Shown here: positions 1 through 64,000 of the stretch, in pieces
Layout of the letters: each line of letters starts with the position of its first letter
Numbering within the stretch: position 1 is the stretch's first letter
Origin: a virus
Reading direction: 5' to 3' (one strand)
Length of the DNA stretch: 64,000 nucleotides
IMG/VR virus record: IMGVR_UViG_3300008952_000004
Location: 1 to 64,000 of that record
Notes under the pieces: generated by a model
Database searches by the model: none
The model's input: the letters and a program-made list of their open reading frames with translations, nothing else
What the model was told of the DNA's origin: nothing
Program-made: the position numbers and the translations under genes

Positions 1-2
1 TA

Positions 3-182
3 GTATCGGAGAGGCTTGATTGGCTGGAAGACAGAATGGCACCAGAAAATGCAGGAAAATCATTTGTGATTGAACTTTGTGATGATTATCGAGATAGGTT
101 TTTCGAAATCAAAGAAGATACCATTCAATTCCCACCCAACAGAAAATCCAGACCAGCAAAAACTGCGAGGATAAAGAAATGA
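3..182 (+). CDS. 3' end of a hypothetical protein (5'-truncated by window edge)
   Basis: Open frame from base 3 (VSERLDWLEDRMAPENAGKSF...ARIKK) to TGA at 180-182, overlapping the next ATG (ATGA). Confidence 0.6.
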   Translation, partial: VSERLDWLEDRMAPENAGKSFVIELCDDYRDRFFEIKEDTIQFPPNRKSRPAKTARIKK

Positions 183-331
183 CTGCTTTTCGTCGTGACG
201 AAACTGTATTTATCCAAATTGATAAACTCCGAGAACAAAATCGGGATCTAAAAAAAGAACTAGATAAGTGTTTATGTTTGTGTGCAAATTGCCACAGGGA
301 AGAGCATGCCATAACAAAAGGAATATTATAG
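179..331 (+). pseudogene. 50-aa ORF ending in an HNH-endonuclease C-terminal motif (probable remnant/chimera)
   Basis: Manual translation MTAFRRDETVFIQIDKLREQNRDLKKELDKCLCLCANCHREEHAITKGIL*; LCANCHREEH is an HNH C-terminal motif but the N-terminal CxxC/His part is absent. Confidence 0.5.
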
Positions 332-367
332 CCCTAGGGTCGCACGTTCGAGTCGTGCCTGGGGCGC
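332..367 (+). tRNA. tRNA 3' half only (variable loop, T-arm, acceptor 3' strand); isotype undetermined
   Basis: GGGTC-GCACG-TTCGAGT-CGTGC-CTGGGGC-G: perfect 5-bp T-stem with TTCGAGT loop followed by 7-nt acceptor strand and a T-run; no convincing D-arm or anticodon 5' strand upstream. Confidence 0.65.
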
Positions 368-394
368 TTTTTTTTCTTGCTCTCATTTTAGAAA

Positions 395-402
395 CTATTT
401 AG
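395..402 (+). promoter_or_regulatory. candidate phage late-promoter motif CTATTTAG
   Basis: Member of recurring CTA[TGA]TTA motif, just upstream of RBS GGAGG and GTG start at 419. Confidence 0.45.
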
Positions 403-418
403 TACTGGGAGGATTCTT

Positions 419-952
419 GTGCGAAACTGGAGTGTTTTAAAACTGGACAGTTCGTTTAAACCAGTACAAATAATTGACTGGCAGAAAGCTTTTTCTATGA
501 TTTTCTCCGGTCGGGCATTTTTAATTGAAATTCGAGATGGCGAGTATATACGATCCGCATATGAAGAGTATCCTGTACCATGTGTTATAGCCTCAAAAAG
601 ATATATTAAGCGAGGCTCCATACAAATAAATTGTAATCGAGCAAATGTGTTTTGGAGAGATTCGCATACGTGTTTATACTGCAACAAAGTTTTTACAGAG
701 TCAAGTCTAACTTTAGATCACGTGATGCCGAAATCTAGAGGAGGTAAGAAAGTCTGGGAAAATATTGTTACCTCTTGTCACAATTGTAACCAAAAAAAGG
801 GTAATCGGTTGCCGCACGAGGCGGGCATGAAATTAAATAAACAACCATCTAGACCAACCGCAAAGATGTTTCGTTTTTGCAAAAATGGGAAAATACATTC
901 AAAATGGCTACCCTATTTAAATTTTAAACAGGGTGCCGTTATATATGAATAA
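419..952 (+). CDS. HNH endonuclease (McrA-like)
   Basis: NVFWRDSHTCLYC...LTLDHVMPKSRGGKKVWENIVTSCHNCNQKKG: classic HNH with two CxxC pairs. Confidence 0.92.
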   Translation: MRNWSVLKLDSSFKPVQIIDWQKAFSMIFSGRAFLIEIRDGEYIRSAYEEYPVPCVIASKRYIKRGSIQINCNRANVFWRDSHTCLYCNKVFTESSLTLDHVMPKSRGGKKVWENIVTSCHNCNQKKGNRLPHEAGMKLNKQPSRPTAKMFRFCKNGKIHSKWLPYLNFKQGAVIYE

Positions 953-1166
953 AAAAAGTACCATAAGTATCGGGGATTTGGTTTTAGATAAAGGGCGCAA
1001 TGTGAAGGTTTATGGTATAAACACTAGAGATCAGGTTGGGATAGTCATTGATATTTTAGAGCCTCAAATTTATGATAGAGGAGAGCGTATCTTAGTTCAC
1101 TGGACAGGTGGACACCGTTCTTATGAAAAAGAGTTTAATTTAAAAAAAATAAAAAATGAAAATTGA
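945..1166 (+). CDS. small hypothetical protein, SH3/KOW-like (IGDLV)
   Basis: ORF track 933..1166; likely start ATG 945; IGDLV...VGIVIDI...ILVHW beta-strand pattern. Confidence 0.65.
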   Translation: MNKKSTISIGDLVLDKGRNVKVYGINTRDQVGIVIDILEPQIYDRGERILVHWTGGHRSYEKEFNLKKIKNEN

Positions 1167-1353
1167 TATTGGCACATATGTTAAGCATTGTGTATACGAT
1201 GATGTTTATCGTTATGGAATAGTTGTGGCTATGGGTCATGGTCCTCTGTTCAATTATGCGAAAGTTGTTTGGACAGCTAGGAAAGAACATCCTGTCGCTA
1301 AAGGAGTATATGTCGAGAAGATCGATATTATGAAGTTAGAGGCAGTGGTTTAA
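1156..1353 (+). CDS. small hypothetical protein, SH3/KOW-like
   Basis: IGTYVKH...YGIVV...AKVVW pattern, overlaps the previous gene. Confidence 0.65.
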   Translation: MKIDIGTYVKHCVYDDVYRYGIVVAMGHGPLFNYAKVVWTARKEHPVAKGVYVEKIDIMKLEAVV

Positions 1354-1355
1354 TT

Positions 1356-1583
1356 ATGCATACTGGCGACTTGGTAAGATGTTGGGATTTTAACGGACAG
1401 TCCTATTCATTAATTGGACTGGTGTTAGAATATGATATTATTAACAAAGTCGCGACTGTGTGCTTTCAGCAAACGGGCGAGGTTAAGCGCATTGCAGTTA
1501 GAGATCTGGAATTATTCCGACGGTCCCCGGTAAATATAAGAAAATTAAAAGAAAAATATCTAAAAGATAAAGAAAAGACTTGA
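1356..1583 (+). CDS. small hypothetical protein, SH3/KOW-like (TGDLV)
   Basis: MHTGDLVRC...IGLVLE...VATVCF pattern. Confidence 0.65.
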   Translation: MHTGDLVRCWDFNGQSYSLIGLVLEYDIINKVATVCFQQTGEVKRIAVRDLELFRRSPVNIRKLKEKYLKDKEKT

Positions 1584-1608
1584 CTTTAGCTCCCATATTT
1601 GTTATTCT
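1580..1608 (+). promoter_or_regulatory. sigma70-type promoter
   Basis: TTGACT (1580-1585), 17-nt spacer, TATTCT (1603-1608). Confidence 0.6.
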
Positions 1609-1634
1609 TATTATGTGAGTTAGTGAGTGAGGTT

Positions 1635-1844
1635 ATGAAAAAAGGTAATTTGGTTGAATGGACGCCCCGCATGCTGACACCACCATATGAACAAGGCAAT
1701 ATTGGCATTGTGACTGAGCTTGATAAGCTATTGAAGAAAGCTAAAGTCCACTGGATCAAAAAACCACACTGTTTTGAAAAAAATGGCGTCTGGGTTTATC
1801 TACGAAATATAACTTTAATTGGAGAAAAAGTAACAAAGATTTGA
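1635..1844 (+). CDS. small hypothetical protein, SH3/KOW-like (KGNLV)
   Basis: Likely start ATG 1635 after GAGG; KKGNLVEW...IGIVTE...AKVHW pattern. Confidence 0.65.
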   Translation: MKKGNLVEWTPRMLTPPYEQGNIGIVTELDKLLKKAKVHWIKKPHCFEKNGVWVYLRNITLIGEKVTKI

Positions 1845-1855
1845 TTTTAAAGGTC

Positions 1856-1863
1856 CTAGTTAC
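1856..1863 (+). promoter_or_regulatory. candidate phage late-promoter motif CTAGTTAC
   Basis: CTA[TGA]TTA motif directly before RBS AGGAG of the 1879 gene. Confidence 0.4.
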
Positions 1864-1878
1864 TTATAGGAGTACGTT

Positions 1879-2472
1879 TTGAAAAAATTATATTGCGATA
1901 TGGACGGAGTGTTAGTTGACTTCGCTGCCGGTGCATTAGAGTTAGTCAATAACGCTTTAGACAAAGAACAATATTTAACGTGGAAGGAGCACAAAGCTCT
2001 CAAAAAACGACTTGAACTAGAGGGTCGAAAAGCGATCGAACTGGCAGATCTTGAGAAGCCAGAATATCGAGGTCGCGACGAAGAAGAGGTAATGCCAGAA
2101 GCACGTGCCTTTATGAAAGTCCTTATTGAAGAAGCTGGTGAAGAATGGTGGGCAAATTTGCCTTGGATGCCGGGTGGCGAAGAGTTGTGGAAGGCAATTG
2201 CTGTTTACAATCCAACTATCCTCACGGCACCTATGGCAAATGCCAACGGATGTGAAGCTGGAAAAGCCACGTGGGTCGAGAACAATCTTGGTAAATATAA
2301 CGTTATTTACGAGGACGAAAAATATAACTATGCACACAGCGGTGCAGTACTGGTCGACGACTTTGAGATTAATATTATTCCTTGGACCAAAGCCGGTGGA
2401 GTCGCTGTGCACCACCACCATGAAAACGTAACTTGGACAATTAATAAAATTAACAAGGAGGTCGCCGCTTGA
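1879..2472 (+). CDS. HAD-superfamily 5'(3')-deoxyribonucleotidase-like protein
   Basis: LYCDMDGVLVDF (HAD motif I), ILTAP, K..W, LVDDFEINI..W..AGG typical of phage NT5C-like proteins. Confidence 0.85.
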   Translation: MKKLYCDMDGVLVDFAAGALELVNNALDKEQYLTWKEHKALKKRLELEGRKAIELADLEKPEYRGRDEEEVMPEARAFMKVLIEEAGEEWWANLPWMPGGEELWKAIAVYNPTILTAPMANANGCEAGKATWVENNLGKYNVIYEDEKYNYAHSGAVLVDDFEINIIPWTKAGGVAVHHHHENVTWTINKINKEVAA

Positions 2473-2507
2473 CATACGATGGAAACAAAGAAAGTTTGGT
2501 AAACTTT

Positions 2508-2666
2508 ATGCCAGATGAAATCCTCGAAGATAATAATGTAATCTATGAGCAATACGAAACATATGCACAACCGTATCTTGAATTGCCCACTTATCTTCCC
2601 CCGCCAGCAGTAAAAGAAGTAGTTGAACCAGAGGAGTCCCCGTGTGTCATTATAATTGATATATGA
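2508..2666 (+). CDS. small acidic hypothetical protein
   Basis: ORF track 2469..2666; probable ATG at 2508; ends IIIDI. Confidence 0.5.
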   Translation: MPDEILEDNNVIYEQYETYAQPYLELPTYLPPPAVKEVVEPEESPCVIIIDI

Positions 2667-2947
2667 GGTTTTTATTATTTTTAGTTTTACTATTAAACAT
2701 TCTAGATGCTAGTGCAACTATATGGTTTGTTGAGCAATCTGTAGCAGTTGAAGCTAATCCTTTGATGAAATATTTTCTAGATATGGGAATATTTCCTTTT
2801 TTAGCTGCAAAGCTATTAGTTGTAATAGTCAGTCTTAGAATCCTGTGGGTGTATAGAGACAGAAAAATAGCATTGTTTGGCGCTGGCTTATGTGCCATGG
2901 CATATTTATTGTTAGCGTCATATGTCGTTTACTCGCTTCAAAGCTAG
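2663..2947 (+). CDS. small membrane protein (DUF5658-like)
   Basis: Three hydrophobic segments and LDA.AT......EANPLM motif. Confidence 0.65.
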   Translation: MRFLLFLVLLLNILDASATIWFVEQSVAVEANPLMKYFLDMGIFPFLAAKLLVVIVSLRILWVYRDRKIALFGAGLCAMAYLLLASYVVYSLQS

Positions 2948-2951
2948 TTAT
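2944..2951 (+). promoter_or_regulatory. candidate phage late-promoter motif CTAGTTAT
   Basis: CTA[TGA]TTA motif 35 nt upstream of the likely start at 2986. Confidence 0.4.
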
Positions 2952-2985
2952 TATTAGTATATATGTAAAGAGCAATGCTTATAAG

Positions 2986-5097
2986 ATGAAATGGATAAAA
3001 AGACTATCTTTAATATTATTTGTTATCCTTTCAGTTGTGTTATGGCTTTCTGGTTGTAGCACTACGACAAATGGAGGGGAATCAAAAGATGTGGTATACC
3101 CAATTCCCGATGTCACAGATAAGATTAATGATATTCAACCGACTGAGGACACTCCGTCTGAACCAGATACTTGGTATCAAGACTGTGTTGAGTGTCAGTA
3201 TTATTTTTGTCCTCCATTAGACGCCATATGGCAAAAACAGATTTGTTTTGATAATTGTACTGATCCTCCAACACTAGTTCATGAGGGTGAATGTGTTGAA
3301 TACTTAGAATGTGATCCTCAAGACCCTATTATAGATGTTGACCTACCTTGTATCACAGCGAGTGGTTTTCCCGGCACTCAAGATAAAATCTGTAGCAAGG
3401 GAAAAATATATTATACTGATTGTGTCACAGAGTGTAAGGAAGAAATCTGTGACGGCATAGATAACGACTGTGACGATGAAATTGATGAAGGTTTTGATGA
3501 TATCCAAGAACTGTGCAATAATATTGACGATAACTGCAATGGCGTTGTAGACGAGGGAGAATGGGAGTGCGATAATGGGTGTGGTCCCGGTCCAAATCTG
3601 TGCGTAGCCGGAGAATTTGTTTGCATGGCACCTTTACCAGAAGAGGAAGTTTGCGACGGCATCGACAACGACTGTGATGGGGACATCGACGAAGGACAGT
3701 TAAATGCTTGTTTACAATGCGGTCCTGTACCAGAAGAGGTTTGCAATGGAATTGACGATGATTGTGATGGCGAGACAGATGAGGAATTAATTACCCCTTG
3801 TAGTACCGCATGCGGCGCAGGGTATGAAACTTGCGTCGGCGGCAATTGGGTATCTTGTAATGCACCGCCTGTATTTGATGAAATATGTGATGGTCTAGAC
3901 AACGATTGTGATGGACAGATTGATGAAGACTTACAATGTGTGTGCACAATACAAGATGTTGGCACTCTGTTTCCTTGTCAAGATAGCCCGCTAGTATGCG
4001 GACAAGGTTTTAAAACTTGCGAGTGTCTAGACCCAGAATGTAAGACAATTGTAACAACTCAATGTTATGCTCCTTGTTATTGGATGTCACAACCATATGG
4101 TTCAGACCCTAATTGTGATCCAACTATGGGAATGATATTGCAGCAAGAACAATGTAATAATTTTGATGATAATTGTAACCAAATGATTGACGAAAATCTT
4201 TTTGCAGCTTGTTATACCGGTCCTGAAGGTACGATCGGAGTCGGAATTTGTATACCGGGAGAGATGACTTGTGAGGCAGGCTCTTGGGGGAATTTTAATA
4301 ATAATACTGGATTATTCACTCCCGGTTTTTGTAAAGATGAAGTAACTCCACAAACAGAAATTTGCGATGGTGTTGATAACAATTGCGATGGTATTACAGA
4401 CTATGGTGAAGAACTAGAAGATACAGACATATTGTTTATTATCGACTGGTCCGGTTCGATGATCGATGAGATCGATGCGGTATTGATTGCCCTGAACCAA
4501 TTTGCGGCAACGTACTCAGACGAAACTGTGTTACAATGGGCAACCATCTTAGGTCCTCGTGATGAACCGGGTCAGGCTTGGGGCGACGATATTTTAGAAC
4601 TTTATCATAATATGAGTGGGTTTACTGATTTCCTGAATGCAATGAGCAATTTGACTGGAAATCCAAATGGCGGAAGTGAAATGCTTCTTGATGCGATTTA
4701 CCTAGCGATCCAAAATATCACAGCAGTACTCCCTGTATCAATTGCTGATCTCGATTGGAAAGATTGGAGCGTTGCCGAGTCAGTTCCTCATCATGACAAT
4801 TTTAATATTAATTGGCGCGGTGCCGCAGATAAAATTATAATTGTTTTTACAGATGAGAATCCTCAATCATATTTGAAAACCGAAGAGGGTATTGCGCTTA
4901 AAATGTTGGATATTATGCAAGCAGCACAAGGCACTCCACAATTAAAAATATATATATTTTCTACCAATGAAAACTGGGAGTGGGATGAGCTAGCAGTTTT
5001 AAGCGGCGGTAAGTATTATAATTTATCTAACAATCCTACAGAGGTTTATAATAGTTTAATGGAAATATTAGATGAAATCTGTAAGCCAAAACCATAA
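2986..5097 (+). CDS. lipoprotein with seven Cys/Asp putative metal-binding (MopE-like) repeats and C-terminal vWA domain
   Basis: MKWIKR + hydrophobic stretch + lipobox LSGC; repeats E.C[DN][GN].D[ND][DN]C[DN]...D; vWA MIDAS DILFIIDWSGSM and IVFTDE. Confidence 0.85.
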   Translation: MKWIKRLSLILFVILSVVLWLSGCSTTTNGGESKDVVYPIPDVTDKINDIQPTEDTPSEPDTWYQDCVECQYYFCPPLDAIWQKQICFDNCTDPPTLVHEGECVEYLECDPQDPIIDVDLPCITASGFPGTQDKICSKGKIYYTDCVTECKEEICDGIDNDCDDEIDEGFDDIQELCNNIDDNCNGVVDEGEWECDNGCGPGPNLCVAGEFVCMAPLPEEEVCDGIDNDCDGDIDEGQLNACLQCGPVPEEVCNGIDDDCDGETDEELITPCSTACGAGYETCVGGNWVSCNAPPVFDEICDGLDNDCDGQIDEDLQCVCTIQDVGTLFPCQDSPLVCGQGFKTCECLDPECKTIVTTQCYAPCYWMSQPYGSDPNCDPTMGMILQQEQCNNFDDNCNQMIDENLFAACYTGPEGTIGVGICIPGEMTCEAGSWGNFNNNTGLFTPGFCKDEVTPQTEICDGVDNNCDGITDYGEELEDTDILFIIDWSGSMIDEIDAVLIALNQFAATYSDETVLQWATILGPRDEPGQAWGDDILELYHNMSGFTDFLNAMSNLTGNPNGGSEMLLDAIYLAIQNITAVLPVSIADLDWKDWSVAESVPHHDNFNINWRGAADKIIIVFTDENPQSYLKTEEGIALKMLDIMQAAQGTPQLKIYIFSTNENWEWDELAVLSGGKYYNLSNNPTEVYNSLMEILDEICKPKP

Positions 5098-5142
5098 TCT
5101 AAGATAATCGTACCTCATATATGATAAGTTGTATGAGAGAGA

Positions 5143-5150
5143 CTATTTAT
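5143..5150 (+). promoter_or_regulatory. candidate phage late-promoter motif CTATTTAT
   Basis: ACTATTTATA 7 nt before ATG 5158. Confidence 0.5.
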
Positions 5151-5157
5151 AGTCACT

Positions 5158-5358
5158 ATGATAAACATATTTAATAAACATCCCCGCGAACGTGGGATTA
5201 GTTATTTTACACACTTTAAAAGAGCAATCAGCCTAGGCTTTCGCTTATTAATAAGCGGAAGTTTTTTTATTATACATTCTATATTTCCATTTGTTCCAAT
5301 CCCAGCGAGATACAATTGCCACGATATGGTGCACGCGCTGGTGGGCATTTCGAAATAA
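5158..5358 (+). CDS. small membrane-associated hypothetical protein (DUF6356-like)
   Basis: F..HP...G.SYF.H...A......L......IH..FPF pattern. Confidence 0.65.
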   Translation: MINIFNKHPRERGISYFTHFKRAISLGFRLLISGSFFIIHSIFPFVPIPARYNCHDMVHALVGISK

Positions 5359-5376
5359 AAAGATATAAAGGAAGCT

Positions 5377-5550
5377 ATGTGTATTATTTGTATAGAATAT
5401 GAGAAAGATAAACTTACAATCAATGAGGCATACAGAGCGCTGCACGAAATGAGAAAAGACTTAGATGAGGAGCACGTCCAAGAGCTTTTAACAAAACTGG
5501 ATGCAGATTGGTGGGTTCAATGGCTGGAAAATATGCCTCAAACCGATTAA
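5377..5550 (+). CDS. 57-aa hypothetical protein (not in ORF track)
   Basis: Manual translation MCIICIEYEKDKLTINEAYRALHEMRKDLDEEHVQELLTKLDADWWVQWLENMPQTD*, RBS AAGGAAG upstream. Confidence 0.6.
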   Translation: MCIICIEYEKDKLTINEAYRALHEMRKDLDEEHVQELLTKLDADWWVQWLENMPQTD

Positions 5551-5554
5551 AAGA

Positions 5555-5562
5555 CTATTTAT
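5555..5562 (+). promoter_or_regulatory. candidate phage late-promoter motif CTATTTAT
   Basis: ACTATTTATA upstream of RBS GGAG and ATG 5584. Confidence 0.55.
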
Positions 5563-5583
5563 AATACAAACGGAGAACCCATA

Positions 5584-8500
5584 ATGAGATTTGGAAAACC
5601 TAGAAAAAATAAAAGACGAGTTAACCCCCGTTATCATCTAAATGAGACTGCGAAGATTGAGAACAATTCTTCCAAGAATATGCATGATGTGCAATTCTAC
5701 CTTGAAGAATTTTATCCCTTCGCCAAAGAAGCACTTGGCTTTGATCAGGATGCGACCATTGTCTTTGAATCTGATTTCAGCAATGCTAAAAACCCTCTAG
5801 GTAAAACCGCTCATTACGACCCGACCAATTCCACAGTTACTGTATACGTTGATAAGCGACACCCAAAAGATGTTATGCGCTCTGTCTCCCACGAACTCGT
5901 ACACCACGCCCAGAACGTGCGTGGTGACCTTCAGAGAGGCTCTATGGAGGAAGGTTATGCCCAAAACGACGATCACCTCAGAGAAATGGAAAAAGAGGCT
6001 TATACGAAGGGAAATATGCTGTTTCGGGATTGGACTGACAGTCGCAACAACCCCAACAACCAGAAAGACATTATGGCACGTATTATGCAAGAGTGGGGCT
6101 ACGATGAAGCTGCTCTGACAGAAGAAGGTGGTGGTTTCGAAGAAGGGCAACTTGTAAAGGTTGTTGCTAGCGCTCTTGCTGTTGATGGCGAGAAGAATGG
6201 AACTGTTGTTTCATACGAAGACCCCGCAGTTACAATTAAACTTGACGACGATCAGGAAGGCAAGTATGTTCCTGATGATAAAATGGTCAAAGTTAAAAAA
6301 GATTATGTTGAGCCCCGAGCAGAGGCAGGTTTTGATGATGTTATGGGCGAAGGTGGAGAGGGCGTTGATAGAGAATTTAATGTTGGCGATGAAATTATAG
6401 CTAACGGCTACCCCGGTTATATCACTGATTTAAGTATCCCCGGAATGGCAACGGTGAAATTAGGTAGAGGGGAGACTACCGTATCACTGAAATATGTACA
6501 TAAGAAAGACGACAAAGACAACCAGATGAGCGAGATGTACGACGACGATGATTTCGGAGACGACGATCTTGATATGGCTGCTTTGGAAAAAGAATTTCCT
6601 TGGCTTGCTAAAGATGTAAAGACCCGTGAGGCTCCCCCCGAGGTCGCAGCAGACCTTGCTGACGAATTCGGCAACAAGGGCGAGCCCGAAGATGAAGAAG
6701 AGCCTCTTGATGAAGGGGGCAAAAGATGGGCAGACTATGGAACGTCAGATGCGGAGACGGGACGCCCGCCAAGCCCACCGATGGAACGAACAAATCCGAC
6801 TGGCTACAATGAATATATGGAAGCCTATATGATGGCGATGGCAGACGCGAAAGCGAAACAGGGTACGTGGCATGACGATGAGCACGAGACATTGGCTGAT
6901 CGTAAATTTACTGACAGTATGAGAGAAAAACTTTCCGACGAAGAAGAAAAAGAAATAACAGCCAAAATGTCTAACAAAGAATTCGTCAAATATATGACAC
7001 ACGATAAGCACGTTGTACCCAATCTTAAAGGTGATATGGGAGAGATTCCCGGTATGGAAGGTCCGTTCCAATATAAGTCTGGTGCGGTTCTTTATTATGA
7101 CCCCAAGGAGGGCAAGTACTACGACAGGGGCAAAGACATGTATATTGACCATGAGGAAGCTTCACGACTTATTGCAGAAGATGATTTTGATCTATTTGAG
7201 CCCGAAGGTTTTGATTCAGATTATGATGAAGAAATAGTAACTCTCGTTCATGTCTTTTCTGGAAAAGAAATTGCTGTTGATGCATTCGCCGCTGAAGAAA
7301 AGTTGGCAACAGGAGAATGGGAACTGGTTCGAACGGTTGATGAGGAAGCTGTTTTAAATTTAGAAATGTCTGATACCGGCTCGGCTGAAGGCGATGAAGC
7401 GGGTAACTGTGAAGCAAAGGGCGGTAAATGGGACCCCGCGCAAGGAAAATGTGTTTATGAGGAAAAAAATATCATAGGAGATAATGAAATGAACATCGAA
7501 GAGATCGTGCGCGCCGCCGTAAGGCGAGCGCTTAAAGAGAAAAAGTATCGCCGCGAGGACGTGGGCGAAGAAGCTGAAGAAAAGAACGAAGCACATCAGC
7601 CATGGCGTGGCAAGAGAACTATGGCAGATCTTGACAAGGACGCCAAAACCAGAGAAACGGACCACCTCAAGAAAGACGACGATAAAAAGAATGTCGAAGA
7701 AGCAACAGAGGAAACAACCGAAGAGACGGTAACCGAGGGAAATTTTGCTGAGTATGGTAAGATTGATGCGGAAGATGGCAATCCTCCTTCAAAGATTGGT
7801 CGCGGGGACGAAGCATATATGGCAGCGTACAACGATGTTCTTATTGCAAGAGGTGAAGAGCCTCTTGACATTCAGAAGCCAGACCAAGCATATCTTGATG
7901 CTCTCGGACGTGGGCAGTTATCCAACGACTACGCCAAGAGAGAAGAACTTTCTGCTGGACAGGAAGAACTTGACCTTGATGACGATGGAAAAATCGAGCC
8001 CTCTGATTTCGCTGGGCTTCGTGCTGGAAAGACCGACGATGAGGTTGGCGAAGAAGCTGAAGAGAAAGAAAAGAAGGATGAATCTCTTATGGGAGAACAA
8101 AGCAATCCGCTTGAGTGGGCTGACACGAACGGCTTGTCGCACGATGTTGATAATGATCACAATATAATTGTGTATGCAACTGAAGAACAAGCAAATTCTA
8201 TTAGTCTACCACCCGGTTCAGAAGAGTGGTCTGTTGAACGAGACAACGACGGCGGATATATAATTTATACAAATCAATCTGTTGTGACAATGAAAGAAGA
8301 CACTCCAACTCCTGTTGCTCTTAAAGGACCATTTGATCCCTCGCAAATCCAATCAGTTGAAGATCCTGAGTATGGTGGCTTGATCCACACACTTCCTAAC
8401 GTTGAACTAACTGGTGATTTAGAGCAAGATGTATATGACATGATCGGTGGTGACGAAGAACTTTATAGCTGGCTTTGGGGCGAAATGGAAAGCGGCGACT

Positions 8501-8676
8501 CTATTACAGACGCAGCAGGACAGCATGTTTATTCTGGATCGGATGTACAAGACGTCATTAAAGCGCACGAAGAGAGCGGTCCCGGCGGCTCACATCACTA
8601 TCAAGAAAATATTTCTGACAAAGAATGGTATGATTCCAAGCTGTTCGAAAGTCTCAAAAGAAATTGGGCAAAATAG
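5584..8676 (+). CDS. 1030-aa acidic modular protein with N-terminal zincin (HExxH) domain; probable internal head protein
   Basis: SVSHELVHHAQ...MEKEAY zincin motif; later small modules (GAVLYYDPKEGKYYD; CEAKGGKWDPAQGKC; EF-hand-like LDLDDDGKIEPSDF) separated by acidic linkers. Confidence 0.7.
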   Translation: MRFGKPRKNKRRVNPRYHLNETAKIENNSSKNMHDVQFYLEEFYPFAKEALGFDQDATIVFESDFSNAKNPLGKTAHYDPTNSTVTVYVDKRHPKDVMRSVSHELVHHAQNVRGDLQRGSMEEGYAQNDDHLREMEKEAYTKGNMLFRDWTDSRNNPNNQKDIMARIMQEWGYDEAALTEEGGGFEEGQLVKVVASALAVDGEKNGTVVSYEDPAVTIKLDDDQEGKYVPDDKMVKVKKDYVEPRAEAGFDDVMGEGGEGVDREFNVGDEIIANGYPGYITDLSIPGMATVKLGRGETTVSLKYVHKKDDKDNQMSEMYDDDDFGDDDLDMAALEKEFPWLAKDVKTREAPPEVAADLADEFGNKGEPEDEEEPLDEGGKRWADYGTSDAETGRPPSPPMERTNPTGYNEYMEAYMMAMADAKAKQGTWHDDEHETLADRKFTDSMREKLSDEEEKEITAKMSNKEFVKYMTHDKHVVPNLKGDMGEIPGMEGPFQYKSGAVLYYDPKEGKYYDRGKDMYIDHEEASRLIAEDDFDLFEPEGFDSDYDEEIVTLVHVFSGKEIAVDAFAAEEKLATGEWELVRTVDEEAVLNLEMSDTGSAEGDEAGNCEAKGGKWDPAQGKCVYEEKNIIGDNEMNIEEIVRAAVRRALKEKKYRREDVGEEAEEKNEAHQPWRGKRTMADLDKDAKTRETDHLKKDDDKKNVEEATEETTEETVTEGNFAEYGKIDAEDGNPPSKIGRGDEAYMAAYNDVLIARGEEPLDIQKPDQAYLDALGRGQLSNDYAKREELSAGQEELDLDDDGKIEPSDFAGLRAGKTDDEVGEEAEEKEKKDESLMGEQSNPLEWADTNGLSHDVDNDHNIIVYATEEQANSISLPPGSEEWSVERDNDGGYIIYTNQSVVTMKEDTPTPVALKGPFDPSQIQSVEDPEYGGLIHTLPNVELTGDLEQDVYDMIGGDEELYSWLWGEMESGDSITDAAGQHVYSGSDVQDVIKAHEESGPGGSHHYQENISDKEWYDSKLFESLKRNWAK

Positions 8677-8682
8677 ACTTAA

Positions 8683-8820
8683 CAGGGATACTCTTTCCTG
8701 CTATAACTAATAGTGTAGATCTACTCACTGCGTGTTGCAGCACGTGCCAAAATATTCAGGCTTATTAAGTCAACGCACTGGTTTATTCTTTTAATGGGTG
8801 TTGACTAGTTTCGGGCTATT
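8683..8820 (+). ncRNA. candidate structured intergenic RNA / regulatory element
   Basis: ORF-free gap with several hairpins: CAGGGA/TTCCTG, GCGTGT-TGCA-GCACGT, AGTCAACGC/GTGTTGACT, TAGT-TTCGG-GCTA. Confidence 0.3.
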
Positions 8821-8834
8821 ATTAAAATAAATAA

Positions 8835-8842
8835 CTAATTAT
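8835..8842 (+). promoter_or_regulatory. candidate phage late-promoter motif CTAATTAT
   Basis: CTA[TGA]TTA motif upstream of GGAG and ATG 8878. Confidence 0.45.
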
Positions 8843-8877
8843 TGAGAATAGAATTATATTCTGGAGATTATATTAAA

Positions 8878-9174
8878 ATGAAAAACACACTGGATAAAAT
8901 TACAAAAAGATTTTTACTGAATGAAGAATATGATCCTACCACATTAAGTTCTATTCAAACTATTTTCGAAATGCTTTCATCTCTGAGAATTGCTACTCAA
9001 AGAGATACTAATAGAGTTGAAATTGCTAAAGAACAATTGGTTAAAGTTAGAAGACAAATTAAAAGACTTCAAGAAAGAAATAAAAATTTAGAAGAACAAG
9101 TAACCACCTTAGAAGAACAACTTAAAGTATTAGAAGAAACAAAAACATCTAAGAAAAAGAAAGGAAAGAAATAA
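8878..9174 (+). CDS. coiled-coil hypothetical protein
   Basis: Likely ATG 8878 after GGAG; heptad-rich, Lys-rich tail; stop abuts next ATG. Confidence 0.7.
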   Translation: MKNTLDKITKRFLLNEEYDPTTLSSIQTIFEMLSSLRIATQRDTNRVEIAKEQLVKVRRQIKRLQERNKNLEEQVTTLEEQLKVLEETKTSKKKKGKK

Positions 9175-12100
9175 ATGGGTGGTGCTGCTGGGCATATGAA
9201 CCATCTTTATGACAATCCAGATTTGTCATTTGATGAAATGTTCTCAATCATGAAGGCTGCTAGCAGAGGAAAGCTTCAGGGTACTGAAAAGCTTGATGGG
9301 GTAAATGTATTCTTAGGATTCAATGCAGGCGTAGCCAAAGCAGCAAGAAACGAAAATGATATTGCCAAAGGTGGTAAAGATCTTGAAGCTATTCTCGCAA
9401 GAGACTTTAAAGGTGGAGATAAGATTAAACAAGTCTATGCTAATGCTGTCAGGGCTTTTAATCTAGCTGTTGAATCACTAAGTGATGAAGAAAGAATACA
9501 AATATTTGGAGAAAGTGGTCAGAAGTTTTATAATGCTGAAATTCTCCACACAGACGCAAAGAATATTGTAAGTTACTCAGGAGATATGATCTCTATTCAT
9601 CGTCAAGGTCATAAAGAACTAAACCCAGAAACAGGAAAAGTAGAAGAATTTGACGCCAGTTCTACAGCAGAATCTTTAGATATGGCAATTAATAAATTTG
9701 AAATACAACTTTCAGATAAAGATACAAACTATAAATTCCGCAGAGCGGCTATTCAAAATCTCAAAGAATTAACAAACAAAGAAGATTTACAGATTGCCAT
9801 GGCAAAGGTCAACAAAGCTCTGAGCAGTGCCGGTGTTGATTCTGGTGACACTGTTGGTAATTATCTTAAAGCTGTTATTTCAAATCAATTAACAGAAATT
9901 CCAGAAGAATATTTAGATATTGCTGCCAGAAGAATGACTGGTGGGTTAGCTTGGAGATCTCCGGAGATTAATAGTCTCCCAAAAGATGTTAAAAAAACTT
10001 TATCTCAATATTGGAGACAAGCCAAGCCCATGTTAGAAAAGGCTATATATCCAATTGAAGAAGCTATTCATGAATTCTCAGTAGCGATGCTGGAGGGGAT
10101 GGAATCTGCATTTATTATTGATAATAGCGCAGAAGTAAAAAGTATAAAGAAGCAAGTAGATCAAGCTATTAAACAAATTAAGTCTTATGTTTCTCAGGGT
10201 CTTCCAGGGTCTGAGAGAGCAAATGAGATTCTTGTTAAGCAGCTTTCGAAATTAAAAGGTGTAGAAAACATTACAACTGCCTCAGAAGGATTTGTTTTCG
10301 AACACGAAGGTATACTTTATAAATTTACTGGTAATTTCGCTCCCATTAATCAGATTGTTAATCTTTATAAATGGGGTCGCGGCAAACAAGTTCCTCCCAT
10401 TAGTCAACAGTTGGAAGATACACCAGAAGAAGAATTGCAAGAGGTCGAGGCTCCCCTTGGGGATCTAGCAAGGGTTGCGATTGTGCCCGGTGGCTTCAAG
10501 CCTCCACACGCTGGTCATTTTCAAGGGGCTGAATGGTTCCTGCAAGGAAAGAAACAAGACGAAAAAGATAGTGTTATCGAACCAGCCGACATAGTATATG
10601 TTCTGATCTCGCCAAAAAGTCGTATGGGTCACTCTAAGGATGGTCGCGACGGACGAGGTGTTGAGGTTACAAAGGAAATGTCAAAGCAGCTTTGGGAACT
10701 TTATATAAAAGAGAACGGGCTCGCCGGAAAGATGAAAGCAATAGTTGTTAAAGACGACTCTCCGGTTAAAGCGGCATACGACTTCATGCAGAACCTCCGT
10801 CCCGGTCAAACACTCTTGCTCGGCTGCGGAGCCAAAGATGCTTGCGATAATCGTTTCGCAAATGCTCAAGCTTGGTCAGATAAGAATGGGTACGAATTAA
10901 ATATAGAAATTGTCAATACCCCAATGATGGCAGGCGGCGTAGATGGTACAACAATGCGTCGTTATATTGCAGATAATGATTTCGAAAGTTTTGCAAAATA
11001 TATTCCCCTTAAAGATGCGACTCAAGCTTGGAATATAGTTAGACCGGATCAAGAAGTATCAGCAGTAGAGCCAGAGGCAGAGGAGGCAGTGATGGAATCT
11101 TTTATGCCCTTTCTTCGTGGGGTGATTAGAAAACTCATCGTAGAAAAAGCTAAGTCAAAATCTCAGCAACGATTTATGGGCATGGTCAAGAAGTGTCAAG
11201 ACACGGGAGATTGCGCCAGTGACGCAGTAGAGAAGGCAGCAGGAAGTATGTCTAAAGAAGATACAGACGATTATGCTAGCACAAAACACAAAGGGCTTCC
11301 CGAGAAGGTAAAAGAAGAAGATGAACTGGAAGAACTTTCCGCGATGTCCTTGGGTTCTGTTGAGGGCGCAGCTTCTGCCTCCGGTAAGAAGAAAAAACCA
11401 TATAACGTCTGGAGTCCTTCTTCGCTTGAACAAGAATTAATTAATGAACTTAAACAAGAAACAAGTGATATTATTAATTTAGACTATGGCATGCAGTTAA
11501 CAAGACAAGATTTGCCACAAATTAAGTCGACAGACGTACCTGATTTTATGGAATGGCTTCGAGATGTGCACGGAATATCCACAGAAACGGATACGATTAA
11601 CCCAAGCGGGTTAGTGCCTACTCAAAAAGAAATTAATTTAGATAAGGTAGCAGGTATGGTTGCTAAAAAAGGATTAGAATCATTGGCGACGTCTAAACCT
11701 GTTATGGTTTCATCTGACGATTATTTGATCGACGGTCATCATCGATGGTACGCACTTATCGATGCTGAATATCCCTCTATTGATGTTATAAAAATTAATA
11801 TAGAAGCAGAACAACTTATCCCTTTAATGAAAAGCTGGGACAAGGCATCCTTTAAAAGTACGGTGGAAAAGAAATTATATGAGATGGTATTAGGATATAT
11901 TGAAGAAGCTCAATCATATGAAACGTTTAAGGGCGAAAAATTTGTTTTGGATCTCAAGGACTTGTCTGTTGTTCCAACCAAACACGGTGAGGAACGCCGA
12001 TTTAGACATAAGCAAGGGGGTCGAGGAATGACAATCTCGAAAGATAGTATTGTAAAAGCCTTAGATAAAGCTATGGGTCCAATTATGAACGATTATATGA

Positions 12101-12291
12101 ACGGCGAACTAGATAATAATGAAGCATTTCTAGTTAGAGCAATTCAAGGGAAACAACCAGCATTAAATGTTGTTGCTGCACTTAAAATGCAGAAGGGACC
12201 GGATTCTGTTAATATTATAACAGTTATGAGAAAAGACGACTTTAAAACGGATAATTTTGGAGCACAAAAAAAATACGAAGTAAGTATTTGA
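9175..12291 (+). CDS. multidomain protein: RNA-ligase-like nucleotidyltransferase + HxGH cytidyltransferase-like + DUF3008-like + ParB/Srx-like + C-terminal domain
   Basis: TEKLDGVN (ligase motif I), NAEIL, SEGFVF, LYKFTG; PGGFKPPHAGH (HxGH); KSKSQQRFMGMV; LVPTQKEI...SSDDYLIDGHHRW (ParB-like). Confidence 0.75.
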   Translation: MGGAAGHMNHLYDNPDLSFDEMFSIMKAASRGKLQGTEKLDGVNVFLGFNAGVAKAARNENDIAKGGKDLEAILARDFKGGDKIKQVYANAVRAFNLAVESLSDEERIQIFGESGQKFYNAEILHTDAKNIVSYSGDMISIHRQGHKELNPETGKVEEFDASSTAESLDMAINKFEIQLSDKDTNYKFRRAAIQNLKELTNKEDLQIAMAKVNKALSSAGVDSGDTVGNYLKAVISNQLTEIPEEYLDIAARRMTGGLAWRSPEINSLPKDVKKTLSQYWRQAKPMLEKAIYPIEEAIHEFSVAMLEGMESAFIIDNSAEVKSIKKQVDQAIKQIKSYVSQGLPGSERANEILVKQLSKLKGVENITTASEGFVFEHEGILYKFTGNFAPINQIVNLYKWGRGKQVPPISQQLEDTPEEELQEVEAPLGDLARVAIVPGGFKPPHAGHFQGAEWFLQGKKQDEKDSVIEPADIVYVLISPKSRMGHSKDGRDGRGVEVTKEMSKQLWELYIKENGLAGKMKAIVVKDDSPVKAAYDFMQNLRPGQTLLLGCGAKDACDNRFANAQAWSDKNGYELNIEIVNTPMMAGGVDGTTMRRYIADNDFESFAKYIPLKDATQAWNIVRPDQEVSAVEPEAEEAVMESFMPFLRGVIRKLIVEKAKSKSQQRFMGMVKKCQDTGDCASDAVEKAAGSMSKEDTDDYASTKHKGLPEKVKEEDELEELSAMSLGSVEGAASASGKKKKPYNVWSPSSLEQELINELKQETSDIINLDYGMQLTRQDLPQIKSTDVPDFMEWLRDVHGISTETDTINPSGLVPTQKEINLDKVAGMVAKKGLESLATSKPVMVSSDDYLIDGHHRWYALIDAEYPSIDVIKINIEAEQLIPLMKSWDKASFKSTVEKKLYEMVLGYIEEAQSYETFKGEKFVLDLKDLSVVPTKHGEERRFRHKQGGRGMTISKDSIVKALDKAMGPIMNDYMNGELDNNEAFLVRAIQGKQPALNVVAALKMQKGPDSVNIITVMRKDDFKTDNFGAQKKYEVSI

Positions 12292-12302
12292 GGGGAAACT
12301 AG

Positions 12303-13331
12303 ATGTTTACAAACAGAGAAGAGTTTATAAAAGAATTAACACTGCGAGAGCACATAAGAAGTGTCGCTAAAACACTTCTTAAAGAAAAATGGTTTGGTAA
12401 AAATAAAAAATCAATCAAAGCCCCACAGCTAAGTACGGCGGATAAGCTCGAAAAAGCTTATGAAATTATGACTAGCCCGTCACCAAACTTTAAAGAGATG
12501 AATGGCTTGAACTATATCATCTGGGGACCAAATGATGAACCCATCGATCCAGAGTTACATGAATTGGGTAAAAAGTTTACTGCTAAACTTAAACAAGTAG
12601 CGGCTGAACACAGGAAGAAAGAATCGGAAAGCCCGGAACAAGTCCAAGAAGCCAACAACGAAGAGGCAGCGCTGCGTAAAATTATTAAAGAAATAATCAC
12701 TGAGGCTGCTGAGGAAATGGCGCCTCATGAAAATACTGGAATTAATGTTTTGGCAGATCTGCTCAAAAAGATTATCCCTCAAATTGAACAAGAATATAAA
12801 ATGCTTACGACCGATGCAGAACAGAGAGAATCATTTAGGGCACATGTGATCAATGCAACACAGAACTCACTATCCACCTCACAAAGTATGGATTCCTCAG
12901 ATGAAATGGATATGGCACTTCCAGAACTTGAAGAGCAAGAAGAAGAAGTAGATATTAACCTAGACGTTGAAGCCGGTGAAGACAAGTTTATTGATATTGA
13001 TGAAAAGCCGCCCGAGGAAGAAGAGGAAGAGGAGGACACATTTGGACTAGATAACGAGGATGAAACCGGTCGCAACTTTGCCCAACGTGCCTTTGAGAAG
13101 GTCGAGAAACAGATTGTTGAGGCATATGCCCTCCTTTCAAACGAAGAAGACAAACAGCTTTTCTACGATTATTTGATTACCAACTTAAAATTATATTTTG
13201 ACCGCTTTGAGGAAGAGCTTGCATCTACAACAGAAGAACCTACAACAGATGAGTATGAAGCAGAGTCTGAGGGCACCGAAGAAGGGGATTTAGAACTTGA
13301 TACCGAAGATGAAGAAGAATTGGAACTTTAG
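12303..13331 (+). CDS. highly acidic hypothetical protein, probable head/scaffold-associated
   Basis: Glu/Asp-rich C-terminal half, conserved-looking NTGINVLADLLKKI and LFYDYLITNLKLYFDRFE blocks. Confidence 0.7.
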   Translation: MFTNREEFIKELTLREHIRSVAKTLLKEKWFGKNKKSIKAPQLSTADKLEKAYEIMTSPSPNFKEMNGLNYIIWGPNDEPIDPELHELGKKFTAKLKQVAAEHRKKESESPEQVQEANNEEAALRKIIKEIITEAAEEMAPHENTGINVLADLLKKIIPQIEQEYKMLTTDAEQRESFRAHVINATQNSLSTSQSMDSSDEMDMALPELEEQEEEVDINLDVEAGEDKFIDIDEKPPEEEEEEEDTFGLDNEDETGRNFAQRAFEKVEKQIVEAYALLSNEEDKQLFYDYLITNLKLYFDRFEEELASTTEEPTTDEYEAESEGTEEGDLELDTEDEEELEL

Positions 13332-13342
13332 CGTAGAGCATA

Positions 13343-13350
13343 CTATTTAT
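13343..13350 (+). promoter_or_regulatory. candidate phage late-promoter motif CTATTTAT
   Basis: ACTATTTATA upstream of AGGAGG and ATG 13386. Confidence 0.55.
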
Positions 13351-13385
13351 AAGCAGACATTAATGTCGCAGGAGGAAACGAAAAA

Positions 13386-14540
13386 ATGCCAAGCCCAAGA
13401 AAAAGAGCCGTAAGAGCCGCATGCGGGAATATCCTTTCAGGAGAGCCCACCGTAACCCAAATCGCATATTCTAATGCGTGGTGGAACACGGTGCTCACAG
13501 AACATAGTAATAACTATGCTTCCAGTGACAAGCCATTTGAAAATGGAGCCTCAGTTCTCATTAACGGCGGTCACGTTGATTATGATGGATTAATTTCCGA
13601 CGGAGAAGTAGGTACTGCATTTGCGATCCCAGCAACGGCAAGATTAACAGTCACCAACGCTGGTGAGATCACAGCTAACGGTCAGATATCGTTTGTTACG
13701 GCTGGTGGGCATACAGTCACAATCACTGGTCATGCTAGCGCCAACGCCATGACTACAACGTCTGGTGCATCCTCGGATGGTACCTTCGATGCTAGTACGG
13801 ACTCAAATTCTACCGCACACAACAAGGCTCAAGCCCTCGCAATTGCCGCAGCTATCAGCCTCCACGACGATTTTACTGCAACGGCTGTCAATACCAATGT
13901 GGTAACAATACAACAGAACACCGCAGGCGCTTCAGGCAATACAACCGTTACTCTAGCCAGAAACGGCGCAGCCGGGAATATGTCTGCCTCCGATCTCGGC
14001 GTCGGGGATTCCTTTAAAGGTGGTGTTGATGCACTCTCCGGAGGTGGAACTGCTCCTCACTATTGGTGTGACACGGTTAATGGAAGTTCCGTTGACGTCG
14101 CGACAGCGTATGGAAAGGCGATTACCACCGCCACGGGTGTACTCTATGACCCCTCTGGACCGCATTCAAAATATATCCCAGTTTTGGAAACTGTTAGTGC
14201 TGGTGCTGCACATTATGTTGTTATCAAACCAGACGGCTGGAACGCAAACGACTATATTACTTGGGAACTCGTTGGCGACACTGAAGGCACCAATGATAAG
14301 CTTTCTATGAAGCAAATCAACGGAAGTAACGTCGCGGCAACGCTGGACGGCATCTTAGCTAATGGGACAATTGAAGCTGTGACCGACAAGGCTGGCACTG
14401 TCGCATATACAGGTAGAACGATGTATGACTCCGCAAACGAAAACGGCATTGCCGTTGTGTGGGAGGCTGACGGCACAGGCGCAGACGATAGCAGTATGAA
14501 AAATGGCTGGTATTTCCGCTGGAGCCACACGGCAGTATAA
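13386..14540 (+). CDS. Ala/Gly/Thr-rich virion structural protein (fibre/decoration-like)
   Basis: Small-residue-rich beta-strand composition, follows late motif and strong RBS. Confidence 0.6.
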   Translation: MPSPRKRAVRAACGNILSGEPTVTQIAYSNAWWNTVLTEHSNNYASSDKPFENGASVLINGGHVDYDGLISDGEVGTAFAIPATARLTVTNAGEITANGQISFVTAGGHTVTITGHASANAMTTTSGASSDGTFDASTDSNSTAHNKAQALAIAAAISLHDDFTATAVNTNVVTIQQNTAGASGNTTVTLARNGAAGNMSASDLGVGDSFKGGVDALSGGGTAPHYWCDTVNGSSVDVATAYGKAITTATGVLYDPSGPHSKYIPVLETVSAGAAHYVVIKPDGWNANDYITWELVGDTEGTNDKLSMKQINGSNVAATLDGILANGTIEAVTDKAGTVAYTGRTMYDSANENGIAVVWEADGTGADDSSMKNGWYFRWSHTAV

Positions 14541-14553
14541 TAAGGAATAAACA

Positions 14554-14820
14554 ATGTCTAAATTATTAGAAGCTTTAGAACAAAAGGCAAAGAAAAAAGG
14601 AGCGCCGCTTCAAGAAGCGGTTGCCTCCCTACCTTGCCTTTCCAAAGACTCTTTGACTGAAGCCGAAGCCAACGAAGCTTGCGAAGTACTCGCTCCCATT
14701 ATTGGCGAAGGTTCTTTTATAATGGATCTGATCCGAGCCAAGGTTGGCAAAGCCAAACCCAAAGCTAAACCAAAGAAGAAAGCCAAACTCAAAATTGTAA
14801 AAGATTCTGACGAGGAATAA
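14554..14820 (+). CDS. small Lys-rich hypothetical protein
   Basis: RBS AAGGA, ORF 88 aa. Confidence 0.65.
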   Translation: MSKLLEALEQKAKKKGAPLQEAVASLPCLSKDSLTEAEANEACEVLAPIIGEGSFIMDLIRAKVGKAKPKAKPKKKAKLKIVKDSDEE

Positions 14821-14824
14821 ATAA

Positions 14825-15496
14825 ATGTCCACCGTAGGCGAAGATGAAGATCGCTCCTTAACCACTGAATTGCTTCCGGCAGAGCCTAAGACAGTTGTGC
14901 ATTCAGATTTCACTTTAAATCATTATGATATAGCTCACAGTCACGCTAATTTTGATGTAGCTGGCGATGGGTCGGAAGGTAAAGCATTTGGCTCATTCAC
15001 ACTTACAGGTACATCTCTGGGTGACTATAGCACTGATGACTACTTTACATTACAAGACGCAAAGGGTAACCAAGTACGGTTTATAATTAATAAATCATCC
15101 TCTGACGTAACCGGAGCGCAAACCGGCGTCGTATCAGGTACGAATACACCAACCGTAACTATAGGTTTAGTAGGCTGTTCTGATAAAGCAGACGTCACCA
15201 GTCGATTTCACGGTGCAATTAACGCATGTCAACCCACACTACATATTATGGCTTCATACCAAGGAGGACCTGGCACTGGAGTAATAGTTTTATTTCAATT
15301 AATACCAGGGGTCCTGGGAAATTGGAACCTGAGCCACTCTAACTGTAATATAAGCAGCGTCGATGGATCCGGTACTCTCGTCGGCATGACAGGTGGTACG
15401 CCAACTGGTCAAGCTCCATTCTCCAGCCGATTTCAATTAGTAAGATCTCCACAATCAAGCGGCATCACCAGCGGCGAAAGTAAACTAGAAGGTTAA
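14825..15496 (+). CDS. Gly/Thr-rich putative virion protein
   Basis: Composition and TLQDAKGNQVRFII...FHGAIN...VLFQLIPGVLGN pattern resembling the 13386 protein modules. Confidence 0.55.
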   Translation: MSTVGEDEDRSLTTELLPAEPKTVVHSDFTLNHYDIAHSHANFDVAGDGSEGKAFGSFTLTGTSLGDYSTDDYFTLQDAKGNQVRFIINKSSSDVTGAQTGVVSGTNTPTVTIGLVGCSDKADVTSRFHGAINACQPTLHIMASYQGGPGTGVIVLFQLIPGVLGNWNLSHSNCNISSVDGSGTLVGMTGGTPTGQAPFSSRFQLVRSPQSSGITSGESKLEG

Positions 15497-15498
15497 TC

Positions 15499-15867
15499 TT
15501 GACTTGGAAAAGTAAAAAGAAACTTTATGGTTCAAATCCTGAGTATAGTGTCGTAAGAAAACTTCGAAAGGACGGCAAGTCTAATGAGCAGTTAGAACTT
15601 ATGATAGGCGCCTTGAGTTTGGAAGAACTGATTGCCCTTAAACTAGATCTTGCCACAAAAGCAACAGGCGGCAAAATGTATGGATTCCCATTATGGTATT
15701 CGGTACCAGAGATATGTCGTGCTGCTGTATTAAAATACACTCTGTCAGCAGCTAGGACTAAGATGGAAGCTGCGAGATTTTTAGGTATCAATACAGAATA
15801 TCTGTACCGTTTGATAAAAAAATATGGTACAGATACATTTTTTAGCGAAAAAGAGCTTGACAAATGA
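15499..15867 (+). CDS. Fis-type helix-turn-helix DNA-binding protein
   Basis: C-terminal AVLKYTLSAARTKMEAARFLGINTEYLYRLIKKYG matches the Fis/NtrC HTH pattern (AAR.LGI....L...KKYG); TTG start after GAAGG. Confidence 0.7.
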   Translation: MTWKSKKKLYGSNPEYSVVRKLRKDGKSNEQLELMIGALSLEELIALKLDLATKATGGKMYGFPLWYSVPEICRAAVLKYTLSAARTKMEAARFLGINTEYLYRLIKKYGTDTFFSEKELDK

Positions 15868-15885
15868 GTATTGTGCTGTTAGTAT
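15857..15885 (+). promoter_or_regulatory. sigma70-type promoter for the ncRNA/tmRNA region
   Basis: TTGACA (15857-15862), 17-nt spacer, TAGTAT (15880-15885). Confidence 0.65.
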
Positions 15886-15980
15886 TGTATATAGAATCTA
15901 GTGAGAGGGTCCGTTATAACGTATTGGAAAATAATTAACAAATGAAATAAAATACTATATATTGAGAGTAAGACCTGCGC

Positions 15981-16127
15981 CTGTGGGGGTGCTAAACGTG
16001 GGAAAAGAAATTAATACAATGGACTTTACACCCTTCAATGGTTCTCGAATGAAGGTGGCTACACTGGAGCCAGTTAAAAGGAACCTAGCCTTATTGGAGC
16101 GAAGATCCAATCCCCTCCACAGTTTTT
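15981..16127 (+). ncRNA. candidate novel multi-branched structured RNA upstream of tmRNA
   Basis: Closing stem CTGTGG/CCACAG followed by T-run; inner stems GGGTGCTAAA/TTTACACCC, TTCA/TGAA, GGCTA/TAGCC with ACTG/CAGT, ATTGGA/TCCAAT; possible pseudoknot GGTTCT/GGAACC. Confidence 0.5.
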
Positions 16128-16141
16128 GTTCTTTACAGTAT

Positions 16142-16449
16142 GGGGGCGAACTGGTATCGACAGTGTGCCGAAAATTATTTGTGCAAGGCTGTGTGAGTGT
16201 ACACAGTAAAAACACTCAACTTTTTAACTGCAAACGATAACGTTGAAGTTGATTACGCCTTAGCTGCGTAATCTGGGGAAGCCATTCCTTATTAATCAAA
16301 ATGGCATATTGGGATTCCTACTTCCTTATAAGGTAGGTGGTTAGCGGGGGCATGTAGAGTTTGTCAGAGTACATAAACTGACTAACCTTGTGAATGACAA
16401 ATAAATGGAAACATATTGGACCGGGGTTCGACTCCCCGCGCCTCCACCA
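16142..16449 (+). ncRNA. ssrA: tmRNA (transfer-messenger RNA), tag peptide ANDNVEVDYALAA
   Basis: 5' GGGGGCG pairs with 3' CGCCTCC-A-CCA including G3.U70; GTATCGAC after 5' stem; T-arm CGGGG-TTCGACT-CCCCG; tag frame 16230-16271 ends YALAA*. Confidence 0.95.
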
Positions 16450-16472
16450 TAAATTATTAAAGGAAAACATTA

Positions 16473-16793
16473 ATGGCAAATCCAAGAAAAAGAAAAGCAG
16501 CAATTATCCAAGCATTGCAAGCAATGGAAGAAGTTCAGTCAACAACTCGTCCAGAAGCAGAAGAAAGGGTCAGCGCAGTAATCGATAATATTGTTGCAGC
16601 TACTGACGAAGAAATCTCGCAAGAAGATTGGTTGGAGAAAAGGGCAGCAGAATTGGCATCAGCGCTCGAAACAGATCCAGTTGCTCCAGTTGTTAAACCA
16701 AAAAAAACAACAAGCACTAAGAAGAATCCTCTTGCCTCTGCAAAGAAGAAATTAACCAAAAAGTCTAAGCGCAAGAAAAAGGTTAAAAAATAA
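16473..16793 (+). CDS. hypothetical protein with Lys-rich C-terminus
   Basis: RBS AAGGA, 106 aa, basic tail. Confidence 0.65.
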   Translation: MANPRKRKAAIIQALQAMEEVQSTTRPEAEERVSAVIDNIVAATDEEISQEDWLEKRAAELASALETDPVAPVVKPKKTTSTKKNPLASAKKKLTKKSKRKKKVKK

Positions 16794-16794
16794 C

Positions 16795-17862
16795 ATGCCA
16801 AAAAAGGTATTGATAGTTGGAACCGGCACCATTGGGGAACCGTTGATAGGGCTGTTTTCGGTGCTTAAAAAAGATATGGGAATCGATGATGTCTATTTTC
16901 ATAAAAGAACTCCGTTGAGATATGAAATCGCAAAGGTTAATAGTTTGATTAACCGGGGTGCCAAACTTGTGGTAAATAACGACTGTATCAGTCAGTTCGA
17001 ACAGTTAGGACATTCAGTACATTGTGAATATGAGCAAGCACTAGAAGAGTGCGATGTTATTGTTGATTGCACTCCGGCAGGTAACAATAACAAAGCCGCT
17101 TCTTATTTAGATTTATCAGAGACATATCCACATAAGACTTTTATCGCACAGGGCAGTGAAAATGGCTTCGGATTACCCTATGCTTACGGTATTAATGACT
17201 CCATTCTTACCTCTAAAGAAAATAAATTTATTCAAGTTGTAAGCTGCAATACACATAGTATTGCCTGTCTTGTTAACAACCTTCACCACTCCTTTGGGGT
17301 TGTAGGTGGAGATTTTGTGTGTATAAGAAGAGCCAATGATTTAAGTCAGGACGGAGGGTTTATAGCATCTCCTTATTTATCTCTACATTCTTCTATCAAT
17401 GGGACTCATCATGCTAAAGACGTGGTTGATCTCTTTAAAACCAAAGACATATCGTTTAAAGACAGTCTATATTCTAGTGCTATGAAGACCAACACTCAAT
17501 ATATGCACGTCATAAGATATAATATTGAGACAACCGGTCAGCATAGTTACAATAAGATCTTAGATACACTGAAAGAAAATCATATGATTTCTTTAACAAG
17601 ACATCGATCGGCGAATCGAGTTTTTTCATTCGGCAGAGATCACGGGTTTTATGGTAGAATATATAATCAAACGGTAGTTTCAATACCCGCTTTAGAGGTC
17701 CACACAAAGAGGGAAACCACTATGGTTACCGGATTTTCTTTTACTCCTCAAGATGGTAATTCTTTATTGTCCAGCGCGGCAGCAACTCTGTATGGCTTAC
17801 ACGGAAAAAAGTATCTATCTTGGATGTCTTGTTTTTCGAAATTTTTGCACAAAGAAATATAA
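16795..17862 (+). CDS. glyceraldehyde-3-phosphate dehydrogenase-like protein, archaeal (type II) flavour
   Basis: VLIVGTGTIG Rossmann motif, DVIVDCTP, IAQG.E, and VVSCNTH catalytic-Cys motif (archaeal GAPDH has VVSCNTT). Confidence 0.75.
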   Translation: MPKKVLIVGTGTIGEPLIGLFSVLKKDMGIDDVYFHKRTPLRYEIAKVNSLINRGAKLVVNNDCISQFEQLGHSVHCEYEQALEECDVIVDCTPAGNNNKAASYLDLSETYPHKTFIAQGSENGFGLPYAYGINDSILTSKENKFIQVVSCNTHSIACLVNNLHHSFGVVGGDFVCIRRANDLSQDGGFIASPYLSLHSSINGTHHAKDVVDLFKTKDISFKDSLYSSAMKTNTQYMHVIRYNIETTGQHSYNKILDTLKENHMISLTRHRSANRVFSFGRDHGFYGRIYNQTVVSIPALEVHTKRETTMVTGFSFTPQDGNSLLSSAAATLYGLHGKKYLSWMSCFSKFLHKEI

Positions 17863-17880
17863 GAAATTAATTTTTTTTAT

Positions 17881-17908
17881 TTGACTTTTGAGCGTTTAAT
17901 GGTATACT
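17881..17908 (+). promoter_or_regulatory. sigma70-type promoter with extended -10
   Basis: TTGACT (17881-17886), 16-nt spacer, TG-G-TATACT (17900-17908). Confidence 0.55.
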
Positions 17909-17950
17909 TATAACCATTATTTATTCACCATCACATTTTAGGAGAAAAAG

Positions 17951-18238
17951 ATGAGAGTATTAGTTTTTATTACAGCGGTAGCTTCACTATTTTCAATGTT
18001 TGCGTTTGTCCCGCTTTTTCAGGCTTGTAACAGCGCCACAAAAACAGAGGTTGTTACTAATATCGACGCAGCGGCGGCAGACGCCACGGAGGTAGAAATT
18101 AAAGATGCTACAATTTTAGAAGTTGTTAAAACCGAGGATCTACATAGTAGCCAAGGGGTTGAAGTAGAATATATTGACATTTCAGTCGAAGATTCTAAAG
18201 CCATCATGGATGCAGGTAATGGTGATCATAACGATTAA
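17951..18238 (+). CDS. small secreted/lipoprotein
   Basis: RBS AGGAG; N-terminal hydrophobic segment ending FQAC (possible lipobox); acidic mature part. Confidence 0.6.
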   Translation: MRVLVFITAVASLFSMFAFVPLFQACNSATKTEVVTNIDAAAADATEVEIKDATILEVVKTEDLHSSQGVEVEYIDISVEDSKAIMDAGNGDHND

Positions 18239-18258
18239 CCAGAAAAAAGCATATTAAG

Positions 18259-18281
18259 AAAAAAGCCAGCTGGCTTTTTTT
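18259..18281. terminator. bidirectional intrinsic terminator
   Basis: AAAAAAGCC-AGCT-GGCTTTTTTT between convergent genes 17951..18238 (+) and 18280..19062 (-). Confidence 0.65.
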
Positions 18282-19062
18282 ATCTAATTATAGCATTTAA
18301 AAAAACATTGACAATTCTAGAAGCTGCGTGAGTTTCAATTGTTCTATTAATAAATGCGCGCATTGCTTTATAGTTAGGAGAAATTGCAATTTCTGGGAAG
18401 TATCTTAATGTCGAGTGAATCATTCCCACCAACTCACCACGATGGTTAAGTATCGGAGAACCGGAGCTACCACCAAATGCGGGAATAGAATATATGGCAA
18501 CGTTGCGCTTATCAATGCCGTTGTAATATCCTGAAAAAATAGGCACCATATTATCTGAGTGAACGCCTAACGGCGCAGCCATATTAAAAACTTTGTCACC
18601 TGGGACGGGATGCCTTGGCGAAATTGTTAGCGCTGGTTCAAAAAGATTATCGACCCAGAGCATACACATATCATTTTTAAAATCCATATCAATAATTTCT
18701 ACCGGCAGTCGCTGTCCATCCAAGGTGATTACAGTGAAAGAAGATTTTATTTTAGTGTTCGGAGGCTGATCTCGCTTTATATGCTCGATGACATCGGAAT
18801 CATCACAAACATGTGCCGCAGTTAAAACATAAGCCCCCCAAAAGTTCGTTTTGACGACCGCCCCAGATCCAGAGGATCCAAGTCTCTGCTTACTACATTC
18901 CCCTTCGGACAAGCAACTTTCGACGATTATACTTTTTTCAATTTTTAGAAATGATTCTCTTTGAAGAATCTTCTTTTGGTAATTTAGGTTATTGTTGTGG
19001 GCACAGCTAGACGCAACTAAAAAAAATAAAAAACAAACAATTGTTCTTGATATTTTGTTCAC
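18280..19062 (-). CDS. trypsin-like serine protease lipoprotein
   Basis: Lipobox ASSC; catalytic triad motifs VLTAAHVC, NDMC, GGSSGSP. Confidence 0.85.
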   Translation of the reverse strand: MNKISRTIVCFLFFLVASSCAHNNNLNYQKKILQRESFLKIEKSIIVESCLSEGECSKQRLGSSGSGAVVKTNFWGAYVLTAAHVCDDSDVIEHIKRDQPPNTKIKSSFTVITLDGQRLPVEIIDMDFKNDMCMLWVDNLFEPALTISPRHPVPGDKVFNMAAPLGVHSDNMVPIFSGYYNGIDKRNVAIYSIPAFGGSSGSPILNHRGELVGMIHSTLRYFPEIAISPNYKAMRAFINRTIETHAASRIVNVFLNAIIR

Positions 19063-19094
19063 ATCGCTGCCTCCAAAATAAACCTTTTACATTA

Positions 19095-19102
19095 ATAACT
19101 AG
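19095..19102 (-). promoter_or_regulatory. candidate phage late-promoter motif CTAGTTAT (minus strand)
   Basis: ATAACTAG on + strand, upstream of the only minus-strand gene. Confidence 0.45.
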
Positions 19103-19124
19103 GAGATAAAAGATGATTTCCACT

Positions 19125-19132
19125 CTATTTAT
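19125..19132 (+). promoter_or_regulatory. candidate phage late-promoter motif CTATTTAT
   Basis: Back-to-back with the minus-strand copy; upstream of the 19148 gene. Confidence 0.45.
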
Positions 19133-19147
19133 TATAGAAATGATGGT

Positions 19148-19363
19148 TTGTATATAATGCAAATAAAGATAAAACTGTTGATTGTTATCGTTTGGCTTGT
19201 TGGGATCCCTGCATCATTTGTTTTACTACATCAAAAAAATGCTGATTTTAACCCCGAAACAGCTAAGAATAGAGCTTCCCTTCCTTCGTATAACGAGACT
19301 GAGGTTGAAAGATGTTTTTGGTGGATCGTAAAAGAACAAAAAGAAATATATGAAAAAAAATAA
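19148..19363 (+). CDS. small membrane protein
   Basis: N-terminal TM segment LLIVIVWLVGIPASFVLL. Confidence 0.5.
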   Translation: MYIMQIKIKLLIVIVWLVGIPASFVLLHQKNADFNPETAKNRASLPSYNETEVERCFWWIVKEQKEIYEKK

Positions 19364-19389
19364 TTTATTTAACGGACGGGCATAAAACC

Positions 19390-20718
19390 ATGGCTAAGAA
19401 ATCATTTTTATTAGATACTAGCGTGTATCTGACAGACGCTAACGCGATATATTCGTATGGAACAAATGATGTAATTGTTCCTTTAAAAGTGTTAGAAGAG
19501 ATAGACAAGCACAAGAAAAGACAAGATGGCGTAGGCGCCAATGCTCGAAAAATAATTCGAATATTTGATGAGCTTAGAGAAAGGGGCAATCTCAATAGGG
19601 GAGTGCGGATCCGCAAAGGTAAGGGTATTGCATATGCTAAAACTTTCCAACCAGAAGATCTACCAATTAGTTTTGCTCCAACTGATCCAGATAATCAAAT
19701 AATCGGTACAGCGTTAACTGAGATAAGCAATAATAATAAAAGAAAGGTTGTTGTTGTATCCCGTGATATTAATATGCGGGTTAAATGTGATGCCGTTGGG
19801 CTTAATAGCGAAGATTATCTTACCCAGCAAATCGTTCGAGAAAGATCAGAATTATATACTGGCTTCACAACACACTTGGTTGATGAACAAATAATCGATC
19901 GCTTTTACGAAGGTAAAGAAGATGTGGTGTTGGATGAGCCAGACGGAAGATTTTATATAAACCAGTTTGTTATGTTAGTATCAAGTACAAATGAAAAGAA
20001 GACTGCTCTAGCTCGATACGAAGGACATAATTTACCGTTGAAAAAAATTATTAATTATCGTAATGGGGTTTGGGGTGTTAAGGCACGGAATAAAGAGCAA
20101 ACGTTTTCTTTGGAACTGTTAATGGACCCTCGCGTATCTGTAGTATCTTTAATTGGAAAGGCAGGGTCTGGTAAAACTTTACTAGCTATTGCAGCGGGCT
20201 TAGAACAGGTAATGGAACAGGGAAACAACAGTAATAACCAATACAAGCGGGTTATAGTATCTCGCCCTATACAACCTATGGGGAAGGATATTGGCTTTTT
20301 GCCCGGTACCTTAGAAGAAAAAATGCTTCCTTGGCTTGCCCCAATCCAAGATAATTTGCAATTTTTAATGGGAAACGATAAAGCAACGCTTGACATGTAT
20401 CTTGAAAATGGTACCATCGAGATGGAAGCGCTAACTTATATAAGAGGAAGATCAATAACAAACGCATATATTGTTATTGACGAGGCACAGAATCTTACAG
20501 TGCATGAAATGAAAACGATCTTAACAAGAGTTGGAGAAGGTACTAAAATAGTCTTAACTGGTGACATTGAACAAATAGATAATGTATATGTTGATGAAAC
20601 TTCAAACGGTCTTACACACGCTATTGAAAGAATGAAGGAATATTCTTTAACCGGTCATGTGACCTTACAGAAGGGTGAACGTTCAAAAGTTGCCGATCTA
20701 GCAGCAAAAGCATTATAG
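19390..20718 (+). CDS. phoH: PIN-PhoH (PhoH2/YlaK-like) ATPase
   Basis: PIN LLDTSV..., PDNQII, SRDINMRVK; Walker A GKAGSGKT; GFLPGTLEEKM; RGRS; IDEAQN; TGDIEQID. Confidence 0.93.
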   Translation: MAKKSFLLDTSVYLTDANAIYSYGTNDVIVPLKVLEEIDKHKKRQDGVGANARKIIRIFDELRERGNLNRGVRIRKGKGIAYAKTFQPEDLPISFAPTDPDNQIIGTALTEISNNNKRKVVVVSRDINMRVKCDAVGLNSEDYLTQQIVRERSELYTGFTTHLVDEQIIDRFYEGKEDVVLDEPDGRFYINQFVMLVSSTNEKKTALARYEGHNLPLKKIINYRNGVWGVKARNKEQTFSLELLMDPRVSVVSLIGKAGSGKTLLAIAAGLEQVMEQGNNSNNQYKRVIVSRPIQPMGKDIGFLPGTLEEKMLPWLAPIQDNLQFLMGNDKATLDMYLENGTIEMEALTYIRGRSITNAYIVIDEAQNLTVHEMKTILTRVGEGTKIVLTGDIEQIDNVYVDETSNGLTHAIERMKEYSLTGHVTLQKGERSKVADLAAKAL

Positions 20719-20725
20719 GAAAAAA

Positions 20726-21016
20726 ATGGAAATTAAGTTTACAGACAAAAAAGAAGAAGAGAACACCTCTTTGAAAGAGATTGTATCAGGAGATAACGCT
20801 CTAAAAGAGTATATTGTAGAATACACGGGCACAAAGCATACACCTGAAAGTGGAGAAGTGACTGTTGAAATGATAGTCGAGACACTCTCGGAAGACTTTT
20901 CCGAACTTGTATTGGCTATAGCTGAGGAGAATTGGGTCCGAGGTTATCAGCAAGCTTTTCAGGATATAGAAAAGACGTCTGAGCACCTGTTCTCTGAAGA
21001 AAACAAAGATGCCTAA
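20726..21016 (+). CDS. hypothetical protein
   Basis: 96-aa ORF with RBS AGGA; AEENWVRGYQQA motif. Confidence 0.7.
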   Translation: MEIKFTDKKEEENTSLKEIVSGDNALKEYIVEYTGTKHTPESGEVTVEMIVETLSEDFSELVLAIAEENWVRGYQQAFQDIEKTSEHLFSEENKDA

Positions 21017-21692
21017 CAATATCAAAGAATATATTTCTTCTAAGTTAGAAGAAAGTAAAGAACACTTATTATTTAATTCTATTTCTGTAATTGTACAAGA
21101 TCCTTTAATTGGTGAAACTAATATTAAAAATGTTTTATACGAAATAGAGAGTCGGATTCCTCAAAGATTTTTTCAAGCTGTGGATATAATCTATATCGGA
21201 CAGTTCGAAATCCTTCAACAAAGAGAGGTCGAGGCGCTTTATGAGTCTGGTGCAATCTTTCTTTCTAATACACTGCAAACGACCGAGGATTATATCGAGT
21301 CCATTGGTCACGAGGTCGCGCATGCTCTCGAAACAATATATCCAATGGATATATACGCTGACGGAGAATTAGAGAGAGAGTTCATTAGCAAGCGACGACG
21401 ACTACGGGATATTTTGATAGCTTATGGACATCAATATACTGATGGTAATCGCAACAGCTTTCTTAACCCCGAATATGATGAAAAAATTGATATGTTTTTA
21501 TATCAGGACGTTGGATACCCAGTATTAACGTCTTTAGCCTCTGGATTATTTATGTCGCCATATGCGGCAACCTCACTGCGAGAATACTTTGCTAACGGAT
21601 TTGAATGGTATTTAATCAAGGGTGAAAAAGAAACACTTAAAAAAATTAGCCCAATGTTGTATTATAAACTTGACAAATTGTTTTACATGTAA
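21009..21692 (+). CDS. zincin-like metallopeptidase domain protein
   Basis: GHEVAHALE (HExxH) with downstream SLREYFANGFE third-ligand motif. Confidence 0.7.
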   Translation: MPNNIKEYISSKLEESKEHLLFNSISVIVQDPLIGETNIKNVLYEIESRIPQRFFQAVDIIYIGQFEILQQREVEALYESGAIFLSNTLQTTEDYIESIGHEVAHALETIYPMDIYADGELEREFISKRRRLRDILIAYGHQYTDGNRNSFLNPEYDEKIDMFLYQDVGYPVLTSLASGLFMSPYAATSLREYFANGFEWYLIKGEKETLKKISPMLYYKLDKLFYM

Positions 21693-21698
21693 TATTCT
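21670..21698 (+). promoter_or_regulatory. sigma70-type promoter
   Basis: TTGACA (21670-21675), 17-nt spacer, TATTCT (21693-21698), upstream of AGGAG and ATG 21717. Confidence 0.65.
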
Positions 21699-21716
21699 AT
21701 TAGATAGGAGAAAAAA

Positions 21717-22070
21717 ATGGTTAAATTAAAACACTGTAATGTGGAAACTAAAACAAACAAGCTGGGTACCACGGTTCAAGTCAATGTTACTTTAGTCCCT
21801 GCGGCGGTTGCCCAAAGACTTAAAGTTCGTTACGACTTTAACGACGTGGCAACAGCGCTTTCAAAAGCCGGGTATTTAGTAGAGGACGTGTTGTTAGGGA
21901 AAACAGAAATCCTGAATAGCAGATTCGAAGAACAAAGAACTGCACAATATGCGTTTTCTTTAAAACCCAAGTCTAAGACGAAACGAAAAACTTCGTCTAA
22001 ATCTGATACAAATAAAACTCAGCGGACAAAAACCAAAAACCTTCAGGAAAATACAGAAAAAGAGGGATAG
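21717..22070 (+). CDS. hypothetical protein with basic tail
   Basis: RBS AGGAG; 117 aa. Confidence 0.65.
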   Translation: MVKLKHCNVETKTNKLGTTVQVNVTLVPAAVAQRLKVRYDFNDVATALSKAGYLVEDVLLGKTEILNSRFEEQRTAQYAFSLKPKSKTKRKTSSKSDTNKTQRTKTKNLQENTEKEG

Positions 22071-22859
22071 ATGTCTCATATATCATTTTCAGAGTTGAAA
22101 AATTGGGATCATTGCGCTCACTATCACAAACTGGTGCATATTGATAAACTGAAGGGGTTTGAGGGCAACGAATATACAGCCTTCGGCTCAGCAGTTCATG
22201 ACGTATGTGAATATGCATTGTTAGCTGATGACTCTCCGGTAGAAGATTATAAACTGCTTTTTGAAAAAAGTTTTTTAGCTAATCTGAAGTCTCTTTCAAA
22301 AGAGGATTTAAATAAAAAATTAGTAACTTCGATGCGGACTCAAGCAACAAAAATAATTCCTGAGATTTTGCCTGCGGTAAAAGAATACTTTGGGGAATAT
22401 AGTGTTGTTTCAGTAGAAGAAAACATCTATGTTCCAATTCGTGAATTCGACGATGCCGATTATTCATTTAAAGGGTATATTGATCTGGTTGTTAAAACGA
22501 GCGATGGAAAATATCATGTCATCGATTGGAAAACTTGTTCTTGGGGATGGGATTCTAAGAAGAGAACAGATCCAATGATTAATTATCAATTAACTTTTTA
22601 TAAGCACTATTTTGCTATTAAGCACGGCATTGAACCAGCAAACATCGAAACACATTTTGCCTTGTTGAAGAGAACTGCAAAAAGTAATCTTGTAGAGATA
22701 TTCCGTGTTACTTCCGGTAAGAAAAAAACTTCAAACGCTATTAAATTATTAGTAAAGGCGTTATATAATATAACAAATAAGAAGTATGTAAAAAATCGCT
22801 TGGCTTGCCATGGCATATATGGTGACTGCGACTTTTACAACACAAAACACTGTAGGTAA
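22071..22859 (+). CDS. PD-(D/E)XK nuclease (Cas4/AddB-like)
   Basis: ISFSEL..W..C, FGSAVH, KGYIDLVV...VIDWKT, YQL.FY, C-terminal C...CDF...C Fe-S-type cysteines. Confidence 0.85.
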   Translation: MSHISFSELKNWDHCAHYHKLVHIDKLKGFEGNEYTAFGSAVHDVCEYALLADDSPVEDYKLLFEKSFLANLKSLSKEDLNKKLVTSMRTQATKIIPEILPAVKEYFGEYSVVSVEENIYVPIREFDDADYSFKGYIDLVVKTSDGKYHVIDWKTCSWGWDSKKRTDPMINYQLTFYKHYFAIKHGIEPANIETHFALLKRTAKSNLVEIFRVTSGKKKTSNAIKLLVKALYNITNKKYVKNRLACHGIYGDCDFYNTKHCR

Positions 22860-22863
22860 AAAA

Positions 22864-24120
22864 ATGAACAATAAAAAGAAAATTTTAACAATGTCAGACC
22901 ACCCCCTGTCGCCATCCGGCGTTGGAATTCAGACGAAATACTTTATTGAGGCTCTTTTGGATACAGGTCGATATAGCTTTGTAAGTTTAGCGGGTGCAAT
23001 GCAACACGCAGACTATACTCCGCAAAAAACTGAAAAGTACGGCGATGATTGGGTTATTTACCCCGTTGATGGTTATGGTAATCCCGAGATAGTGCGCTCT
23101 CTTATGAGAACTTACAAGCCGGATATTGTGTGGTTTATGACTGATCCTAGATTTTATGGTTGGCTCTGGGAAATGGAAGACGAGATTAGATGTCATGCAC
23201 CAATGATCTATTATCACGTCTGGGATAACAAGCCATATCCAACATTCAATAAAAAGTATTATGATTCGAATGATCTTGTTGTAACTATTTCGAAGGTTAC
23301 AGATGATATTGTTAGAAATGTTTCTCCTGATGTTAACACAACCCATTTACCACACGCTGTTGATGAGGAAGTATACAAGCCGTTAACTCAGGAAGAGATT
23401 GCAACTTTGAAAGATAATTTAAATGTAGACCCTGATAAATTCATTTTTTTCTGGAATAATCGTAACGCACGCCGGAAACAAAGCGGATCACTGATTTTTT
23501 GGTTTAAAGAGTTTCTTGATAAGGTTGGTCATGATAAAGCAACTCTTATTATGCACACAAGCACGACTGATCCAGCAGGGCAGGACCTTAAAGCAATTGC
23601 AGCACATTTAGATATGCTGGAAGGTCAAGTCCAATTTTCCGAAGAAAAAGTCGCACCAGAACAGATGTCAGTAATGTATAACATTGCTGATTGTACAATA
23701 AACGTCGCCGATGCAGAAGGTTTTGGGTTAGGCACTTTAGAATCCTTGTATTGTGAAACACCAATTATTGTAACAATGACTGGCGGCTTACAAGAACAAG
23801 TCACAGACGGTGAAAACTGGTTTGGCATTGGACTAGAGCCAGCATCTAAATCAATTATTGGCTCCCAACCAATTCCTTGGATCTATGAGGATAGAGTTGA
23901 CGGCAACCAAGTTGTTGAGGCTATGCAAGAGATGTATAATAAAACAAAAGAAGAACGAAAAGCCCTTGGTCAAGCCGGTCGACAACACGCGCTAAAAAAT
24001 TATAACTTCGAAGGGATGAAAAGTCGCTGGGTTGAAATTATTGATAAGATGTGTGAGGAAAATGGCTCTTGGGAAACACGAAAAAACTATGATCGTTGGG
24101 AGTTGACGGAGGTATCATGA
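22864..24120 (+). CDS. glycosyltransferase (GT-B, family 4-like)
   Basis: SDHP..PSGVG, NRNARRKQ, AEGFGLGTLE, MTGGLQEQV; likely start ATG 22864. Confidence 0.88.
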   Translation: MNNKKKILTMSDHPLSPSGVGIQTKYFIEALLDTGRYSFVSLAGAMQHADYTPQKTEKYGDDWVIYPVDGYGNPEIVRSLMRTYKPDIVWFMTDPRFYGWLWEMEDEIRCHAPMIYYHVWDNKPYPTFNKKYYDSNDLVVTISKVTDDIVRNVSPDVNTTHLPHAVDEEVYKPLTQEEIATLKDNLNVDPDKFIFFWNNRNARRKQSGSLIFWFKEFLDKVGHDKATLIMHTSTTDPAGQDLKAIAAHLDMLEGQVQFSEEKVAPEQMSVMYNIADCTINVADAEGFGLGTLESLYCETPIIVTMTGGLQEQVTDGENWFGIGLEPASKSIIGSQPIPWIYEDRVDGNQVVEAMQEMYNKTKEERKALGQAGRQHALKNYNFEGMKSRWVEIIDKMCEENGSWETRKNYDRWELTEVS

Positions 24121-25394
24121 AAAAAAGAATCTTAGTAAGAGGACCTGCACTGAGCAGGAGTGGTTATGGAGAACAGACACGCTTTGCTCTGAGGGCGCTT
24201 AAACATCATCAGGATAAATTTGATATTTTCCTTCAGGCAACGAATTGGGGTGCAACCTCTTGGGTGACCGAAGATGACGAAGAAAGGCAGTGGATCGATA
24301 ACCTGCTTCAAAAGACAATTGTCCACACTCAACAAAATGGCACTTATGACATATCTTTACAAGTGACAATTCCAGGCGAATGGCAAAAAATAGCCCCAGT
24401 TAACATTGGATACACTGCTGGAATAGAAACAACAAAAATATCTCCGAATTGGCTGGAGAAAACTTATTTGATGAACAGAATTGTTGTTCCGTCGACTCAC
24501 GCTAAAGAGGCGTTTGTGACAACATCTTGGAAAGCTCGGACACCATCTGGCGAAGAAATCGACGTTGGTTGTACAACTCCGATAGAGCCTGTATCTTTTC
24601 CTGCAAAAGAAACGGAACCTGAGCCTTTGTCCATCGAACTTCCAACTAAATTTAATTTTCTTACCGTCGCACAATTAAGCCCTAGGAAGAATTTTGATAA
24701 AACCTTAAAATGGTTTGTCGAGGAATTCCACGACCAAGAAGATGTTGGGCTAGTCGCAAAGGTAAATTTAGCAAAAAATTGTATTATCGATCGACAAGCG
24801 ACATTGATGAGATTAAGGATTATGCTGCACGAGTACCCAAATCGAAAGTGCAAAGTTTATCTTCTGCATGGTGCTTTATCTGAGGGCGAGATGCTTTCTT
24901 TGTATTCAAACCCAAGAATCAAGGCTTTGGTATCGACGTCTCATGGAGAGGGTTTTGGTTTGCCTATGCTAGAGGCTGCACAGTCAGGACTCCCGGTAGT
25001 TGCCCCGAACTGGAGCGGATACTTAGACTTTTTATCTATGCCAATTAAAAATAAAAAGACGAAAAAGGAAAAAATCAAACCTAGGTTCTTGAAAGTCGAT
25101 TACGAGCTAAAGCTTGTACAGAAGGAAGCCGTGTGGAATGATGTCATTATTCCGGAATCGATGTGGTGTTATCCAAAAGAACATTCATTTAAATCGGCAC
25201 TTAGAAAAGTGTATAATGAGCAAAATATAGTGATAGCTCAAGCTAAAAAACTACAAACCCATATTAATAAAACCTTGACAAACGAGGCACAATATGATAA
25301 ATTCATATCAGCGATGGGGTTACATTTTGAACCAACCACTGTGGAGGTTGACGTGTTTGCTCCAACGGAAGACACAATTCAAGAGCACAAATAG
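24117..25394 (+). CDS. glycosyltransferase (GT-B, family 4-like)
   Basis: SRSGYGEQ, PRKNFD, SHGEGFGLPMLEAA; likely start ATG 24117. Confidence 0.88.
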   Translation: MKKRILVRGPALSRSGYGEQTRFALRALKHHQDKFDIFLQATNWGATSWVTEDDEERQWIDNLLQKTIVHTQQNGTYDISLQVTIPGEWQKIAPVNIGYTAGIETTKISPNWLEKTYLMNRIVVPSTHAKEAFVTTSWKARTPSGEEIDVGCTTPIEPVSFPAKETEPEPLSIELPTKFNFLTVAQLSPRKNFDKTLKWFVEEFHDQEDVGLVAKVNLAKNCIIDRQATLMRLRIMLHEYPNRKCKVYLLHGALSEGEMLSLYSNPRIKALVSTSHGEGFGLPMLEAAQSGLPVVAPNWSGYLDFLSMPIKNKKTKKEKIKPRFLKVDYELKLVQKEAVWNDVIIPESMWCYPKEHSFKSALRKVYNEQNIVIAQAKKLQTHINKTLTNEAQYDKFISAMGLHFEPTTVEVDVFAPTEDTIQEHK

Positions 25395-25397
25395 AGA

Positions 25398-27044
25398 ATG
25401 AAATATGTTTTAATATCCGATTATCTGCCCCGCGAAGTAATCGGGGGCTGCGAAATAAATAATCAAGAGCTAGTTCTCTTATTAAAAAAGAGACAAAGAG
25501 ACATTTTTGAGATAAAATCATCCCAAGTGGACTTAGAATTTATTTCCAAGAACAAAGAATCTTTTTTCATTGTTTCTAATTTTATCGAACTCTCTGAGGC
25601 TTCGCGTGCTGAATTATTAAAATATAAATACATAATCTATGAACATGACCACAAATATTTGGTTAATAGAAACCCCGCCATCTTTTCAGGTTGTCGCGCT
25701 CCAGTTAGCCACATAGCAAATGAGTATTTTTATGCTGGAGCACAAGCGGTATTATGTCAGACCAATTTTCACGCTGAAATATTATACAGAAATTTAGCGT
25801 TGCCAAACGTTATTTCTTTGGGTGGTAATCTTTGGTCTGATGACATATTGGATTTGTTGGAGGAATGTGCTTCTTGTGCAAAGAGTACAGGGGCAACGGT
25901 TATGTCCTCTCCTATTGCTCATAAAAATACGATTGGAGCTATTAACTATTGCGAAGAGCAGGGCTATTCTTATAATTTAATTGCATCAAACAATCAAAAA
26001 GTTTTTCTTAAAGATTTAGCGAAACAGGAAAAGTTTATCTTTTTGCCCAAGACTCCGGAAACCCTTTCTCGTGTTGTCTGTGAAGCCCGAATGATGGGGG
26101 TTAACGTTGTGACCAATGGTCTGGTCGGCGCCACAAAAGAACCTTGGTTTTCTCTTAAAGGAAAAGAATTGGTTAATTTTATGAGACAGAAAAAACAAGA
26201 GATAGTGGACCTAGTTGAAGGAATTTTTCTCGAAACCGCTAACAAGGGTGAATTCGCTCTCAAGAACAAACTTGTGTCTGTTGTCATGCCAGCTTATAAT
26301 GATCAAGAGTATGTTTCACAGGCTATAGAAGATTTGATTAAACAAACATATTCGAATATCGAAGTTATTATTGTTGATGATGGATCCACAGATTCAACAG
26401 CAGAAATTTGCCAAAAATATGCAGAGGAATATGATTTCATCAGATTTTATAAAAAAAACAACGGCGGCACGGGCAGTGCCTTGAACTTTGGATTCGAAAA
26501 AGCTACGGGTGATTATGGGACTTGGGTTTCGTCTGATGACAGAAGACCGGCTAACTGCATAGAAAGAATGGTACGTGCCTTGGAAAATAATAATGTTGAG
26601 TTGGTTTTTGCTGCGTATCTTAGTGAGAGATTTAATAGAGCGTGGCGCTCTTATACACCGTCTAATAATGCTTTAGGATACCAGTGGGCAGAAAATGGTT
26701 TTACTTGGGAGGGCACACCATCAAAAGAAACATTTGTTGTCGACAACTGGGTCGATCTCAATCTACATCATTGTCACTCTGGTGTTTCTTTTTTGTTTAC
26801 CAAGGATTTAAAAAAACGCTCTGGTGAATATCTTAATCTCCCAGGTGAAGATTATCATATGGAAGTAAAGATGGGGATGTTAGCAAAAGAAAACAAAGTG
26901 GCTTACATTGATGAGGTCCTTGGCTGGCACAGGTTTCCACCAACCTCTTTGACGTCGACAGATGCCAGTTGTGTATTTGAGGCGGAAAAAATAACTAAAA
27001 ATATGATCTTAGAATGGAAAGAAACAGGCGTGGTTAATGGGTAA
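25398..27044 (+). CDS. bifunctional glycosyltransferase (GT-B-like N-domain + GT2 C-domain)
   Basis: ETLSRVVCEARMMG in N-half; VSVVMPAYN...IIVDDGSTD...NGGTGSALN...WVSSDD in C-half. Confidence 0.85.
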   Translation: MKYVLISDYLPREVIGGCEINNQELVLLLKKRQRDIFEIKSSQVDLEFISKNKESFFIVSNFIELSEASRAELLKYKYIIYEHDHKYLVNRNPAIFSGCRAPVSHIANEYFYAGAQAVLCQTNFHAEILYRNLALPNVISLGGNLWSDDILDLLEECASCAKSTGATVMSSPIAHKNTIGAINYCEEQGYSYNLIASNNQKVFLKDLAKQEKFIFLPKTPETLSRVVCEARMMGVNVVTNGLVGATKEPWFSLKGKELVNFMRQKKQEIVDLVEGIFLETANKGEFALKNKLVSVVMPAYNDQEYVSQAIEDLIKQTYSNIEVIIVDDGSTDSTAEICQKYAEEYDFIRFYKKNNGGTGSALNFGFEKATGDYGTWVSSDDRRPANCIERMVRALENNNVELVFAAYLSERFNRAWRSYTPSNNALGYQWAENGFTWEGTPSKETFVVDNWVDLNLHHCHSGVSFLFTKDLKKRSGEYLNLPGEDYHMEVKMGMLAKENKVAYIDEVLGWHRFPPTSLTSTDASCVFEAEKITKNMILEWKETGVVNG

Positions 27045-28104
27045 AAAAATAATAGTGACGGTCACCGGGATACGACCAGATTTCATTCGTATGTCAGAGG
27101 TGTTTCGAAAATTGGACAATGACGATGCATTCGAACACATATTAATACACACGGGACAACACTACGATGATCTTTTATCCGGTGTGTTTTTTAAAGATCT
27201 TGAAATAAGAGAGCCTGATTATAACTTGTCTATTGGCGGGGAAGGTCGATCACATCACCACCAACAGGCAGAACTTTCAGTAAGAATACTTGAGCTATTC
27301 GAACAACGAAAGATTAATCCAGATATTGTGTTATTTTTAGGAGACAGTAATTCAGTATTAGCATCAGTGCCGGTGCGTAAGCAGGGCTTTAAAGTTGGAC
27401 ATATTGAAGCAGGGATGCGTAGTTATGATGAAAGAATGCTAGAGGAGATCAATAGAAAAGTATGTGATCACGTTAGTAACTTCTTGTTTGTTTATCATGA
27501 AAACTATAAGAAAAAAGCCCTTAGAGAAGGAATTCCGGAGGGTAGAATATATGTTGTAGGAAACACAATTGTTGAGCCATTGCGTAAGATAGCGGACTTA
27601 GAATATAGAGGCACAAAAAAACATATCCTTTTAGATATTCATAGACCAGAAAACTTTTTATACCCCAAACGTCTTAAAGCAATAATTGAATATGCAAACA
27701 GATATTCGAAGATATTCACCACTCCGGTTAAAATGCTTTCATTTGGAAGAACAGAAGAAGCCCTGAAAAAAAATAATATAGATTTAGGGGAAATTCAAAC
27801 GGTACCATTAATGGGATATAAAGATTATGTTAGAGCACAGCAAGATAGTCGGTTTATCATAAGCGATAGTGGTACTGCACAAGAGGAACCAGCGCTTCTT
27901 GGCGTTCCTGTGATAGTACCAAGGGAATTTACAGAGCGTCCGGAATCCGTTGAAAACGATTGTAGCTTTATGCTAAAGTTTAATGAGAATTCGTTTATTG
28001 ATTCAGTTGATTGGGTTATGACACACATAAGAGCACATACCGATTGGCTTGGGAATGGCGATGCTTCACAGATGATTGTTGATATATTAAGGGAGCAGCT
28101 ATAA
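27037..28104 (+). CDS. wecB: UDP-N-acetylglucosamine 2-epimerase (non-hydrolysing)
   Basis: GIRPDFIRM, HTGQHYD, GHIEAGMRS, EEINR, VGNT, HRPEN, SDSGTAQEE, TERPE. Confidence 0.92.
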   Translation: MGKKIIVTVTGIRPDFIRMSEVFRKLDNDDAFEHILIHTGQHYDDLLSGVFFKDLEIREPDYNLSIGGEGRSHHHQQAELSVRILELFEQRKINPDIVLFLGDSNSVLASVPVRKQGFKVGHIEAGMRSYDERMLEEINRKVCDHVSNFLFVYHENYKKKALREGIPEGRIYVVGNTIVEPLRKIADLEYRGTKKHILLDIHRPENFLYPKRLKAIIEYANRYSKIFTTPVKMLSFGRTEEALKKNNIDLGEIQTVPLMGYKDYVRAQQDSRFIISDSGTAQEEPALLGVPVIVPREFTERPESVENDCSFMLKFNENSFIDSVDWVMTHIRAHTDWLGNGDASQMIVDILREQL

Positions 28105-28862
28105 TGAAAATTATTGGATTTTCCCAACTCCGTAATGAATTATCGAATGGAAATTTAGAAAATTGGTTTCGTTGTATGAACTTTTGCGATTATATATACA
28201 TATATGACCAAGCATCAGACGATGGAAGTAAAGAGTACTATAAAAAATATAAAAACACTGTTGTGATTGAATCACCAGTTAACGACTTTGAACGAGAAAT
28301 AACTTGTAAAGATATTCTTCTAAGGCGCGTCTTAAATGACCACCCAGATACAGATTGGATTTATTGGATCGACGGGGATACCATATTAGACGGAAGGATG
28401 TTGAGAAATGGTCATAGAGAGATATACAATATTCTAGAACAAGCTTCAGCCCAAAAAATTGACGCGATAGTTATGGGGCATTATAATTTATGGCGAAGTG
28501 ACATATATCATCGTGTAGACAACGATTATGATTGGTTTCACAGAAACGGTCGCCGTGTTTTTTGGAGGAACAACGGGCTGCTAAAGTTTGTCGATAATGG
28601 CGGGCTACACCAACCTCAATTTCCGCAGGGGTTATTAAAACAAGTCCGAATTGATAGAGATTTAATCCACCGTGGTTTTGCAACTGACGAACAAATCATG
28701 AATAGATACAATTTATATAAATCAAAGGGGCAAACTGGTCCAATGTTAGAAAGGTTGATTGACGAGACAGGATTACAGGTTAAAAGTATCCAGAGCGACA
28801 TATTTCCCGATTGGTATAAAACTGATGATGTACTCAACCCTTCAGAGAAAAAGAGGCTTTAA
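28104..28862 (+). CDS. glycosyltransferase family 2-like
   Basis: YDQASDDGS and WIDGD (DxD) motifs. Confidence 0.7.
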   Translation: MKIIGFSQLRNELSNGNLENWFRCMNFCDYIYIYDQASDDGSKEYYKKYKNTVVIESPVNDFEREITCKDILLRRVLNDHPDTDWIYWIDGDTILDGRMLRNGHREIYNILEQASAQKIDAIVMGHYNLWRSDIYHRVDNDYDWFHRNGRRVFWRNNGLLKFVDNGGLHQPQFPQGLLKQVRIDRDLIHRGFATDEQIMNRYNLYKSKGQTGPMLERLIDETGLQVKSIQSDIFPDWYKTDDVLNPSEKKRL

Positions 28863-29479
28863 TGTATGATAAAATCATTATTTCGCCACATGTGGATGAT
28901 GATGTACTTGGTTGTGGTGGTATATTAGACGAGAAATCATTAGTATTATATTGCGGTATTGATGATTTCCACGTTGTGAGTCGCGAGGAACGCATAAAGG
29001 AAGCAGACGCTGCCTCAGAAGTCTTGGGACACTCTTATATCATACTCCACGGAAATAAGGTTAATAGATATTTAGCAAATGATCTTATTGATGACTTTTC
29101 GAACTTTATTAATATGCATAAACCACAGCAGATTTTTATACCCTATCCTTCATATAATCAAGACCACCGGGCGGCATATGAGGCAGCGCTCATCGCGTTA
29201 CGACCTCACGATATAAATTTTTTTGTTAAAGAGGTGCTGGTATATGAACAGCCACATGTATTTTTTTGGGATCATACTCATACAATAGGTTCTGGATTTA
29301 AACCGAACTATTATGTGCCTATCAATATAGAAAGAAAAAAAGATGCATATAAAATGATGGCATCACAGAATAGAACATTTCGCAGTGTAGAACATATTGA
29401 TGCTTTAGCAACGTTACGCGGCGGTCAATCTGGGTGTACACACGCAGAAGCATTTCAAGCAATTAGGGTGGTGAAATAG
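28862..29479 (+). CDS. PIG-L/LmbE family N-deacetylase
   Basis: SPHVDDDVLGCGG, R..EA, NQDHR, EAF. Confidence 0.88.
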   Translation: MYDKIIISPHVDDDVLGCGGILDEKSLVLYCGIDDFHVVSREERIKEADAASEVLGHSYIILHGNKVNRYLANDLIDDFSNFINMHKPQQIFIPYPSYNQDHRAAYEAALIALRPHDINFFVKEVLVYEQPHVFFWDHTHTIGSGFKPNYYVPINIERKKDAYKMMASQNRTFRSVEHIDALATLRGGQSGCTHAEAFQAIRVVK

Positions 29480-30160
29480 ATGTCAAAAATTTTATTTTGT
29501 GGATATCGCCCATGGGCAAAAGAAATATATTATAATATAACCCATGGGAACCAATATAAAATTAAATCTTCTATAAAATTAATAGAATCGATAGACGAGT
29601 TAGAAAAAGAAATGGAACTTGAGAAGCCAGAAGCTATATTTTTTGTTGGTTGGAGTTGGATTGTGAAAAAAAATATTGTTGATAATCATTTATGTATTTG
29701 TTTACATCCTTCGCCGCTGCCAAAATATAGAGGCGGTTCTCCGATACAACATCAAATAATCAATGGCGAAACAAAAAGCGCAGTCACTCTGTTTAAAATG
29801 GATGAACACATAGACCGTGGTGATGTGTTATTTCAATATCCTTTCTCATTAAATGGCAACCTAAAAGATATATTCCGTCGAATTGTCGACGTTGGTCAAT
29901 ACGGTATAAGAAGATTGATTAAACAGATCGACAGTCCATCAACACTTCAAGGGGCTGCTCAGGACAAAAAAGAGGCAACATATTTTAAGAGAAGAACGCC
30001 AGACATGAGTGAAATAAAAGTTGAAGATCTTCTTAACTGTTCAGCAAAACAGATATATAATAAGATACGAGCGTTACAAGATCCTTACCCAAACGCATAT
30101 ATTGTTTGCGGAGACGGGTCTAAACTTTATCTACAATACGCAGAGGTGGATGATGAATAA
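29480..30160 (+). CDS. formyltransferase (Fmt/sugar N-formyltransferase family)
   Basis: LHPSPLPKYRGGSPIQHQI, IDRGDV, IRAL.DPYPNA. Confidence 0.9.
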   Translation: MSKILFCGYRPWAKEIYYNITHGNQYKIKSSIKLIESIDELEKEMELEKPEAIFFVGWSWIVKKNIVDNHLCICLHPSPLPKYRGGSPIQHQIINGETKSAVTLFKMDEHIDRGDVLFQYPFSLNGNLKDIFRRIVDVGQYGIRRLIKQIDSPSTLQGAAQDKKEATYFKRRTPDMSEIKVEDLLNCSAKQIYNKIRALQDPYPNAYIVCGDGSKLYLQYAEVDDE

Positions 30161-30920
30161 AAATGTAGAAGTAGTTACTCTTGTATATAAATCTGTAAAA
30201 TATTTGCACTTCATATGCGATCAACTACAGAGCGATCTTTGTAAGGTTGATGGATGGGATGTTGGCGTCCGTGTTGTAGCAAATGATGCTACACCAGAAG
30301 TATTAAAAGAGTTGGAGAATGTGGACATTAAATATTCTATATTTGATAACCCCGATCCAAACGAATTTTATTTAAACAGGGTATATCGTGCGTACAACTA
30401 TGCTGTCACCTCAAGCGAATATGACAATGTATGCTTGGTTAATTCGGACGATGTTTTTTGTAAGGACTGGTTGGCTAACCTGTTAAAACATCATGATGGG
30501 GTCAATATTCCTTGTAGCCGATTAATTGAGAGTGGTAAAATGGATAGCGGGATGCACGGCGTTAACCTCATGAGGGTGGAGGGAGAACATTTTGGTCGCC
30601 ATCCAGATGAATTTGATATGGAGCGCTGGCTTTCATATGCTGAAAAAATAAAAGAAAACCGCATTGAACCACGTGGATTGTATATGCCCTGTGTTTTAGA
30701 AAAAGATCGGGTCATCGAAAGCGGACTATACCCGGAAGGAAACGTATTTCTTGAACCACCCAACAAATTGATGATTGGATATCCTAATGACAGACCCGTG
30801 TGGCGCGCAGGAGATGATTTTTATTTTCATTATGTTCTAGAGCCGAAATACGGTATGAAACACATAACTGTTTTTGATTCACCGGTATATCATATTATTG
30901 AAGGAGAAAAGGACGAATAA
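30153..30920 (+). CDS. glycosyltransferase family 2-like (GT-A)
   Basis: Likely start 30153 after GAGGTG; VRVVAND, VNSDD (DxD), WLANL, YH near C-terminus. Confidence 0.65.
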   Translation: MNKNVEVVTLVYKSVKYLHFICDQLQSDLCKVDGWDVGVRVVANDATPEVLKELENVDIKYSIFDNPDPNEFYLNRVYRAYNYAVTSSEYDNVCLVNSDDVFCKDWLANLLKHHDGVNIPCSRLIESGKMDSGMHGVNLMRVEGEHFGRHPDEFDMERWLSYAEKIKENRIEPRGLYMPCVLEKDRVIESGLYPEGNVFLEPPNKLMIGYPNDRPVWRAGDDFYFHYVLEPKYGMKHITVFDSPVYHIIEGEKDE

Positions 30921-30921
30921 A

Positions 30922-31719
30922 ATGTATTATAACGGAAAATGGGACAACCCAAAAGTTGTGATGTACTGTCAAATTGGTGGTGCGTTAGATATGGCTAAAT
31001 TTGCAGTTGAAAGCGCAATCGAGAATAGTGGCATGCCGGATGAAGATGTGGATATTGTCTTTATTTGCTGGAAGACAGCACCAGAGGTGTATGAATGGCT
31101 GGAGAAAAAAAACTTTAAGTATGTTGATATTGGATATGACGAAGGGAAGGGCTTCTTGTGGAATCTGTATCGTGGCTGGAATGCTGGGTATGAGATAGCA
31201 TACGAGTATACAGATTATATCTGCCCTATTGCTACGGATCATTACTTTCATAAAGACTGGTTGGCTAATATGTATAAGCACGCCAAGTCAAATCGAATTG
31301 TTAATTGCAAACTGATTGAGCCGGGAACCTTGCCCTCTTTGCACACTTGTAGAGATTTTGGTCTGACCCTTCATAATAGTTTTAAGAAAGAAGAGTTTCT
31401 TGAGTTCGCGAACAAATTTTGTGAACTGAGCAAGGACCAGCTTGCGACTGATGAAATAGAGTATGGACATCGATTTGATGCGATGCCTTTTATTTGCGCT
31501 AAAGATGTTTGGCAAAGATTTGGACCAATGTCCAAAGTACTCGTACATGGAAGTCCAGACCCAGAGGGGGTTTTCATACACAATGTTACCGGTGACACAG
31601 ATTTTTTCAATCGTTGTAAATTTAATAACGTTGAGGTAGTAAAGGCGCTGGACGCTCTGAGTTACCACTGTGGCGGTCTAGAAACACAGATTAACAAACA
31701 ACGCGGAGTGTACACGTGA
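30922..31719 (+). CDS. glycosyltransferase family 2-like (GT-A), paralog of preceding gene
   Basis: Shared blocks with 30153 gene (..LYRxxN, D..F.KDWLAN, C.LIE.G, GD..FF, YH). Confidence 0.62.
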   Translation: MYYNGKWDNPKVVMYCQIGGALDMAKFAVESAIENSGMPDEDVDIVFICWKTAPEVYEWLEKKNFKYVDIGYDEGKGFLWNLYRGWNAGYEIAYEYTDYICPIATDHYFHKDWLANMYKHAKSNRIVNCKLIEPGTLPSLHTCRDFGLTLHNSFKKEEFLEFANKFCELSKDQLATDEIEYGHRFDAMPFICAKDVWQRFGPMSKVLVHGSPDPEGVFIHNVTGDTDFFNRCKFNNVEVVKALDALSYHCGGLETQINKQRGVYT

Positions 31720-32513
31720 GAATCGGCATAGTCGGCGTTGGCGTTGTGGGTTCCGCCATTAAATATGGTTTCGAGAAACTGGGGCACGATATATTTGTGC
31801 ATGATATTCGCCTAGGTACAACCCTAGAAGACGTACTACCCTCGGAGATATGTTTTTTGTGTTTACCAACACCATCTGATGAATTTGATCGCTGTGATAT
31901 CTCCATTGTAGAGGAGACAGTTTCTAGATTGTGCGATCTGAAGTATCAGGGTATCGTGGCTATTAAATCAACTGTATCACCGGGAACTACACAATCCCTT
32001 ATAAAAAAACATAAGTGGTATAATATTTGTTTTGTACCAGAATTTCTTAGAGAAAGATGTGCTTCTATTGATTTTGTCGAGAACCATGATGTATGTATAA
32101 TCGGCACAAATGAAGATTGGATATATGATAAGGTAGTATCCGCCCATGGAAAGTACCCGCAGACCTTTTGTCGCTTGACTCCGACAGAAGCTGAATTGTC
32201 TAAGTATTTTAATAACATTTATAATGCAACTCTGATCACATTTGCAAATAGTTTTTTTGAAGTGTGTGAGGCAGTCGGCGCCGATTATACTAATGTAAAA
32301 AATGCGATTACAACTCGAACACATATTCAGGATATATATCTTGATTGTAATAAAAACTTTAGGGGCTTTGGCGGCATGTGCTTACCCAAGGATACTAAAG
32401 CTATAGCCGCACTTTGTAAAGAAAGAAACATCAGTGTGAACTTTTTCAAATCACTTTTGGAAGAAAATAACAAATATAAAATAACAGTGTTTGAAGGGAT
32501 GAGGTTAAAATGA
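31716..32513 (+). CDS. ugd: UDP-glucose/UDP-ManNAc 6-dehydrogenase (lacks C-terminal domain)
   Basis: GVGVVG, CLPTP, KSTVSPGT, PEFLRE, KYFNN, GFGGMCLPKD; only 265 aa. Confidence 0.85.
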   Translation: MRIGIVGVGVVGSAIKYGFEKLGHDIFVHDIRLGTTLEDVLPSEICFLCLPTPSDEFDRCDISIVEETVSRLCDLKYQGIVAIKSTVSPGTTQSLIKKHKWYNICFVPEFLRERCASIDFVENHDVCIIGTNEDWIYDKVVSAHGKYPQTFCRLTPTEAELSKYFNNIYNATLITFANSFFEVCEAVGADYTNVKNAITTRTHIQDIYLDCNKNFRGFGGMCLPKDTKAIAALCKERNISVNFFKSLLEENNKYKITVFEGMRLK

Positions 32514-33238
32514 GTAGAGAAAAAAAGATGAAAATTTTGATTCCGTTAGCAGGCGCCGGTTCTCGATTCTTTAAGGAAGGGTATACAGATCCGAAACCTC
32601 TTATTGATGTTGCAGGAAAGCCAATGATACGTCGGGTTATTGAAAATATTGACATGCCAGAAATGGAACACATCTTTATTGTTCAAAAGTCACACATTGA
32701 AAAGTATCCTAAAATTAAAGAATATCTTAGTGGCTGCGTCCGACGGGCTACGCTAGTTGAGATTGATGGTTTGACTGAAGGGGCAGCTTGCACAACCTTA
32801 TTAGCAGAAGAATACCTAGATGACAGTCCGCTCCTTATTGTGAATTCGGATCAATGGGTTGACTGGGTACCATCACACTTTGTTAACTTTTGCAAAGATT
32901 TGGACGGCTGCATTCCTTTCTTTTTATCAGACAGTCCAAAGCACTCATACTCTAGAGTGAACTACGAAACGGGTTTGGTAACTCAGGTCGCAGAAAAGCA
33001 GGTTATAAGTAATTTTGCCACAGTCGGGATATATTATTGGAAAAGTGGAAAAGAATATATCGATTGTGTTAAAGAGATGATTCGCAAAGACATCAGATTC
33101 AACAATGAATTTTACATTTGTCCCGTCTATAACATTTTGATAAATTCTAGAGGCGGGCAGGTAAAACCTTATCCAGTGTTTGAAATGAGGGGAATGGGAA
33201 CTCCCCAGGAACTAGAAAAATTTATAAATAAACTTTAA
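32510..33238 (+). CDS. sugar nucleotidyltransferase, BcbE-like
   Basis: ILIPLAGAGSRF..EGY..PKPLIDV.GKPMI, TEGAACT, NSDQ, AEKQVIS..ATVGIYYW, NNEFYICPVYN, GMGTP. Confidence 0.85.
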   Translation: MSREKKMKILIPLAGAGSRFFKEGYTDPKPLIDVAGKPMIRRVIENIDMPEMEHIFIVQKSHIEKYPKIKEYLSGCVRRATLVEIDGLTEGAACTTLLAEEYLDDSPLLIVNSDQWVDWVPSHFVNFCKDLDGCIPFFLSDSPKHSYSRVNYETGLVTQVAEKQVISNFATVGIYYWKSGKEYIDCVKEMIRKDIRFNNEFYICPVYNILINSRGGQVKPYPVFEMRGMGTPQELEKFINKL

Positions 33239-33252
33239 TTAAGGAGAAATAG

Positions 33253-34443
33253 ATGCGCTTGTTTAAGAGCCTTAAAGAAATTGATTTAGACAAATATATT
33301 ATTTGCACTTATTATTTGCAATCAAGCACTACGCTTCGTGACGCGGCTTGGGCTCTGGCAATCGGACAAAGTGTGGGCAATCCAAATGTAAGAAATCGCT
33401 GGGAAACAGATAAATTGTTTGAAGAACATTCTTGTCTGATCGTTGGGACAGAGGAATCCCTTGCATCCGTCAAAGCGGGCACAATCCAAATCGCTTTTCC
33501 TATTGTGAACACGGATTTCAGAACTGATGGCGTTTCACATCTACTCTGTCAGTTTATGGGTGGACAAATGGACATTGATATAGTTGAAAAGTGTCATCTA
33601 AATAAAGTTGAAATACCAAAAAGAATAGAACAGAAATATTTTCTTAAACCAAAATATGGAATTGACGGTATTAGAAAGTTTACTGGCGTCGGCGAAAAAC
33701 CACTACTTGGCGGCATCGTCAAGCCAAAAATTGGTGTAGATAGCAGGGTATTATTAGAGATGGTCAAAGAGATGGTTCAGGGCGGAGTGAACTTCATTAA
33801 AGAGGACGAAATAATGTCAAACCCTGCTTGTTGCCCGATAGAAGAAAGAGTGCCTCTGATCATGGAATATATTAAAGATAAAAATGTAATTTATTCAGTT
33901 TGTGTTAATAGCGACCCGGCACAGGTAATTGAACGGGTCAAAAAAGTTCACAGTATGGGAGCTAATTCGATCCATATAAATTTTTGGAGCGGCTTGGGAG
34001 TATATAAATCAATTCGAGAATTGGACTTACCCTTATTCATACATTTTCAAAAAAGCGGCGACAAAATTTTAACAAACAAAGAACACGCTTATCATATTTC
34101 TTGGGATGTTATTTGTGATTTGGCTGGACTAATGGGTGTTGATTTTATACATGCCGGTATGTGGGGTGGGTATATGTCAGACAACGAAACCTCACTTAGA
34201 CAAACATTACAAATTTTACATAATAGACAGGTGATGCCAGCGCTAAGTTGTGGGATGCATCCCGGTCTTGTGCAAGCAATTAATGAAAAGTTTGGTGTGA
34301 ATTACCTTGCCAATGTCGGCGGCGCCCTCCACGGTCATCCGAAAGGAACACTTGGCGGGGCAATGGCAATGCGGCAAGCAATCGATAATACTCCATCAGA
34401 GGAATATAATATTGCAATTGATAAGTGGGGCTTGATCAAATGA
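33253..34443 (+). CDS. RuBisCO-like protein (form IV, RLP)
   Basis: GIVKPKIG (K175/K177), GGVNFIKEDE (carbamylation motif K201-D203-E204), DFIHAG, PALSCG, VGGALHGHPKG; lacks H294 and K334 equivalents. Confidence 0.92.
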   Translation: MRLFKSLKEIDLDKYIICTYYLQSSTTLRDAAWALAIGQSVGNPNVRNRWETDKLFEEHSCLIVGTEESLASVKAGTIQIAFPIVNTDFRTDGVSHLLCQFMGGQMDIDIVEKCHLNKVEIPKRIEQKYFLKPKYGIDGIRKFTGVGEKPLLGGIVKPKIGVDSRVLLEMVKEMVQGGVNFIKEDEIMSNPACCPIEERVPLIMEYIKDKNVIYSVCVNSDPAQVIERVKKVHSMGANSIHINFWSGLGVYKSIRELDLPLFIHFQKSGDKILTNKEHAYHISWDVICDLAGLMGVDFIHAGMWGGYMSDNETSLRQTLQILHNRQVMPALSCGMHPGLVQAINEKFGVNYLANVGGALHGHPKGTLGGAMAMRQAIDNTPSEEYNIAIDKWGLIK

Positions 34444-34880
34444 TCGTGATTTCCCATAGGGGATATGAAAGTGGGGAAAATGATAAGTTGGAGAATAACC
34501 CTCTCCAGATAAGAAGGCTTTTGAGTATGGGCATAGATGTAGAGATAGATGTGTCATATGACGGTCGTTTTTTCCTGGGACACAATAGTGGCAAGTATGA
34601 AATCGATATTGATTTTTTAAAACAGGACGGGCTCTGGTGTCACGCAAAAGATAGTCTGGCATTTGAACTGATGCTGCAAAGCGGTGTGCACTGTTTTTGG
34701 CATCAGTGTGACGACTATACTTTGACCAGCCGAGGCATAATCTGGGCTTATCCCTCAAAAGACTTGCACAATCTGCATCAATCGGTGTTATTATTTCCAG
34801 AAAATATCCCCGGTGGATTAACAAGTGCTCAGCGGGAAAATCTTTACGCGATATGTACTGATTTTCCGTTTCTATATTAG
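34440..34880 (+). CDS. short GDPD/PLC-like phosphodiesterase-fold protein
   Basis: MIVISHRG...EN...G.DVEIDV...LGH...LWCHAK...FWHQ.DDYTLTS.G.IWAYP. Confidence 0.65.
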   Translation: MIVISHRGYESGENDKLENNPLQIRRLLSMGIDVEIDVSYDGRFFLGHNSGKYEIDIDFLKQDGLWCHAKDSLAFELMLQSGVHCFWHQCDDYTLTSRGIIWAYPSKDLHNLHQSVLLFPENIPGGLTSAQRENLYAICTDFPFLY

Positions 34881-34892
34881 GAGTAATTTTTT

Positions 34893-35633
34893 ATGAAAGT
34901 TGGAACAGTAATAACAATGTATGACGAACATCCGATTGCTCTTAAAAGCGTGACGGAAATAAAAAAAACGATACCAGATAGTACAATCATACTGGTGCAC
35001 TCAGATGATTGTCAAGAAACATCAGAATTAATAGCCCTCAAGGAGATGGTTACTGAATATATAATATTACCGGACATGTCTAAGGTGTTGACTAATCAAC
35101 AAGCACTGGGCGCCAATTGTATTGCTAGAAATTATAGTGCTGGATTTAAATCCCTTTATTCGTTGGGAAAACAATATGACCTAGTTGTGGCTTTGACAGC
35201 GGACACTCTTATAACCGACGGGGAATCATTTTCTAGGCGTCGGGAGGAAATGCTCCGCACCGAGCGTACAGCCTTGGTGTCACAGGCTATAGGACAGAAT
35301 TTCCATGCAGTAGCCAAGGATGGAAGTCGAATTGTTGAGGGTCGCCATCAGAGTCCTGAAATAACTGACTTTATGCCGCAGCTTTTTTTTCTTGACGGCA
35401 GTTTTGCAGCGAAACAAAGGGCGTTCGAAGACGTTGAAGTTACAAATCCGTATGCGTCGGAACAGTGTCTGGGCGATAACTTAGTTAATTGCTTGACAAA
35501 AGAAGATAAAACGTTCTATAATAGTGTTGGTAGATTAAACTGGTTCTCTCCTACATTCGCATATGCTTATGCAGATGGCGCGGAGTATCATGCATTGCAC
35601 GGCGGCATTCCAGCGGGAAGAGAAATAAAATGA
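34893..35633 (+). CDS. hypothetical protein, possibly GT-A fold
   Basis: RBS AGGAG; VITMYDE, ILVHSD, ALTADT; within glycan operon. Confidence 0.5.
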   Translation: MKVGTVITMYDEHPIALKSVTEIKKTIPDSTIILVHSDDCQETSELIALKEMVTEYIILPDMSKVLTNQQALGANCIARNYSAGFKSLYSLGKQYDLVVALTADTLITDGESFSRRREEMLRTERTALVSQAIGQNFHAVAKDGSRIVEGRHQSPEITDFMPQLFFLDGSFAAKQRAFEDVEVTNPYASEQCLGDNLVNCLTKEDKTFYNSVGRLNWFSPTFAYAYADGAEYHALHGGIPAGREIK

Positions 35634-36664
35634 AAAAAGTAATTATTACCGGTAGTCAAGGGTTCATAGGTTCTTATCTATGTACAGAATTTTTAGAAAG
35701 AGGATATGAAGTTGTGGGTATTGACAACTATTCCAAATATGGGGTGGTTAAAAGAGCACACGACAATCATCCAAACTTTTCTTTGTTTGAAATGGACATA
35801 TGTGAGCTAAATTCTAAAAAGGTGCAACCCCACCCATCATTTGCCGACGCTGATTATATTATAGCCAATGCAGCAATGATTGGCGGCATTAGTTACTTTC
35901 ACAAATATGCATACGACTTGTTGGCTACTAATGAGAGAATTTTAGCCTCGACATTTGATTTGGCTATCAGGCTTCATAAAGAATATAATTTAAAAAGAAT
36001 TCTTGTCTTGTCTAGTAGTATGGTATTCGAAAACACTAACAGATACCCAACTCCGGAGTACGAAGTGGAGACTTGCTCTCCACCCGCAAGTACATATGGC
36101 TTTCAGAAACTGGCATCGGAGTATTTTTGCCGAGGGGCTTATGAACAATATAAATTACCATATACAATTATAAGACCCTTTAATTGTGTCGGTATAGGCG
36201 AAGAAGAAGCAGTTGGCGAAGATGTCGTTATGTCGGGGAACATTAAAATGTTAATGAGCCATGTTCTCCCTGATCTGATTCATAAATCATTATTGTTAAG
36301 CCCCAACGATGCTTTGCCAATCCTTGGGGATGGTACACAGATTCGTCATTATACAAACGGTAAAGACATTGCAAAGGGGGTTAGAATTGCCCTAGAATCA
36401 GAAAAAGCAGTTAATGAGGATTTTAATATTTCATCCCCAGAGGCAACCACGGTTGCAGAATTAGCTGATCTTGTTTGGCAAAAAATTCACAATACAAAGG
36501 TTAAGTTTGAACATTGCCAGCCGTTTGAATATGATGTACAAATTAGAAGTCCGGACGTCAATAAAGCTAAAGATATTTTAGGTTTTATAACAGAAGTGAC
36601 TTTAGAGGAAAGTGTTGATGAGGTCATAGAATGGATGAGGAAACAAAATGAAAAATCTAGTTGA
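35630..36664 (+). CDS. NAD-dependent sugar epimerase/dehydratase (extended SDR)
   Basis: ITGSQGFIG, NAAMIGG, LSSSMVFE, YGFQK (YxxxK), IRPFN. Confidence 0.9.
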   Translation: MKKVIITGSQGFIGSYLCTEFLERGYEVVGIDNYSKYGVVKRAHDNHPNFSLFEMDICELNSKKVQPHPSFADADYIIANAAMIGGISYFHKYAYDLLATNERILASTFDLAIRLHKEYNLKRILVLSSSMVFENTNRYPTPEYEVETCSPPASTYGFQKLASEYFCRGAYEQYKLPYTIIRPFNCVGIGEEEAVGEDVVMSGNIKMLMSHVLPDLIHKSLLLSPNDALPILGDGTQIRHYTNGKDIAKGVRIALESEKAVNEDFNISSPEATTVAELADLVWQKIHNTKVKFEHCQPFEYDVQIRSPDVNKAKDILGFITEVTLEESVDEVIEWMRKQNEKSS

Positions 36665-36995
36665 TAAAATTATTAAAGAAGCAATACATAAATATGATGG
36701 AAGCTATACTTTGGATAACCCATTTGAAGAAATGATGAGCTTTGGGGAGTTGGTTGACCGATTATCAATTGTTAATTTCAAACTTTTTACTCTAAAAGAT
36801 GAGGTTATGAAACGTCCCGAAGATGACGACTTTAAGTCTTGGGCATCCGTTGAAGACGTTAAACTCGTTAAAGAACGTTCCCGACTTAAAAGATGCATTG
36901 ATGAGAAGATGGTTGCTATGATTACGCGAATCTCAGATGGAGACGCAAGTGGAGGATTTAATCCAGAAGTTAAAAAATATGGGGATAAAATATGA
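36648..36995 (+). CDS. hypothetical protein (DUF4254-like helical)
   Basis: GELVDRLSIVNFKL...ERSRLK..ID pattern. Confidence 0.55.
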   Translation: MKNLVDKIIKEAIHKYDGSYTLDNPFEEMMSFGELVDRLSIVNFKLFTLKDEVMKRPEDDDFKSWASVEDVKLVKERSRLKRCIDEKMVAMITRISDGDASGGFNPEVKKYGDKI

Positions 36996-37933
36996 AAATT
37001 TTAGTCGTAGGCGGCGCCGGTTACGTCGGTGGACATATGGTTGACCTCTTATCAAAGAATCATGATGTTACGGTATACGACCTTCTCTTATTCGAGAAGA
37101 GGTTTATGAAGCGAGTTAATTTTATTTATGGAGATGTGAGGGACACAGAAAAGCTAGGTACCATAATTAATGATTACGGTACTGTGGTGTGGCTAGCAGG
37201 TATGGTCGGCGACGGCGCATGCGCTGTAAATCCTGCCTTGACAACAGCAGTTAATTATGATTCAGTTAAGTGGCTTGTTGATAACTATAATGGAAGGATC
37301 GCTTTTCCATCAACTTGTTCAATCTATGGTATTAACAACGAACTTATTAATGAAGAGGCAAAACCAAATCCTTTGTCACTTTATGCCGCTACAAAACTTA
37401 AAGCAGAAAAATATATTCGAGCGAATGCGTCTGGTGAATATATTATCTTCAGGCTTGGTACTCTGTTTGGTTTAGGTGACGAGCATTCGCGTATACGACT
37501 GGACTTAGTAGCTAACATTCTTTCTATGCGCGCAGCTAAGGGACTTCCATTGACAGTATTTGGCGGCGAACAATGGCGACCCTTATTACATGTTAAAGAT
37601 GCTGCCCGAGCCTTTGTGTATGCAATAGAGAATAATGTTGCAGGTTATTATAATCTTTCGTACAAAAATTATACGATACAAAGTTTGGCAGAAGAAATAT
37701 CAGATTATATACCGAATACTGAGATTAAATATGTAGATATGCCGTTTGAGGATTTAAGAAATTACAAAGTTAATAATTCTAAGTTCTCGGAATATGATTG
37801 GAAACCCAAATATTCCCTTAAAAACGGGGTCGAAGAAGTGTATAATCTTATTATCCAACAAAGAATTAAGGATACAAACGATATGATATATTCAAATGCT
37901 AGATATATAAAGGAAATCGAGGGAGACAAATAA
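36992..37933 (+). CDS. NAD-dependent sugar epimerase/dehydratase (extended SDR)
   Basis: VVGGAGYVGG, LAGMVGD, STCSIYG, YAATK, FRLGTLFG, RPLLHVKD. Confidence 0.9.
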   Translation: MKILVVGGAGYVGGHMVDLLSKNHDVTVYDLLLFEKRFMKRVNFIYGDVRDTEKLGTIINDYGTVVWLAGMVGDGACAVNPALTTAVNYDSVKWLVDNYNGRIAFPSTCSIYGINNELINEEAKPNPLSLYAATKLKAEKYIRANASGEYIIFRLGTLFGLGDEHSRIRLDLVANILSMRAAKGLPLTVFGGEQWRPLLHVKDAARAFVYAIENNVAGYYNLSYKNYTIQSLAEEISDYIPNTEIKYVDMPFEDLRNYKVNNSKFSEYDWKPKYSLKNGVEEVYNLIIQQRIKDTNDMIYSNARYIKEIEGDK

Positions 37934-38355
37934 TGGGTATTCAATTGATTGAAGGTGGAATGTTCGCTGATGATCGCGGCAAATTGAGGTTTGTGAATGG
38001 GTTTGATTTTTCTAATGTGAAAAGATTTTATCAAGTGGAAAATCATCGTCAAGGGTTCATACGGGCTTGGCACGGACATGTAAAAGAGGGGAAGTATGTT
38101 TATGTGGCTAGCGGTACCGCTCTGGTTGGCGCCGTCCCACTGGACGATGATACTGTCACACCTAAGAAATATGTTTTAACTTCTGAAAAGCCACAGGTTT
38201 TGTGGATTCCTCCGAATCACGCTAATGGGTTTATGAATCTTGAAGAAGGTACAGTTATATTGTTCTTCTCAACTTCTACCTTAGAAGAGAGTAAGGGGGA
38301 CGATATTAGATTTCCTTATGACAAGTGGAACATTTGGGAGGAGGATTATCGATAA
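37933..38355 (+). CDS. rmlC: dTDP-sugar 3,5-epimerase / cupin (RmlC-like)
   Basis: F.DDRG, RAWHGH, LWIPP..ANGF, D.RFPYD.W. Confidence 0.8.
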   Translation: MGIQLIEGGMFADDRGKLRFVNGFDFSNVKRFYQVENHRQGFIRAWHGHVKEGKYVYVASGTALVGAVPLDDDTVTPKKYVLTSEKPQVLWIPPNHANGFMNLEEGTVILFFSTSTLEESKGDDIRFPYDKWNIWEEDYR

Positions 38356-38645
38356 TGACTTTTAAACAATACTATGATTATTATTTAAGCTTACACCAAA
38401 ACAAATGGACCCGTCGCTTACACGTTATGGGGCAGGCGGCAACAGTCTTATTTGTTATTTTGTGTGTATCTAAAGGCGCTTGGTTAGCACTCTTATTTGC
38501 CCCTTTTGTTGTGTATCCTTTCGCTTGGAGCGGTCATTTCTTTTTTGAGAAAAATATACCGGCTGCTTTTTCTAAACCCATCTGGGCTAAAGCGTGTGAT
38601 TGGCTAATGTTAAGAGATATTATTTTTGGGAGAATAAAATGGTAA
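38355..38645 (+). CDS. DUF962/Mpo1-like membrane protein
   Basis: F..YY..YL..HQN...RRLH..G...Y.FAW.GHFFFEKN.PAAF..P.W...CD..M. Confidence 0.8.
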   Translation: MTFKQYYDYYLSLHQNKWTRRLHVMGQAATVLFVILCVSKGAWLALLFAPFVVYPFAWSGHFFFEKNIPAAFSKPIWAKACDWLMLRDIIFGRIKW

Positions 38646-39469
38646 AAGTACTAATTCTTGGAAGCACCGGCATGCTCGGCAATGCTGTTGGCAAGTGGTT
38701 TTCTAAACAGTCTGACCGGTATGAAGTGACATTCACTCACAGGGATTATGATTTAGCTAGCACATATTATGAAGACAAAAATCTTCTTCATTTTGATTGT
38801 TTGGAGGATAAGTTAGTTGATCTTGATTTATCTGGGTATGATTATGTCATTAATTGTATTGGTACAATTAAACCATTTATGTCCTCAAACCCACTATCTG
38901 CAATTAAAATAAATTCTGTTTTTCCCTGGACACTGGCTTGTGTCTGCAAGGGCGCAGGCGCAAAGCTGATTCACATTACAACTGATTGCGTATATTCAGG
39001 GGCGGTAGGACAGTATACTGAAGATGATGAGCACGATGCGCGAGATGCATATGGAAAAAGTAAGTCTCTCGGCGAACCAGATAACTGTATGGTACTGAGA
39101 ACGAGTATTATTGGCGAAGAAGTTCATAAAAACGCTAGCTTGATTGAGTGGGTAAAAAGTCAACGAGGCAACACAGTCAATGGCTATATTAACCACGACT
39201 GGAATGGAATCACAACCACTCAGTATGCGAAGACCTGCGACTATATCATTTCGAACGATATGTATGTTGAGGGTACGTACCACGTGATGTCGCCGAAACC
39301 AGTCAATAAATATGAGCTTGTTACTCTGCTCGGACAGAAATATAATTTAGATCTAACGGTCAATGAATTCGAAGCATCGATTAGAGTTGATCGCACACTT
39401 GGAACTGTAAAGAGTTTGTGTGGGGATTTGAACATACCATCCATCCAACAACAAATAGCGGAGATGTAA
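38639..39469 (+). CDS. rmlD: dTDP-4-dehydrorhamnose reductase (RmlD-like SDR)
   Basis: LGSTGMLG, VINCIG, IHITTDCVYSG, YGKSKSLGE, LRTSIIG; likely start ATG 38639. Confidence 0.88.
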   Translation: MVKVLILGSTGMLGNAVGKWFSKQSDRYEVTFTHRDYDLASTYYEDKNLLHFDCLEDKLVDLDLSGYDYVINCIGTIKPFMSSNPLSAIKINSVFPWTLACVCKGAGAKLIHITTDCVYSGAVGQYTEDDEHDARDAYGKSKSLGEPDNCMVLRTSIIGEEVHKNASLIEWVKSQRGNTVNGYINHDWNGITTTQYAKTCDYIISNDMYVEGTYHVMSPKPVNKYELVTLLGQKYNLDLTVNEFEASIRVDRTLGTVKSLCGDLNIPSIQQQIAEM

Positions 39470-39471
39470 AG

Positions 39472-39666
39472 GTGAATTTAGATTTATCAAAGCAAGAATT
39501 AACAGTACTCAGAAACCACTTAGCGAAGGAGTTGAAATATTTTTATCAAACTCCCACTGAGTGGGATTTTTGGAAAGAAACTTGCCATTTAGAAGAAATG
39601 GACTTAATCTTAAAAAAGATCGATTATCATTTAGATTTAATGAAAAAACATACAGGAGAAAAATAA
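39472..39666 (+). CDS. hypothetical protein
   Basis: Likely GTG start 39472; overlaps next ATG. Confidence 0.5.
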   Translation: MNLDLSKQELTVLRNHLAKELKYFYQTPTEWDFWKETCHLEEMDLILKKIDYHLDLMKKHTGEK

Positions 39667-39869
39667 TGAAATTATCAGATCAAGCAATTACTTGCCTTAT
39701 GGGCGCTTTACAAAAATGTATTTTAGAACAAACAGATATCACAAACCTTTTGAGGAATTTTGATTTTGATAAGGCTCCGGAAAATAAAAGGTGGGGTGGG
39801 AACGGCGCCCTAGTGGTTACAAATCCGCCTACAATCCAGATGCAAGTACCACAAAAAGAAGATAAATAA
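39666..39869 (+). CDS. hypothetical protein
   Basis: ATG 39666 after AGGAG; MKLSDQAI..LM.ALQKCIL.QTDI. Confidence 0.65.
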   Translation: MKLSDQAITCLMGALQKCILEQTDITNLLRNFDFDKAPENKRWGGNGALVVTNPPTIQMQVPQKEDK

Positions 39870-40129
39870 TGCCAGAGTACGCTTACAAGTGCAAATCTTG
39901 TGAGATAGTGTTTGAAATCTATCACTCAATAAAAGAGAAGTTGGAGGATTGTGATCACTGTGGAGAAAATTCTTCGTTAGAGCGAATCCCCTCTTTACCA
40001 TTAATCTTAAAAAGAAATAATAATAATGGTATAATGGGAAAGCCCGGAGAGATAGTGAAAGACTTTATATCTGACGCAAAAGAAGAAATGAAAAGAGAAA
40101 AGAAAAGACTCTCTGAGAGGGAAAAATAA
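39869..40129 (+). CDS. FmdB-family zinc-ribbon protein
   Basis: MPEYAYKCKSC...FE..........CDHCG....ERI. Confidence 0.85.
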   Translation: MPEYAYKCKSCEIVFEIYHSIKEKLEDCDHCGENSSLERIPSLPLILKRNNNNGIMGKPGEIVKDFISDAKEEMKREKKRLSEREK

Positions 40130-40130
40130 A

Positions 40131-40319
40131 ATGGAATATACACAAGAATTTTATATTATGGTCACAAGCTTGGTATTGAATGTGATTTTGGGATTTATTA
40201 TTTATACTTTAAAATCGAGAGAAAAATATATTTTAAGAACATCCCAAGACATGATTCAGATATCAGAATCGTTTTCAAAAGAATTGCAAAAACTAAAACA
40301 TGAGGTTGATGAATCCTGA
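40131..40319 (+). CDS. small membrane protein
   Basis: N-terminal TM (LVLNVILGFIIY) then helical tail. Confidence 0.55.
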   Translation: MEYTQEFYIMVTSLVLNVILGFIIYTLKSREKYILRTSQDMIQISESFSKELQKLKHEVDES

Positions 40320-40633
40320 TGCTTGTTTTAGTTTCTTTTCTGTTAATCATTAGTTTGGCTTTAAACATTATATTGGTGTGGTATGTTCGACGGTTGATAC
40401 AAAGTATGCTACCCCTGCATGATGATGCGACGGAAGTTCAAGGAGTGTTGCGAGACTTTTTAGAACACGTACAAGGGGTATATGAACTGCCTCTGTTCTA
40501 TGGCGATCCGACTTTGAAAGCCCTACTGGAACATTCCAGAGAAGCAACTAATCAATTGGAGAGCTTTCGAAGCAGCTTTGTATTTGAAGAAGAAAAAAAG
40601 GAAATAGAAGAATATGACGAAGAAGGGACGTAG
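40319..40633 (+). CDS. membrane-anchored coiled-coil protein
   Basis: N-terminal TM (SLALNIILVWY), LPLFYGDPTL..LLEH. Confidence 0.65.
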   Translation: MLVLVSFLLIISLALNIILVWYVRRLIQSMLPLHDDATEVQGVLRDFLEHVQGVYELPLFYGDPTLKALLEHSREATNQLESFRSSFVFEEEKKEIEEYDEEGT

Positions 40634-41306
40634 CCGTAAGGGAAATTATTATTTTACCCAAGAGCATGAAGATGCCGTGATTAAGTATGCCATATCGGAC
40701 AACCGCCGCGAAAAAGAGCAAATTTATATACAATATATTGGACCAGCGTTTGGAGAAATGGTTGATAAAATTGTATACACTTATAAATTTACCACTCTTC
40801 CAAATATTGATGTACTTAAAGACGAATGTAAAATATGGTTGACCACAATCCTTGATAAATATGATCCGAACAAAGGGTCGAAAGCATTTTCATATTTTAG
40901 CGTAATTACGAAAAATTGGTTTATTCATAAAGTCAAAAAACATTCTACTCGTCTCCGCCGAGAAATTCAACTCGATAAAGTTACTAAAGAGGTTGAACAA
41001 CAACACATTTCCAATACTAATTTTTACGATGAGCGCCGAGAGGAGCAAGAGTTTTGGCAATACTTGTGGAGCGAAATTGAAGTATGGGAAGAAGAACTTT
41101 TAAAGCCAAACGAACAAAAAGTTCTAAATGCGGTTAAACACCTTTTATCTAATTCAGAAGATATAGAAATTTTTAATAAAAAAGCTATTTATCTATATCT
41201 ACGGGAGTTAACAGACTTGAACACAAAACAGGTGGTCAATAATCTTAACAAGCTCAGGACCAGATATAGGAGTTTTAAAAACAGATGGATGGACGGAGAA
41301 ATATAG
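40614..41306 (+). CDS. phage RNA polymerase sigma factor (gp55-like / sigma70 region 2)
   Basis: LDKYDPNKGSKAFSYFSVITKNWFIHKV resembles sigma region 2 (KFDP.RG.KFSTY; T4 gp55 KYDP....PFAYFT). Confidence 0.7.
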   Translation: MTKKGRSRKGNYYFTQEHEDAVIKYAISDNRREKEQIYIQYIGPAFGEMVDKIVYTYKFTTLPNIDVLKDECKIWLTTILDKYDPNKGSKAFSYFSVITKNWFIHKVKKHSTRLRREIQLDKVTKEVEQQHISNTNFYDERREEQEFWQYLWSEIEVWEEELLKPNEQKVLNAVKHLLSNSEDIEIFNKKAIYLYLRELTDLNTKQVVNNLNKLRTRYRSFKNRWMDGEI

Positions 41307-41608
41307 AGAATCTAGAGTCTTATCTAGAAGAAGCAATAAAGAACATTCGTGACGATCGAGCAATTACATCAGCTTTGTTAGCAGAAGCTGTTTCATATAT
41401 TAAGAAGAATGAAAGCCACCATAAAGATGTTGGACCGGTTGCAGCAAAATATGTAGAAACACTTCAACGCTCGAACGAACAATTAGTAAAAATTTCCAGC
41501 CTTTTACAAAAAAAAGAGCAAGCCAGACATCAGGGCTTATCTGAAGAAGACAGAAAAGATATTTTTGATTTGATTGGTAATGGCGAAGGAACAGCCGATG
41601 AGCGGTAA
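41285..41608 (+). CDS. helical hypothetical protein
   Basis: NIRDDR......KYVETLQRSNEQLVKI...LSEEDRKDIFD. Confidence 0.7.
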   Translation: MDGRRNIENLESYLEEAIKNIRDDRAITSALLAEAVSYIKKNESHHKDVGPVAAKYVETLQRSNEQLVKISSLLQKKEQARHQGLSEEDRKDIFDLIGNGEGTADER

Positions 41609-44600
41609 AACCCCGCCAACTACCGGTGCAAAAGGAAGTGAAACTCCACCCGTTGGCGCCCGGTCAGAACAAAAGCCCCCCACTGCGGGCGCACCATCCG
41701 GCGTTGCTACAGATCGTGTTTCACACGACTTTGCACCGGGAGAACTCAACGACCTTCCTGTACCTGACTTTATGCCCAGATATGAGGGTGGTAAAGATGA
41801 TGTGTTTAGCGCTTGGCGCAAGATGGCAAGAGATTTTTATACTCCAGATACATTTTCCAAGCTTGGTCCAATGAGGGGGGTCGTTTTAAGAATCGAGGAA
41901 GTTCCACACAAACCTGTTGAAGAAGGGTTCATGGGTTGGACATGGATGGACTTTTTGGATATGGAACAGGCGACAGTTAAAAAGATGCGAGTGCGGATCC
42001 CTGAGATACATTCGATGATTCCTTGCCCCGCAACTATCGGAAAAGAAGCCACAGAAGCAGACAACAAAATAATAGATTTATATGATTTATTTCCACCCAA
42101 AGATCTTGATATTAACGCAGATGCAGTTGTTGAGGGAGATATCGTTTGGGTGGATTATGGAAATAAACTAAATTGGAAGGACCCAGTTTACCTCGGCGCA
42201 GTTAACAAAAAACCATCAGCGGGCGCAGGCGGCATGCCCCCTGGTGGCGCCAATGCCCACGCCAATGGGTGCGGAGGGCAATACCAAAGAACCTCTACCA
42301 CTGCCACTGGAGGCGGCGGAACTGCAATGCCAGCAGCCAACGCTCCGCAGCAACCATATCAAGGGCTCCCCAGAATAGCAAGAGTAGATTTGGAAAAAGG
42401 ACAATGGGGGGACATTAGCAATGCAGCAGCATCAGCCACTGGCGGCTCAAGTGCTACAATGTCGCTTGACGCAAAATGGGTGGTGAATGAAGCAGCGCCC
42501 TACGGAAAGGGTACATATAATGGTTTTAAAAAGGCAGCAAAAGCCTGTCCATATCAACTTAGAGTATATTATGGACATATCCCCGGCAACGGAGAGGCAG
42601 ATAAAAAGAATAGACCCAATGCGCGAACAAGCATAGTCGCTGCCCCTTGGTATTTTGATGCGACCCAACCTTGGGAATTAATATACTTTTTTCACGGGCT
42701 GGGAGGATTTCAATCAAAATCTTTTTCAAATAGAATTATTCCTAATATAAAAAAGCTGATTAAAGAAAAAAGAAATTTTGTTTATGTTAAACCACAATTA
42801 GGTCACGGAGCTTTCGGTCACCGGGATGGACAAACTGATTCTTTTAATCCGGAAAAACACCCTGGTCGCGGAGGGGATTTTGCAATTTACCATAACAATA
42901 TTATAATGACAATTCAGAAACACATTACGTCAACAAAGACTCCCATAGCTAAAACGATGCAAGTGTCTATGTACGCTTGGTCCGCAGGCGGCGCCACAAT
43001 TGGTCGAATTGCCGCATCCGGTGCCATGGCAAAAATAAAGCCTAGCAGAATCTTTTTTGCTGATGCCGAATACCTTTGGGGATATGGAGATGTAAAAGAT
43101 GCCGATGGCAATAGTCAAGGCAAGGCTACTTCTGCACTTACGGCCGTTTGGAAGGGGTATGTTAAAGATAATCCTAAAGTGTGGTTAACTTGCATGACTG
43201 GGACTAAGAAAGTAGATGGATACACAAAAAGAAAATTTAATAGTATAAAGAAAAAAAATGATATATCAAAAAGACCGGTGTATTATTGGGCTACTGGAAA
43301 AAGTCATGGTTGGTGTGGAAAAAACGCCCTCTTTCTTATCTGCCCAGAACACAAGAGTAGAACTTTAAACCCACCTTCCGCCACCACAGCGGCTAAAGCC
43401 GCAGCGCCACCAAAAGTAGAAAGTAATGATAAACAAGCAGAGACAGAAGAAAACAAGAATACAGGTGTAAAACCAGAAGAGGAAAAGACAGGAGCCGAAG
43501 AGGACCAGGGCTTTGTACCCAAGCTTCCACCACAAAAAGAAACGACTGAGACTCCAAAGGAAAACAAACCAAAAAAGTCAGCTAGCGAAAAGCCAAAGGA
43601 TAAAGAGGAGAAAACGTCTGGCGGTGGTATTATGGGGAAGATGAAAGCTGCGGTTTCCGACGCTAAAGACAAGGCAGTGACTTCTGCTAAGGTCGCCTCG
43701 GCAAAAAAGAAATGGACTGTCGTTCCCTCAGGTCCGGACACCTCTTGGAAAGAGAATCGTGTACGAATTAGACATTATGGCGGAACAATTAAAAATAAAA
43801 AAGATAAATTATTGGCTAAAATTAAGGGTCCAAATGAGCGCGGGTATCTGAAGGCACACTTATTAGTTGTCAAGCGTTATCAAGCTATGAAAGCCGCCGC
43901 TGCTGCCGCTGGCGTACAAATGAAGGTCGTATCCGGATGGCGAAAACATAAATACAAATCATTCGAAGATTACGAAGCAAAAATGCTAGCCAAAGGTTAT
44001 GCATCAGCAAAAGCAGCTAGCAAGTGGATTGCCTTTAATTCTCCTCATGAGACGGGAATGGCTCTGGATATTAATTCAGTTGGTGAAGAAAAAGGGATGA
44101 TTTGCCAGAATCGCGCCGAAACATCTGGACGCAATAAAAACTCTGTTTTGGGAAAGTGGTTAATAGCAAATGCTTGGAAGTTTGGATTTGCGCCATATAA
44201 GAACGAGACTTGGCACTGGGAAGTTAGATTACCGGTTTATTCTTGGGTTACAGGTGAGGAATTTACCGACAACTTTGCTGTTCGAGTTACGAAAGTAGGT
44301 CCCAAAGTAAAAGGGTTTACTGGTTCTGGCGAATTTGGAAACACTAATATAGCGCCGGGAGCACAAGCAGGCGGTGGCAGTGTTGGCTCAGCTACCGGCG
44401 CCGGTCCTTGCATTCATGTACCATCCAATGTAGCTGGGATGGGCGAGCCATTACAGGTAACCAATGCTGCGCCAGTCTCAGGGCTTGGGGATAAATTAGT
44501 AATGGGCACACCGGGATCTGACGCGGTAGGCGACGATAAATATTTACGTAAATTAGTAGCTTTCTGTGTACACGAAACTGCCGGTTGGCCAACGAATATT

Positions 44601-45578
44601 CGTCAGAGAAAAAGAAATCAGGATTCCTATGCAGATAAAGGGGGGCATCCCTGTGGCGTGCACTTTTGGGGCACTTCAGATGGCGGCATATTACAAACAA
44701 CCCATCCTGCAAAGCGCATATGGCATGCCCAGGGCGGTTCAATGTTTTCTACATCGATAGAGACTTGTACCATGGGTCCGACTCATCCACGTTATCACGG
44801 AATGATAAAATATTTTGCCAATATGGGATTTCATTTTGTTAGCACGACCAAAGGTAAAGGGGATATTCTTACAGATGAAGGTTGTACTGCTGGCAACGCT
44901 AAAACTTGGCAAGTTATGATGCTTCCGACTCCCCAAATGCAGGAATCGCTCTATAAACTAATATACGGCTTGTCTAAAAACCCTCCGTCAAATGAAGGAA
45001 CTAAATGGAGCTATGGCGGCAAATCAGGTAAAACAGAAATTAATATTCCGATGGCTTTTCCAGCCGTTAACGCAAATGAAGGAAAAATGTGGTGGGGACC
45101 TTGGTATGGAAAGCCGGGGAGTGTTCATTGGGGCAAAGCTGATTTCGCCGCGAACAGTAGTGAGTGGTTTAAGAAAAATCAACCCCCCGGTGTTTTCTGT
45201 CACTGGAACGTGGGTCACCACGCCGATGGATGTATGGGGGTATTTTATACTATGGCACGTGCCCTTGGTATGAATTCGTCCGATGCTTTTTATGCGATGG
45301 TTGGTGCTGTCTGTACTACAAAATATGATTCGACTGTTAAAAACTTTTGGACCCCTCTTCCAAAAGGCGCTGACGGCAAAGAATTAATAAAAAAGGGGAA
45401 AGCCAAGTATCCCTGGCCATTGGATGCTAAGACATTTGTCGACACCCCCGGTGTCACTAGCCAGCCGCTTGCCATATGGAAAAATTTCCCACACAAGTGG
45501 AAAAAAGTAAAAACAGCGTGGGAACAACTAAAGGAAGAAAAGAAAGTACATTTTGGCGATTTTGATAACCCCACATAA
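41598..45578 (+). CDS. gp5-like baseplate hub protein with alpha/beta-hydrolase, M15 (VanY-like) peptidase and amidase_2 domains
   Basis: N-terminal GVVLR...MRVRIPEIH OB-like segment; FHGLGG..WSAGG..FADA..H; SGWR..SPHETGMALDI..ETWHWE; VHETAG..HF..IWHA..SIE..CHWN. Confidence 0.75.
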   Translation: MSGKTPPTTGAKGSETPPVGARSEQKPPTAGAPSGVATDRVSHDFAPGELNDLPVPDFMPRYEGGKDDVFSAWRKMARDFYTPDTFSKLGPMRGVVLRIEEVPHKPVEEGFMGWTWMDFLDMEQATVKKMRVRIPEIHSMIPCPATIGKEATEADNKIIDLYDLFPPKDLDINADAVVEGDIVWVDYGNKLNWKDPVYLGAVNKKPSAGAGGMPPGGANAHANGCGGQYQRTSTTATGGGGTAMPAANAPQQPYQGLPRIARVDLEKGQWGDISNAAASATGGSSATMSLDAKWVVNEAAPYGKGTYNGFKKAAKACPYQLRVYYGHIPGNGEADKKNRPNARTSIVAAPWYFDATQPWELIYFFHGLGGFQSKSFSNRIIPNIKKLIKEKRNFVYVKPQLGHGAFGHRDGQTDSFNPEKHPGRGGDFAIYHNNIIMTIQKHITSTKTPIAKTMQVSMYAWSAGGATIGRIAASGAMAKIKPSRIFFADAEYLWGYGDVKDADGNSQGKATSALTAVWKGYVKDNPKVWLTCMTGTKKVDGYTKRKFNSIKKKNDISKRPVYYWATGKSHGWCGKNALFLICPEHKSRTLNPPSATTAAKAAAPPKVESNDKQAETEENKNTGVKPEEEKTGAEEDQGFVPKLPPQKETTETPKENKPKKSASEKPKDKEEKTSGGGIMGKMKAAVSDAKDKAVTSAKVASAKKKWTVVPSGPDTSWKENRVRIRHYGGTIKNKKDKLLAKIKGPNERGYLKAHLLVVKRYQAMKAAAAAAGVQMKVVSGWRKHKYKSFEDYEAKMLAKGYASAKAASKWIAFNSPHETGMALDINSVGEEKGMICQNRAETSGRNKNSVLGKWLIANAWKFGFAPYKNETWHWEVRLPVYSWVTGEEFTDNFAVRVTKVGPKVKGFTGSGEFGNTNIAPGAQAGGGSVGSATGAGPCIHVPSNVAGMGEPLQVTNAAPVSGLGDKLVMGTPGSDAVGDDKYLRKLVAFCVHETAGWPTNIRQRKRNQDSYADKGGHPCGVHFWGTSDGGILQTTHPAKRIWHAQGGSMFSTSIETCTMGPTHPRYHGMIKYFANMGFHFVSTTKGKGDILTDEGCTAGNAKTWQVMMLPTPQMQESLYKLIYGLSKNPPSNEGTKWSYGGKSGKTEINIPMAFPAVNANEGKMWWGPWYGKPGSVHWGKADFAANSSEWFKKNQPPGVFCHWNVGHHADGCMGVFYTMARALGMNSSDAFYAMVGAVCTTKYDSTVKNFWTPLPKGADGKELIKKGKAKYPWPLDAKTFVDTPGVTSQPLAIWKNFPHKWKKVKTAWEQLKEEKKVHFGDFDNPT

Positions 45579-45593
45579 TAGGAGATAAGATAT

Positions 45594-46547
45594 ATGTCAT
45601 CATTCTGGAAAAAGTTAACAACAAAGACTCCAGCAGTTAATAAACTAGGTCGCAATCCCATGTCGGACTTGGTGGAATCAACCGCTGGAAAAATTTTACA
45701 AGTTGATAATTTGGGCATCAACGGTGATAATATTGCCGAAGGTGTTCCCAACGTTGTTGCTGCGCCAAGCGAAAAAATATTAAGAGGAAGGAACAATAGT
45801 TTTATTATTTTAGGTCGCGACAGACCATCGACATTAAGCAGTGGATACGGCGGAATTGGGGACACACATGCAGGTAGAATAGACATTGTTGTCGGGATGT
45901 TAGCTCACAAAGCTGCCAGTCATGGCACTCTGGGTGAACCAATACACGCAGATCCAAATATGTCAAAAGATGCCGCTCGAATATACATGAGTCAAAAAAC
46001 AGACGTCGACAAGAATTTTAAACTTGCTAGGGGTCGGGTTGGTACCTCACGAGCCAAATCTGGAATTGCCATAAAGGCGGACGCGGTTAGAGTTATCGGA
46101 CGTGAGGGTATTAAACTTGTTACTCGCAGCGAAAGGATTAATTCGCAGGGTTCGAATATAATTTCTGTCCCCGGTGTCGATATTATTGCGGGAAACGACG
46201 ATTCCGATTTGCAGCCAATGGTCAAGGGTGACAATTTGAGTCAGTGCTTGGACCGACTTGCAACACATTTGGTAGCTTTAAACGGTATACTTGATACTTT
46301 TCTTATTACTCAGATGAGGTATAACAAGGCTTTGGCTAACCATTTTCACAATTCTCCGTTCTTTGCCGCACCTACAACACCAGCTTTTAGGGCTCAACAA
46401 GAGGGCATTAGAACCGTAATTAAACAACTAACGAAGGTAAAACGCTCCCTTTTGACCCATAAAGACAATGTTGGAAAATGGAATACAACCTATTTACAAC
46501 AAGGCGGCGGTCGCTATATTAATAGCCGCTATAACAATGTTAATTAG
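45594..46547 (+). CDS. baseplate spike-like (gp5 C-terminal beta-helix-like) protein
   Basis: IILGRDRP, IDIVVG, DAARIYMSQKTDVD, IKAD.VRVIGREGIKLVT, QPMVKGD.L, and NHFH (HxH) near C-terminus. Confidence 0.6.
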   Translation: MSSFWKKLTTKTPAVNKLGRNPMSDLVESTAGKILQVDNLGINGDNIAEGVPNVVAAPSEKILRGRNNSFIILGRDRPSTLSSGYGGIGDTHAGRIDIVVGMLAHKAASHGTLGEPIHADPNMSKDAARIYMSQKTDVDKNFKLARGRVGTSRAKSGIAIKADAVRVIGREGIKLVTRSERINSQGSNIISVPGVDIIAGNDDSDLQPMVKGDNLSQCLDRLATHLVALNGILDTFLITQMRYNKALANHFHNSPFFAAPTTPAFRAQQEGIRTVIKQLTKVKRSLLTHKDNVGKWNTTYLQQGGGRYINSRYNNVN

Positions 46548-46555
46548 GAGATCTA

Positions 46556-49500
46556 ATGTCTCACGAGGAAGAAAAGAAACAACAGCAAGAAGAAGAGGCT
46601 GGGACAATGTATCTCAAGGGAATTCCTATTGTCTCAGGTTCAATGCTCGCTGTACAGGCTCTGAAAAATTATAATTTTAAGAATTTAGAGGAGAAAACCA
46701 CAGCGTTGCTCGATGAGGCTAAAGGCTCTAAGGGTAGTGATACGTCTATGGCTGCAACATTAGCTCCATATCTTGGTGCGGCAGCAGCACTGGCTAAAGC
46801 AGCCATCCCGCAGTATATGACGGTTCTTGGCGGTATAAGTAAAGAATTTCCAGCCGCAACGCATTACATACGGGATCAAACGATTGGTGTACCAGGCGCA
46901 CGGGAAGAGGCGGTACCCGCCGATGCTGACGCAGCAGTTAAAGAAGCTGAAAAGGTAGCTGATCAAGCAGCAGGCGGTGGAGATCAGGCAGCAGGCGGTG
47001 GAGAGATTGTTTTTACAGATGAAGAAGCAGGCACCATATACGCTAATGAACCAGATGAGAACACCGACAGTTCGGAAGTCGCCGGAGAGGACAAGAAAGA
47101 CGACGCCCCCGCAGGCGCCCAAGAAATTGAACTACCTTTGCAGGGCACCGAAGTAGAAAAGAATCCATTTCACCATTATGCAGAACCATGGCTAAAACCA
47201 AAAAAATATTCACTATACAGCAAACCATCCAGAGACTCTCGTTGGGAAGTAGGGCATATTTTTTCTCACATGGGCACAGACCCACAAAAACCGAGCGACC
47301 TCACTTTAGTGAGGGTGCTTAAACCATTCTTGGGTACCAAAAGAGATGTACATCGTATAGAAGTTATTAATCCGAAGCCAATAATGAGCGCTGTATTCAG
47401 CGCGTACAAAGGTCCTTTATATATAGAGTCTAGTGCTTGTCATCCCTTGCCGGGAATTCCAGAGTTTGAGCCAATCTCTGCGGCAGGCGCCTCCAGCGCA
47501 CACGGTTATCCCTGGCCATACGATTGGAAAGAACTAGGTCCAATTGGGACCGGAGAATGGTGTTATTTAGAAGAAAAGCAACAGATGTATTACGCAAGGT
47601 TATACCAACCAGGGCTTAGGACGAAACCAATTAAATTGGAGGAGGGTTCATCTTGGATCACTGGCGCAAGTGCAGAAATAGAATTACCATTACCAAACCC
47701 AGAGGATGGATACGATGGTGCGAAATATGACGTACCAGAACCGGATAATGAAAAGCCATTCAAAACACTAAAAGAATTTGTTGAATTTGCAGATGAAAAA
47801 GCTATACTACAACGCGGAGTCACACAAATATTACACTTTTATGGAAGGATAAATGCATATGAAAGTCCGCCCAAAGACCTGTTGGATATGATTGTTGACA
47901 CCGAAATGGCATATATCCCATCGCCACCACACGGATTTTATCTAGATCCGAGAACCGGATATATTGACATTGCAGTTGCTCTACGTGCTTCGTATGTAAA
48001 TGCCATTCCACGATATCTATACAGTGATGACGATTTAAATAAATATTTTAGCAATACCGATGGATATTCTTATAGTTTCGCCTATAGCACACTACAGGCA
48101 AAAATAGACTTTATAACGAAACATACTACTGACCGCGCAACAGAACTACAGCCTAAATTTCCAAAGCAAGCAGCAAAACTTATTCGGGTTGTGCAATATT
48201 TGAACTCTTTCCCGGCAAGGTTTAAAAGATTTGTTTTATTAAATGAGGTACCTGAAGAAGAATTAACTGGCACAGACCCACACTTCGAGCTTGGTTTTTC
48301 AAAAGATTTTCAGATATCGTATGTGTTGATGGGGAAAGCGGACAAGCGCTCAACCCCCCTCACCATTGCTTTACCGATGCTGACAAGTGTAAATCAGCGT
48401 CCCGGCACAACGGCAATTGCATCTCACCACTTTCTTTATTCGTTTGAAGATATGGAAAAGAAGGTGCAAGATCCTGCCTTGACAGCAATTGAGTTCGCTC
48501 AAAGATATTACTATCCAGTTACTGCAATAGTTTTTAAACCAACAGAAGCAGAATCAGAAGAAAATCCTCGAACCACGACCCCAGCTATAGCGCAAGCTGC
48601 CGCTGTTTCGAAACACGAAGATCCCGCTGGAGTCGGAAAGTCCACATCCCAAATAATGAGGGAAAAACAAAGTTTAGACAATGTAGATCATAAAATTCAA
48701 CTTTCAAAGTCTCGTGAAAAAGAACAAGAGTTTACAGGCGATAATATAATCGAAGACATAGAATTTTTGAAGGCTCAGGCAAAGGATCCCGAAGGCATTT
48801 ATAAACATGTTCTTAACAAAACAAGTATCAAGGAGTTGTCTGCAATCGCCCTTGCTGATCTGACAAAAGATTTTGGCTTTGCTGATCAGCAAAAAATGGT
48901 GCTTGATTCGGTAATAACAAAAGCTACCGGTGCTCAAATAGAAAAAATGGCAAGCATTATACAGGAAAAATATCCAGGCGAATATTCCAAAGCTCTCGCT
49001 AAAGAATTGGATGCTGCACAAGAATATTTTGAAACCACTGGTACCCCAAAAGAAGGCACAGTTCCACCGGCTATAAAAAACTCAGATGGTAGCATCAACG
49101 ACGTTAAATTAGCACGGGCAATAGAAACTAATATGGCACTATCAGGGTGGCATAAAAATATTCAGTCACCTCAACAAAACCAAGGACAACAAATCTCTGA
49201 AGAAATGAGCCCGGACCAAAAGAAACAAATGAGATATTTCTCTGGTTTCGAATATGGTTCGGGGTTAAAATTTGGTGAAGGATATTCTTTGCCAACAGTC
49301 GATGGTATATTATCAGATAACACAACCATTAGCTCTCCAGCAAGAAAGGCAGATATTTTAAAACGCCTTACTAACAATTCCGGCAATGAGTTTAAATTGC
49401 CAATATCGATATTGGAAAAAACCATTCTGCCGATTGTTCCATACGCAGACGTAAGGAGTACTTTGTCTCAATATATGGGGAATGTTAATGACGTTATGGA

Positions 49501-52500
49501 AGAAATTCAAGAACCGACATCCCTTAAAGAACTTGCACCTCCGACAGTGACACTTCCTGATAATTCATTCACCTCCGACCCTACACCGGGTGTTGTTGAT
49601 GCCGTGGTTGCTGGCATTCGAGAAGCAATTGCCAAAGGTCTGATTGCAACTATAACGATGGTGCTGGATCGAATCAAAAAATCGGCTGCCGACGCATTTG
49701 GAGAAAGATTCGGCGCCATGGTGGGAAAAATTCCACTAGATATGATCAAAGCAGCGTTCCACAACGCGGGTGTGCCCCCCGGCACAGGTGCGGAATTTTT
49801 TGAGAATCTAGCCAAGCAGGCTACCGTTTCTGAAATGGAAGATCTTTTCGCTGGAAGAACCAGCGAAGAAACGGATTCTTTGGTAATGGTTACCGCAGGC
49901 ATGACTCCCGGCATGTTCGAGCATCTTCAAAATATTTCTAATGCGTTTGACAATTTATCAGATTTAGTCGAGCCAGACATTTTTCGCAAGGCGAGAGAGT
50001 CAGAAGCAGAGGCAGAAGTAGAAGATGCGCCTTGGTCTGGACTTCTTTGTGAAGATGATGATTTTCCAGATGAAGACAACCGCGACCGAACAGGGCTAGA
50101 GGAGGCACAACACGAGCGTGACCGGGATTTGGCTAATCGATTAAAAGATCTTATCGATGGGGCAAATAATTTATTGTCGGATATTCCAAGTACAATGTCC
50201 GATTGTGGTGAACAGGGGTTGATTTCTCGTGATCCACCATCAATGCAGATGGCTAATAAATTAGCACTGGATACAATATTTGAATCTGTTGAAATGGCGT
50301 TTTCTCAAGATGCAACCGGATTCATGGATAGTTTATTGTTGAAGAAGTCAAGAGATGCCAAAAAGGGTGATCCTGATTGGATTCCAACATATGGAAAAGA
50401 ACTTGGTATCGATCAGATGACAGGTGCGAAGATCGATCCTAATCCAACAAAAAAGATGGCAGTGGCTCACAATAAGAAAAATTCTAAAATCGAAGTATCA
50501 GTACTACCCTCTTTGAAAAAAAATCTTAGCGACGTTCATAAAAAGAATTTTAAATTATATTCTGAATATGTCGGCGATGAAGAAAAGGGAGAAGGTATTA
50601 CTTGGATTTCGATGAGCGGAGAAGTCGATCCTAAAAAAACTAAACTACCAATTACATTTGCTGCTGAAGAAGCTCAACTCGCACAGGCTAAAGCCACTGT
50701 AAAAAAAATACAAAATAAAATGTCGGACCTGAATTCTTCAGGTTTAGGTCTTGGGGCAGATGCCCTTCACCATCTTCTAAATGATATGGAGAAAGCCGAT
50801 AACGCATTTACCGCAGCCAAAGAAGTACTCGACCAAGCAATAAAAGCAGCACCATCTAAAATTAAAAAAGATAAGTCGTTCGATTTGTCAAACAAGGTTG
50901 AAGAAAAGCTGCTCGAATTTTCTATGACCTGGCCAGAATCCAGCGGTCCCGTTGTCGATAGACATTCTGTCACCTTGGGAGACGGCGACCAAAAATATGT
51001 TTTAGCAAATAAAACAAAATCCCCTTCAAATAATTTGAGCGAAACGACGTTTTATAAGATTTTGCCAGGTTCGACCGGTGAACTCGGGGTTTACAGAACT
51101 GCCCAGTCTCAAGCATTTGCAAACTATATAACCAACAGGTTTACCAACGCTGGATATGCTCTTGCTGGTATACCAGAAGATTTTGAAATGTCAACCGGCT
51201 TTCAAGAATATGCATTAAACTGGGAACAAGTATTTTTCAGATTGTTCAAAAAGACTGCACGACAGGCGAGCCTATCCAACCTTTTTGAACTAGAGGAATT
51301 GTTGGAGGTATCATTATCAAAGAAATATGAAAAAACATTATGCGCCCCAGATCCGGAGGCGTTTGATCTACTTTCAGTTTCTGAAACCAAGGAAGAAGTG
51401 GAGGATGATTATGAACAATCTTGTAAGCCATCTAACAAGAGCGATGCCGCAGGCTCCCCGTTCGAAGAGGCAGCACTAGGAGGTGTACTTAAAGTATATT
51501 TAAGATTATGTGTTGCCGAGGTGTTATTGCGTTCTATATTTATATATTCTCAATTTAATCCCGAAGAAGTATTCGAAGATGGTCTGTTTATGGATTATGT
51601 TGTAGACATGCTTCGAAAAGATCTTGAAAATTCAGATCCAGATTTTTTTTCAAGATTGAAAAAACAAGCTCAAATCATAATCTCAAATAAAAGGAAGAGT
51701 GGAGATCTCAAAAATATATACAATATAAACGATATGACCTTATTAGATGATTTAGATGAGACAGGTTATCAAGAGGAGCGAGCCAATGCTGCATTTAAAT
51801 ATATTGTTTTGGAACAAGCGGCAGACCTATCATATAAATTACAACAGGCACTTGGCACCCAAGCGCCAAAAATATATAAAAGGTTTTTAAACAGCACCGG
51901 CACTCCTGAACCTTTTAATATTGTCACCCCTCAAACGAGTCTAGGTTCAGGCTGGATTCGCACCATAGATGCTCCAAAGGCAAGTGTCGTTGGTACCGGC
52001 GACCAGCGCTTCATTGCTAGAAATGAAGATAAAGTAAAGAACTTAGGAGGTAATCAATCGACTGGAACCAGTCAAACCACCTGGGAGGGCGAGATTACTT
52101 ATGATACTGCGCGTCTAATGTACCCAGATTTAGCCATGGTTGGCGGCACTTTCGTTCTAGAAAAATATGTGCGTGTTGAAGATCTGGACAGGCTCCCTGA
52201 TGATTTCAAAGATCCCTATGGATTTCGCCTCCGGCACGGTGGACCGGACGCACCGGATGAAGGACCCGGAGAGCCCGACACACTAGCCTCGTGGTGTAAA
52301 ACGACACCACATCTTTCTGGCGTTGTAAATATTTCGGCTTTTCGCCAATATCTTGATCAGGTGTTTGAGATACATCCAGCAGACGCAAAGGTTTCTAGCT
52401 TTTTCAAACCATTGAAGTTTGGAATGCGTCTGATGTGGATACCCCCGACCAATCAAAACTTCAAGGCGCAACTTTATGCGTCGGAAACTTCTGAGGTAGT

Positions 52501-53617
52501 AGGCGACATCAAAAAAGAGCAAAAGCACGAAGGCAAAGCTGACGCTACCTTTGGTTCTTTAGGGTTGAGTCCGAGCCAGACTGCTTTATATGAAGAGACA
52601 TTTGGGCAAGGTGCCGCGACTCATGACGATGTAAAAGGGACTATTCTCACAGGTGGACAGACGGATATAGAATATAGCATAAAGGATACTTATAAAGATC
52701 TGTCAGCAAAGAGCCCAATTGCAAAAAAAGAAAAAGCTTTTTGCATCATAGAGAAAGACTTGGCAGAGAGTAAACTCACACTTGGAGGCAAAATCCAAGC
52801 CAGTCCGGACGCAAAAGTGGAACAATACGACTATAAACAGGAGCACACACGAGGATACAGCAAAGAATTATATCCAATACCGCTTGTATCTGTTGAGCGC
52901 CCGCTCTCCGCAACAACTATGAAGGAGGCTCGCAAAGCATATTATGATGAAGAATATTTTCGGGGATTAATAGAAGGATCCGCCGAATTCAAATTTTTAT
53001 TTAAATATGTTTTTCCGCTTCCAAGAATGTTATCCCTTTTGACTATTTATAATTCAGAGTCAGTACTTAAAAATTCAGATGAAGTCGCTGGCGCTTTCGA
53101 TGGTACAAAGGGGGCATTGAGGAATTTGTTTTATACTCTTGATGTTGACGAGGGCGACTTAGCAACAAGCTGGTGGCAAGAAGAAAGTAAACTAGAAGAA
53201 GAAGGTAAAGATGCCCGCCATGAATTGGAACGTCAAGAAGCAGGTCTTTCACCTTTTAGCGCTCCCGGTTTAACCGCTATGGCAATGAGAACGGTTCCGT
53301 TGTTTGTTAGAGGTTATGCTGAGTACAGCGATCCGCATTATAAATTTGTTAGTCGCTTATCCGACCAAGGGGTTTTACCAACTGGAAAGACATGGGCTTC
53401 AGTACCTTTATTATGGCCCGTTAATTGGAGCATCGGTGGCATTCCCGGTTGGGGACCACCACTTGGTCCTTGGGGCATCGCGGCATATAGTATGCCACAG
53501 TTACCCGGTGATAGAAAACAACAAAATATTACCAAGCAAGAACAAGCAGCCGAAGTAGAAATGTTTAAACAAGCGTATACCGATAAAGAGTTAGACTGTG
53601 ATGAAGAGGAGAACTAA
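46556..53617 (+). CDS. 2353-aa giant virion (baseplate/tail-associated) protein
   Basis: Single uninterrupted ORF between spike-like gene and gp25-like gene; no catalytic motif recognised. Confidence 0.7.
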   Translation: MSHEEEKKQQQEEEAGTMYLKGIPIVSGSMLAVQALKNYNFKNLEEKTTALLDEAKGSKGSDTSMAATLAPYLGAAAALAKAAIPQYMTVLGGISKEFPAATHYIRDQTIGVPGAREEAVPADADAAVKEAEKVADQAAGGGDQAAGGGEIVFTDEEAGTIYANEPDENTDSSEVAGEDKKDDAPAGAQEIELPLQGTEVEKNPFHHYAEPWLKPKKYSLYSKPSRDSRWEVGHIFSHMGTDPQKPSDLTLVRVLKPFLGTKRDVHRIEVINPKPIMSAVFSAYKGPLYIESSACHPLPGIPEFEPISAAGASSAHGYPWPYDWKELGPIGTGEWCYLEEKQQMYYARLYQPGLRTKPIKLEEGSSWITGASAEIELPLPNPEDGYDGAKYDVPEPDNEKPFKTLKEFVEFADEKAILQRGVTQILHFYGRINAYESPPKDLLDMIVDTEMAYIPSPPHGFYLDPRTGYIDIAVALRASYVNAIPRYLYSDDDLNKYFSNTDGYSYSFAYSTLQAKIDFITKHTTDRATELQPKFPKQAAKLIRVVQYLNSFPARFKRFVLLNEVPEEELTGTDPHFELGFSKDFQISYVLMGKADKRSTPLTIALPMLTSVNQRPGTTAIASHHFLYSFEDMEKKVQDPALTAIEFAQRYYYPVTAIVFKPTEAESEENPRTTTPAIAQAAAVSKHEDPAGVGKSTSQIMREKQSLDNVDHKIQLSKSREKEQEFTGDNIIEDIEFLKAQAKDPEGIYKHVLNKTSIKELSAIALADLTKDFGFADQQKMVLDSVITKATGAQIEKMASIIQEKYPGEYSKALAKELDAAQEYFETTGTPKEGTVPPAIKNSDGSINDVKLARAIETNMALSGWHKNIQSPQQNQGQQISEEMSPDQKKQMRYFSGFEYGSGLKFGEGYSLPTVDGILSDNTTISSPARKADILKRLTNNSGNEFKLPISILEKTILPIVPYADVRSTLSQYMGNVNDVMEEIQEPTSLKELAPPTVTLPDNSFTSDPTPGVVDAVVAGIREAIAKGLIATITMVLDRIKKSAADAFGERFGAMVGKIPLDMIKAAFHNAGVPPGTGAEFFENLAKQATVSEMEDLFAGRTSEETDSLVMVTAGMTPGMFEHLQNISNAFDNLSDLVEPDIFRKARESEAEAEVEDAPWSGLLCEDDDFPDEDNRDRTGLEEAQHERDRDLANRLKDLIDGANNLLSDIPSTMSDCGEQGLISRDPPSMQMANKLALDTIFESVEMAFSQDATGFMDSLLLKKSRDAKKGDPDWIPTYGKELGIDQMTGAKIDPNPTKKMAVAHNKKNSKIEVSVLPSLKKNLSDVHKKNFKLYSEYVGDEEKGEGITWISMSGEVDPKKTKLPITFAAEEAQLAQAKATVKKIQNKMSDLNSSGLGLGADALHHLLNDMEKADNAFTAAKEVLDQAIKAAPSKIKKDKSFDLSNKVEEKLLEFSMTWPESSGPVVDRHSVTLGDGDQKYVLANKTKSPSNNLSETTFYKILPGSTGELGVYRTAQSQAFANYITNRFTNAGYALAGIPEDFEMSTGFQEYALNWEQVFFRLFKKTARQASLSNLFELEELLEVSLSKKYEKTLCAPDPEAFDLLSVSETKEEVEDDYEQSCKPSNKSDAAGSPFEEAALGGVLKVYLRLCVAEVLLRSIFIYSQFNPEEVFEDGLFMDYVVDMLRKDLENSDPDFFSRLKKQAQIIISNKRKSGDLKNIYNINDMTLLDDLDETGYQEERANAAFKYIVLEQAADLSYKLQQALGTQAPKIYKRFLNSTGTPEPFNIVTPQTSLGSGWIRTIDAPKASVVGTGDQRFIARNEDKVKNLGGNQSTGTSQTTWEGEITYDTARLMYPDLAMVGGTFVLEKYVRVEDLDRLPDDFKDPYGFRLRHGGPDAPDEGPGEPDTLASWCKTTPHLSGVVNISAFRQYLDQVFEIHPADAKVSSFFKPLKFGMRLMWIPPTNQNFKAQLYASETSEVVGDIKKEQKHEGKADATFGSLGLSPSQTALYEETFGQGAATHDDVKGTILTGGQTDIEYSIKDTYKDLSAKSPIAKKEKAFCIIEKDLAESKLTLGGKIQASPDAKVEQYDYKQEHTRGYSKELYPIPLVSVERPLSATTMKEARKAYYDEEYFRGLIEGSAEFKFLFKYVFPLPRMLSLLTIYNSESVLKNSDEVAGAFDGTKGALRNLFYTLDVDEGDLATSWWQEESKLEEEGKDARHELERQEAGLSPFSAPGLTAMAMRTVPLFVRGYAEYSDPHYKFVSRLSDQGVLPTGKTWASVPLLWPVNWSIGGIPGWGPPLGPWGIAAYSMPQLPGDRKQQNITKQEQAAEVEMFKQAYTDKELDCDEEEN
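46961..47002 (+). repeat. 21-bp tandem duplication (DQAAGGG x2) in giant protein
   Basis: GATCAAGCAGCAGGCGGTGGA followed by GATCAGGCAGCAGGCGGTGGA. Confidence 0.85.
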
Positions 53618-53621
53618 TTAA
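53614..53621 (+). promoter_or_regulatory. candidate phage late-promoter motif CTAATTAA
   Basis: Overlaps stop of giant ORF, immediately before gp25-like ATG. Confidence 0.4.
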
Positions 53622-53624
53622 AAT

Positions 53625-54062
53625 ATGAGCGGAATGTCACCAAAATTGCCTTTACATAAAAGCCCTGAAGATGGTTATTATGCACTAACGAAGACCCACC
53701 ATGAAGTAATAAGACAAAATTTAAAAAATTTAATTTTAACTGTTCCCGGTGAAAGAATCATGATTCCCGATTTTGGTGTGGGGCTAAAAAAATTACTCTT
53801 TGAACAAAGGGATCCGGATATATATGCTAGCATATGCGCGAGAATCGATCAACAGACGACTCAATATATGCCGTTCGTTACTATTGAGGATGTAGAAATT
53901 ATAGACTCGGAAATCCGCTGGACCCTTTCTGGTGGGGAACCCGAATTCCACTCATCAGACTATTTGAAACAAAATTCTATGAACAGTAATACTATTAAGA
54001 TCCGGATTATGTTTTTTATACGTGCATTAAATTCGCGAGCAATCTTATCTTTTAGGGTATAA
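53625..54062 (+). CDS. baseplate wedge protein, gp25-like
   Basis: IRQNLKNLILTVPGERIMIPDFGVGLKKLLFE...I..Q...YMPFV.IEDV. Confidence 0.9.
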   Translation: MSGMSPKLPLHKSPEDGYYALTKTHHEVIRQNLKNLILTVPGERIMIPDFGVGLKKLLFEQRDPDIYASICARIDQQTTQYMPFVTIEDVEIIDSEIRWTLSGGEPEFHSSDYLKQNSMNSNTIKIRIMFFIRALNSRAILSFRV

Positions 54063-54075
54063 ATGGGCGAAAGTT

Positions 54076-54083
54076 CTATTTAA
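54076..54083 (+). promoter_or_regulatory. candidate phage late-promoter motif CTATTTAA
   Basis: Upstream of GGGGG RBS and ATG 54101. Confidence 0.45.
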
Positions 54084-54100
54084 TAGGGGGAAAGAACTAT

Positions 54101-55924
54101 ATGGTAGATAAGAAAAAGAAGAAGAGTCAAAGGGTACCAATCGAATACACTAGCCGCGATTATAATTCTATTAAGAATGATTTGTTGGAGCATGCAAAAC
54201 GCTATTACCCTGATACCTACCAAGATTTTAATGATGCATCATTTGGTTCCTTAATGTTTGATACTGTTGCCTATGTTGGTGACATACTTTCTTTTTATTT
54301 GGATTATCAAGCCAACGAGACTTTTCTTGATACAGCATCTGAGTACTCAAACATTATTAGACATGCTCGGCGAATGGGATATGATCCATATGCCAGCGCC
54401 GTAGCTACAACTGGAAGGTGTCAATTTTTTATAACTGTACCTGCGAATGCAGCCGCCACCGGACCAGACGAAGCATATATGCCAATTTTACAAAGAGGTG
54501 CCAAATTAATTTCTAAATCTGGTGCCTTTTTTACCCTAGAGGAAGATGTTGACTTCGGTGCAAATAACACAGAAATTATTGTAGCATCGTCAGATGTTAA
54601 CGGATCACCGACATTTTATGCTATTAAAGCAACTGGTCTTGTCTTATCTGGAATAGAATATCAATCAGAGATACCTGTGGGAGATTTCAAGCCATTCCGG
54701 CGAGTCCAAATTCAAGAACCTGATCTAGTTGAGGTGACAAGTGTCGTGGACTCACAGGGACACATATGGCATGAAGTAGAATATCTTTCACAAGATGTAG
54801 TATATATTCAGATTAACAATCAAGACTACGACCACACCTTTGGATCCCCGCCGAAAATACTAAAGCCTATATCAGTACCTAGACGATTTATCATAGAGAG
54901 GAATCGATCAGGTGTTGCGCTACAGTTCGGCTCAGGCGAGTCTCTTGACGAATCGGATAGAACAATTGATCCTTCAAAAGTAGCAATTGCACAATATGGA
55001 CGAAATCACGTATCAGATCGTTCGTTTGATCCACATAAGTTGGTACGGCAAGACACCCTTGGGGCGGTCCCGGCAAACACTCATCTTACTGTAACATACC
55101 GATCAAACAATGTCGGTTCCGATAAAATTAACGTAGGGGTTGGGCAGATTTCTGAGATTGCAGCAAGTAGGTTTGTCTTTAAAGATCCGTCCACACTGAG
55201 CGCAATTCAAAAAAGCAAAGTAATTACTAGTCTGGAAGTAACTAATGAATACCCAATTACGGGTGAATTATTTAAGCCAACTGCTAAAGAAATTAGACAA
55301 AGAGCAAAAGGCGCACACGCAGCACAGTATAGGGCTGTTACTGCTCAAGACTATGAGTCATTATCATATGCTATGCCTCCAAAATATGGAAAAATTAAGC
55401 GTTGCTGTATTCTTCTAGACACAAACTCCTTGAAAAGAAATTTAAACTTATATGTGATATCGGAGGACGAAGACGGCAGATTCTTTCGGACAAACGATAT
55501 TGTTAGTTATAATCTGAAGTCTTGGCTAACAGATAAAAAAATGATGAATGATTATATTGACATCATTCCGGCAAGAATCGTTAATCTTGGGGTAAACTTT
55601 ACCGTGATAGCATCCGATAATACAAATAAATCTGATTGTTTAAGTCGATGCTATGTGGCTCTCAGTCAATATTTTGCACACAATAAACCAAATATAGGCG
55701 AACACTTTGACATTTCTATTCTTTATAAAATATTGAATGCTGTAGTGGGTGTTGATGATACTCTAGACATTGACGTAGAAGTAAAGGAAGGGGGCATATA
55801 TGCAAGCACCAAGTTTGATATTTGGACTCAAACCTCAGCCGACGGGCGCAAAATAAGAATGCCCGAGGATACTGTTTGGGAAATTAAGTTTACTGCTGAT
55901 GATCTTAGTGGGGCGGTGAAATAA
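54101..55924 (+). CDS. baseplate wedge protein, T4 gp6-like (baseplate J family)
   Basis: YTSRDYNSIK.DL...A..YYP..YQDFN.AS.G....D..AYVGD.LSFYLD.QANE.FLDTA; RAVTAQDYE. Confidence 0.92.
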   Translation: MVDKKKKKSQRVPIEYTSRDYNSIKNDLLEHAKRYYPDTYQDFNDASFGSLMFDTVAYVGDILSFYLDYQANETFLDTASEYSNIIRHARRMGYDPYASAVATTGRCQFFITVPANAAATGPDEAYMPILQRGAKLISKSGAFFTLEEDVDFGANNTEIIVASSDVNGSPTFYAIKATGLVLSGIEYQSEIPVGDFKPFRRVQIQEPDLVEVTSVVDSQGHIWHEVEYLSQDVVYIQINNQDYDHTFGSPPKILKPISVPRRFIIERNRSGVALQFGSGESLDESDRTIDPSKVAIAQYGRNHVSDRSFDPHKLVRQDTLGAVPANTHLTVTYRSNNVGSDKINVGVGQISEIAASRFVFKDPSTLSAIQKSKVITSLEVTNEYPITGELFKPTAKEIRQRAKGAHAAQYRAVTAQDYESLSYAMPPKYGKIKRCCILLDTNSLKRNLNLYVISEDEDGRFFRTNDIVSYNLKSWLTDKKMMNDYIDIIPARIVNLGVNFTVIASDNTNKSDCLSRCYVALSQYFAHNKPNIGEHFDISILYKILNAVVGVDDTLDIDVEVKEGGIYASTKFDIWTQTSADGRKIRMPEDTVWEIKFTADDLSGAVK

Positions 55925-57375
55925 TGGCAATCAAACGTTACATTGCAACTAAAGACACTACGATAGCAAATAGTTATCAAGCGAATCTATCGACAACAGC
56001 CTCTGGGTCAAACATGGGCGCCGCCGATGTAACTGAAGTATTCTCTATATATGGTCAAGTATCATCTAGTACATCAGGAAATTCACTTGAAGCTTCCCGC
56101 GCTCTATACTACTTTGATGTTGCCGATATTACCACGGACAGGACTAATGGAGACATTCCTAAATCCGGATCAGTGGATTTCGTATTAAAGTTAACAAATG
56201 CAGAACACCATAAGACAACTCCACAAAATTATGATATGCGAGTGATCGCAGTTTCAGAAAGTTGGACTGAGGGGTCCGGTTTAGATTTAGATAATTATAG
56301 AGATATTGGAGAATGTAATTGGAATTATCGCACATCTGCTAACGCTTGGGGAAATGGTAACGCAGCAGCAAAGGGCGGCGTTTTCCATACAGGAAGTGTG
56401 GAAGCGTGGTCTAATGAAATACAATTCAAACAAGCGTTTGGAGAAGACGTGACAGAAGATCTAGAAATAGTTATTACTCCTTTGGTTGAACACTGGATCG
56501 CAGGCACTGTTTCTAATAATGGAATAGGTGTCTTATTGTCTGGCTCATATGAGGATGGTACTAGCCTTCGGTCTTATTATACTAAAAAGTTCTTCGCTAG
56601 GAATAGTGAGTATTTCTTTAAAAGACCGAGAATCGAAGCTCGTTGGGATTCTTCTAAAAAAGATGACCGCGCAAATTTTTATGCCAGCAGTTCTCTGGGG
56701 GACACTGAAAATACAAATACAATATATCTATATAATAATCTTCGAGGACAGCTTACCAATATCCCAGGCTTGCATGCCCGCAACACACTAGTTGTTAAAC
56801 TTTATCGCGATGCTCTTACTGACAGTGCGCCTGTGGAAGTCACAGGTGGTTTGACATCAGACACTGGAATTTATACCGCATCGTTAGCCATGGACACGTC
56901 GGCTTCCGTATTGTATGATGTATGGTCGACTGGCTCGATACAGTTTTATACTGGTTCCATCACTGTTAAAAGTTTTGCAGCTACTGCCGAAAATCCTAAC
57001 AGCACTTACAACACATCTATTGTAAATTTAAAACCTTCGTATTCAACAAAAGAAACGGCGCGATTTCGCTTCTTTGTTAGAAAACAAAATTGGACTCCCA
57101 CTATTTATAATAAGGCTACAGAAACTTTAAATAGCGAAGTAATAAGCTCTGCGTATTATAAAATTTTCAGGATTTCAGACAACTATGAGGTAATGCCATA
57201 TGGGACAGGAAGCGAACAGCACACTAAAATGTCATACGATCAGAGCGGAAGTTATTTTGATTTAGATATGAGTATGCTTCAGAAGGACTATGCTTATGGT
57301 TTATCATTAACATATTATTTGAATGGAAAATATGTAGAACAACCAGAGGTATTTAAATTTAGAGTAGAAGGATAA
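55924..57375 (+). CDS. baseplate-associated structural protein
   Basis: MAIKRYIATKDTTI, SRAL..FD, YTKKFFAR.SEYFFKRP.IEARWD; translationally coupled to gp6-like gene. Confidence 0.75.
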   Translation: MAIKRYIATKDTTIANSYQANLSTTASGSNMGAADVTEVFSIYGQVSSSTSGNSLEASRALYYFDVADITTDRTNGDIPKSGSVDFVLKLTNAEHHKTTPQNYDMRVIAVSESWTEGSGLDLDNYRDIGECNWNYRTSANAWGNGNAAAKGGVFHTGSVEAWSNEIQFKQAFGEDVTEDLEIVITPLVEHWIAGTVSNNGIGVLLSGSYEDGTSLRSYYTKKFFARNSEYFFKRPRIEARWDSSKKDDRANFYASSSLGDTENTNTIYLYNNLRGQLTNIPGLHARNTLVVKLYRDALTDSAPVEVTGGLTSDTGIYTASLAMDTSASVLYDVWSTGSIQFYTGSITVKSFAATAENPNSTYNTSIVNLKPSYSTKETARFRFFVRKQNWTPTIYNKATETLNSEVISSAYYKIFRISDNYEVMPYGTGSEQHTKMSYDQSGSYFDLDMSMLQKDYAYGLSLTYYLNGKYVEQPEVFKFRVEG

Positions 57376-57376
57376 A

Positions 57377-60300
57377 ATGGGCGGCGGAATAAAGGATTTA
57401 TTTGGGAATTCGGATAGTGTTTTATCAAAGACACATATCAGAGATATAGCTAATGCTGATTCACCAGTTGAGTCATCAGAATATATTGAAAAATATCTTT
57501 TGGAAAAAGAGAGATTTCTTCCGACTGCCGATTTTTCTACAGCTAGTAATTTTGCTATGTATGGTTCCGCAGAACAATACGTAACAGATGCTTTACAAAA
57601 TATATACCAATACTACCCATATGATGGTTCTTTGACGGAGAAGATTGAGTGGATCAACACAGCGAATTATTATGATATATATATGTTCCAATTTTTGTAT
57701 CCGCGAACTTGTGGTTACGCCGTGTTTTCTCCCGACGGCTGGGGCACGCAAACTGATTTAATTGCTGATGCTGGGCTGACACCACAGCACGTATTTGGAT
57801 TGTCAAACAATCCGGAGTATATTCAGCTTAAAGCCGGTCCACACCCAGATCCAGATGCTGCCGCAAAAACTTTATCAAAACAATTTCCAGAACCTTGGGA
57901 CGGCACAGCCAATATATGGGACGATACCACAGGGGTTAATCGTGTTTCTAATATTGTTTTAGATCCTGCAAAGGGGGTTACTACTGAGTTTTGGTTTAAA
58001 AAAGATGGTTATGTTTCCTCGTCCGCAACAACAAGATTTGAATATTTGTTTGACGTATGGAATGGACAGAAGGGGACAGCAGAGGGGGAAACCTATGGAC
58101 GCTATTCTATTTTACATGACGGAACATCTACCGGAGCCATTAAATTAGGAGTGATGTCTGGGTCACAACTTCTTACGTGCGATTCCGGCTTAACAACCGC
58201 CGAGGTGTTTGATAATAAATGGCACCATATCGCGATTGCCTTTCAAAGTGGCTCGGATTGGGTTGAGGTTAATACTTTTTTCGACGGACAACACCATACT
58301 CGACAAACCAGTGTTGATCAAGCCAACGTTGTTATTGGAGAAATAACCGGCTCTCTGATCGCAAATATTGGCGCTGCGCGAATACCTACCATTTCTCAGG
58401 CAGGTACTGCTGCGCTCGCCTCGGCTAAAATAAAAGATGGCTATGGAAAACTATCCGGCTCCATTGACGAGTTTAGGTTTTGGAAAACAGCTAGGACTCC
58501 AAAACAGATCGGTCGTTTCTGGTTTACTCAAATTGCCGGTGGTACAAACACAGATAATAATAAATTCTCAGGATCCGCCGCACCGGTAGATTTAGGTTTT
58601 TATTATAAATTTAACGAGGGAAATACCGGGGACAATACAGTTGATTCGACCGTCTTGGACTATTCGGGACGCATATCGAATGGTACTTGGACCGGGTTTA
58701 TTTCTGACAAGTCGCGTGTTGCTGGGGCAATGAAATCTGCGATGATAGAATCTTCAGCTTCGGTATCTGAGTTTAAAGATCCGATCATTTATTCGACACA
58801 TCCAGACGTCACCGCTCTATCTGATCGATTATTATCAGAAGGAAAAGAGTGGGATTTAAACAACAATTCATCACTATATCATACAATGCCAGAGTGGATT
58901 ATTTCTGAAGATGCTGACGAAAATGGAAATACACTCAAAAAGTTGGCACAAATGCTCGGTGTATATTTTGATACGCTACACATGCAGATAAACAGTTTGC
59001 CTTCATTAGCTGAGAAGCGATACCCAGTAACCGATTTTATTGTACACGATCCAAATTTCATAGATTATAACCTTGGTGGTCCGAATACCGGTAAGACTAG
59101 AGAATACACATTTTTTCAGAAGCCGAAACCTACTGCAAAAATGTCGGTAGAACATTCTGGTATGGAAGCTTCAGAATTGTTTTCCGACGTCACTATCTTG
59201 AACCAACTGGCTAGTCGTGATGAACATCGGGAATTCGAATCTAAACTATATGATATTAAAAATACGATATATCAAAACATATATAATAATCTAACTTATA
59301 TCTACAAAACAAAAGGTACATTTAAAAGCTTCCGGAATCTTATGCATTGCTTTGGGATTGATGAGGATCTAATCGCCATTAACTTATACGCCAATGATGA
59401 ATCTTTTAAATATGATGATTCGCGCTATCGTTCTAAAACATTGCGGAAAAATTATATAGATTTTGCGACTTCCGATAGACAACAATCTACGGTGTTTCAA
59501 TCATCTAGTGTTTCCATATCTGATTCTCTTAGCTATATCCCCGGTGCTTATGATAAGCCCATGACGGTTGAGGCAAACATAATTTTCCCACTGAAGAAAG
59601 ATGAAAATGACACAAACTATTATGAATATAATTATTATTCTAGTTCATTGTTTGGTTGTCATGAAGCACTCCCGTCCGCGCCTACCAATTATACTTGGCA
59701 CTCAAACGATTCAGCGTCTTTTCAAGTCTATGTGGTAAGGCAAGAATTTCGCGGTAAAGATGCAAAATTTATTCTTTCTTCAAGTAATGGATATTTTCCA
59801 ACGTTAACAACACCCACGTTTAAAGATGTATATAACAATACTAATTGGCATTTTGCTGTACGCTTAGCTCCATCACAAGATGCGGTCAGTGGTTCGGTAA
59901 TCACAGGCTCATCTCCCGATCATTGGGATCTGGAGTTTTATGGTGTTAATACAGCACTAGATCAAATCGATAAAAAGTTTCACGTGTCGGGAAGTATATC
60001 GACTGTTGACGCACAAAATAATTTTGCCGCTCTAGCAAAAAGATTTTATCTTGGTGCCCATAGAACAAATTTTACTGGCAGTACTGTGTTAACAAACACA
60101 GATATTAAGGTGGGTTCCTTCTCTGTCTGGCAAGATCGTTTGTCGGACGAAGAAATAAATTCACATGCAAAAGATCCGAACAACGTCGGTCGAGATTATC
60201 CTTATGAAAACGCATATATGTTTGAGGGCGTAGACCCAAATATTGACATCACATATATTCCTAGGATTAAAACACATATTTTAAATTGGCAATTCGCAAC

Positions 60301-63300
60301 GATCACTGGCTCCACTGATGGAGTATATGGTGTTGATTATTATGGAGGCTCGGCGTGGAATTCCTCTTTTGAGGTCTTGGACATGACTTCCGGTTCTGAT
60401 GATAAATGGGACGTCCCATCGTTGTATAAAACGCACTACCCCGCTCGCGGTGATTGGTTCCTTCCAAATGATACAGTTGTCGAAACTGAATATCTATATA
60501 CAGCCAATCAAATTCTCCCAGAGACACTGACGGGTGACGATAACATCAAAATTTTAGCAGCAGACCGAGAAACGTTTGTAAGAGATACCATTCCAACAAA
60601 TCAGTTTTTTGCTATTGAAAAGAGTATGGCTCAGACAATTTCAAAAGAAATGCTGGATGTGTTAGGGGCGGTCACTGCTTTTAATAATCTTGTTGGTGAA
60701 CCGGTTAATAGATATCGACAAGAGTACAAGTCTCTAGAAAAGATGAGGGAAATATTCTTTCGTCGGGTTTCTGGGGAAATCGATTTCGACAGGTTTATGA
60801 ATTTTTATAGTTGGGTCGATGGAACCCTATCAGAAATGTTAGTGAGTCTGGTACCGGCTACTGCCAATGTATCGGACGGTATACGAAATGTTATTGAAAG
60901 TCATATCTTAGAAAGAAATAAATATTGGAATAAGTTTCCGACATTGGAAATGAAAGACAAGCCAATTATTGGGTTTGTTAAGGGTATTAAAGAATTAACA
61001 TATGACTGGAAACACGGTCACGCACCTCTTAACCCGACCCAATTCGTTAATGAAGACACAAATTGTCTTTGGTGGAAGGAGCGCGCTGAAGCTAGTGGGT
61101 CCGCAGGAGCACTTGGTTGGCAGGGCGCGTCTACGTCTGGAGATTCTTATGTAGATTCGGATCGTAACACTATACGACGTATTATAACTTCTGATATTTC
61201 AACAAACAAAATTCTTGCAACTGGAGAATATACAGATCCGATTGATTATCCAAACAGTGGAATTCCAAATGCGGCTCAAATAGAACTAGCACAGAGCGGA
61301 AGCAATTCTGCCGGAAGACAAGAATACAAGGGTAGTACATATGCTTTAAGAAGATTTACTAGACCTTATAAATTAAACTTAGATAATTCTAAAGAAGTCC
61401 GTTCAGGTCACAACCCTGCAAGAAACAATAAGGGTATTGATGTCTTCTGGGCTCAAGCTCGACGCGGAGGATCGACTTATGTAAATATGGATTTTGATTC
61501 CACTCTTGCAGGGTTTGATGGTCCAGAACCAAGCTGTGATGACGCCAAAATCCCAGTTCCGTTGCGTAAGGTGAGAAGACATGCTGCTTGGGAAGGCGCA
61601 GCAGGACAGCAACCCTTGGTTGGTATAGAGCCTATTAAAGCGAGAATAGTTGCACCATTTGTATATCTTTCTCAGTCATCTGATATAACCACGGCACGCT
61701 CATTAACTTTTTTTAATAATTCGGCAGACACAGCATATGCGGGGCTGCACGTTGATACATACGGACCTTCACAAGAAACCCCAATGCAGGGTCCATTTAC
61801 AGAGAAAAATGTCGGAGGACGTCAATACCGTCACGCTCCACTAAGCACCGGAGAAGACAATGTGACTAATCGGACTGAAGGATTCCGAATCTATAAATAT
61901 GGAGAATTCTTGTTTACACCACTCCGTGACGATAGCGGTACTTCCTTCCAACCGAGTTTGATACCTCGTGGATGGTATTACCGTGACGAAGTGGCAAAAA
62001 GACCGGTTAATATTAGAAACATCCAAACTGTGACATCTTCGAATGATCTTGGTAACTATTCAAATGTATTACAGCTTGTTAACACTCAGGACACGAATAC
62101 AAGTCCATGGTTTGTAAAGTTGCAGGCAGCAACAGGCTCTCAAGGGCTTTCTACTCTTATGTCGGGTAAGGCGAGTGATTTCGGTATTAGCGACGTCCCA
62201 GATAGACCAAAATTAAAATATTTTGCTAAACATTTAATGGGTGAAGAAAATTTAGCTGCCCCATTTACTGAAGAAGAAGTAACTGCATCTTTATCAAAAC
62301 ATAAAATAATTGAAAGATTCTCTGCTCCTGGCGGTCCCGACACAGCAGGTGATGCATATGGTGGGTTTGGGTTAAGCCAGATTACAACAATGTATTCTCC
62401 AAATAACTCTATCAACTATAGAAATCTTTCTGTAAGGACACCTTTAAACGCTTTATTAAAATCGCCCATGGGCAACTATGGTTCTTTTTCCGGAAGCACC
62501 TTGTCGATTTTAGGTGAAACGACTGCCCTGTCAGCATCTTATCATAAGGTAAATCGTAATGCAAGACTTCGCACAGAACTAGTTGGAGACTCACCATTTT
62601 CTTCTTCTTTGCACGGCTTTGACCGCGCCATTGTTCATTGCACTTCTTCGTATGACAACTGGTTTGTACAGCATGCAATCCCTGCAACTGACTTTGCTTA
62701 TGCTTGGATTACAGCCTCGACAAACAGAACCGATTATTGCACTTCGCTTGGCACCTCATCATTCATTAGCGCAAGTGAATATATGTCTTATATCAACACC
62801 GAAGAAGATAATGTCCGCTTGTGGGGCGCTACACCGAACGGTATAGCAGCTTGGTCTACTTATTTGGGTGAATATACAGTTACAACACAAACAGATTTTG
62901 TTGGTTTGAATCATCATATATATGCACCGGTTTCAGCAAGTACCAACATGTTTGGGTATGCATCGAGTCCTGAACAGGCATATTTGAATGATAGTTTCGT
63001 TGATCACCCGTCAGGTTTTGAACCACAAGATACAACACCTCCTGCAACACTGAATTCTATTCTTCTCAACCGGGATGGTCCTTACGGGTATCCTTCTTGG
63101 AAACAAATTCGAACTGGGGAACACCCAATTGTGAGATCTCACAAAAAGAACAATATTCTTTCTATAGGAGAAAAACCAAAGACGATTAATTTTGTTGTTG
63201 CAGGCGCACTCACTTCTAGCACAGAGTTACGCTCATCGCGGTTTACAAATTACACTGAACCGCCTGTATCATCAAAATATTACTCAATGATCCATCGTAT

Positions 63301-64000
63301 TGATACACATAAATCAAAAGGCGGCAGCAAACAATTTCCGCCTCTTACACTGCTTCATACGTATGCAAACAATTTAGGGATGTTTGCAAACACAGAAATA
63401 ACAGAAAAGTTGGATGTAGAAAAAACAGATGAGCAAATGTATGATACATTACTTTATAAATACACCATTGGAAATGCCCAGGCTAAAAAACCGCTCGAAT
63501 TTTTTAAATCCCTTCTTTATAAGGAAACAATATATCCGAAAGAAGTTAATACTTACCTGTCTGGCGCCCGAGGGCGGACTGCCTTTAGTGAAACGACGGA
63601 AGAACTCTCTGCGAGTTCTCGCGTTTGGGAGCGCACTTTTTGGAGAACTAGAGCAGAAAATCGTGCCCGTGAAGAAGGCGCAGTTAACTCAATGGGGTAT
63701 AGAATTTATAATTCCTCGAATAGATCAAGTCGTGACTTTATGGCTTCCGATAAGCTTTCCGGCTCGTGGTTTTTACCATCAGGTTCATTAAGTATCTGGC
63801 CACTAGATACGGGTAATAGTGAAATAGAATACGTCACTCCATCACCGAGCACGGGTGTCCAAAGTACTCATGCAACGCAAAATACAATCCGCCCCGGCGG
63901 CTCCCAATGGGGCGGACCATCCGTTGGTGAATTGTATATGGATCCAATCGGAACTCTGTATGGAAGCTTATCGACTGCCGATCTGACTGGTATGCAGCCT
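57377..64000 (+). CDS. giant baseplate/tail protein with LamG domain(s), 3'-truncated (>2200 aa; absent from ORF track)
   Basis: ATG 57377 (MGGGIKDLFG...); LamG motifs TTEFWFKK, KWHHIAI, SGSIDEFRFWKTART; YKTKGT.KS.RNL..CFG wedge-like motif; reading frame still open at the window end (...GSLSTADLTGMQP). Confidence 0.8.
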   Translation, partial: MGGGIKDLFGNSDSVLSKTHIRDIANADSPVESSEYIEKYLLEKERFLPTADFSTASNFAMYGSAEQYVTDALQNIYQYYPYDGSLTEKIEWINTANYYDIYMFQFLYPRTCGYAVFSPDGWGTQTDLIADAGLTPQHVFGLSNNPEYIQLKAGPHPDPDAAAKTLSKQFPEPWDGTANIWDDTTGVNRVSNIVLDPAKGVTTEFWFKKDGYVSSSATTRFEYLFDVWNGQKGTAEGETYGRYSILHDGTSTGAIKLGVMSGSQLLTCDSGLTTAEVFDNKWHHIAIAFQSGSDWVEVNTFFDGQHHTRQTSVDQANVVIGEITGSLIANIGAARIPTISQAGTAALASAKIKDGYGKLSGSIDEFRFWKTARTPKQIGRFWFTQIAGGTNTDNNKFSGSAAPVDLGFYYKFNEGNTGDNTVDSTVLDYSGRISNGTWTGFISDKSRVAGAMKSAMIESSASVSEFKDPIIYSTHPDVTALSDRLLSEGKEWDLNNNSSLYHTMPEWIISEDADENGNTLKKLAQMLGVYFDTLHMQINSLPSLAEKRYPVTDFIVHDPNFIDYNLGGPNTGKTREYTFFQKPKPTAKMSVEHSGMEASELFSDVTILNQLASRDEHREFESKLYDIKNTIYQNIYNNLTYIYKTKGTFKSFRNLMHCFGIDEDLIAINLYANDESFKYDDSRYRSKTLRKNYIDFATSDRQQSTVFQSSSVSISDSLSYIPGAYDKPMTVEANIIFPLKKDENDTNYYEYNYYSSSLFGCHEALPSAPTNYTWHSNDSASFQVYVVRQEFRGKDAKFILSSSNGYFPTLTTPTFKDVYNNTNWHFAVRLAPSQDAVSGSVITGSSPDHWDLEFYGVNTALDQIDKKFHVSGSISTVDAQNNFAALAKRFYLGAHRTNFTGSTVLTNTDIKVGSFSVWQDRLSDEEINSHAKDPNNVGRDYPYENAYMFEGVDPNIDITYIPRIKTHILNWQFATITGSTDGVYGVDYYGGSAWNSSFEVLDMTSGSDDKWDVPSLYKTHYPARGDWFLPNDTVVETEYLYTANQILPETLTGDDNIKILAADRETFVRDTIPTNQFFAIEKSMAQTISKEMLDVLGAVTAFNNLVGEPVNRYRQEYKSLEKMREIFFRRVSGEIDFDRFMNFYSWVDGTLSEMLVSLVPATANVSDGIRNVIESHILERNKYWNKFPTLEMKDKPIIGFVKGIKELTYDWKHGHAPLNPTQFVNEDTNCLWWKERAEASGSAGALGWQGASTSGDSYVDSDRNTIRRIITSDISTNKILATGEYTDPIDYPNSGIPNAAQIELAQSGSNSAGRQEYKGSTYALRRFTRPYKLNLDNSKEVRSGHNPARNNKGIDVFWAQARRGGSTYVNMDFDSTLAGFDGPEPSCDDAKIPVPLRKVRRHAAWEGAAGQQPLVGIEPIKARIVAPFVYLSQSSDITTARSLTFFNNSADTAYAGLHVDTYGPSQETPMQGPFTEKNVGGRQYRHAPLSTGEDNVTNRTEGFRIYKYGEFLFTPLRDDSGTSFQPSLIPRGWYYRDEVAKRPVNIRNIQTVTSSNDLGNYSNVLQLVNTQDTNTSPWFVKLQAATGSQGLSTLMSGKASDFGISDVPDRPKLKYFAKHLMGEENLAAPFTEEEVTASLSKHKIIERFSAPGGPDTAGDAYGGFGLSQITTMYSPNNSINYRNLSVRTPLNALLKSPMGNYGSFSGSTLSILGETTALSASYHKVNRNARLRTELVGDSPFSSSLHGFDRAIVHCTSSYDNWFVQHAIPATDFAYAWITASTNRTDYCTSLGTSSFISASEYMSYINTEEDNVRLWGATPNGIAAWSTYLGEYTVTTQTDFVGLNHHIYAPVSASTNMFGYASSPEQAYLNDSFVDHPSGFEPQDTTPPATLNSILLNRDGPYGYPSWKQIRTGEHPIVRSHKKNNILSIGEKPKTINFVVAGALTSSTELRSSRFTNYTEPPVSSKYYSMIHRIDTHKSKGGSKQFPPLTLLHTYANNLGMFANTEITEKLDVEKTDEQMYDTLLYKYTIGNAQAKKPLEFFKSLLYKETIYPKEVNTYLSGARGRTAFSETTEELSASSRVWERTFWRTRAENRAREEGAVNSMGYRIYNSSNRSSRDFMASDKLSGSWFLPSGSLSIWPLDTGNSEIEYVTPSPSTGVQSTHATQNTIRPGGSQWGGPSVGELYMDPIGTLYGSLSTADLTGMQP

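Follow-up and report, generated by a model that had tools for sequence, protein, structure and literature searches.

A candidate RNA-end repair polyprotein of a T4-like marine phage with a linker resembling the capsid maturation junction

Why does a single phage gene join an RNA-ligase-like domain, an HxGH nucleotidyltransferase, a ParB-like domain and further parts, and where would such a product act? A sequence-only reading of the locus had proposed a virion polyprotein with glutamate sites in its linkers. The window analysed here is a stretch of 64,000 nucleotides from the 190-kb genome of a T4-like marine phage, in which portal, S77 prohead protease and gp23 capsid genes are present; the protease is a PF03420 match at genome 92.3–92.7 kb (E 4e-37). 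Translation of the window gives a single reading frame without internal stops for the gene product, P0001, and the domains named earlier do lie in one intact ORF. Our preferred reading, held tentatively and with slightly less than even confidence, is that P0001 of this T4-like marine myovirus is a polyprotein for RNA-end repair that the head protease processes and that probably travels in the virion. The locus is arranged as follows.

5555–5563, + strand: late-promoter motif CTATTTAT(A/T), ahead of orf1030
5584–8676, + strand: orf1030, with an N-terminal zincin-like domain (H-E-x-x-H at about aa 103–107)
8801–8828, + strand: sigma-70-like promoter site (TTGACT, 16 nt, TAAAAT; 10/12 matches)
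8878–9174, + strand: orf98, a small coiled-coil protein with a Lys-rich tail
9175–12291, + strand: P0001, a multi-domain ORF of 1038 aa, from ATG 9175 to the stop at 12291
12303–13331, + strand: orf342, an acidic helical protein, the next gene after P0001

The start codon of P0001 directly abuts the stop of orf98, and in 20 of 80 related viral loci the gene immediately 5′ of the ligase-family member encodes an orf98 homologue. In 33 of these 80 loci the ligase-family gene is preceded by the N-terminal domain of orf1030, for which PDB, Pfam, PHROG and NCBIfam gave no match. Full-length orthologues of P0001 (35–88% identity) are found only on metagenomic or viral contigs, up to 220 kb in length; a Pfam search with P0001 gave no hit and an NCBIfam search no meaningful match. 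Fold and profile tests uphold the earlier list of domains (ligase-like, HxGH, DUF3008-like, ParB/Srx-like and a further C-terminal one), and the chain divides as follows.

9175–10419, + strand: covalent nucleotidyltransferase (RNA-ligase-fold) domain, aa 1–415
10429–10449, + strand: linker 1, a conserved h-x-E then Ala, aa 419–425
10456–11094, + strand: HxGH ('HIGH') alpha/beta nucleotidyltransferase of the PPAT/NaMNAT/NMNAT type, aa 428–640
11089–11145, + strand: conserved amphipathic helix ending L-I-x-E, aa 639–657
11134–11319, + strand: DUF3008-like peptide, aa 654–715, in only about 60% of orthologues
11323–11409, + strand: capsid-mimic junction (L-E-E, L-S-A-M-S-L-G-S-V-E-G, Lys-rich patch), aa 717–745
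11461–11871, + strand: ParB/sulfiredoxin-fold domain with a D-G-H-H-R box, aa 763–899
11947–12288, + strand: C-terminal alpha+beta domain, family not assigned, aa 925–1038

The N-terminal domain folds as a ligase nucleotidyltransferase, as had been claimed from the sequence. The AF2 model of aa 1–415 has a pLDDT of 95, the structural matches ranked 1–13 are all ligases, and the domain shows the nucleotidyltransferase fold of the ligase/capping-enzyme superfamily. The motifs quoted earlier are found at aa 38–44 (motif I), 120–124 (NAEIL), 370–375 (SEGFVF) and 382–384 (YKF), and those of the later domains at 441–448 (FKPPHAGH) and 853–858 (DGHHRW). In motif I, K39-x-D41-G42-x-N44, the four named residues are invariant in 45 diverse members, and the invariance is repeated in a second set of 45. 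Glu122 in motif III, Glu371 in motif IV and Lys383 in motif V are also invariant, and Gly372 nearly so. The domain would form a lysyl-NMP at Lys39, the predicted site, and seal broken RNA, most plausibly tRNA.

We compared the domain with the ATP-dependent RNA ligases T4 Rnl2 (1s68, 2hvq), TbREL1 (1xdn), T4 Rnl1 (9do4), Naegleria Rnl5 (5cot), archaeal Rnl3 (5d1o) and the fungal Trl1 ligase domain (6n0t, 9qw7). The fold, the motif order and the residues Lys(I), Glu(III), Glu-Gly(IV) and Lys(V) are common to all of them. However, there is no significant sequence similarity and no match to a Pfam ligase model: sequence searches of the PDB with P0001 alone or with the family profile found no ligase and no ParB match, the Rnl2-family HMM PF09414 (RNA_ligase) has no match genome-wide at E ≤ 0.01, and motif I of the family lands on motif I of T4 Rnl2 in hhalign at a non-significant probability of 10%. 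The domain further differs in a helical insertion, some 160 aa long at about aa 200–360, between motifs IIIa and IV, in a conserved His-rich N-terminal element (G-G-x-x-G-H-x-x-H-L-Y-D-N), and in a motif V with one Lys only (Y-K-F-T-G; K-x-T) compared with the K-x-K of the superfamily. It lacks an OB or other known C-terminal ligase module, and the HxGH nucleotidyltransferase is always paired with it. Clustering of the N-domain family at 50% identity leaves 1499 representatives, nearly all of which stem from phages that have not been cultivated. The family matches no Pfam model in our searches, and the literature searched yielded no description of it. The best reading of sequence and model is a new clade of ATP-dependent RNA-ligase-fold enzymes, which, if the domain is an RNA ligase, would add a major clade beside Rnl1, Rnl2, Rnl3, Rnl5 and Trl1.

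The same comparison bears on whether the substrate might be DNA. The ligase-fold domain could act on DNA ends by sealing or adenylylating them, and the ParB-like domain could be a DNA nuclease or a DNA-binding NTPase, so that the domains together protect or process the ends of the injected genome. We consider this very unlikely, since RNA ligases rank above DNA ligases in both structure searches, an OB domain is missing and the fusion partners within the family are RNA-healing 2H phosphoesterases (LigT/2H domains are added in some members, P0094 and P0134). RNA-end repair, the preferred reading, would follow the heal-and-seal logic of T4 tRNA repair (Pnkp and Rnl1) and of fungal and plant Trl1 (ligase–kinase–cyclic phosphodiesterase), and the 2H fusions of P0001 relatives recall Trl1. 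The accessory domains differ, being kinase, HAD or 2H in the T4 and Trl1 systems and HxGH, ParB/Srx and His/Arg in P0001. T4 synthesises its tRNA repair enzymes once infection is under way and does not carry them in the virion.

The second enzyme domain is the only part of P0001 visible through a PDB sequence search. It carries both signatures of HxGH nucleotidyltransferases, G-G-F-K-P-P-H-A-G-H (H-A-G-H at aa 445–448) and D-G-T-T-M-R-R (T-T-M-R-R at aa 592–596), together with profile similarity to the family. The family profile matches PPAT (3nd5, E 1.2e-9) over the whole domain, followed by NaMNAT (8aih, 2.6e-7) and archaeal NMNAT (1f9a, 3e-6). Pfam CTP_transf_like (PF01467) is detected in 18 of 45 family members, and P0001 by itself falls below the threshold for this model. 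The presence of NaMNAT and NMNAT among the matches, the likeness of the signature to archaeal NMNAT and NadR, and the NMNAT annotation of Flavobacterium phage homologues, matched by tblastn, raise the alternative of nucleotide-cofactor synthesis. The domain would then have genuine NMN/NaMN adenylyltransferase activity and replenish NAD+ that host defences have depleted, and the ligase-like domain would serve another adenylyl-transfer step. However, the best profile match is PPAT, with NaMNAT and NMNAT at comparable levels, and therefore the HxGH substrate is not assignable. Coupling to the ligase fold is obligatory in more than 1000 clusters, which together with the 2H fusions better fits RNA-end chemistry, and no NMN-producing enzyme is seen beside the P0001 gene. 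We regard NAD+ restoration as quite improbable; the 2H phosphoesterase fusions favour RNA-end repair over it. A literature search on ligase–NMNAT fusions, DUF3008 or Mel-JY01 found nothing relevant.

Further along the chain, aa 763–899 show the fold and the G-x-x-R nucleotide-binding box of the ParB/Srx superfamily, which are shared with ParB CTPases, sulfiredoxin, the free serine kinase SerK/SbnI and PadC. Unlike these proteins, the domain has no HTH and no dimerisation domain, and it is fused to the C-terminal domain, in which His937, Arg941, Arg944, His945 and Asn998 are nearly invariant. Both the ParB/Srx-type NTP-binding domain and the His/Arg-rich domain may prepare ends for sealing. In Paraglaciecola phage GD1, a standalone ParB-like homologue overlaps a gene annotated LigT/'RNA phosphodiesterase', and this neighbour, together with the 2H fusions, gives the family an RNA-healing context. 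GD1 is the only phage among those examined with such a neighbour; the annotated surroundings of the homologues in Aeromonas phage 65, RSP15, Vibrio YC and Salmonella phage 38 are uninformative. HMMs PF13563 and PF14076 have no match in the genome. DUF4258 and RNase-toxin-like domains were compared with the C-terminal domain and gave no clear assignment.

The linkers between these domains were the origin of the virion proposal. Since P0001 contains 21 [LIVM]-x-E sites, the bare motif is expected by chance. Across 29 non-redundant orthologues, only the sites near aa 425, 657 and 758 hold up as conserved positions within poorly conserved linkers (72% for linker 1, where local conservation is just 0.29, 100% for L-I-x-E near aa 657 and 90% near aa 758), whereas VME-641 and LYE-903 fall short of this conservation. 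The DUF3008-like peptide scores 21.3 bits with Pfam DUF3008 (PF11450), under the 24-bit cut-off, and matches phrog_30268 (E 2e-15) and phrog_26015 (E 7e-15); it is 67% identical to an ORF of cyanophage S-IOM18. The strongest glutamate site, L-E-E at aa 718–720 before the capsid-like motif, had been overlooked.

This site opens the junction at aa 717–745. Among six-frame ORFs of the genome, L-E-E followed by SAMSxGxVEG is found elsewhere only where gp21-type maturation cleavage of the major capsid protein is predicted. A PSSM built from the junctions of 62 other family members scores 43.1 for P0001, 19.5 for the capsid junction and 11.7 for the next match, with maxima of −2.4 to 11.7 on five shuffles. 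In a MAFFT alignment with the real T4 gp23, the capsid motif directly follows the counterpart of E65, where gp23 is known to be cleaved (PMC5694885). At least 102 of the 251 family proteins have the junction, and in every case it follows the two enzyme domains; in P0001, aa 704–744 are disordered (AF2 pLDDT below 50). In 11 related genomes the capsid protein has the same junction and the ligase-family protein has it too (nine clear, two degenerate), and in three genomes with divergent capsid junctions the ligase-family protein is without it; the capsid junction is nearly identical across the 11 informative genomes, which limits this covariation comparison. Cleavage of the gp21 type is predicted after Glu720, and the copied junction suggests, short of proof, a repair kit loaded into the virus head.

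The internal proteins IPI–III and Alt of T4 offer the closest comparison. The present phage is T4-like and has an S77 protease, h-x-E sites in P0001 lie in disordered linkers, and a cognate S77 protease and accessible h-x-E sites, two of the features expected of a T4-type packaged protein, are thereby present here. However, the N-terminal targeting sequence of 10–20 residues ending in I/L-x-E, whose processing in T4 is blocked by E10D, is not found in P0001: its N-terminal residues are conserved and belong to the ligase domain. P0001 instead carries an internal signal, a copy of about 12 residues from the capsid maturation junction; to our knowledge, no signal of this kind has been described for T4. 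Alt is a packaged enzyme, and gp21 also cuts near C-termini: the C-terminus of Alt is processed by gp21 (PMC9026906), a precedent for sites that are not N-terminal. As another candidate, aa 750–758 were considered as a capsid-targeting-like sequence and rejected with a PSSM score of −3.0. Because its disordered linker copies the capsid maturation junction, P0001 is probably taken into the prohead, where a gp21-type protease would cut it after Glu720 and perhaps also near Glu425, Glu657 and Glu758, and the modules would be delivered with the DNA as ready-made enzymes.

Transcription complicates this picture. The late motif of the phage turned out, from its distribution, to be CTATTTAT(A/T), which stands before head genes across the whole genome; no copy of it lies immediately ahead of P0001. 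As the late motif we also considered the canonical T4 late promoter TATAAATA, which shows no enrichment on the + strand. The nearest promoter to P0001 looks to be of the early type: the sigma-70-like site at 8801–8828 is the best scoring in the 5–14 kb region and precedes the three-gene unit orf98/P0001/orf342. There is no terminator-like site on the + strand between the late-promoter gene, orf1030, and this unit. The upstream promoter and the missing leader would suit enzymes that stay in the cytoplasm and are never packaged, the junction being either a late-stage switch, by which the head protease separates or inactivates the modules once proheads appear, or a chaperonin-recruiting element that acts like the gp23 N-terminus. 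Both versions have T4 parallels, since the prohead protease can cut exposed loops of cytoplasmic non-capsid proteins such as CD-NTases (PMC12991175) and the gp23 N-terminus directs fusion proteins to GroEL (PMC3012670), although the GroEL-targeting region in T4 has not been mapped to the junction motif. A purely cytoplasmic role is in our view unlikely, if still a serious competitor, and it is opposed by the neighbour of P0001 and by a virion homologue.

The neighbour is orf342, whose first 11 residues end in F-I-K-E and resemble the capsid-targeting sequence of T4 IPII and IPIII, which ends in F-I-A-E. A leader PSSM from 18 related loci finds the orf342 N-terminus as its sole match in the genome (26.4; shuffles at most 12.4). 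It scores the real T4 sequence poorly, at 3.5, and the likeness is therefore qualitative, lying in the N-terminal position, the length and the F/L-I-x-E ending. Of the 80 loci, 46 have an orf342 homologue 3′ of the ligase-family gene. As a module it sits behind the junction, within the same chain, in 38 of 251 family proteins; at 23 loci it is separate. The protein itself has no match in PDB, Pfam, PHROG or NCBIfam. With the junction copy, the leader and fusions of orf342 and the virion homologue described below, the virion part of the earlier proposal has gained ground, while the absence of an N-terminal leader and the sigma-70-like promoter count against it. That proposal was originally guessed from common h-x-E triplets; its support is now independent of them and indirect. 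What the analysis shows are the folds, the catalytic motifs, the motif mimicry, the synteny and the gene fusions; the substrate, the cleavage, the packaging and an anti-defence role, be it tRNA repair or NAD restoration, are inferences.

A more elaborate form of packaged RNA-end repair, which we offer as a speculation with little probability, is a capsid-delivered, pre-assembled heal-and-seal machine made up of non-orthologous components. The 5′-end kinase would be the ParB/Srx domain, because this fold serves phosphotransfer in sulfiredoxin and free serine kinases, and the His/Arg C-terminal domain would be a 2′,3′-cyclic phosphodiesterase or an end-trimming RNase. The HxGH domain would nucleotidylate the 5′-phosphate end or make the ligase cofactor, and sealing would fall to the new ligase clade. 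The signal for loading into the head would be of a kind not described before, an internal or C-terminal copy of the capsid junction with a basic tail behind it, which the prohead protease would remove, and the injected kit would restore tRNAs even after host anticodon nucleases had halted phage protein synthesis. If the junction mimic truly governs processing or packaging, T4-like phages would have a new route for loading cargo, and abundant marine phages would inject repair enzymes along with their DNA, which bears on escape from tRNA-cleaving defences that act before phage protein synthesis. The motif is a concrete, testable handle of one Glu and about 12 residues.

The virion homologue comes from cyanophage S-SZBM1, whose gp140 'cytidylyltransferase' was found by LC-MS in CsCl-purified virions (PMC9146016). 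It aligns with the HxGH profile (hhalign probability 96%, E 2e-9) and has a leader ending in F-I-I-E; unlike the fused P0001, it is a separate gene with its own N-terminal leader. The Pfam model of its neighbour gp141, PF19782 (DUF6267), has no match in our genome, and a control search likewise had no match anywhere. DUF6267 aligns with the P0001 N-domain at a non-significant hhalign probability of 1.3%, with the His-rich element and motif I in register. In gp141, a His-rich N-terminal element, K-W-D-G and E-G-F-V ... K-L-V follow the motif order of the P0001 ligase domain, and S-SZBM1 provides a cultured entry point for the family.

P0001 is one unbroken ORF of 1038 amino acids (9175-12291, + strand), and its ATG comes immediately after the stop codon of a 98-aa coiled-coil ORF (orf98); the single intact frame bears out the domain fusion that the sequence-only reading had claimed, and the interpretation placed on it there finds support in part. 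Its close relatives are found on metagenomic contigs only, many of them marine, TARA among them. The parent viral record of 189,713 bp, of which the window is the initial 64 kb, is rated complete, and by its gene content the phage is T4-like. PhoH, baseplate wedge proteins and a late sigma factor are encoded in addition to the following head genes (genome coordinates).

88.8-89.9 kb: T4-type portal
92.3-92.7 kb: S77 prohead protease
99.4-101.3 kb: gp23-type major capsid protein

We predict both a chemistry and a location for P0001, as a member of the ligase superfamily and as T4-style processed head cargo. The new elements are the mimicry of the capsid junction, the leader of orf342 together with its Rosetta-stone fusion, a neighbourhood of four genes that is conserved, a connection to the virion proteomics published for S-SZBM1, and folds assigned to the ParB/Srx and C-terminal parts.

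The AF2 model of residues 1-415, built on a 45-sequence alignment, has a pLDDT of 95 and a pTM of 0.90, and RNA ligases make up most of its Foldseek matches, with weak E-values. K39, D41, G42 and N44 (motif I), E122 (III), E371 (IV) and K383 (V) are invariant in this alignment and G372 (IV) is nearly so; in a second 45-sequence set, K39, D41, G42, E122, E371, G372 and K383 are again invariant. The ligase-like fold proposed for the N-terminus stands. What sets the domain apart from known ligase clades is an inserted helical region of about 160 residues, a His-rich N-terminal element that is conserved, and a motif V of K-x-T rather than K-x-K; its sequence has no match in Pfam, NCBIfam or PDB. 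The family is very large, with 1499 representatives (E<=1e-3) when a 50%-clustered library is searched, and the domain occurs standalone (430-480 aa) or in fusions. One metagenomic relative, P0150 (1288 aa), carries an N-terminal Peptidase_M23 domain (E 7e-21) 470 residues upstream of its ligase-like domain (aa 624-1034), a peptidase class typical of proteins that virions carry to degrade cell walls.

The family profile of residues 428-640 matches PPAT (E 1.2e-9), NaMNAT and NMNAT across the full domain and both HxGH signatures are found, confirming an HxGH nucleotidyltransferase; the matches do not assign it a substrate. The ligase-HxGH pairing is conserved and the order is not, since Microcystis phage Mel-JY01 has the two domains reversed. 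The peptide that follows is missing in about 40% of orthologues.

aa 654-715: DUF3008-like peptide

Residues 763-899 adopt the ParB/Srx fold and keep the D-G-H-H-R box intact, as had been proposed. CTPases, sulfiredoxin and free serine kinases are among the structural neighbours, and the domain could accordingly be an NTPase, a phosphotransferase or a nuclease. LigT/2H phosphoesterase domains are fused in 3/45 sampled family members, and in Paraglaciecola phage GD1 a LigT-annotated gene overlaps a standalone ParB-like homologue. These partners point to RNA-end healing and sealing, for which reason we favour RNA (tRNA) repair as the probable role of P0001, with synthesis of NAD+ or a cofactor and the processing of DNA ends as rival readings. 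The phage genome itself encodes neither an Rnl2-type ligase nor a 2H phosphoesterase. For an enzyme of the polynucleotide-kinase type it yielded a single candidate, a 381-aa protein with a P-loop AAA_33/zeta-toxin-like kinase domain, encoded outside the window (L123:1366-2511, about 138.3-139.5 kb).

Glu-site linkers between the domains had also been noted. As bare h-x-E triplets these sites are uninformative, because P0001 contains 21 of them. Four other observations bear on whether P0001 is a processed head protein. The disordered linker at residues 704-744 (AF2 pLDDT below 50) holds L-E-E and then a ten-residue motif (the junction), which recurs just once when the ORFs of the genome are taken in all six frames, in the major capsid protein. 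A junction PSSM trained on 62 family members other than P0001 scores 43.1 for P0001, 19.5 for the capsid site and 11.7 for the next site, with maxima of -2.4 to 11.7 in five shuffles. This third site, I-K-E before a Gly/Ala/Ser-rich stretch in a 168-aa ORF outside the window (G000:C1:129554), is probably a chance match since it equals the best shuffle. In an alignment with T4 gp23, the capsid motif directly follows the equivalent of E65, the known gp21 cleavage point (PMC5694885). In the capsid protein, the five residues that lead up to the motif are the same as those at positions 6-10 of T4 gp24, inside the 10-20-residue leader cut off by gp21 (PMC5694885).

At least 102 of the 251 family proteins carry the junction, and it invariably follows both enzyme domains; in 24 of these carriers it lies 60 residues or fewer from the C-terminus. 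The Lys + Arg fraction of the 30 residues past it is 0.20, against a family baseline of 0.13. In 11 related viral genomes with the same capsid junction the ligase-family protein also has it (nine clear, two degenerate), and in three with divergent capsid junctions it is missing, although these genomes are mutually related and the comparison is not an independent statistical test. Further conserved h-x-E sites lie near residues 425, 657 and 758, inside poorly conserved linkers.

The gene order orf1030 N-domain, orf98, ligase-family gene, orf342 is conserved; in 80 related loci the three neighbours occur 33, 20 and 46 times, respectively. The orf342 product (12303-13331) is an acidic helical protein without a match in Pfam, PHROGs, NCBIfam or PDB. 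Its 11-residue N-terminal leader is similar to the targeting sequence of T4 internal proteins and ends in F-I-K-E, compared with F-I-A-E in T4 IPII and IPIII, and the sole genome match of a leader PSSM (18 loci) is this N-terminus (26.4; shuffles at most 12.4). The acidic module is fused right behind the junction in 38/251 family proteins, with the leader still recognisable; thus, the junction marks a boundary where the parts are separate genes in some phages. The orf1030 product (5584-8676) has a basic N-terminus, a zincin-like H-E-x-x-H domain (aa 22-160) and an acidic, modular remainder, and its gene has its own late-promoter motif. It is the zincin-like domain that recurs upstream of the ligase-family gene in the 33 loci.

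Virion evidence for a homologue comes from the cultured T4-like cyanophage S-SZBM1, whose 'cytidylyltransferase' gp140 was detected by LC-MS in CsCl-purified virions (PMC9146016). In hhalign this protein aligns with the family profile over its HxGH portion at a probability of 96% (E 2e-9), and its N-terminal leader ends in F-I-I-E. P0001 has no N-terminal leader, which counts against packaging, as does the promoter arrangement. Read on the coding strand, the phage late motif is (A)CTATTTAT(A/T), in place of the T4 TATAAATA.

8801-8828: sigma-70-like site, the best promoter of the region
5143-5151, 5555-5563, 13343-13351, 19125-19133, 53043-53051 and 57101-57109, coding strand: late-promoter-like motif

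The late motif also precedes head genes at 93.5, 97.8, 98.4, 104.0 and 107.0 kb of the genome. It stands ahead of the flanking orf1030 and orf384 but not directly upstream of P0001. To be transcribed late, P0001 would depend on read-through that starts from 5555, and between the two there is no terminator-like site. Junction mimicry alone is no proof of encapsidation, because cytoplasmic proteins, too, can be cut by the T4 prohead protease (PMC12991175) and the N-terminus of gp23 serves to target GroEL (PMC3012670).

The S-SZBM1 gene overlapping gp140 encodes gp141 (P0296, L122:5478-6671, - strand), which belongs to DUF6267 (PF19782), a very abundant family in cyanophages. An N-terminal element rich in His is followed in gp141 by K-W-D-G and then E-G-F-V ... 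K-L-V, the order seen in ligases, which does not establish homology to P0001. DUF6267 may represent a ligase-fold family so far overlooked. In the window, no tRNA genes were found and a tmRNA is encoded at 16142-16449 with the tag ANDNVEVDYALAA (ARAGORN). A 735-aa protein at 2890-5097 contains Cys-rich metal-binding repeats of the MopE type, six in number (Pfam E 2e-26); it also matches vWA weakly, and its N-terminus resembles that of a lipoprotein.

What the first reader, a model, noticed from the sequence alone, without database searches (positions are those of the whole stretch)
32510..34880. RuBisCO-like protein embedded in a viral glycan operon with a BcbE-like nucleotidyltransferase and a GDPD-like protein: candidate undescribed sugar-building module
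The 396-aa RLP keeps K175, K177 and the K201-D203-E204 Mg/carbamate site plus H327 and S379, but by-eye alignment shows N123G, H294Q, R295K and K334Y, so it should enolise but not carboxylate (seen). Characterised RLPs catalyse enolisation-based tautomerisation, isomerisation or decarboxylation of phosphorylated ketoses/acid sugars in salvage and catabolism; BcbE/KfoE-like proteins are linked to ketose (fructose) decoration of capsules (established). Inference: here the RLP is used biosynthetically, making an unusual ketose or branched sugar phosphate that the neighbouring nucleotidyltransferase activates and the GDPD-like protein processes before transfer onto the phage glycan. This three-gene module in a virus is the strongest candidate for a new system in the window.
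Basis: partly seen in the sequence, partly recalled or inferred. Interest (0 to 1): 0.87.

Follow-up and report, generated by a model that had tools for sequence, protein, structure and literature searches.

The report
Phage RuBisCO-like enzyme in sugar-activation cassette
A 190-kb phage carries an intact RuBisCO relative that cannot fix CO2 and is wired to a sugar-activating enzyme and a miniature phosphodiesterase; related viruses put ordinary sugar-phosphate enzymes in its place, so it most likely prepares a sugar phosphate for a surface glycan, a job not yet described for this enzyme family.

Summary
Window 32510-34880 encodes three coupled genes: a nucleotidyltransferase (NTase), a 396-aa RuBisCO-like protein (RLP) and a 146-aa mini-GDPD.

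- **RLP active site:** it keeps the Mg/carbamate site, H327 and the proximal phosphate loops. E60, T65, W66, N123, H294, R295, H298 and K334 are replaced by family-invariant residues, so it is not a carboxylase.
- **Phylogeny:** it forms its own clade, apart from MtnW, OiaX-like and form III proteins. This appears to be the phage 'form IV-like' clade of Jaffe et al. 2019, whose function is unknown.
- **Recurrence:** the triad is in 30 of 30 viral loci, phages and giant-virus MAGs, in at least eight gene orders, and in SAR11. DPANN archaea pair RLP and NTase with a full-size GDPD-like gene. NTase-RLP fusions exist in both orders.
- **New here:** NTase plus mini-GDPD is a widespread viral cassette, also present in cultured Synechococcus phages. 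The partner next to or fused with the NTase is interchangeable: beta-PGM-like HAD (55 of 80 loci), RpiB (10), RLP (5), or a DHBP-synthase domain.

I infer that the RLP enolises or isomerises a sugar (probably pentulose) phosphate for nucleotide activation. The chemistry is untested. This scan had already noted the RLP-NTase pairing on other genomes.

The parts
32510..33238 (+). Sugar-phosphate nucleotidyltransferase (242 aa) with the canonical GxGxR...PKPL signature. It is the only PF00483 gene in the 189.7-kb phage.
   Evidence: Pfam PF00483 1.1e-10. Best PDB match 4EVW, 2.6e-15. phrog_3980 1.4e-59. Single copy in the genome. Same lineage as the NTases fused to HAD, RpiB, a DHBP-synthase domain or RLP.
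33253..34443 (+). RuBisCO-like protein (396 aa) of the phage 'form IV-like' clade. The enolisation site is kept; the carboxylation and distal-phosphate residues are replaced.
   Evidence: AAGGAG ribosome-binding site 8 nt upstream.
34440..34880 (+). Mini-GDPD (146 aa): a stripped glycerophosphodiester-phosphodiesterase-like barrel with a full catalytic motif set. Its ATG overlaps the RLP stop (ATGA). The longest ORF starts at a GTG at 34425.
   Evidence: phrog_34507 3e-17.
34893..35633 (+). Unknown 246-aa protein directly after the mini-GDPD. It is not conserved with the cassette.
   Evidence: No Pfam, NCBIfam, PHROG or PDB hit. Not related to the cassette's GT-A family c4. Only a weak Atlas lead to GT2-like clusters.
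35630..36664 (+). SDR epimerase/dehydratase-type enzyme (344 aa), a candidate for processing the NDP-sugar.
   Evidence: PF01370 3e-35. An SDR lies in 27 of 51 RLP neighbourhoods.
22810..39469 (+). The surrounding glycan operon. It holds two GT4s, a GT2, UDP-GlcNAc 2-epimerase, a PIG-L deacetylase, a formyltransferase, a UGDH-like gene, the cassette, two SDRs, an RmlC/FdtA-like cupin (37933-38355), an Mpo1-like gene and an RmlD-like gene (38600-39469).

Best explanation
The ORF is an intact, non-carboxylating RuBisCO-like enzyme that acts as the 'feeder' of a mobile cassette: feeder, sugar-phosphate nucleotidyltransferase and mini-GDPD.

Shown:
- The enolisation machinery is conserved: the K201 carbamate/Mg site, K175, K177, H327 and the proximal phosphate loops.
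- The residues needed for CO2 addition, C-C cleavage and distal-phosphate binding are replaced by other, family-invariant residues.
- The gene is always beside or fused to one NTase lineage.
- That same lineage is beside or fused to a beta-PGM-like HAD, RpiB or a DHBP-synthase domain in other viruses.
- A GT-A glycosyltransferase family (c4) and a 107-aa cupin often travel with the cassette.

Inferred:
- The RLP uses enolisation to isomerise or epimerise a phosphorylated ketose, most likely a pentulose phosphate that carries a phosphate next to the carbonyl.
- The NTase converts the product into an NDP-linked sugar, ketose or polyol.
- The mini-GDPD acts on the resulting phosphodiester or pyrophosphate bond. 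It either transfers the phospho-sugar to an acceptor or trims it.
- The operon's SDRs and GTs build the product into a glycan.
For: - **Residue pattern and family invariance:**
- **Own clade:** 42 rows, SH-like support 99, apart from MtnW, OiaX-like and form III proteins.
- **Family size:** more than 120 clusters at 65-90% identity in metagenomes.
- **Fusions:** NTase-RLP (P0032) and RLP-NTase (P0125), in both orders.
- **Recurrence:** the triad is in 30 of 30 viral loci, spans 2.3-6.8 kb and occurs in at least eight gene orders. SAR11 has mini-GDPD, NTase2, RLP and NTase1 in that order. DPANN archaea and a Verrucomicrobium have RLP and NTase1 plus NTase2 with a full-size GDPD-like gene.
- **Interchangeable feeder:** No locus has both RLP and HAD.
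- **Cultured phages:** Bellamy has an NTase-RpiB fusion (PF02502, 3.9e-32). S-SKS1 has an NTase-DHBP_synthase fusion (PF00926, 5.4e-65). S-CAM9 has a HAD-NTase fusion. S-SM2 has a class II aldolase beside the mini-GDPD.
- **NTase tree:** RLP- and HAD-linked NTases interleave, with at least 2 and parsimoniously 6 switches.
- **Glycan context:** c4 has a GT-A fold resembling GT6/GT8 enzymes. The mini-GDPD is fused to HAD, NTase, GT61, methyltransferases, Ribul_P_3_epim and a PMI-type cupin.
Against: - No biochemical data exist for any member. Substrate, nucleotide and product are unknown.
- The feeders do not share one obvious product. A HAD may be a mutase or a phosphatase, and RpiB/LacAB enzymes also act on hexose phosphates.
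- The RLP keeps the proximal (C1) phosphate site, whereas Ru5P and Xu5P carry only a distal phosphate. This fits a ketose-1-phosphate or an NDP-linked substrate better.
- The window clade lacks the cupin and c4 that most viral RLP cassettes have.
- One phage (L007) has both a HAD and an RLP, each with its own NTase.
- The window's NTase could simply feed the RmlB/C/D-like genes downstream.
- Gene neighbourhood and fusion show functional linkage, not the order of the steps.
Confidence: 0.55

Rival explanations
1. The RLP acts after the NTase. The NTase first makes an NDP-linked ketose, as AbpA makes CDP-xylulose (recalled from the literature, not tested here). The RLP then epimerises or isomerises this NDP-ketose by enolisation, and SDRs or GTs use the product.
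For: Fusions in both orders fit either direction. The proximal phosphate loops are kept while the distal site is remodelled to K, D and Q, which could hold a phosphate that carries a nucleotide. SDRs are common neighbours.
Against: The enzymes that replace the RLP in sister cassettes are a beta-PGM-like HAD, RpiB, a DHBP-synthase domain and a class II aldolase. By what is known of these families, they act on free sugar phosphates and not on NDP-sugars.
Confidence: 0.2
2. The cassette does not serve a glycan. It makes or degrades a small nucleotide-linked metabolite, for example a signal, a salvage intermediate or an anti-defence molecule. The mini-GDPD would be the hydrolase.
For: The mini-GDPD has a complete phosphodiesterase motif set. 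The cassette is self-contained and mobile across phages, giant viruses, bacteria, archaea and chytrid fungi.
Against: It is embedded in GT-rich operons in the window and in cultured cyanophages. It co-travels with the GT-A family c4. The mini-GDPD is fused to GT61 and to sugar O-methyltransferases.
Confidence: 0.12
3. The RLP is a methionine-salvage or 5-deoxyribose-salvage type enzyme, an MtnW-like DK-MTP-1-P enolase or an MTRu-1-P isomerase, carried as an auxiliary metabolic gene.
For: The best solved relative is the Geobacillus DK-MTP-1-P enolase 2OEJ (6.6e-36). Families that recur around sister cassettes (class II aldolase, HAD, cupin) are also the folds of MtnB, MtnX/MtnC and MtnD (the parallel is from general knowledge).
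Against: It forms a separate clade from true MtnW. Its scores are far below the MtnW cut-offs. Its constant partner is an NTase and not mtn genes. H327 and the distal K267 are kept, unlike the corresponding positions in the aligned enolase.
Confidence: 0.05
4. It is a true CO2-fixing RuBisCO.
For: The RuBisCO fold and the carbamate/Mg site.
Against: K334, H294, R295, H298, N123, E60, T65 and W66 are all replaced. The form III model scores 167 bits against a cut-off of 497.
Confidence: 0.01

Closest known systems
'Form IV-like' RuBisCO-related proteins of phages and Beckwithbacteria (Jaffe, Castelle, Dupont & Banfield, Mol Biol Evol 2019, PMC6389311)
   Same: These are phage-encoded RLPs on large myovirus-type contigs, partly from IMG/VR. 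They are highly divergent, keep only some canonical residues, and branch outside the classical form IV groups. This matches the clade found here.
   Different: The passages read leave function open and do not mention a nucleotidyltransferase or GDPD context, fusions or giant-virus, SAR11 or DPANN members. I did not compare with their sequences directly.
DK-MTP-1-P enolase MtnW/YkrW (form IV-YkrW RLP; PDB 2OEJ, 2OEK, 2ZVI)
   Same: Same fold. It is the best solved relative (6.6e-36). It shares K175, K177, K201, D203 and E204 and the proximal phosphate loops. It is also a non-carboxylating enolase.
   Different: The clades are separate. Scores are below the family cut-offs. The window protein keeps H327 (FIHAG) where the enolase has FPSPYG. 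The genomic context is biosynthetic, not methionine salvage.
CDP-pentitol and CDP-ketose pathways (TarI/TarJ CDP-ribitol; AbpA/AbpB CDP-xylulose to CDP-arabinitol; Campylobacter CDP-6-fructose to CDP-6-glucitol), recalled from the literature and not tested here
   Same: The logic is the same: a ketose or pentulose phosphate from central metabolism is activated by a PF00483/IspD-type NTase and processed by an SDR for a surface polymer.
   Different: None of these pathways uses an RLP or a GDPD-like protein. The NTase here is only distantly related (IspD 0.005).
Glycerophosphodiester phosphodiesterases (GlpQ/UgpQ, PF03009)
   Same: The mini-GDPD shares the barrel (Z up to 10.6) and the HRG, EN, ExD and GHD catalytic motifs.
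   Different: It is about 60% of the size (146 aa against 220-250). It has no Pfam hit. Its substrate is unknown, and it sits in sugar-activation cassettes rather than in lipid or teichoic-acid catabolism.
Bifunctional PMI-GMP enzymes (AlgA/ManC type: NTase plus C-terminal cupin isomerase)
   Same: Giant-virus versions of the cassette's NTase carry the 107-aa cupin at their C terminus. A sugar-phosphate isomerase coupled to an NTase follows the same principle.
   Different: The window's NTase has no cupin. The cupin family differs (weak Cupin_7 hit only). An RLP is added.

Membership tests
Bona fide RuBisCO (forms I-III carboxylase) | Carbamylated K201 with the D203/E204 Mg site, plus K175 and K177 | tested here: met
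   K183, D185, E186, K157 and K159.
Bona fide RuBisCO (forms I-III carboxylase) | Loop-6 K334, H294, R295, H298, and N123, E60, T65 and W66 from the partner subunit | tested here: not met
   They are Y307, Q266, K267, D270, G104, G38, N43 and P44, and are invariant in the family. TIGR03326 scores 167 bits against a cut-off of 497.
RuBisCO large-subunit superfamily (PF00016) | Score above the Pfam gathering threshold | tested here: met
   112 bits against 30.1.
MtnW / DK-MTP-1-P enolase (TIGR03332, NF007095) | Score above the equivalog cut-off | tested here: not met
   132 and 159 bits against cut-offs of 513.6 and 409.
MtnW / DK-MTP-1-P enolase (TIGR03332, NF007095) | Placement in the MtnW clade | tested here: not met
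   True MtnW (P0204, 652 bits) lies in a different starred clade.
OiaX 3-oxo-isoapionate-4-P decarboxylase (NF042437) | Score above the cut-off, and placement in the clade | tested here: not met
   115 bits against 700. The OiaX-like P0246 clade is separate.
Phage 'form IV-like' RLP clade (Jaffe et al. 2019) | Phage-borne, divergent from forms I-IV, groups with other phage RLPs | tested here: met
   A viral clade of 25 rows with support 99, and 30 IMG/VR loci. The description was checked.
Phage 'form IV-like' RLP clade (Jaffe et al. 2019) | Direct sequence match to the paper's own sequences | not tested
   Their sequences were not on hand.
Sugar-phosphate nucleotidyltransferase (PF00483) | Pfam threshold met and the N-terminal GxGxR...K signature present | tested here: met
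   42 bits against 21.2. The signature reads LAGAGSRF...PKPL.
BcbE/KfoE capsule proteins | Homology to BcbE or KfoE, and a link to fructosylation | not testable with these tools
   No reference sequence was available. The nearest solved relative, 4EVW, is uncharacterised.
GDPD (PF03009) | Pfam or sequence-profile match | tested here: not met
   No Pfam hit for 18 members. Only the first 50 residues match PDB GDPDs, at E 0.013.
GDPD (PF03009) | GDPD barrel fold with the catalytic His/Arg, Glu/Asp metal ligands and second His | tested here: met
   pLDDT 94. Z 8.0-10.6 to 21 GDPD entries over 136-141 of 146 residues. H6, R7, E18, N19, E35, D37 and H48 are invariant.

The most novel reading that the evidence does not exclude
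A whole clade of the RuBisCO superfamily has a biosynthetic role. It would work as an enolisation-driven pentulose-phosphate isomerase or epimerase that feeds a nucleotide-activated pentulose or pentitol into viral and microbial glycans. It would sit in a modular cassette whose mini-GDPD is a new kind of phospho-sugar transferase. RLP, RpiB, a DHBP-synthase domain and HAD enzymes would then be analogous, swappable entry points to one pathway.
Probability: 0.35. Interest if true: 0.85.

Novelty: new variant of a known kind. Interest (0 to 1): 0.72.

Why it matters
All RuBisCO-like proteins characterised so far, to my knowledge, work in salvage or catabolism. A large, environmentally abundant clade tied to nucleotide activation in glycan loci would give the superfamily a biosynthetic function. 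That clade spans marine and freshwater phages, giant viruses, SAR11 and DPANN archaea. It would also explain why phages carry 'RuBisCO' genes without fixing carbon.

The swap between RLP and ordinary sugar-phosphate enzymes narrows the search for the substrate. Sister cassettes also sit in cultured Synechococcus phages (S-CAM9, S-SM2, Bellamy, S-SKS1), so the pathway product can be looked for experimentally now.

Tried and rejected
- **DNA search:** a search of the region against 50,697 GenBank phage records found no match.
- **RLP in cultured phages:** tblastn of the RLP against the same records found no match. No phage record in that collection carries this RLP.
- **Pfam, NCBIfam, PHROGs and PDB sequence search on o246 (34893-35633):** nothing. 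A profile comparison with the cassette's c4 family showed no relation (probability 0.3). The Atlas gave only a weak GT2 lead.
- **Foldseek on the mini-GDPD:** only weak rows (best E 0.007). The VIA-align search was needed.
- **The 107-aa cupin, c4 and HAD families:** sought in the whole 189.7-kb phage and absent. The window clade therefore has the minimal cassette.
- **Strict RLP/HAD exclusivity:** rejected. L007 has both, each with an NTase. L015 and L016 have a distant HAD about 5 kb away.
- **Literature searches:** rubisco-like combined with phage, nucleotidyltransferase, cytidylyltransferase, polysaccharide or giant virus found no paper linking an RLP to an NTase.
- **Control genomes of the genome search:** these gave no labelled reference sequences, so clades were labelled with NCBIfam instead.
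- **My NTase HMM:** it was built from a single-linkage cluster that also took in some full-size GDPD-like ORFs of DPANN. The long-branch 'degenerate' outgroup, and some '<nt' symbols for DPANN, are probably those ORFs.
- **Complex prediction:** not run, because the report does not claim physical binding.
Full report
**Setting.** The window is the first 64 kb of a 189,713-bp virus record that CheckV rates 100% complete. It encodes PhoH, a tape-measure-like protein and a baseplate wedge protein. Its baseplate protein is most like those of Microcystis and Flavobacterium myophages. A long + strand operon runs from about 22.8 to 39.5 kb. It holds two GT4s, a GT2, UDP-GlcNAc 2-epimerase, a PIG-L deacetylase, a formyltransferase, a UGDH-like gene, two SDRs, an RmlC/FdtA-like cupin and an RmlD-like gene. 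GC content is even across it.

**The observation.** The three ORFs are as described.
- The NTase start overlaps the upstream stop as ATGA.
- The RLP has an AAGGAG 8 nt upstream.
- The ATG at 34440 of the third gene overlaps the RLP stop as ATGA.
- The RLP passes Pfam RuBisCO_large (112 bits). It fails every NCBIfam equivalog by a wide margin: form III 167 against 497, MtnW 132 against 514 and 159 against 409, OiaX 115 against 700.
- Its best solved relative is the Geobacillus DK-MTP-1-P enolase (6.6e-36).

**Active site.** I aligned the RLP with bona fide form III enzymes, two of which are fused to ribose-1,5-bisphosphate isomerase.
- Kept: K175, K177, K201, D203, E204, H327, S379, G381 and G403/G404.
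- Replaced: E60G, T65N, W66P, N123G, H294Q, R295K, H298D and K334Y.
- Every replacement is invariant or nearly so across 51 family members. The motifs are GQSxGNP, GGQxDI, QKSGD, DFIHAGMWGGY and SCG.
- The changed residues are therefore under selection, not decay.
- From established RuBisCO chemistry, the kept set suffices for Mg-dependent enolisation of a ketose with a phosphate beside the carbonyl. The lost set is needed for CO2 addition, hydration and cleavage, and for binding the distal phosphate.

**Family and phylogeny.**
- More than 120 clusters at 65-90% identity exist in marine and other metagenomes.
- A search of 1.84 billion representatives gave 68 proteins at E of 1e-30 or better.
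- A FastTree of 127 rows puts the family in its own clade (42 rows, support 99). Inside it are a viral clade (25 rows, 99) and a cellular clade of SAR11, DPANN archaea and a Verrucomicrobium.
- NCBIfam labels place true MtnW (P0204), OiaX-like (P0246) and form III (P0164, P0173) proteins elsewhere.
- This fits the 'form IV-like' phage clade of Jaffe et al. 2019, whose function was left open.
- No GenBank phage record holds the gene.

**The third gene.**
- It has no Pfam hit.
- A profile of 18 homologues matches the first 50 residues of GDPDs (E 0.013).
- The AF2 model is confident (pLDDT 94).
- The 21 best VIA-align rows are all GDPD-family entries, with Z 8.0-10.6 and 136-141 of 146 residues aligned across the whole barrel.
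- H6, R7, E18, N19, E35, D37, H48, H68, K70, H88, D91 and E121 are invariant.
- It is a miniature but apparently catalytic GDPD.

**Recurrence.**
- All 30 IMG/VR loci that hold an RLP relative also hold the NTase and the mini-GDPD. These loci include phages and giant-virus MAGs.
- The triad spans 2.3-6.8 kb and occurs in at least eight gene orders and orientations.
- SAR11 genomes have mini-GDPD, NTase2, RLP and NTase1 in that order.
- DPANN archaea and the Verrucomicrobium have RLP and NTase1, plus a second NTase-like gene with a degenerate GxGxR signature. That gene is adjacent or fused to a full-size GDPD-like gene.
- NTase-RLP and RLP-NTase fusions both exist.
- A 107-aa cupin with a 2-His-1-Glu motif lies in 27 of 30 viral loci. 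It is free-standing, or fused to the NTase in giant-virus MAGs. It is absent from the window, from L001-L003 and from the cellular loci.

**The main new result.** I started from the mini-GDPD instead of the RLP.
- In the 80 loci kept, the gene beside or fused with the same NTase lineage varies:

| Partner of the NTase | Loci (of 80) |
|---|---|
| beta-phosphoglucomutase-like HAD (38 fused as HAD-NTase; one of the 55 also has a DHBP-synthase-like domain fused to an NTase) | 55 |
| RpiB, fused as NTase-RpiB | 10 |
| RLP | 5 |
| None found, partly at contig ends | 10 |

- No locus has both RLP and HAD.
- Cultured Synechococcus phages carry these sister cassettes:
  - S-CAM9: HAD-NTase, a second HAD, the mini-GDPD and three c4 paralogues.
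  - S-SM2: a tandem NTase, GT61, a class II aldolase, a small HAD, the mini-GDPD and c4.
  - Bellamy: the S-SM2 set plus NTase-RpiB (PF02502, 3.9e-32) and the cupin.
  - S-SKS1: NTase-DHBP_synthase (PF00926, 5.4e-65).
- A small cellular genome has HAD, NTase, cupin and GT2, plus an NTase-mini-GDPD fusion, without an RLP.
- A eukaryote-like contig encodes NTase, mini-GDPD, HAD and an NTase-like domain in one 782-aa protein.
- On an NTase-domain tree, RLP- and HAD-linked NTases interleave, with at least 2 and parsimoniously 6 switches.
- The frequent companion c4 folds as a GT-A glycosyltransferase resembling GT6 and GT8 enzymes.
- The mini-GDPD is also found fused to HAD, YrbI-type HAD, NTase, GT61, several methyltransferases, Ribul_P_3_epim, a PMI-type cupin, a kinase and ACP. 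It also occurs in chytrid fungi.

**Interpretation.**
- Shown: the RLP is a conserved, selected, non-carboxylating member of the superfamily. It is functionally tied to one NTase lineage and a mini-GDPD inside glycan loci. It is replaceable by enzymes that act on free sugar phosphates, most of them from the pentose-phosphate pool (RpiB, DHBP synthase, ribulose-phosphate 3-epimerase, class II aldolase).
- Inferred: the RLP works at the sugar-phosphate level, before nucleotide activation. It would isomerise or epimerise a ketose phosphate by enolisation.
- Two precedents from established knowledge support this. RuBisCO's own misprotonation makes xylulose bisphosphate. The Rhodospirillum RLP shifts the carbonyl of a ribulose-1-phosphate derivative.
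- The kept proximal phosphate site argues for a phosphate, or a nucleotide diphosphate, next to the carbonyl. This keeps alive the rival in which the RLP acts on the NDP-ketose.
- The role of the mini-GDPD is the least certain. Its fusions to GTs and methyltransferases suggest that it acts on the activated product or the polymer, for example by transferring a phospho-sugar with release of NMP. This is inference only.
- In the window, the single NTase may also feed the downstream RmlB/C/D-like genes.

**Novelty and score.** Phage RLPs are known (PMC6389311). Follow-up notes of this scan on other genomes had already reported the RLP-NTase pairing and its presence in SAR11 and small archaea; I re-tested these points here. 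The following appear in none of the papers I could search: the identification of the mini-GDPD, the feeder-swap pattern, the presence of sister cassettes in cultured cyanophages, and the GT-A nature of c4. I rate the finding a new variant of a known kind, with high but not top interest, because the chemistry is still inferred.

Noticed in passing
P0207 (distant homologue, not in the window): A 583-aa protein fuses an N-terminal TIR domain (PF13676, 3.3e-13) to a complete RuBisCO-like large chain. This pairing of a defence-type signalling domain with an RLP is unexplained.
   Followed up: no
L142:6693-7004, L142:8334-8663, L145:12522-12830, L144:8380-8736 (cultured cyanophages S-SM2, Bellamy, S-SKS1): Genes annotated 'phosphoheptose isomerase' are only about 100-118 aa long. 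The three scanned by Pfam (L142:6693-7004, L145:12522-12830 and L144:8380-8736) match small HAD/PNKP-type phosphatase models, not SIS isomerases. The second S-SM2 gene, L142:8334-8663, was not scanned. The GenBank names look wrong.
   Followed up: partly
L143:7001-7456 (Synechococcus phage S-CAM9): The mini-GDPD ORF (152 aa, E 1.8e-55 to the family profile) is annotated only as a 95-aa hypothetical protein at 7172-7459, so the gene call appears truncated.
   Followed up: partly
window:31716-32513: The UGDH-like ORF is short (265 aa, GTG start). It matches only positions 66-302 of the 413-position nucleotide-sugar dehydrogenase model, so it lacks the first NAD-binding segment and the C-terminal domain. 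It may be truncated, split, or read from the wrong start.
   Followed up: no
window:29480-30160 and 30021-30920: The formyltransferase ORF matches its profile only from position 69 onward. It overlaps the next ORF (299 aa, no family hit) by about 140 nt. This may reflect a frameshift, an alternative start or a novel fusion partner.
   Followed up: no
window:38325-38645: A 106-aa Mpo1-like (PF06127, 1.7e-28) protein sits between the RmlC-like and RmlD-like genes of the glycan operon. Pfam names this family 2-hydroxy-palmitic acid dioxygenase Mpo1-like. It is an unusual member of a sugar operon.
   Followed up: no
window:21009-21692: A 227-aa ORF has a sub-threshold match (5.3e-5, 23.5 bits against a cut-off of 27.4) to the ATLF metalloprotease-type domain near its C terminus.
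   Followed up: no
P0507, P0509: Mini-GDPD domains occur in roughly 390-aa proteins of chytrid fungi (Spizellomyces, Gorgonomyces) and in a Homavirus giant-virus record. The domain therefore spans viruses and all three cellular domains.
   Followed up: no
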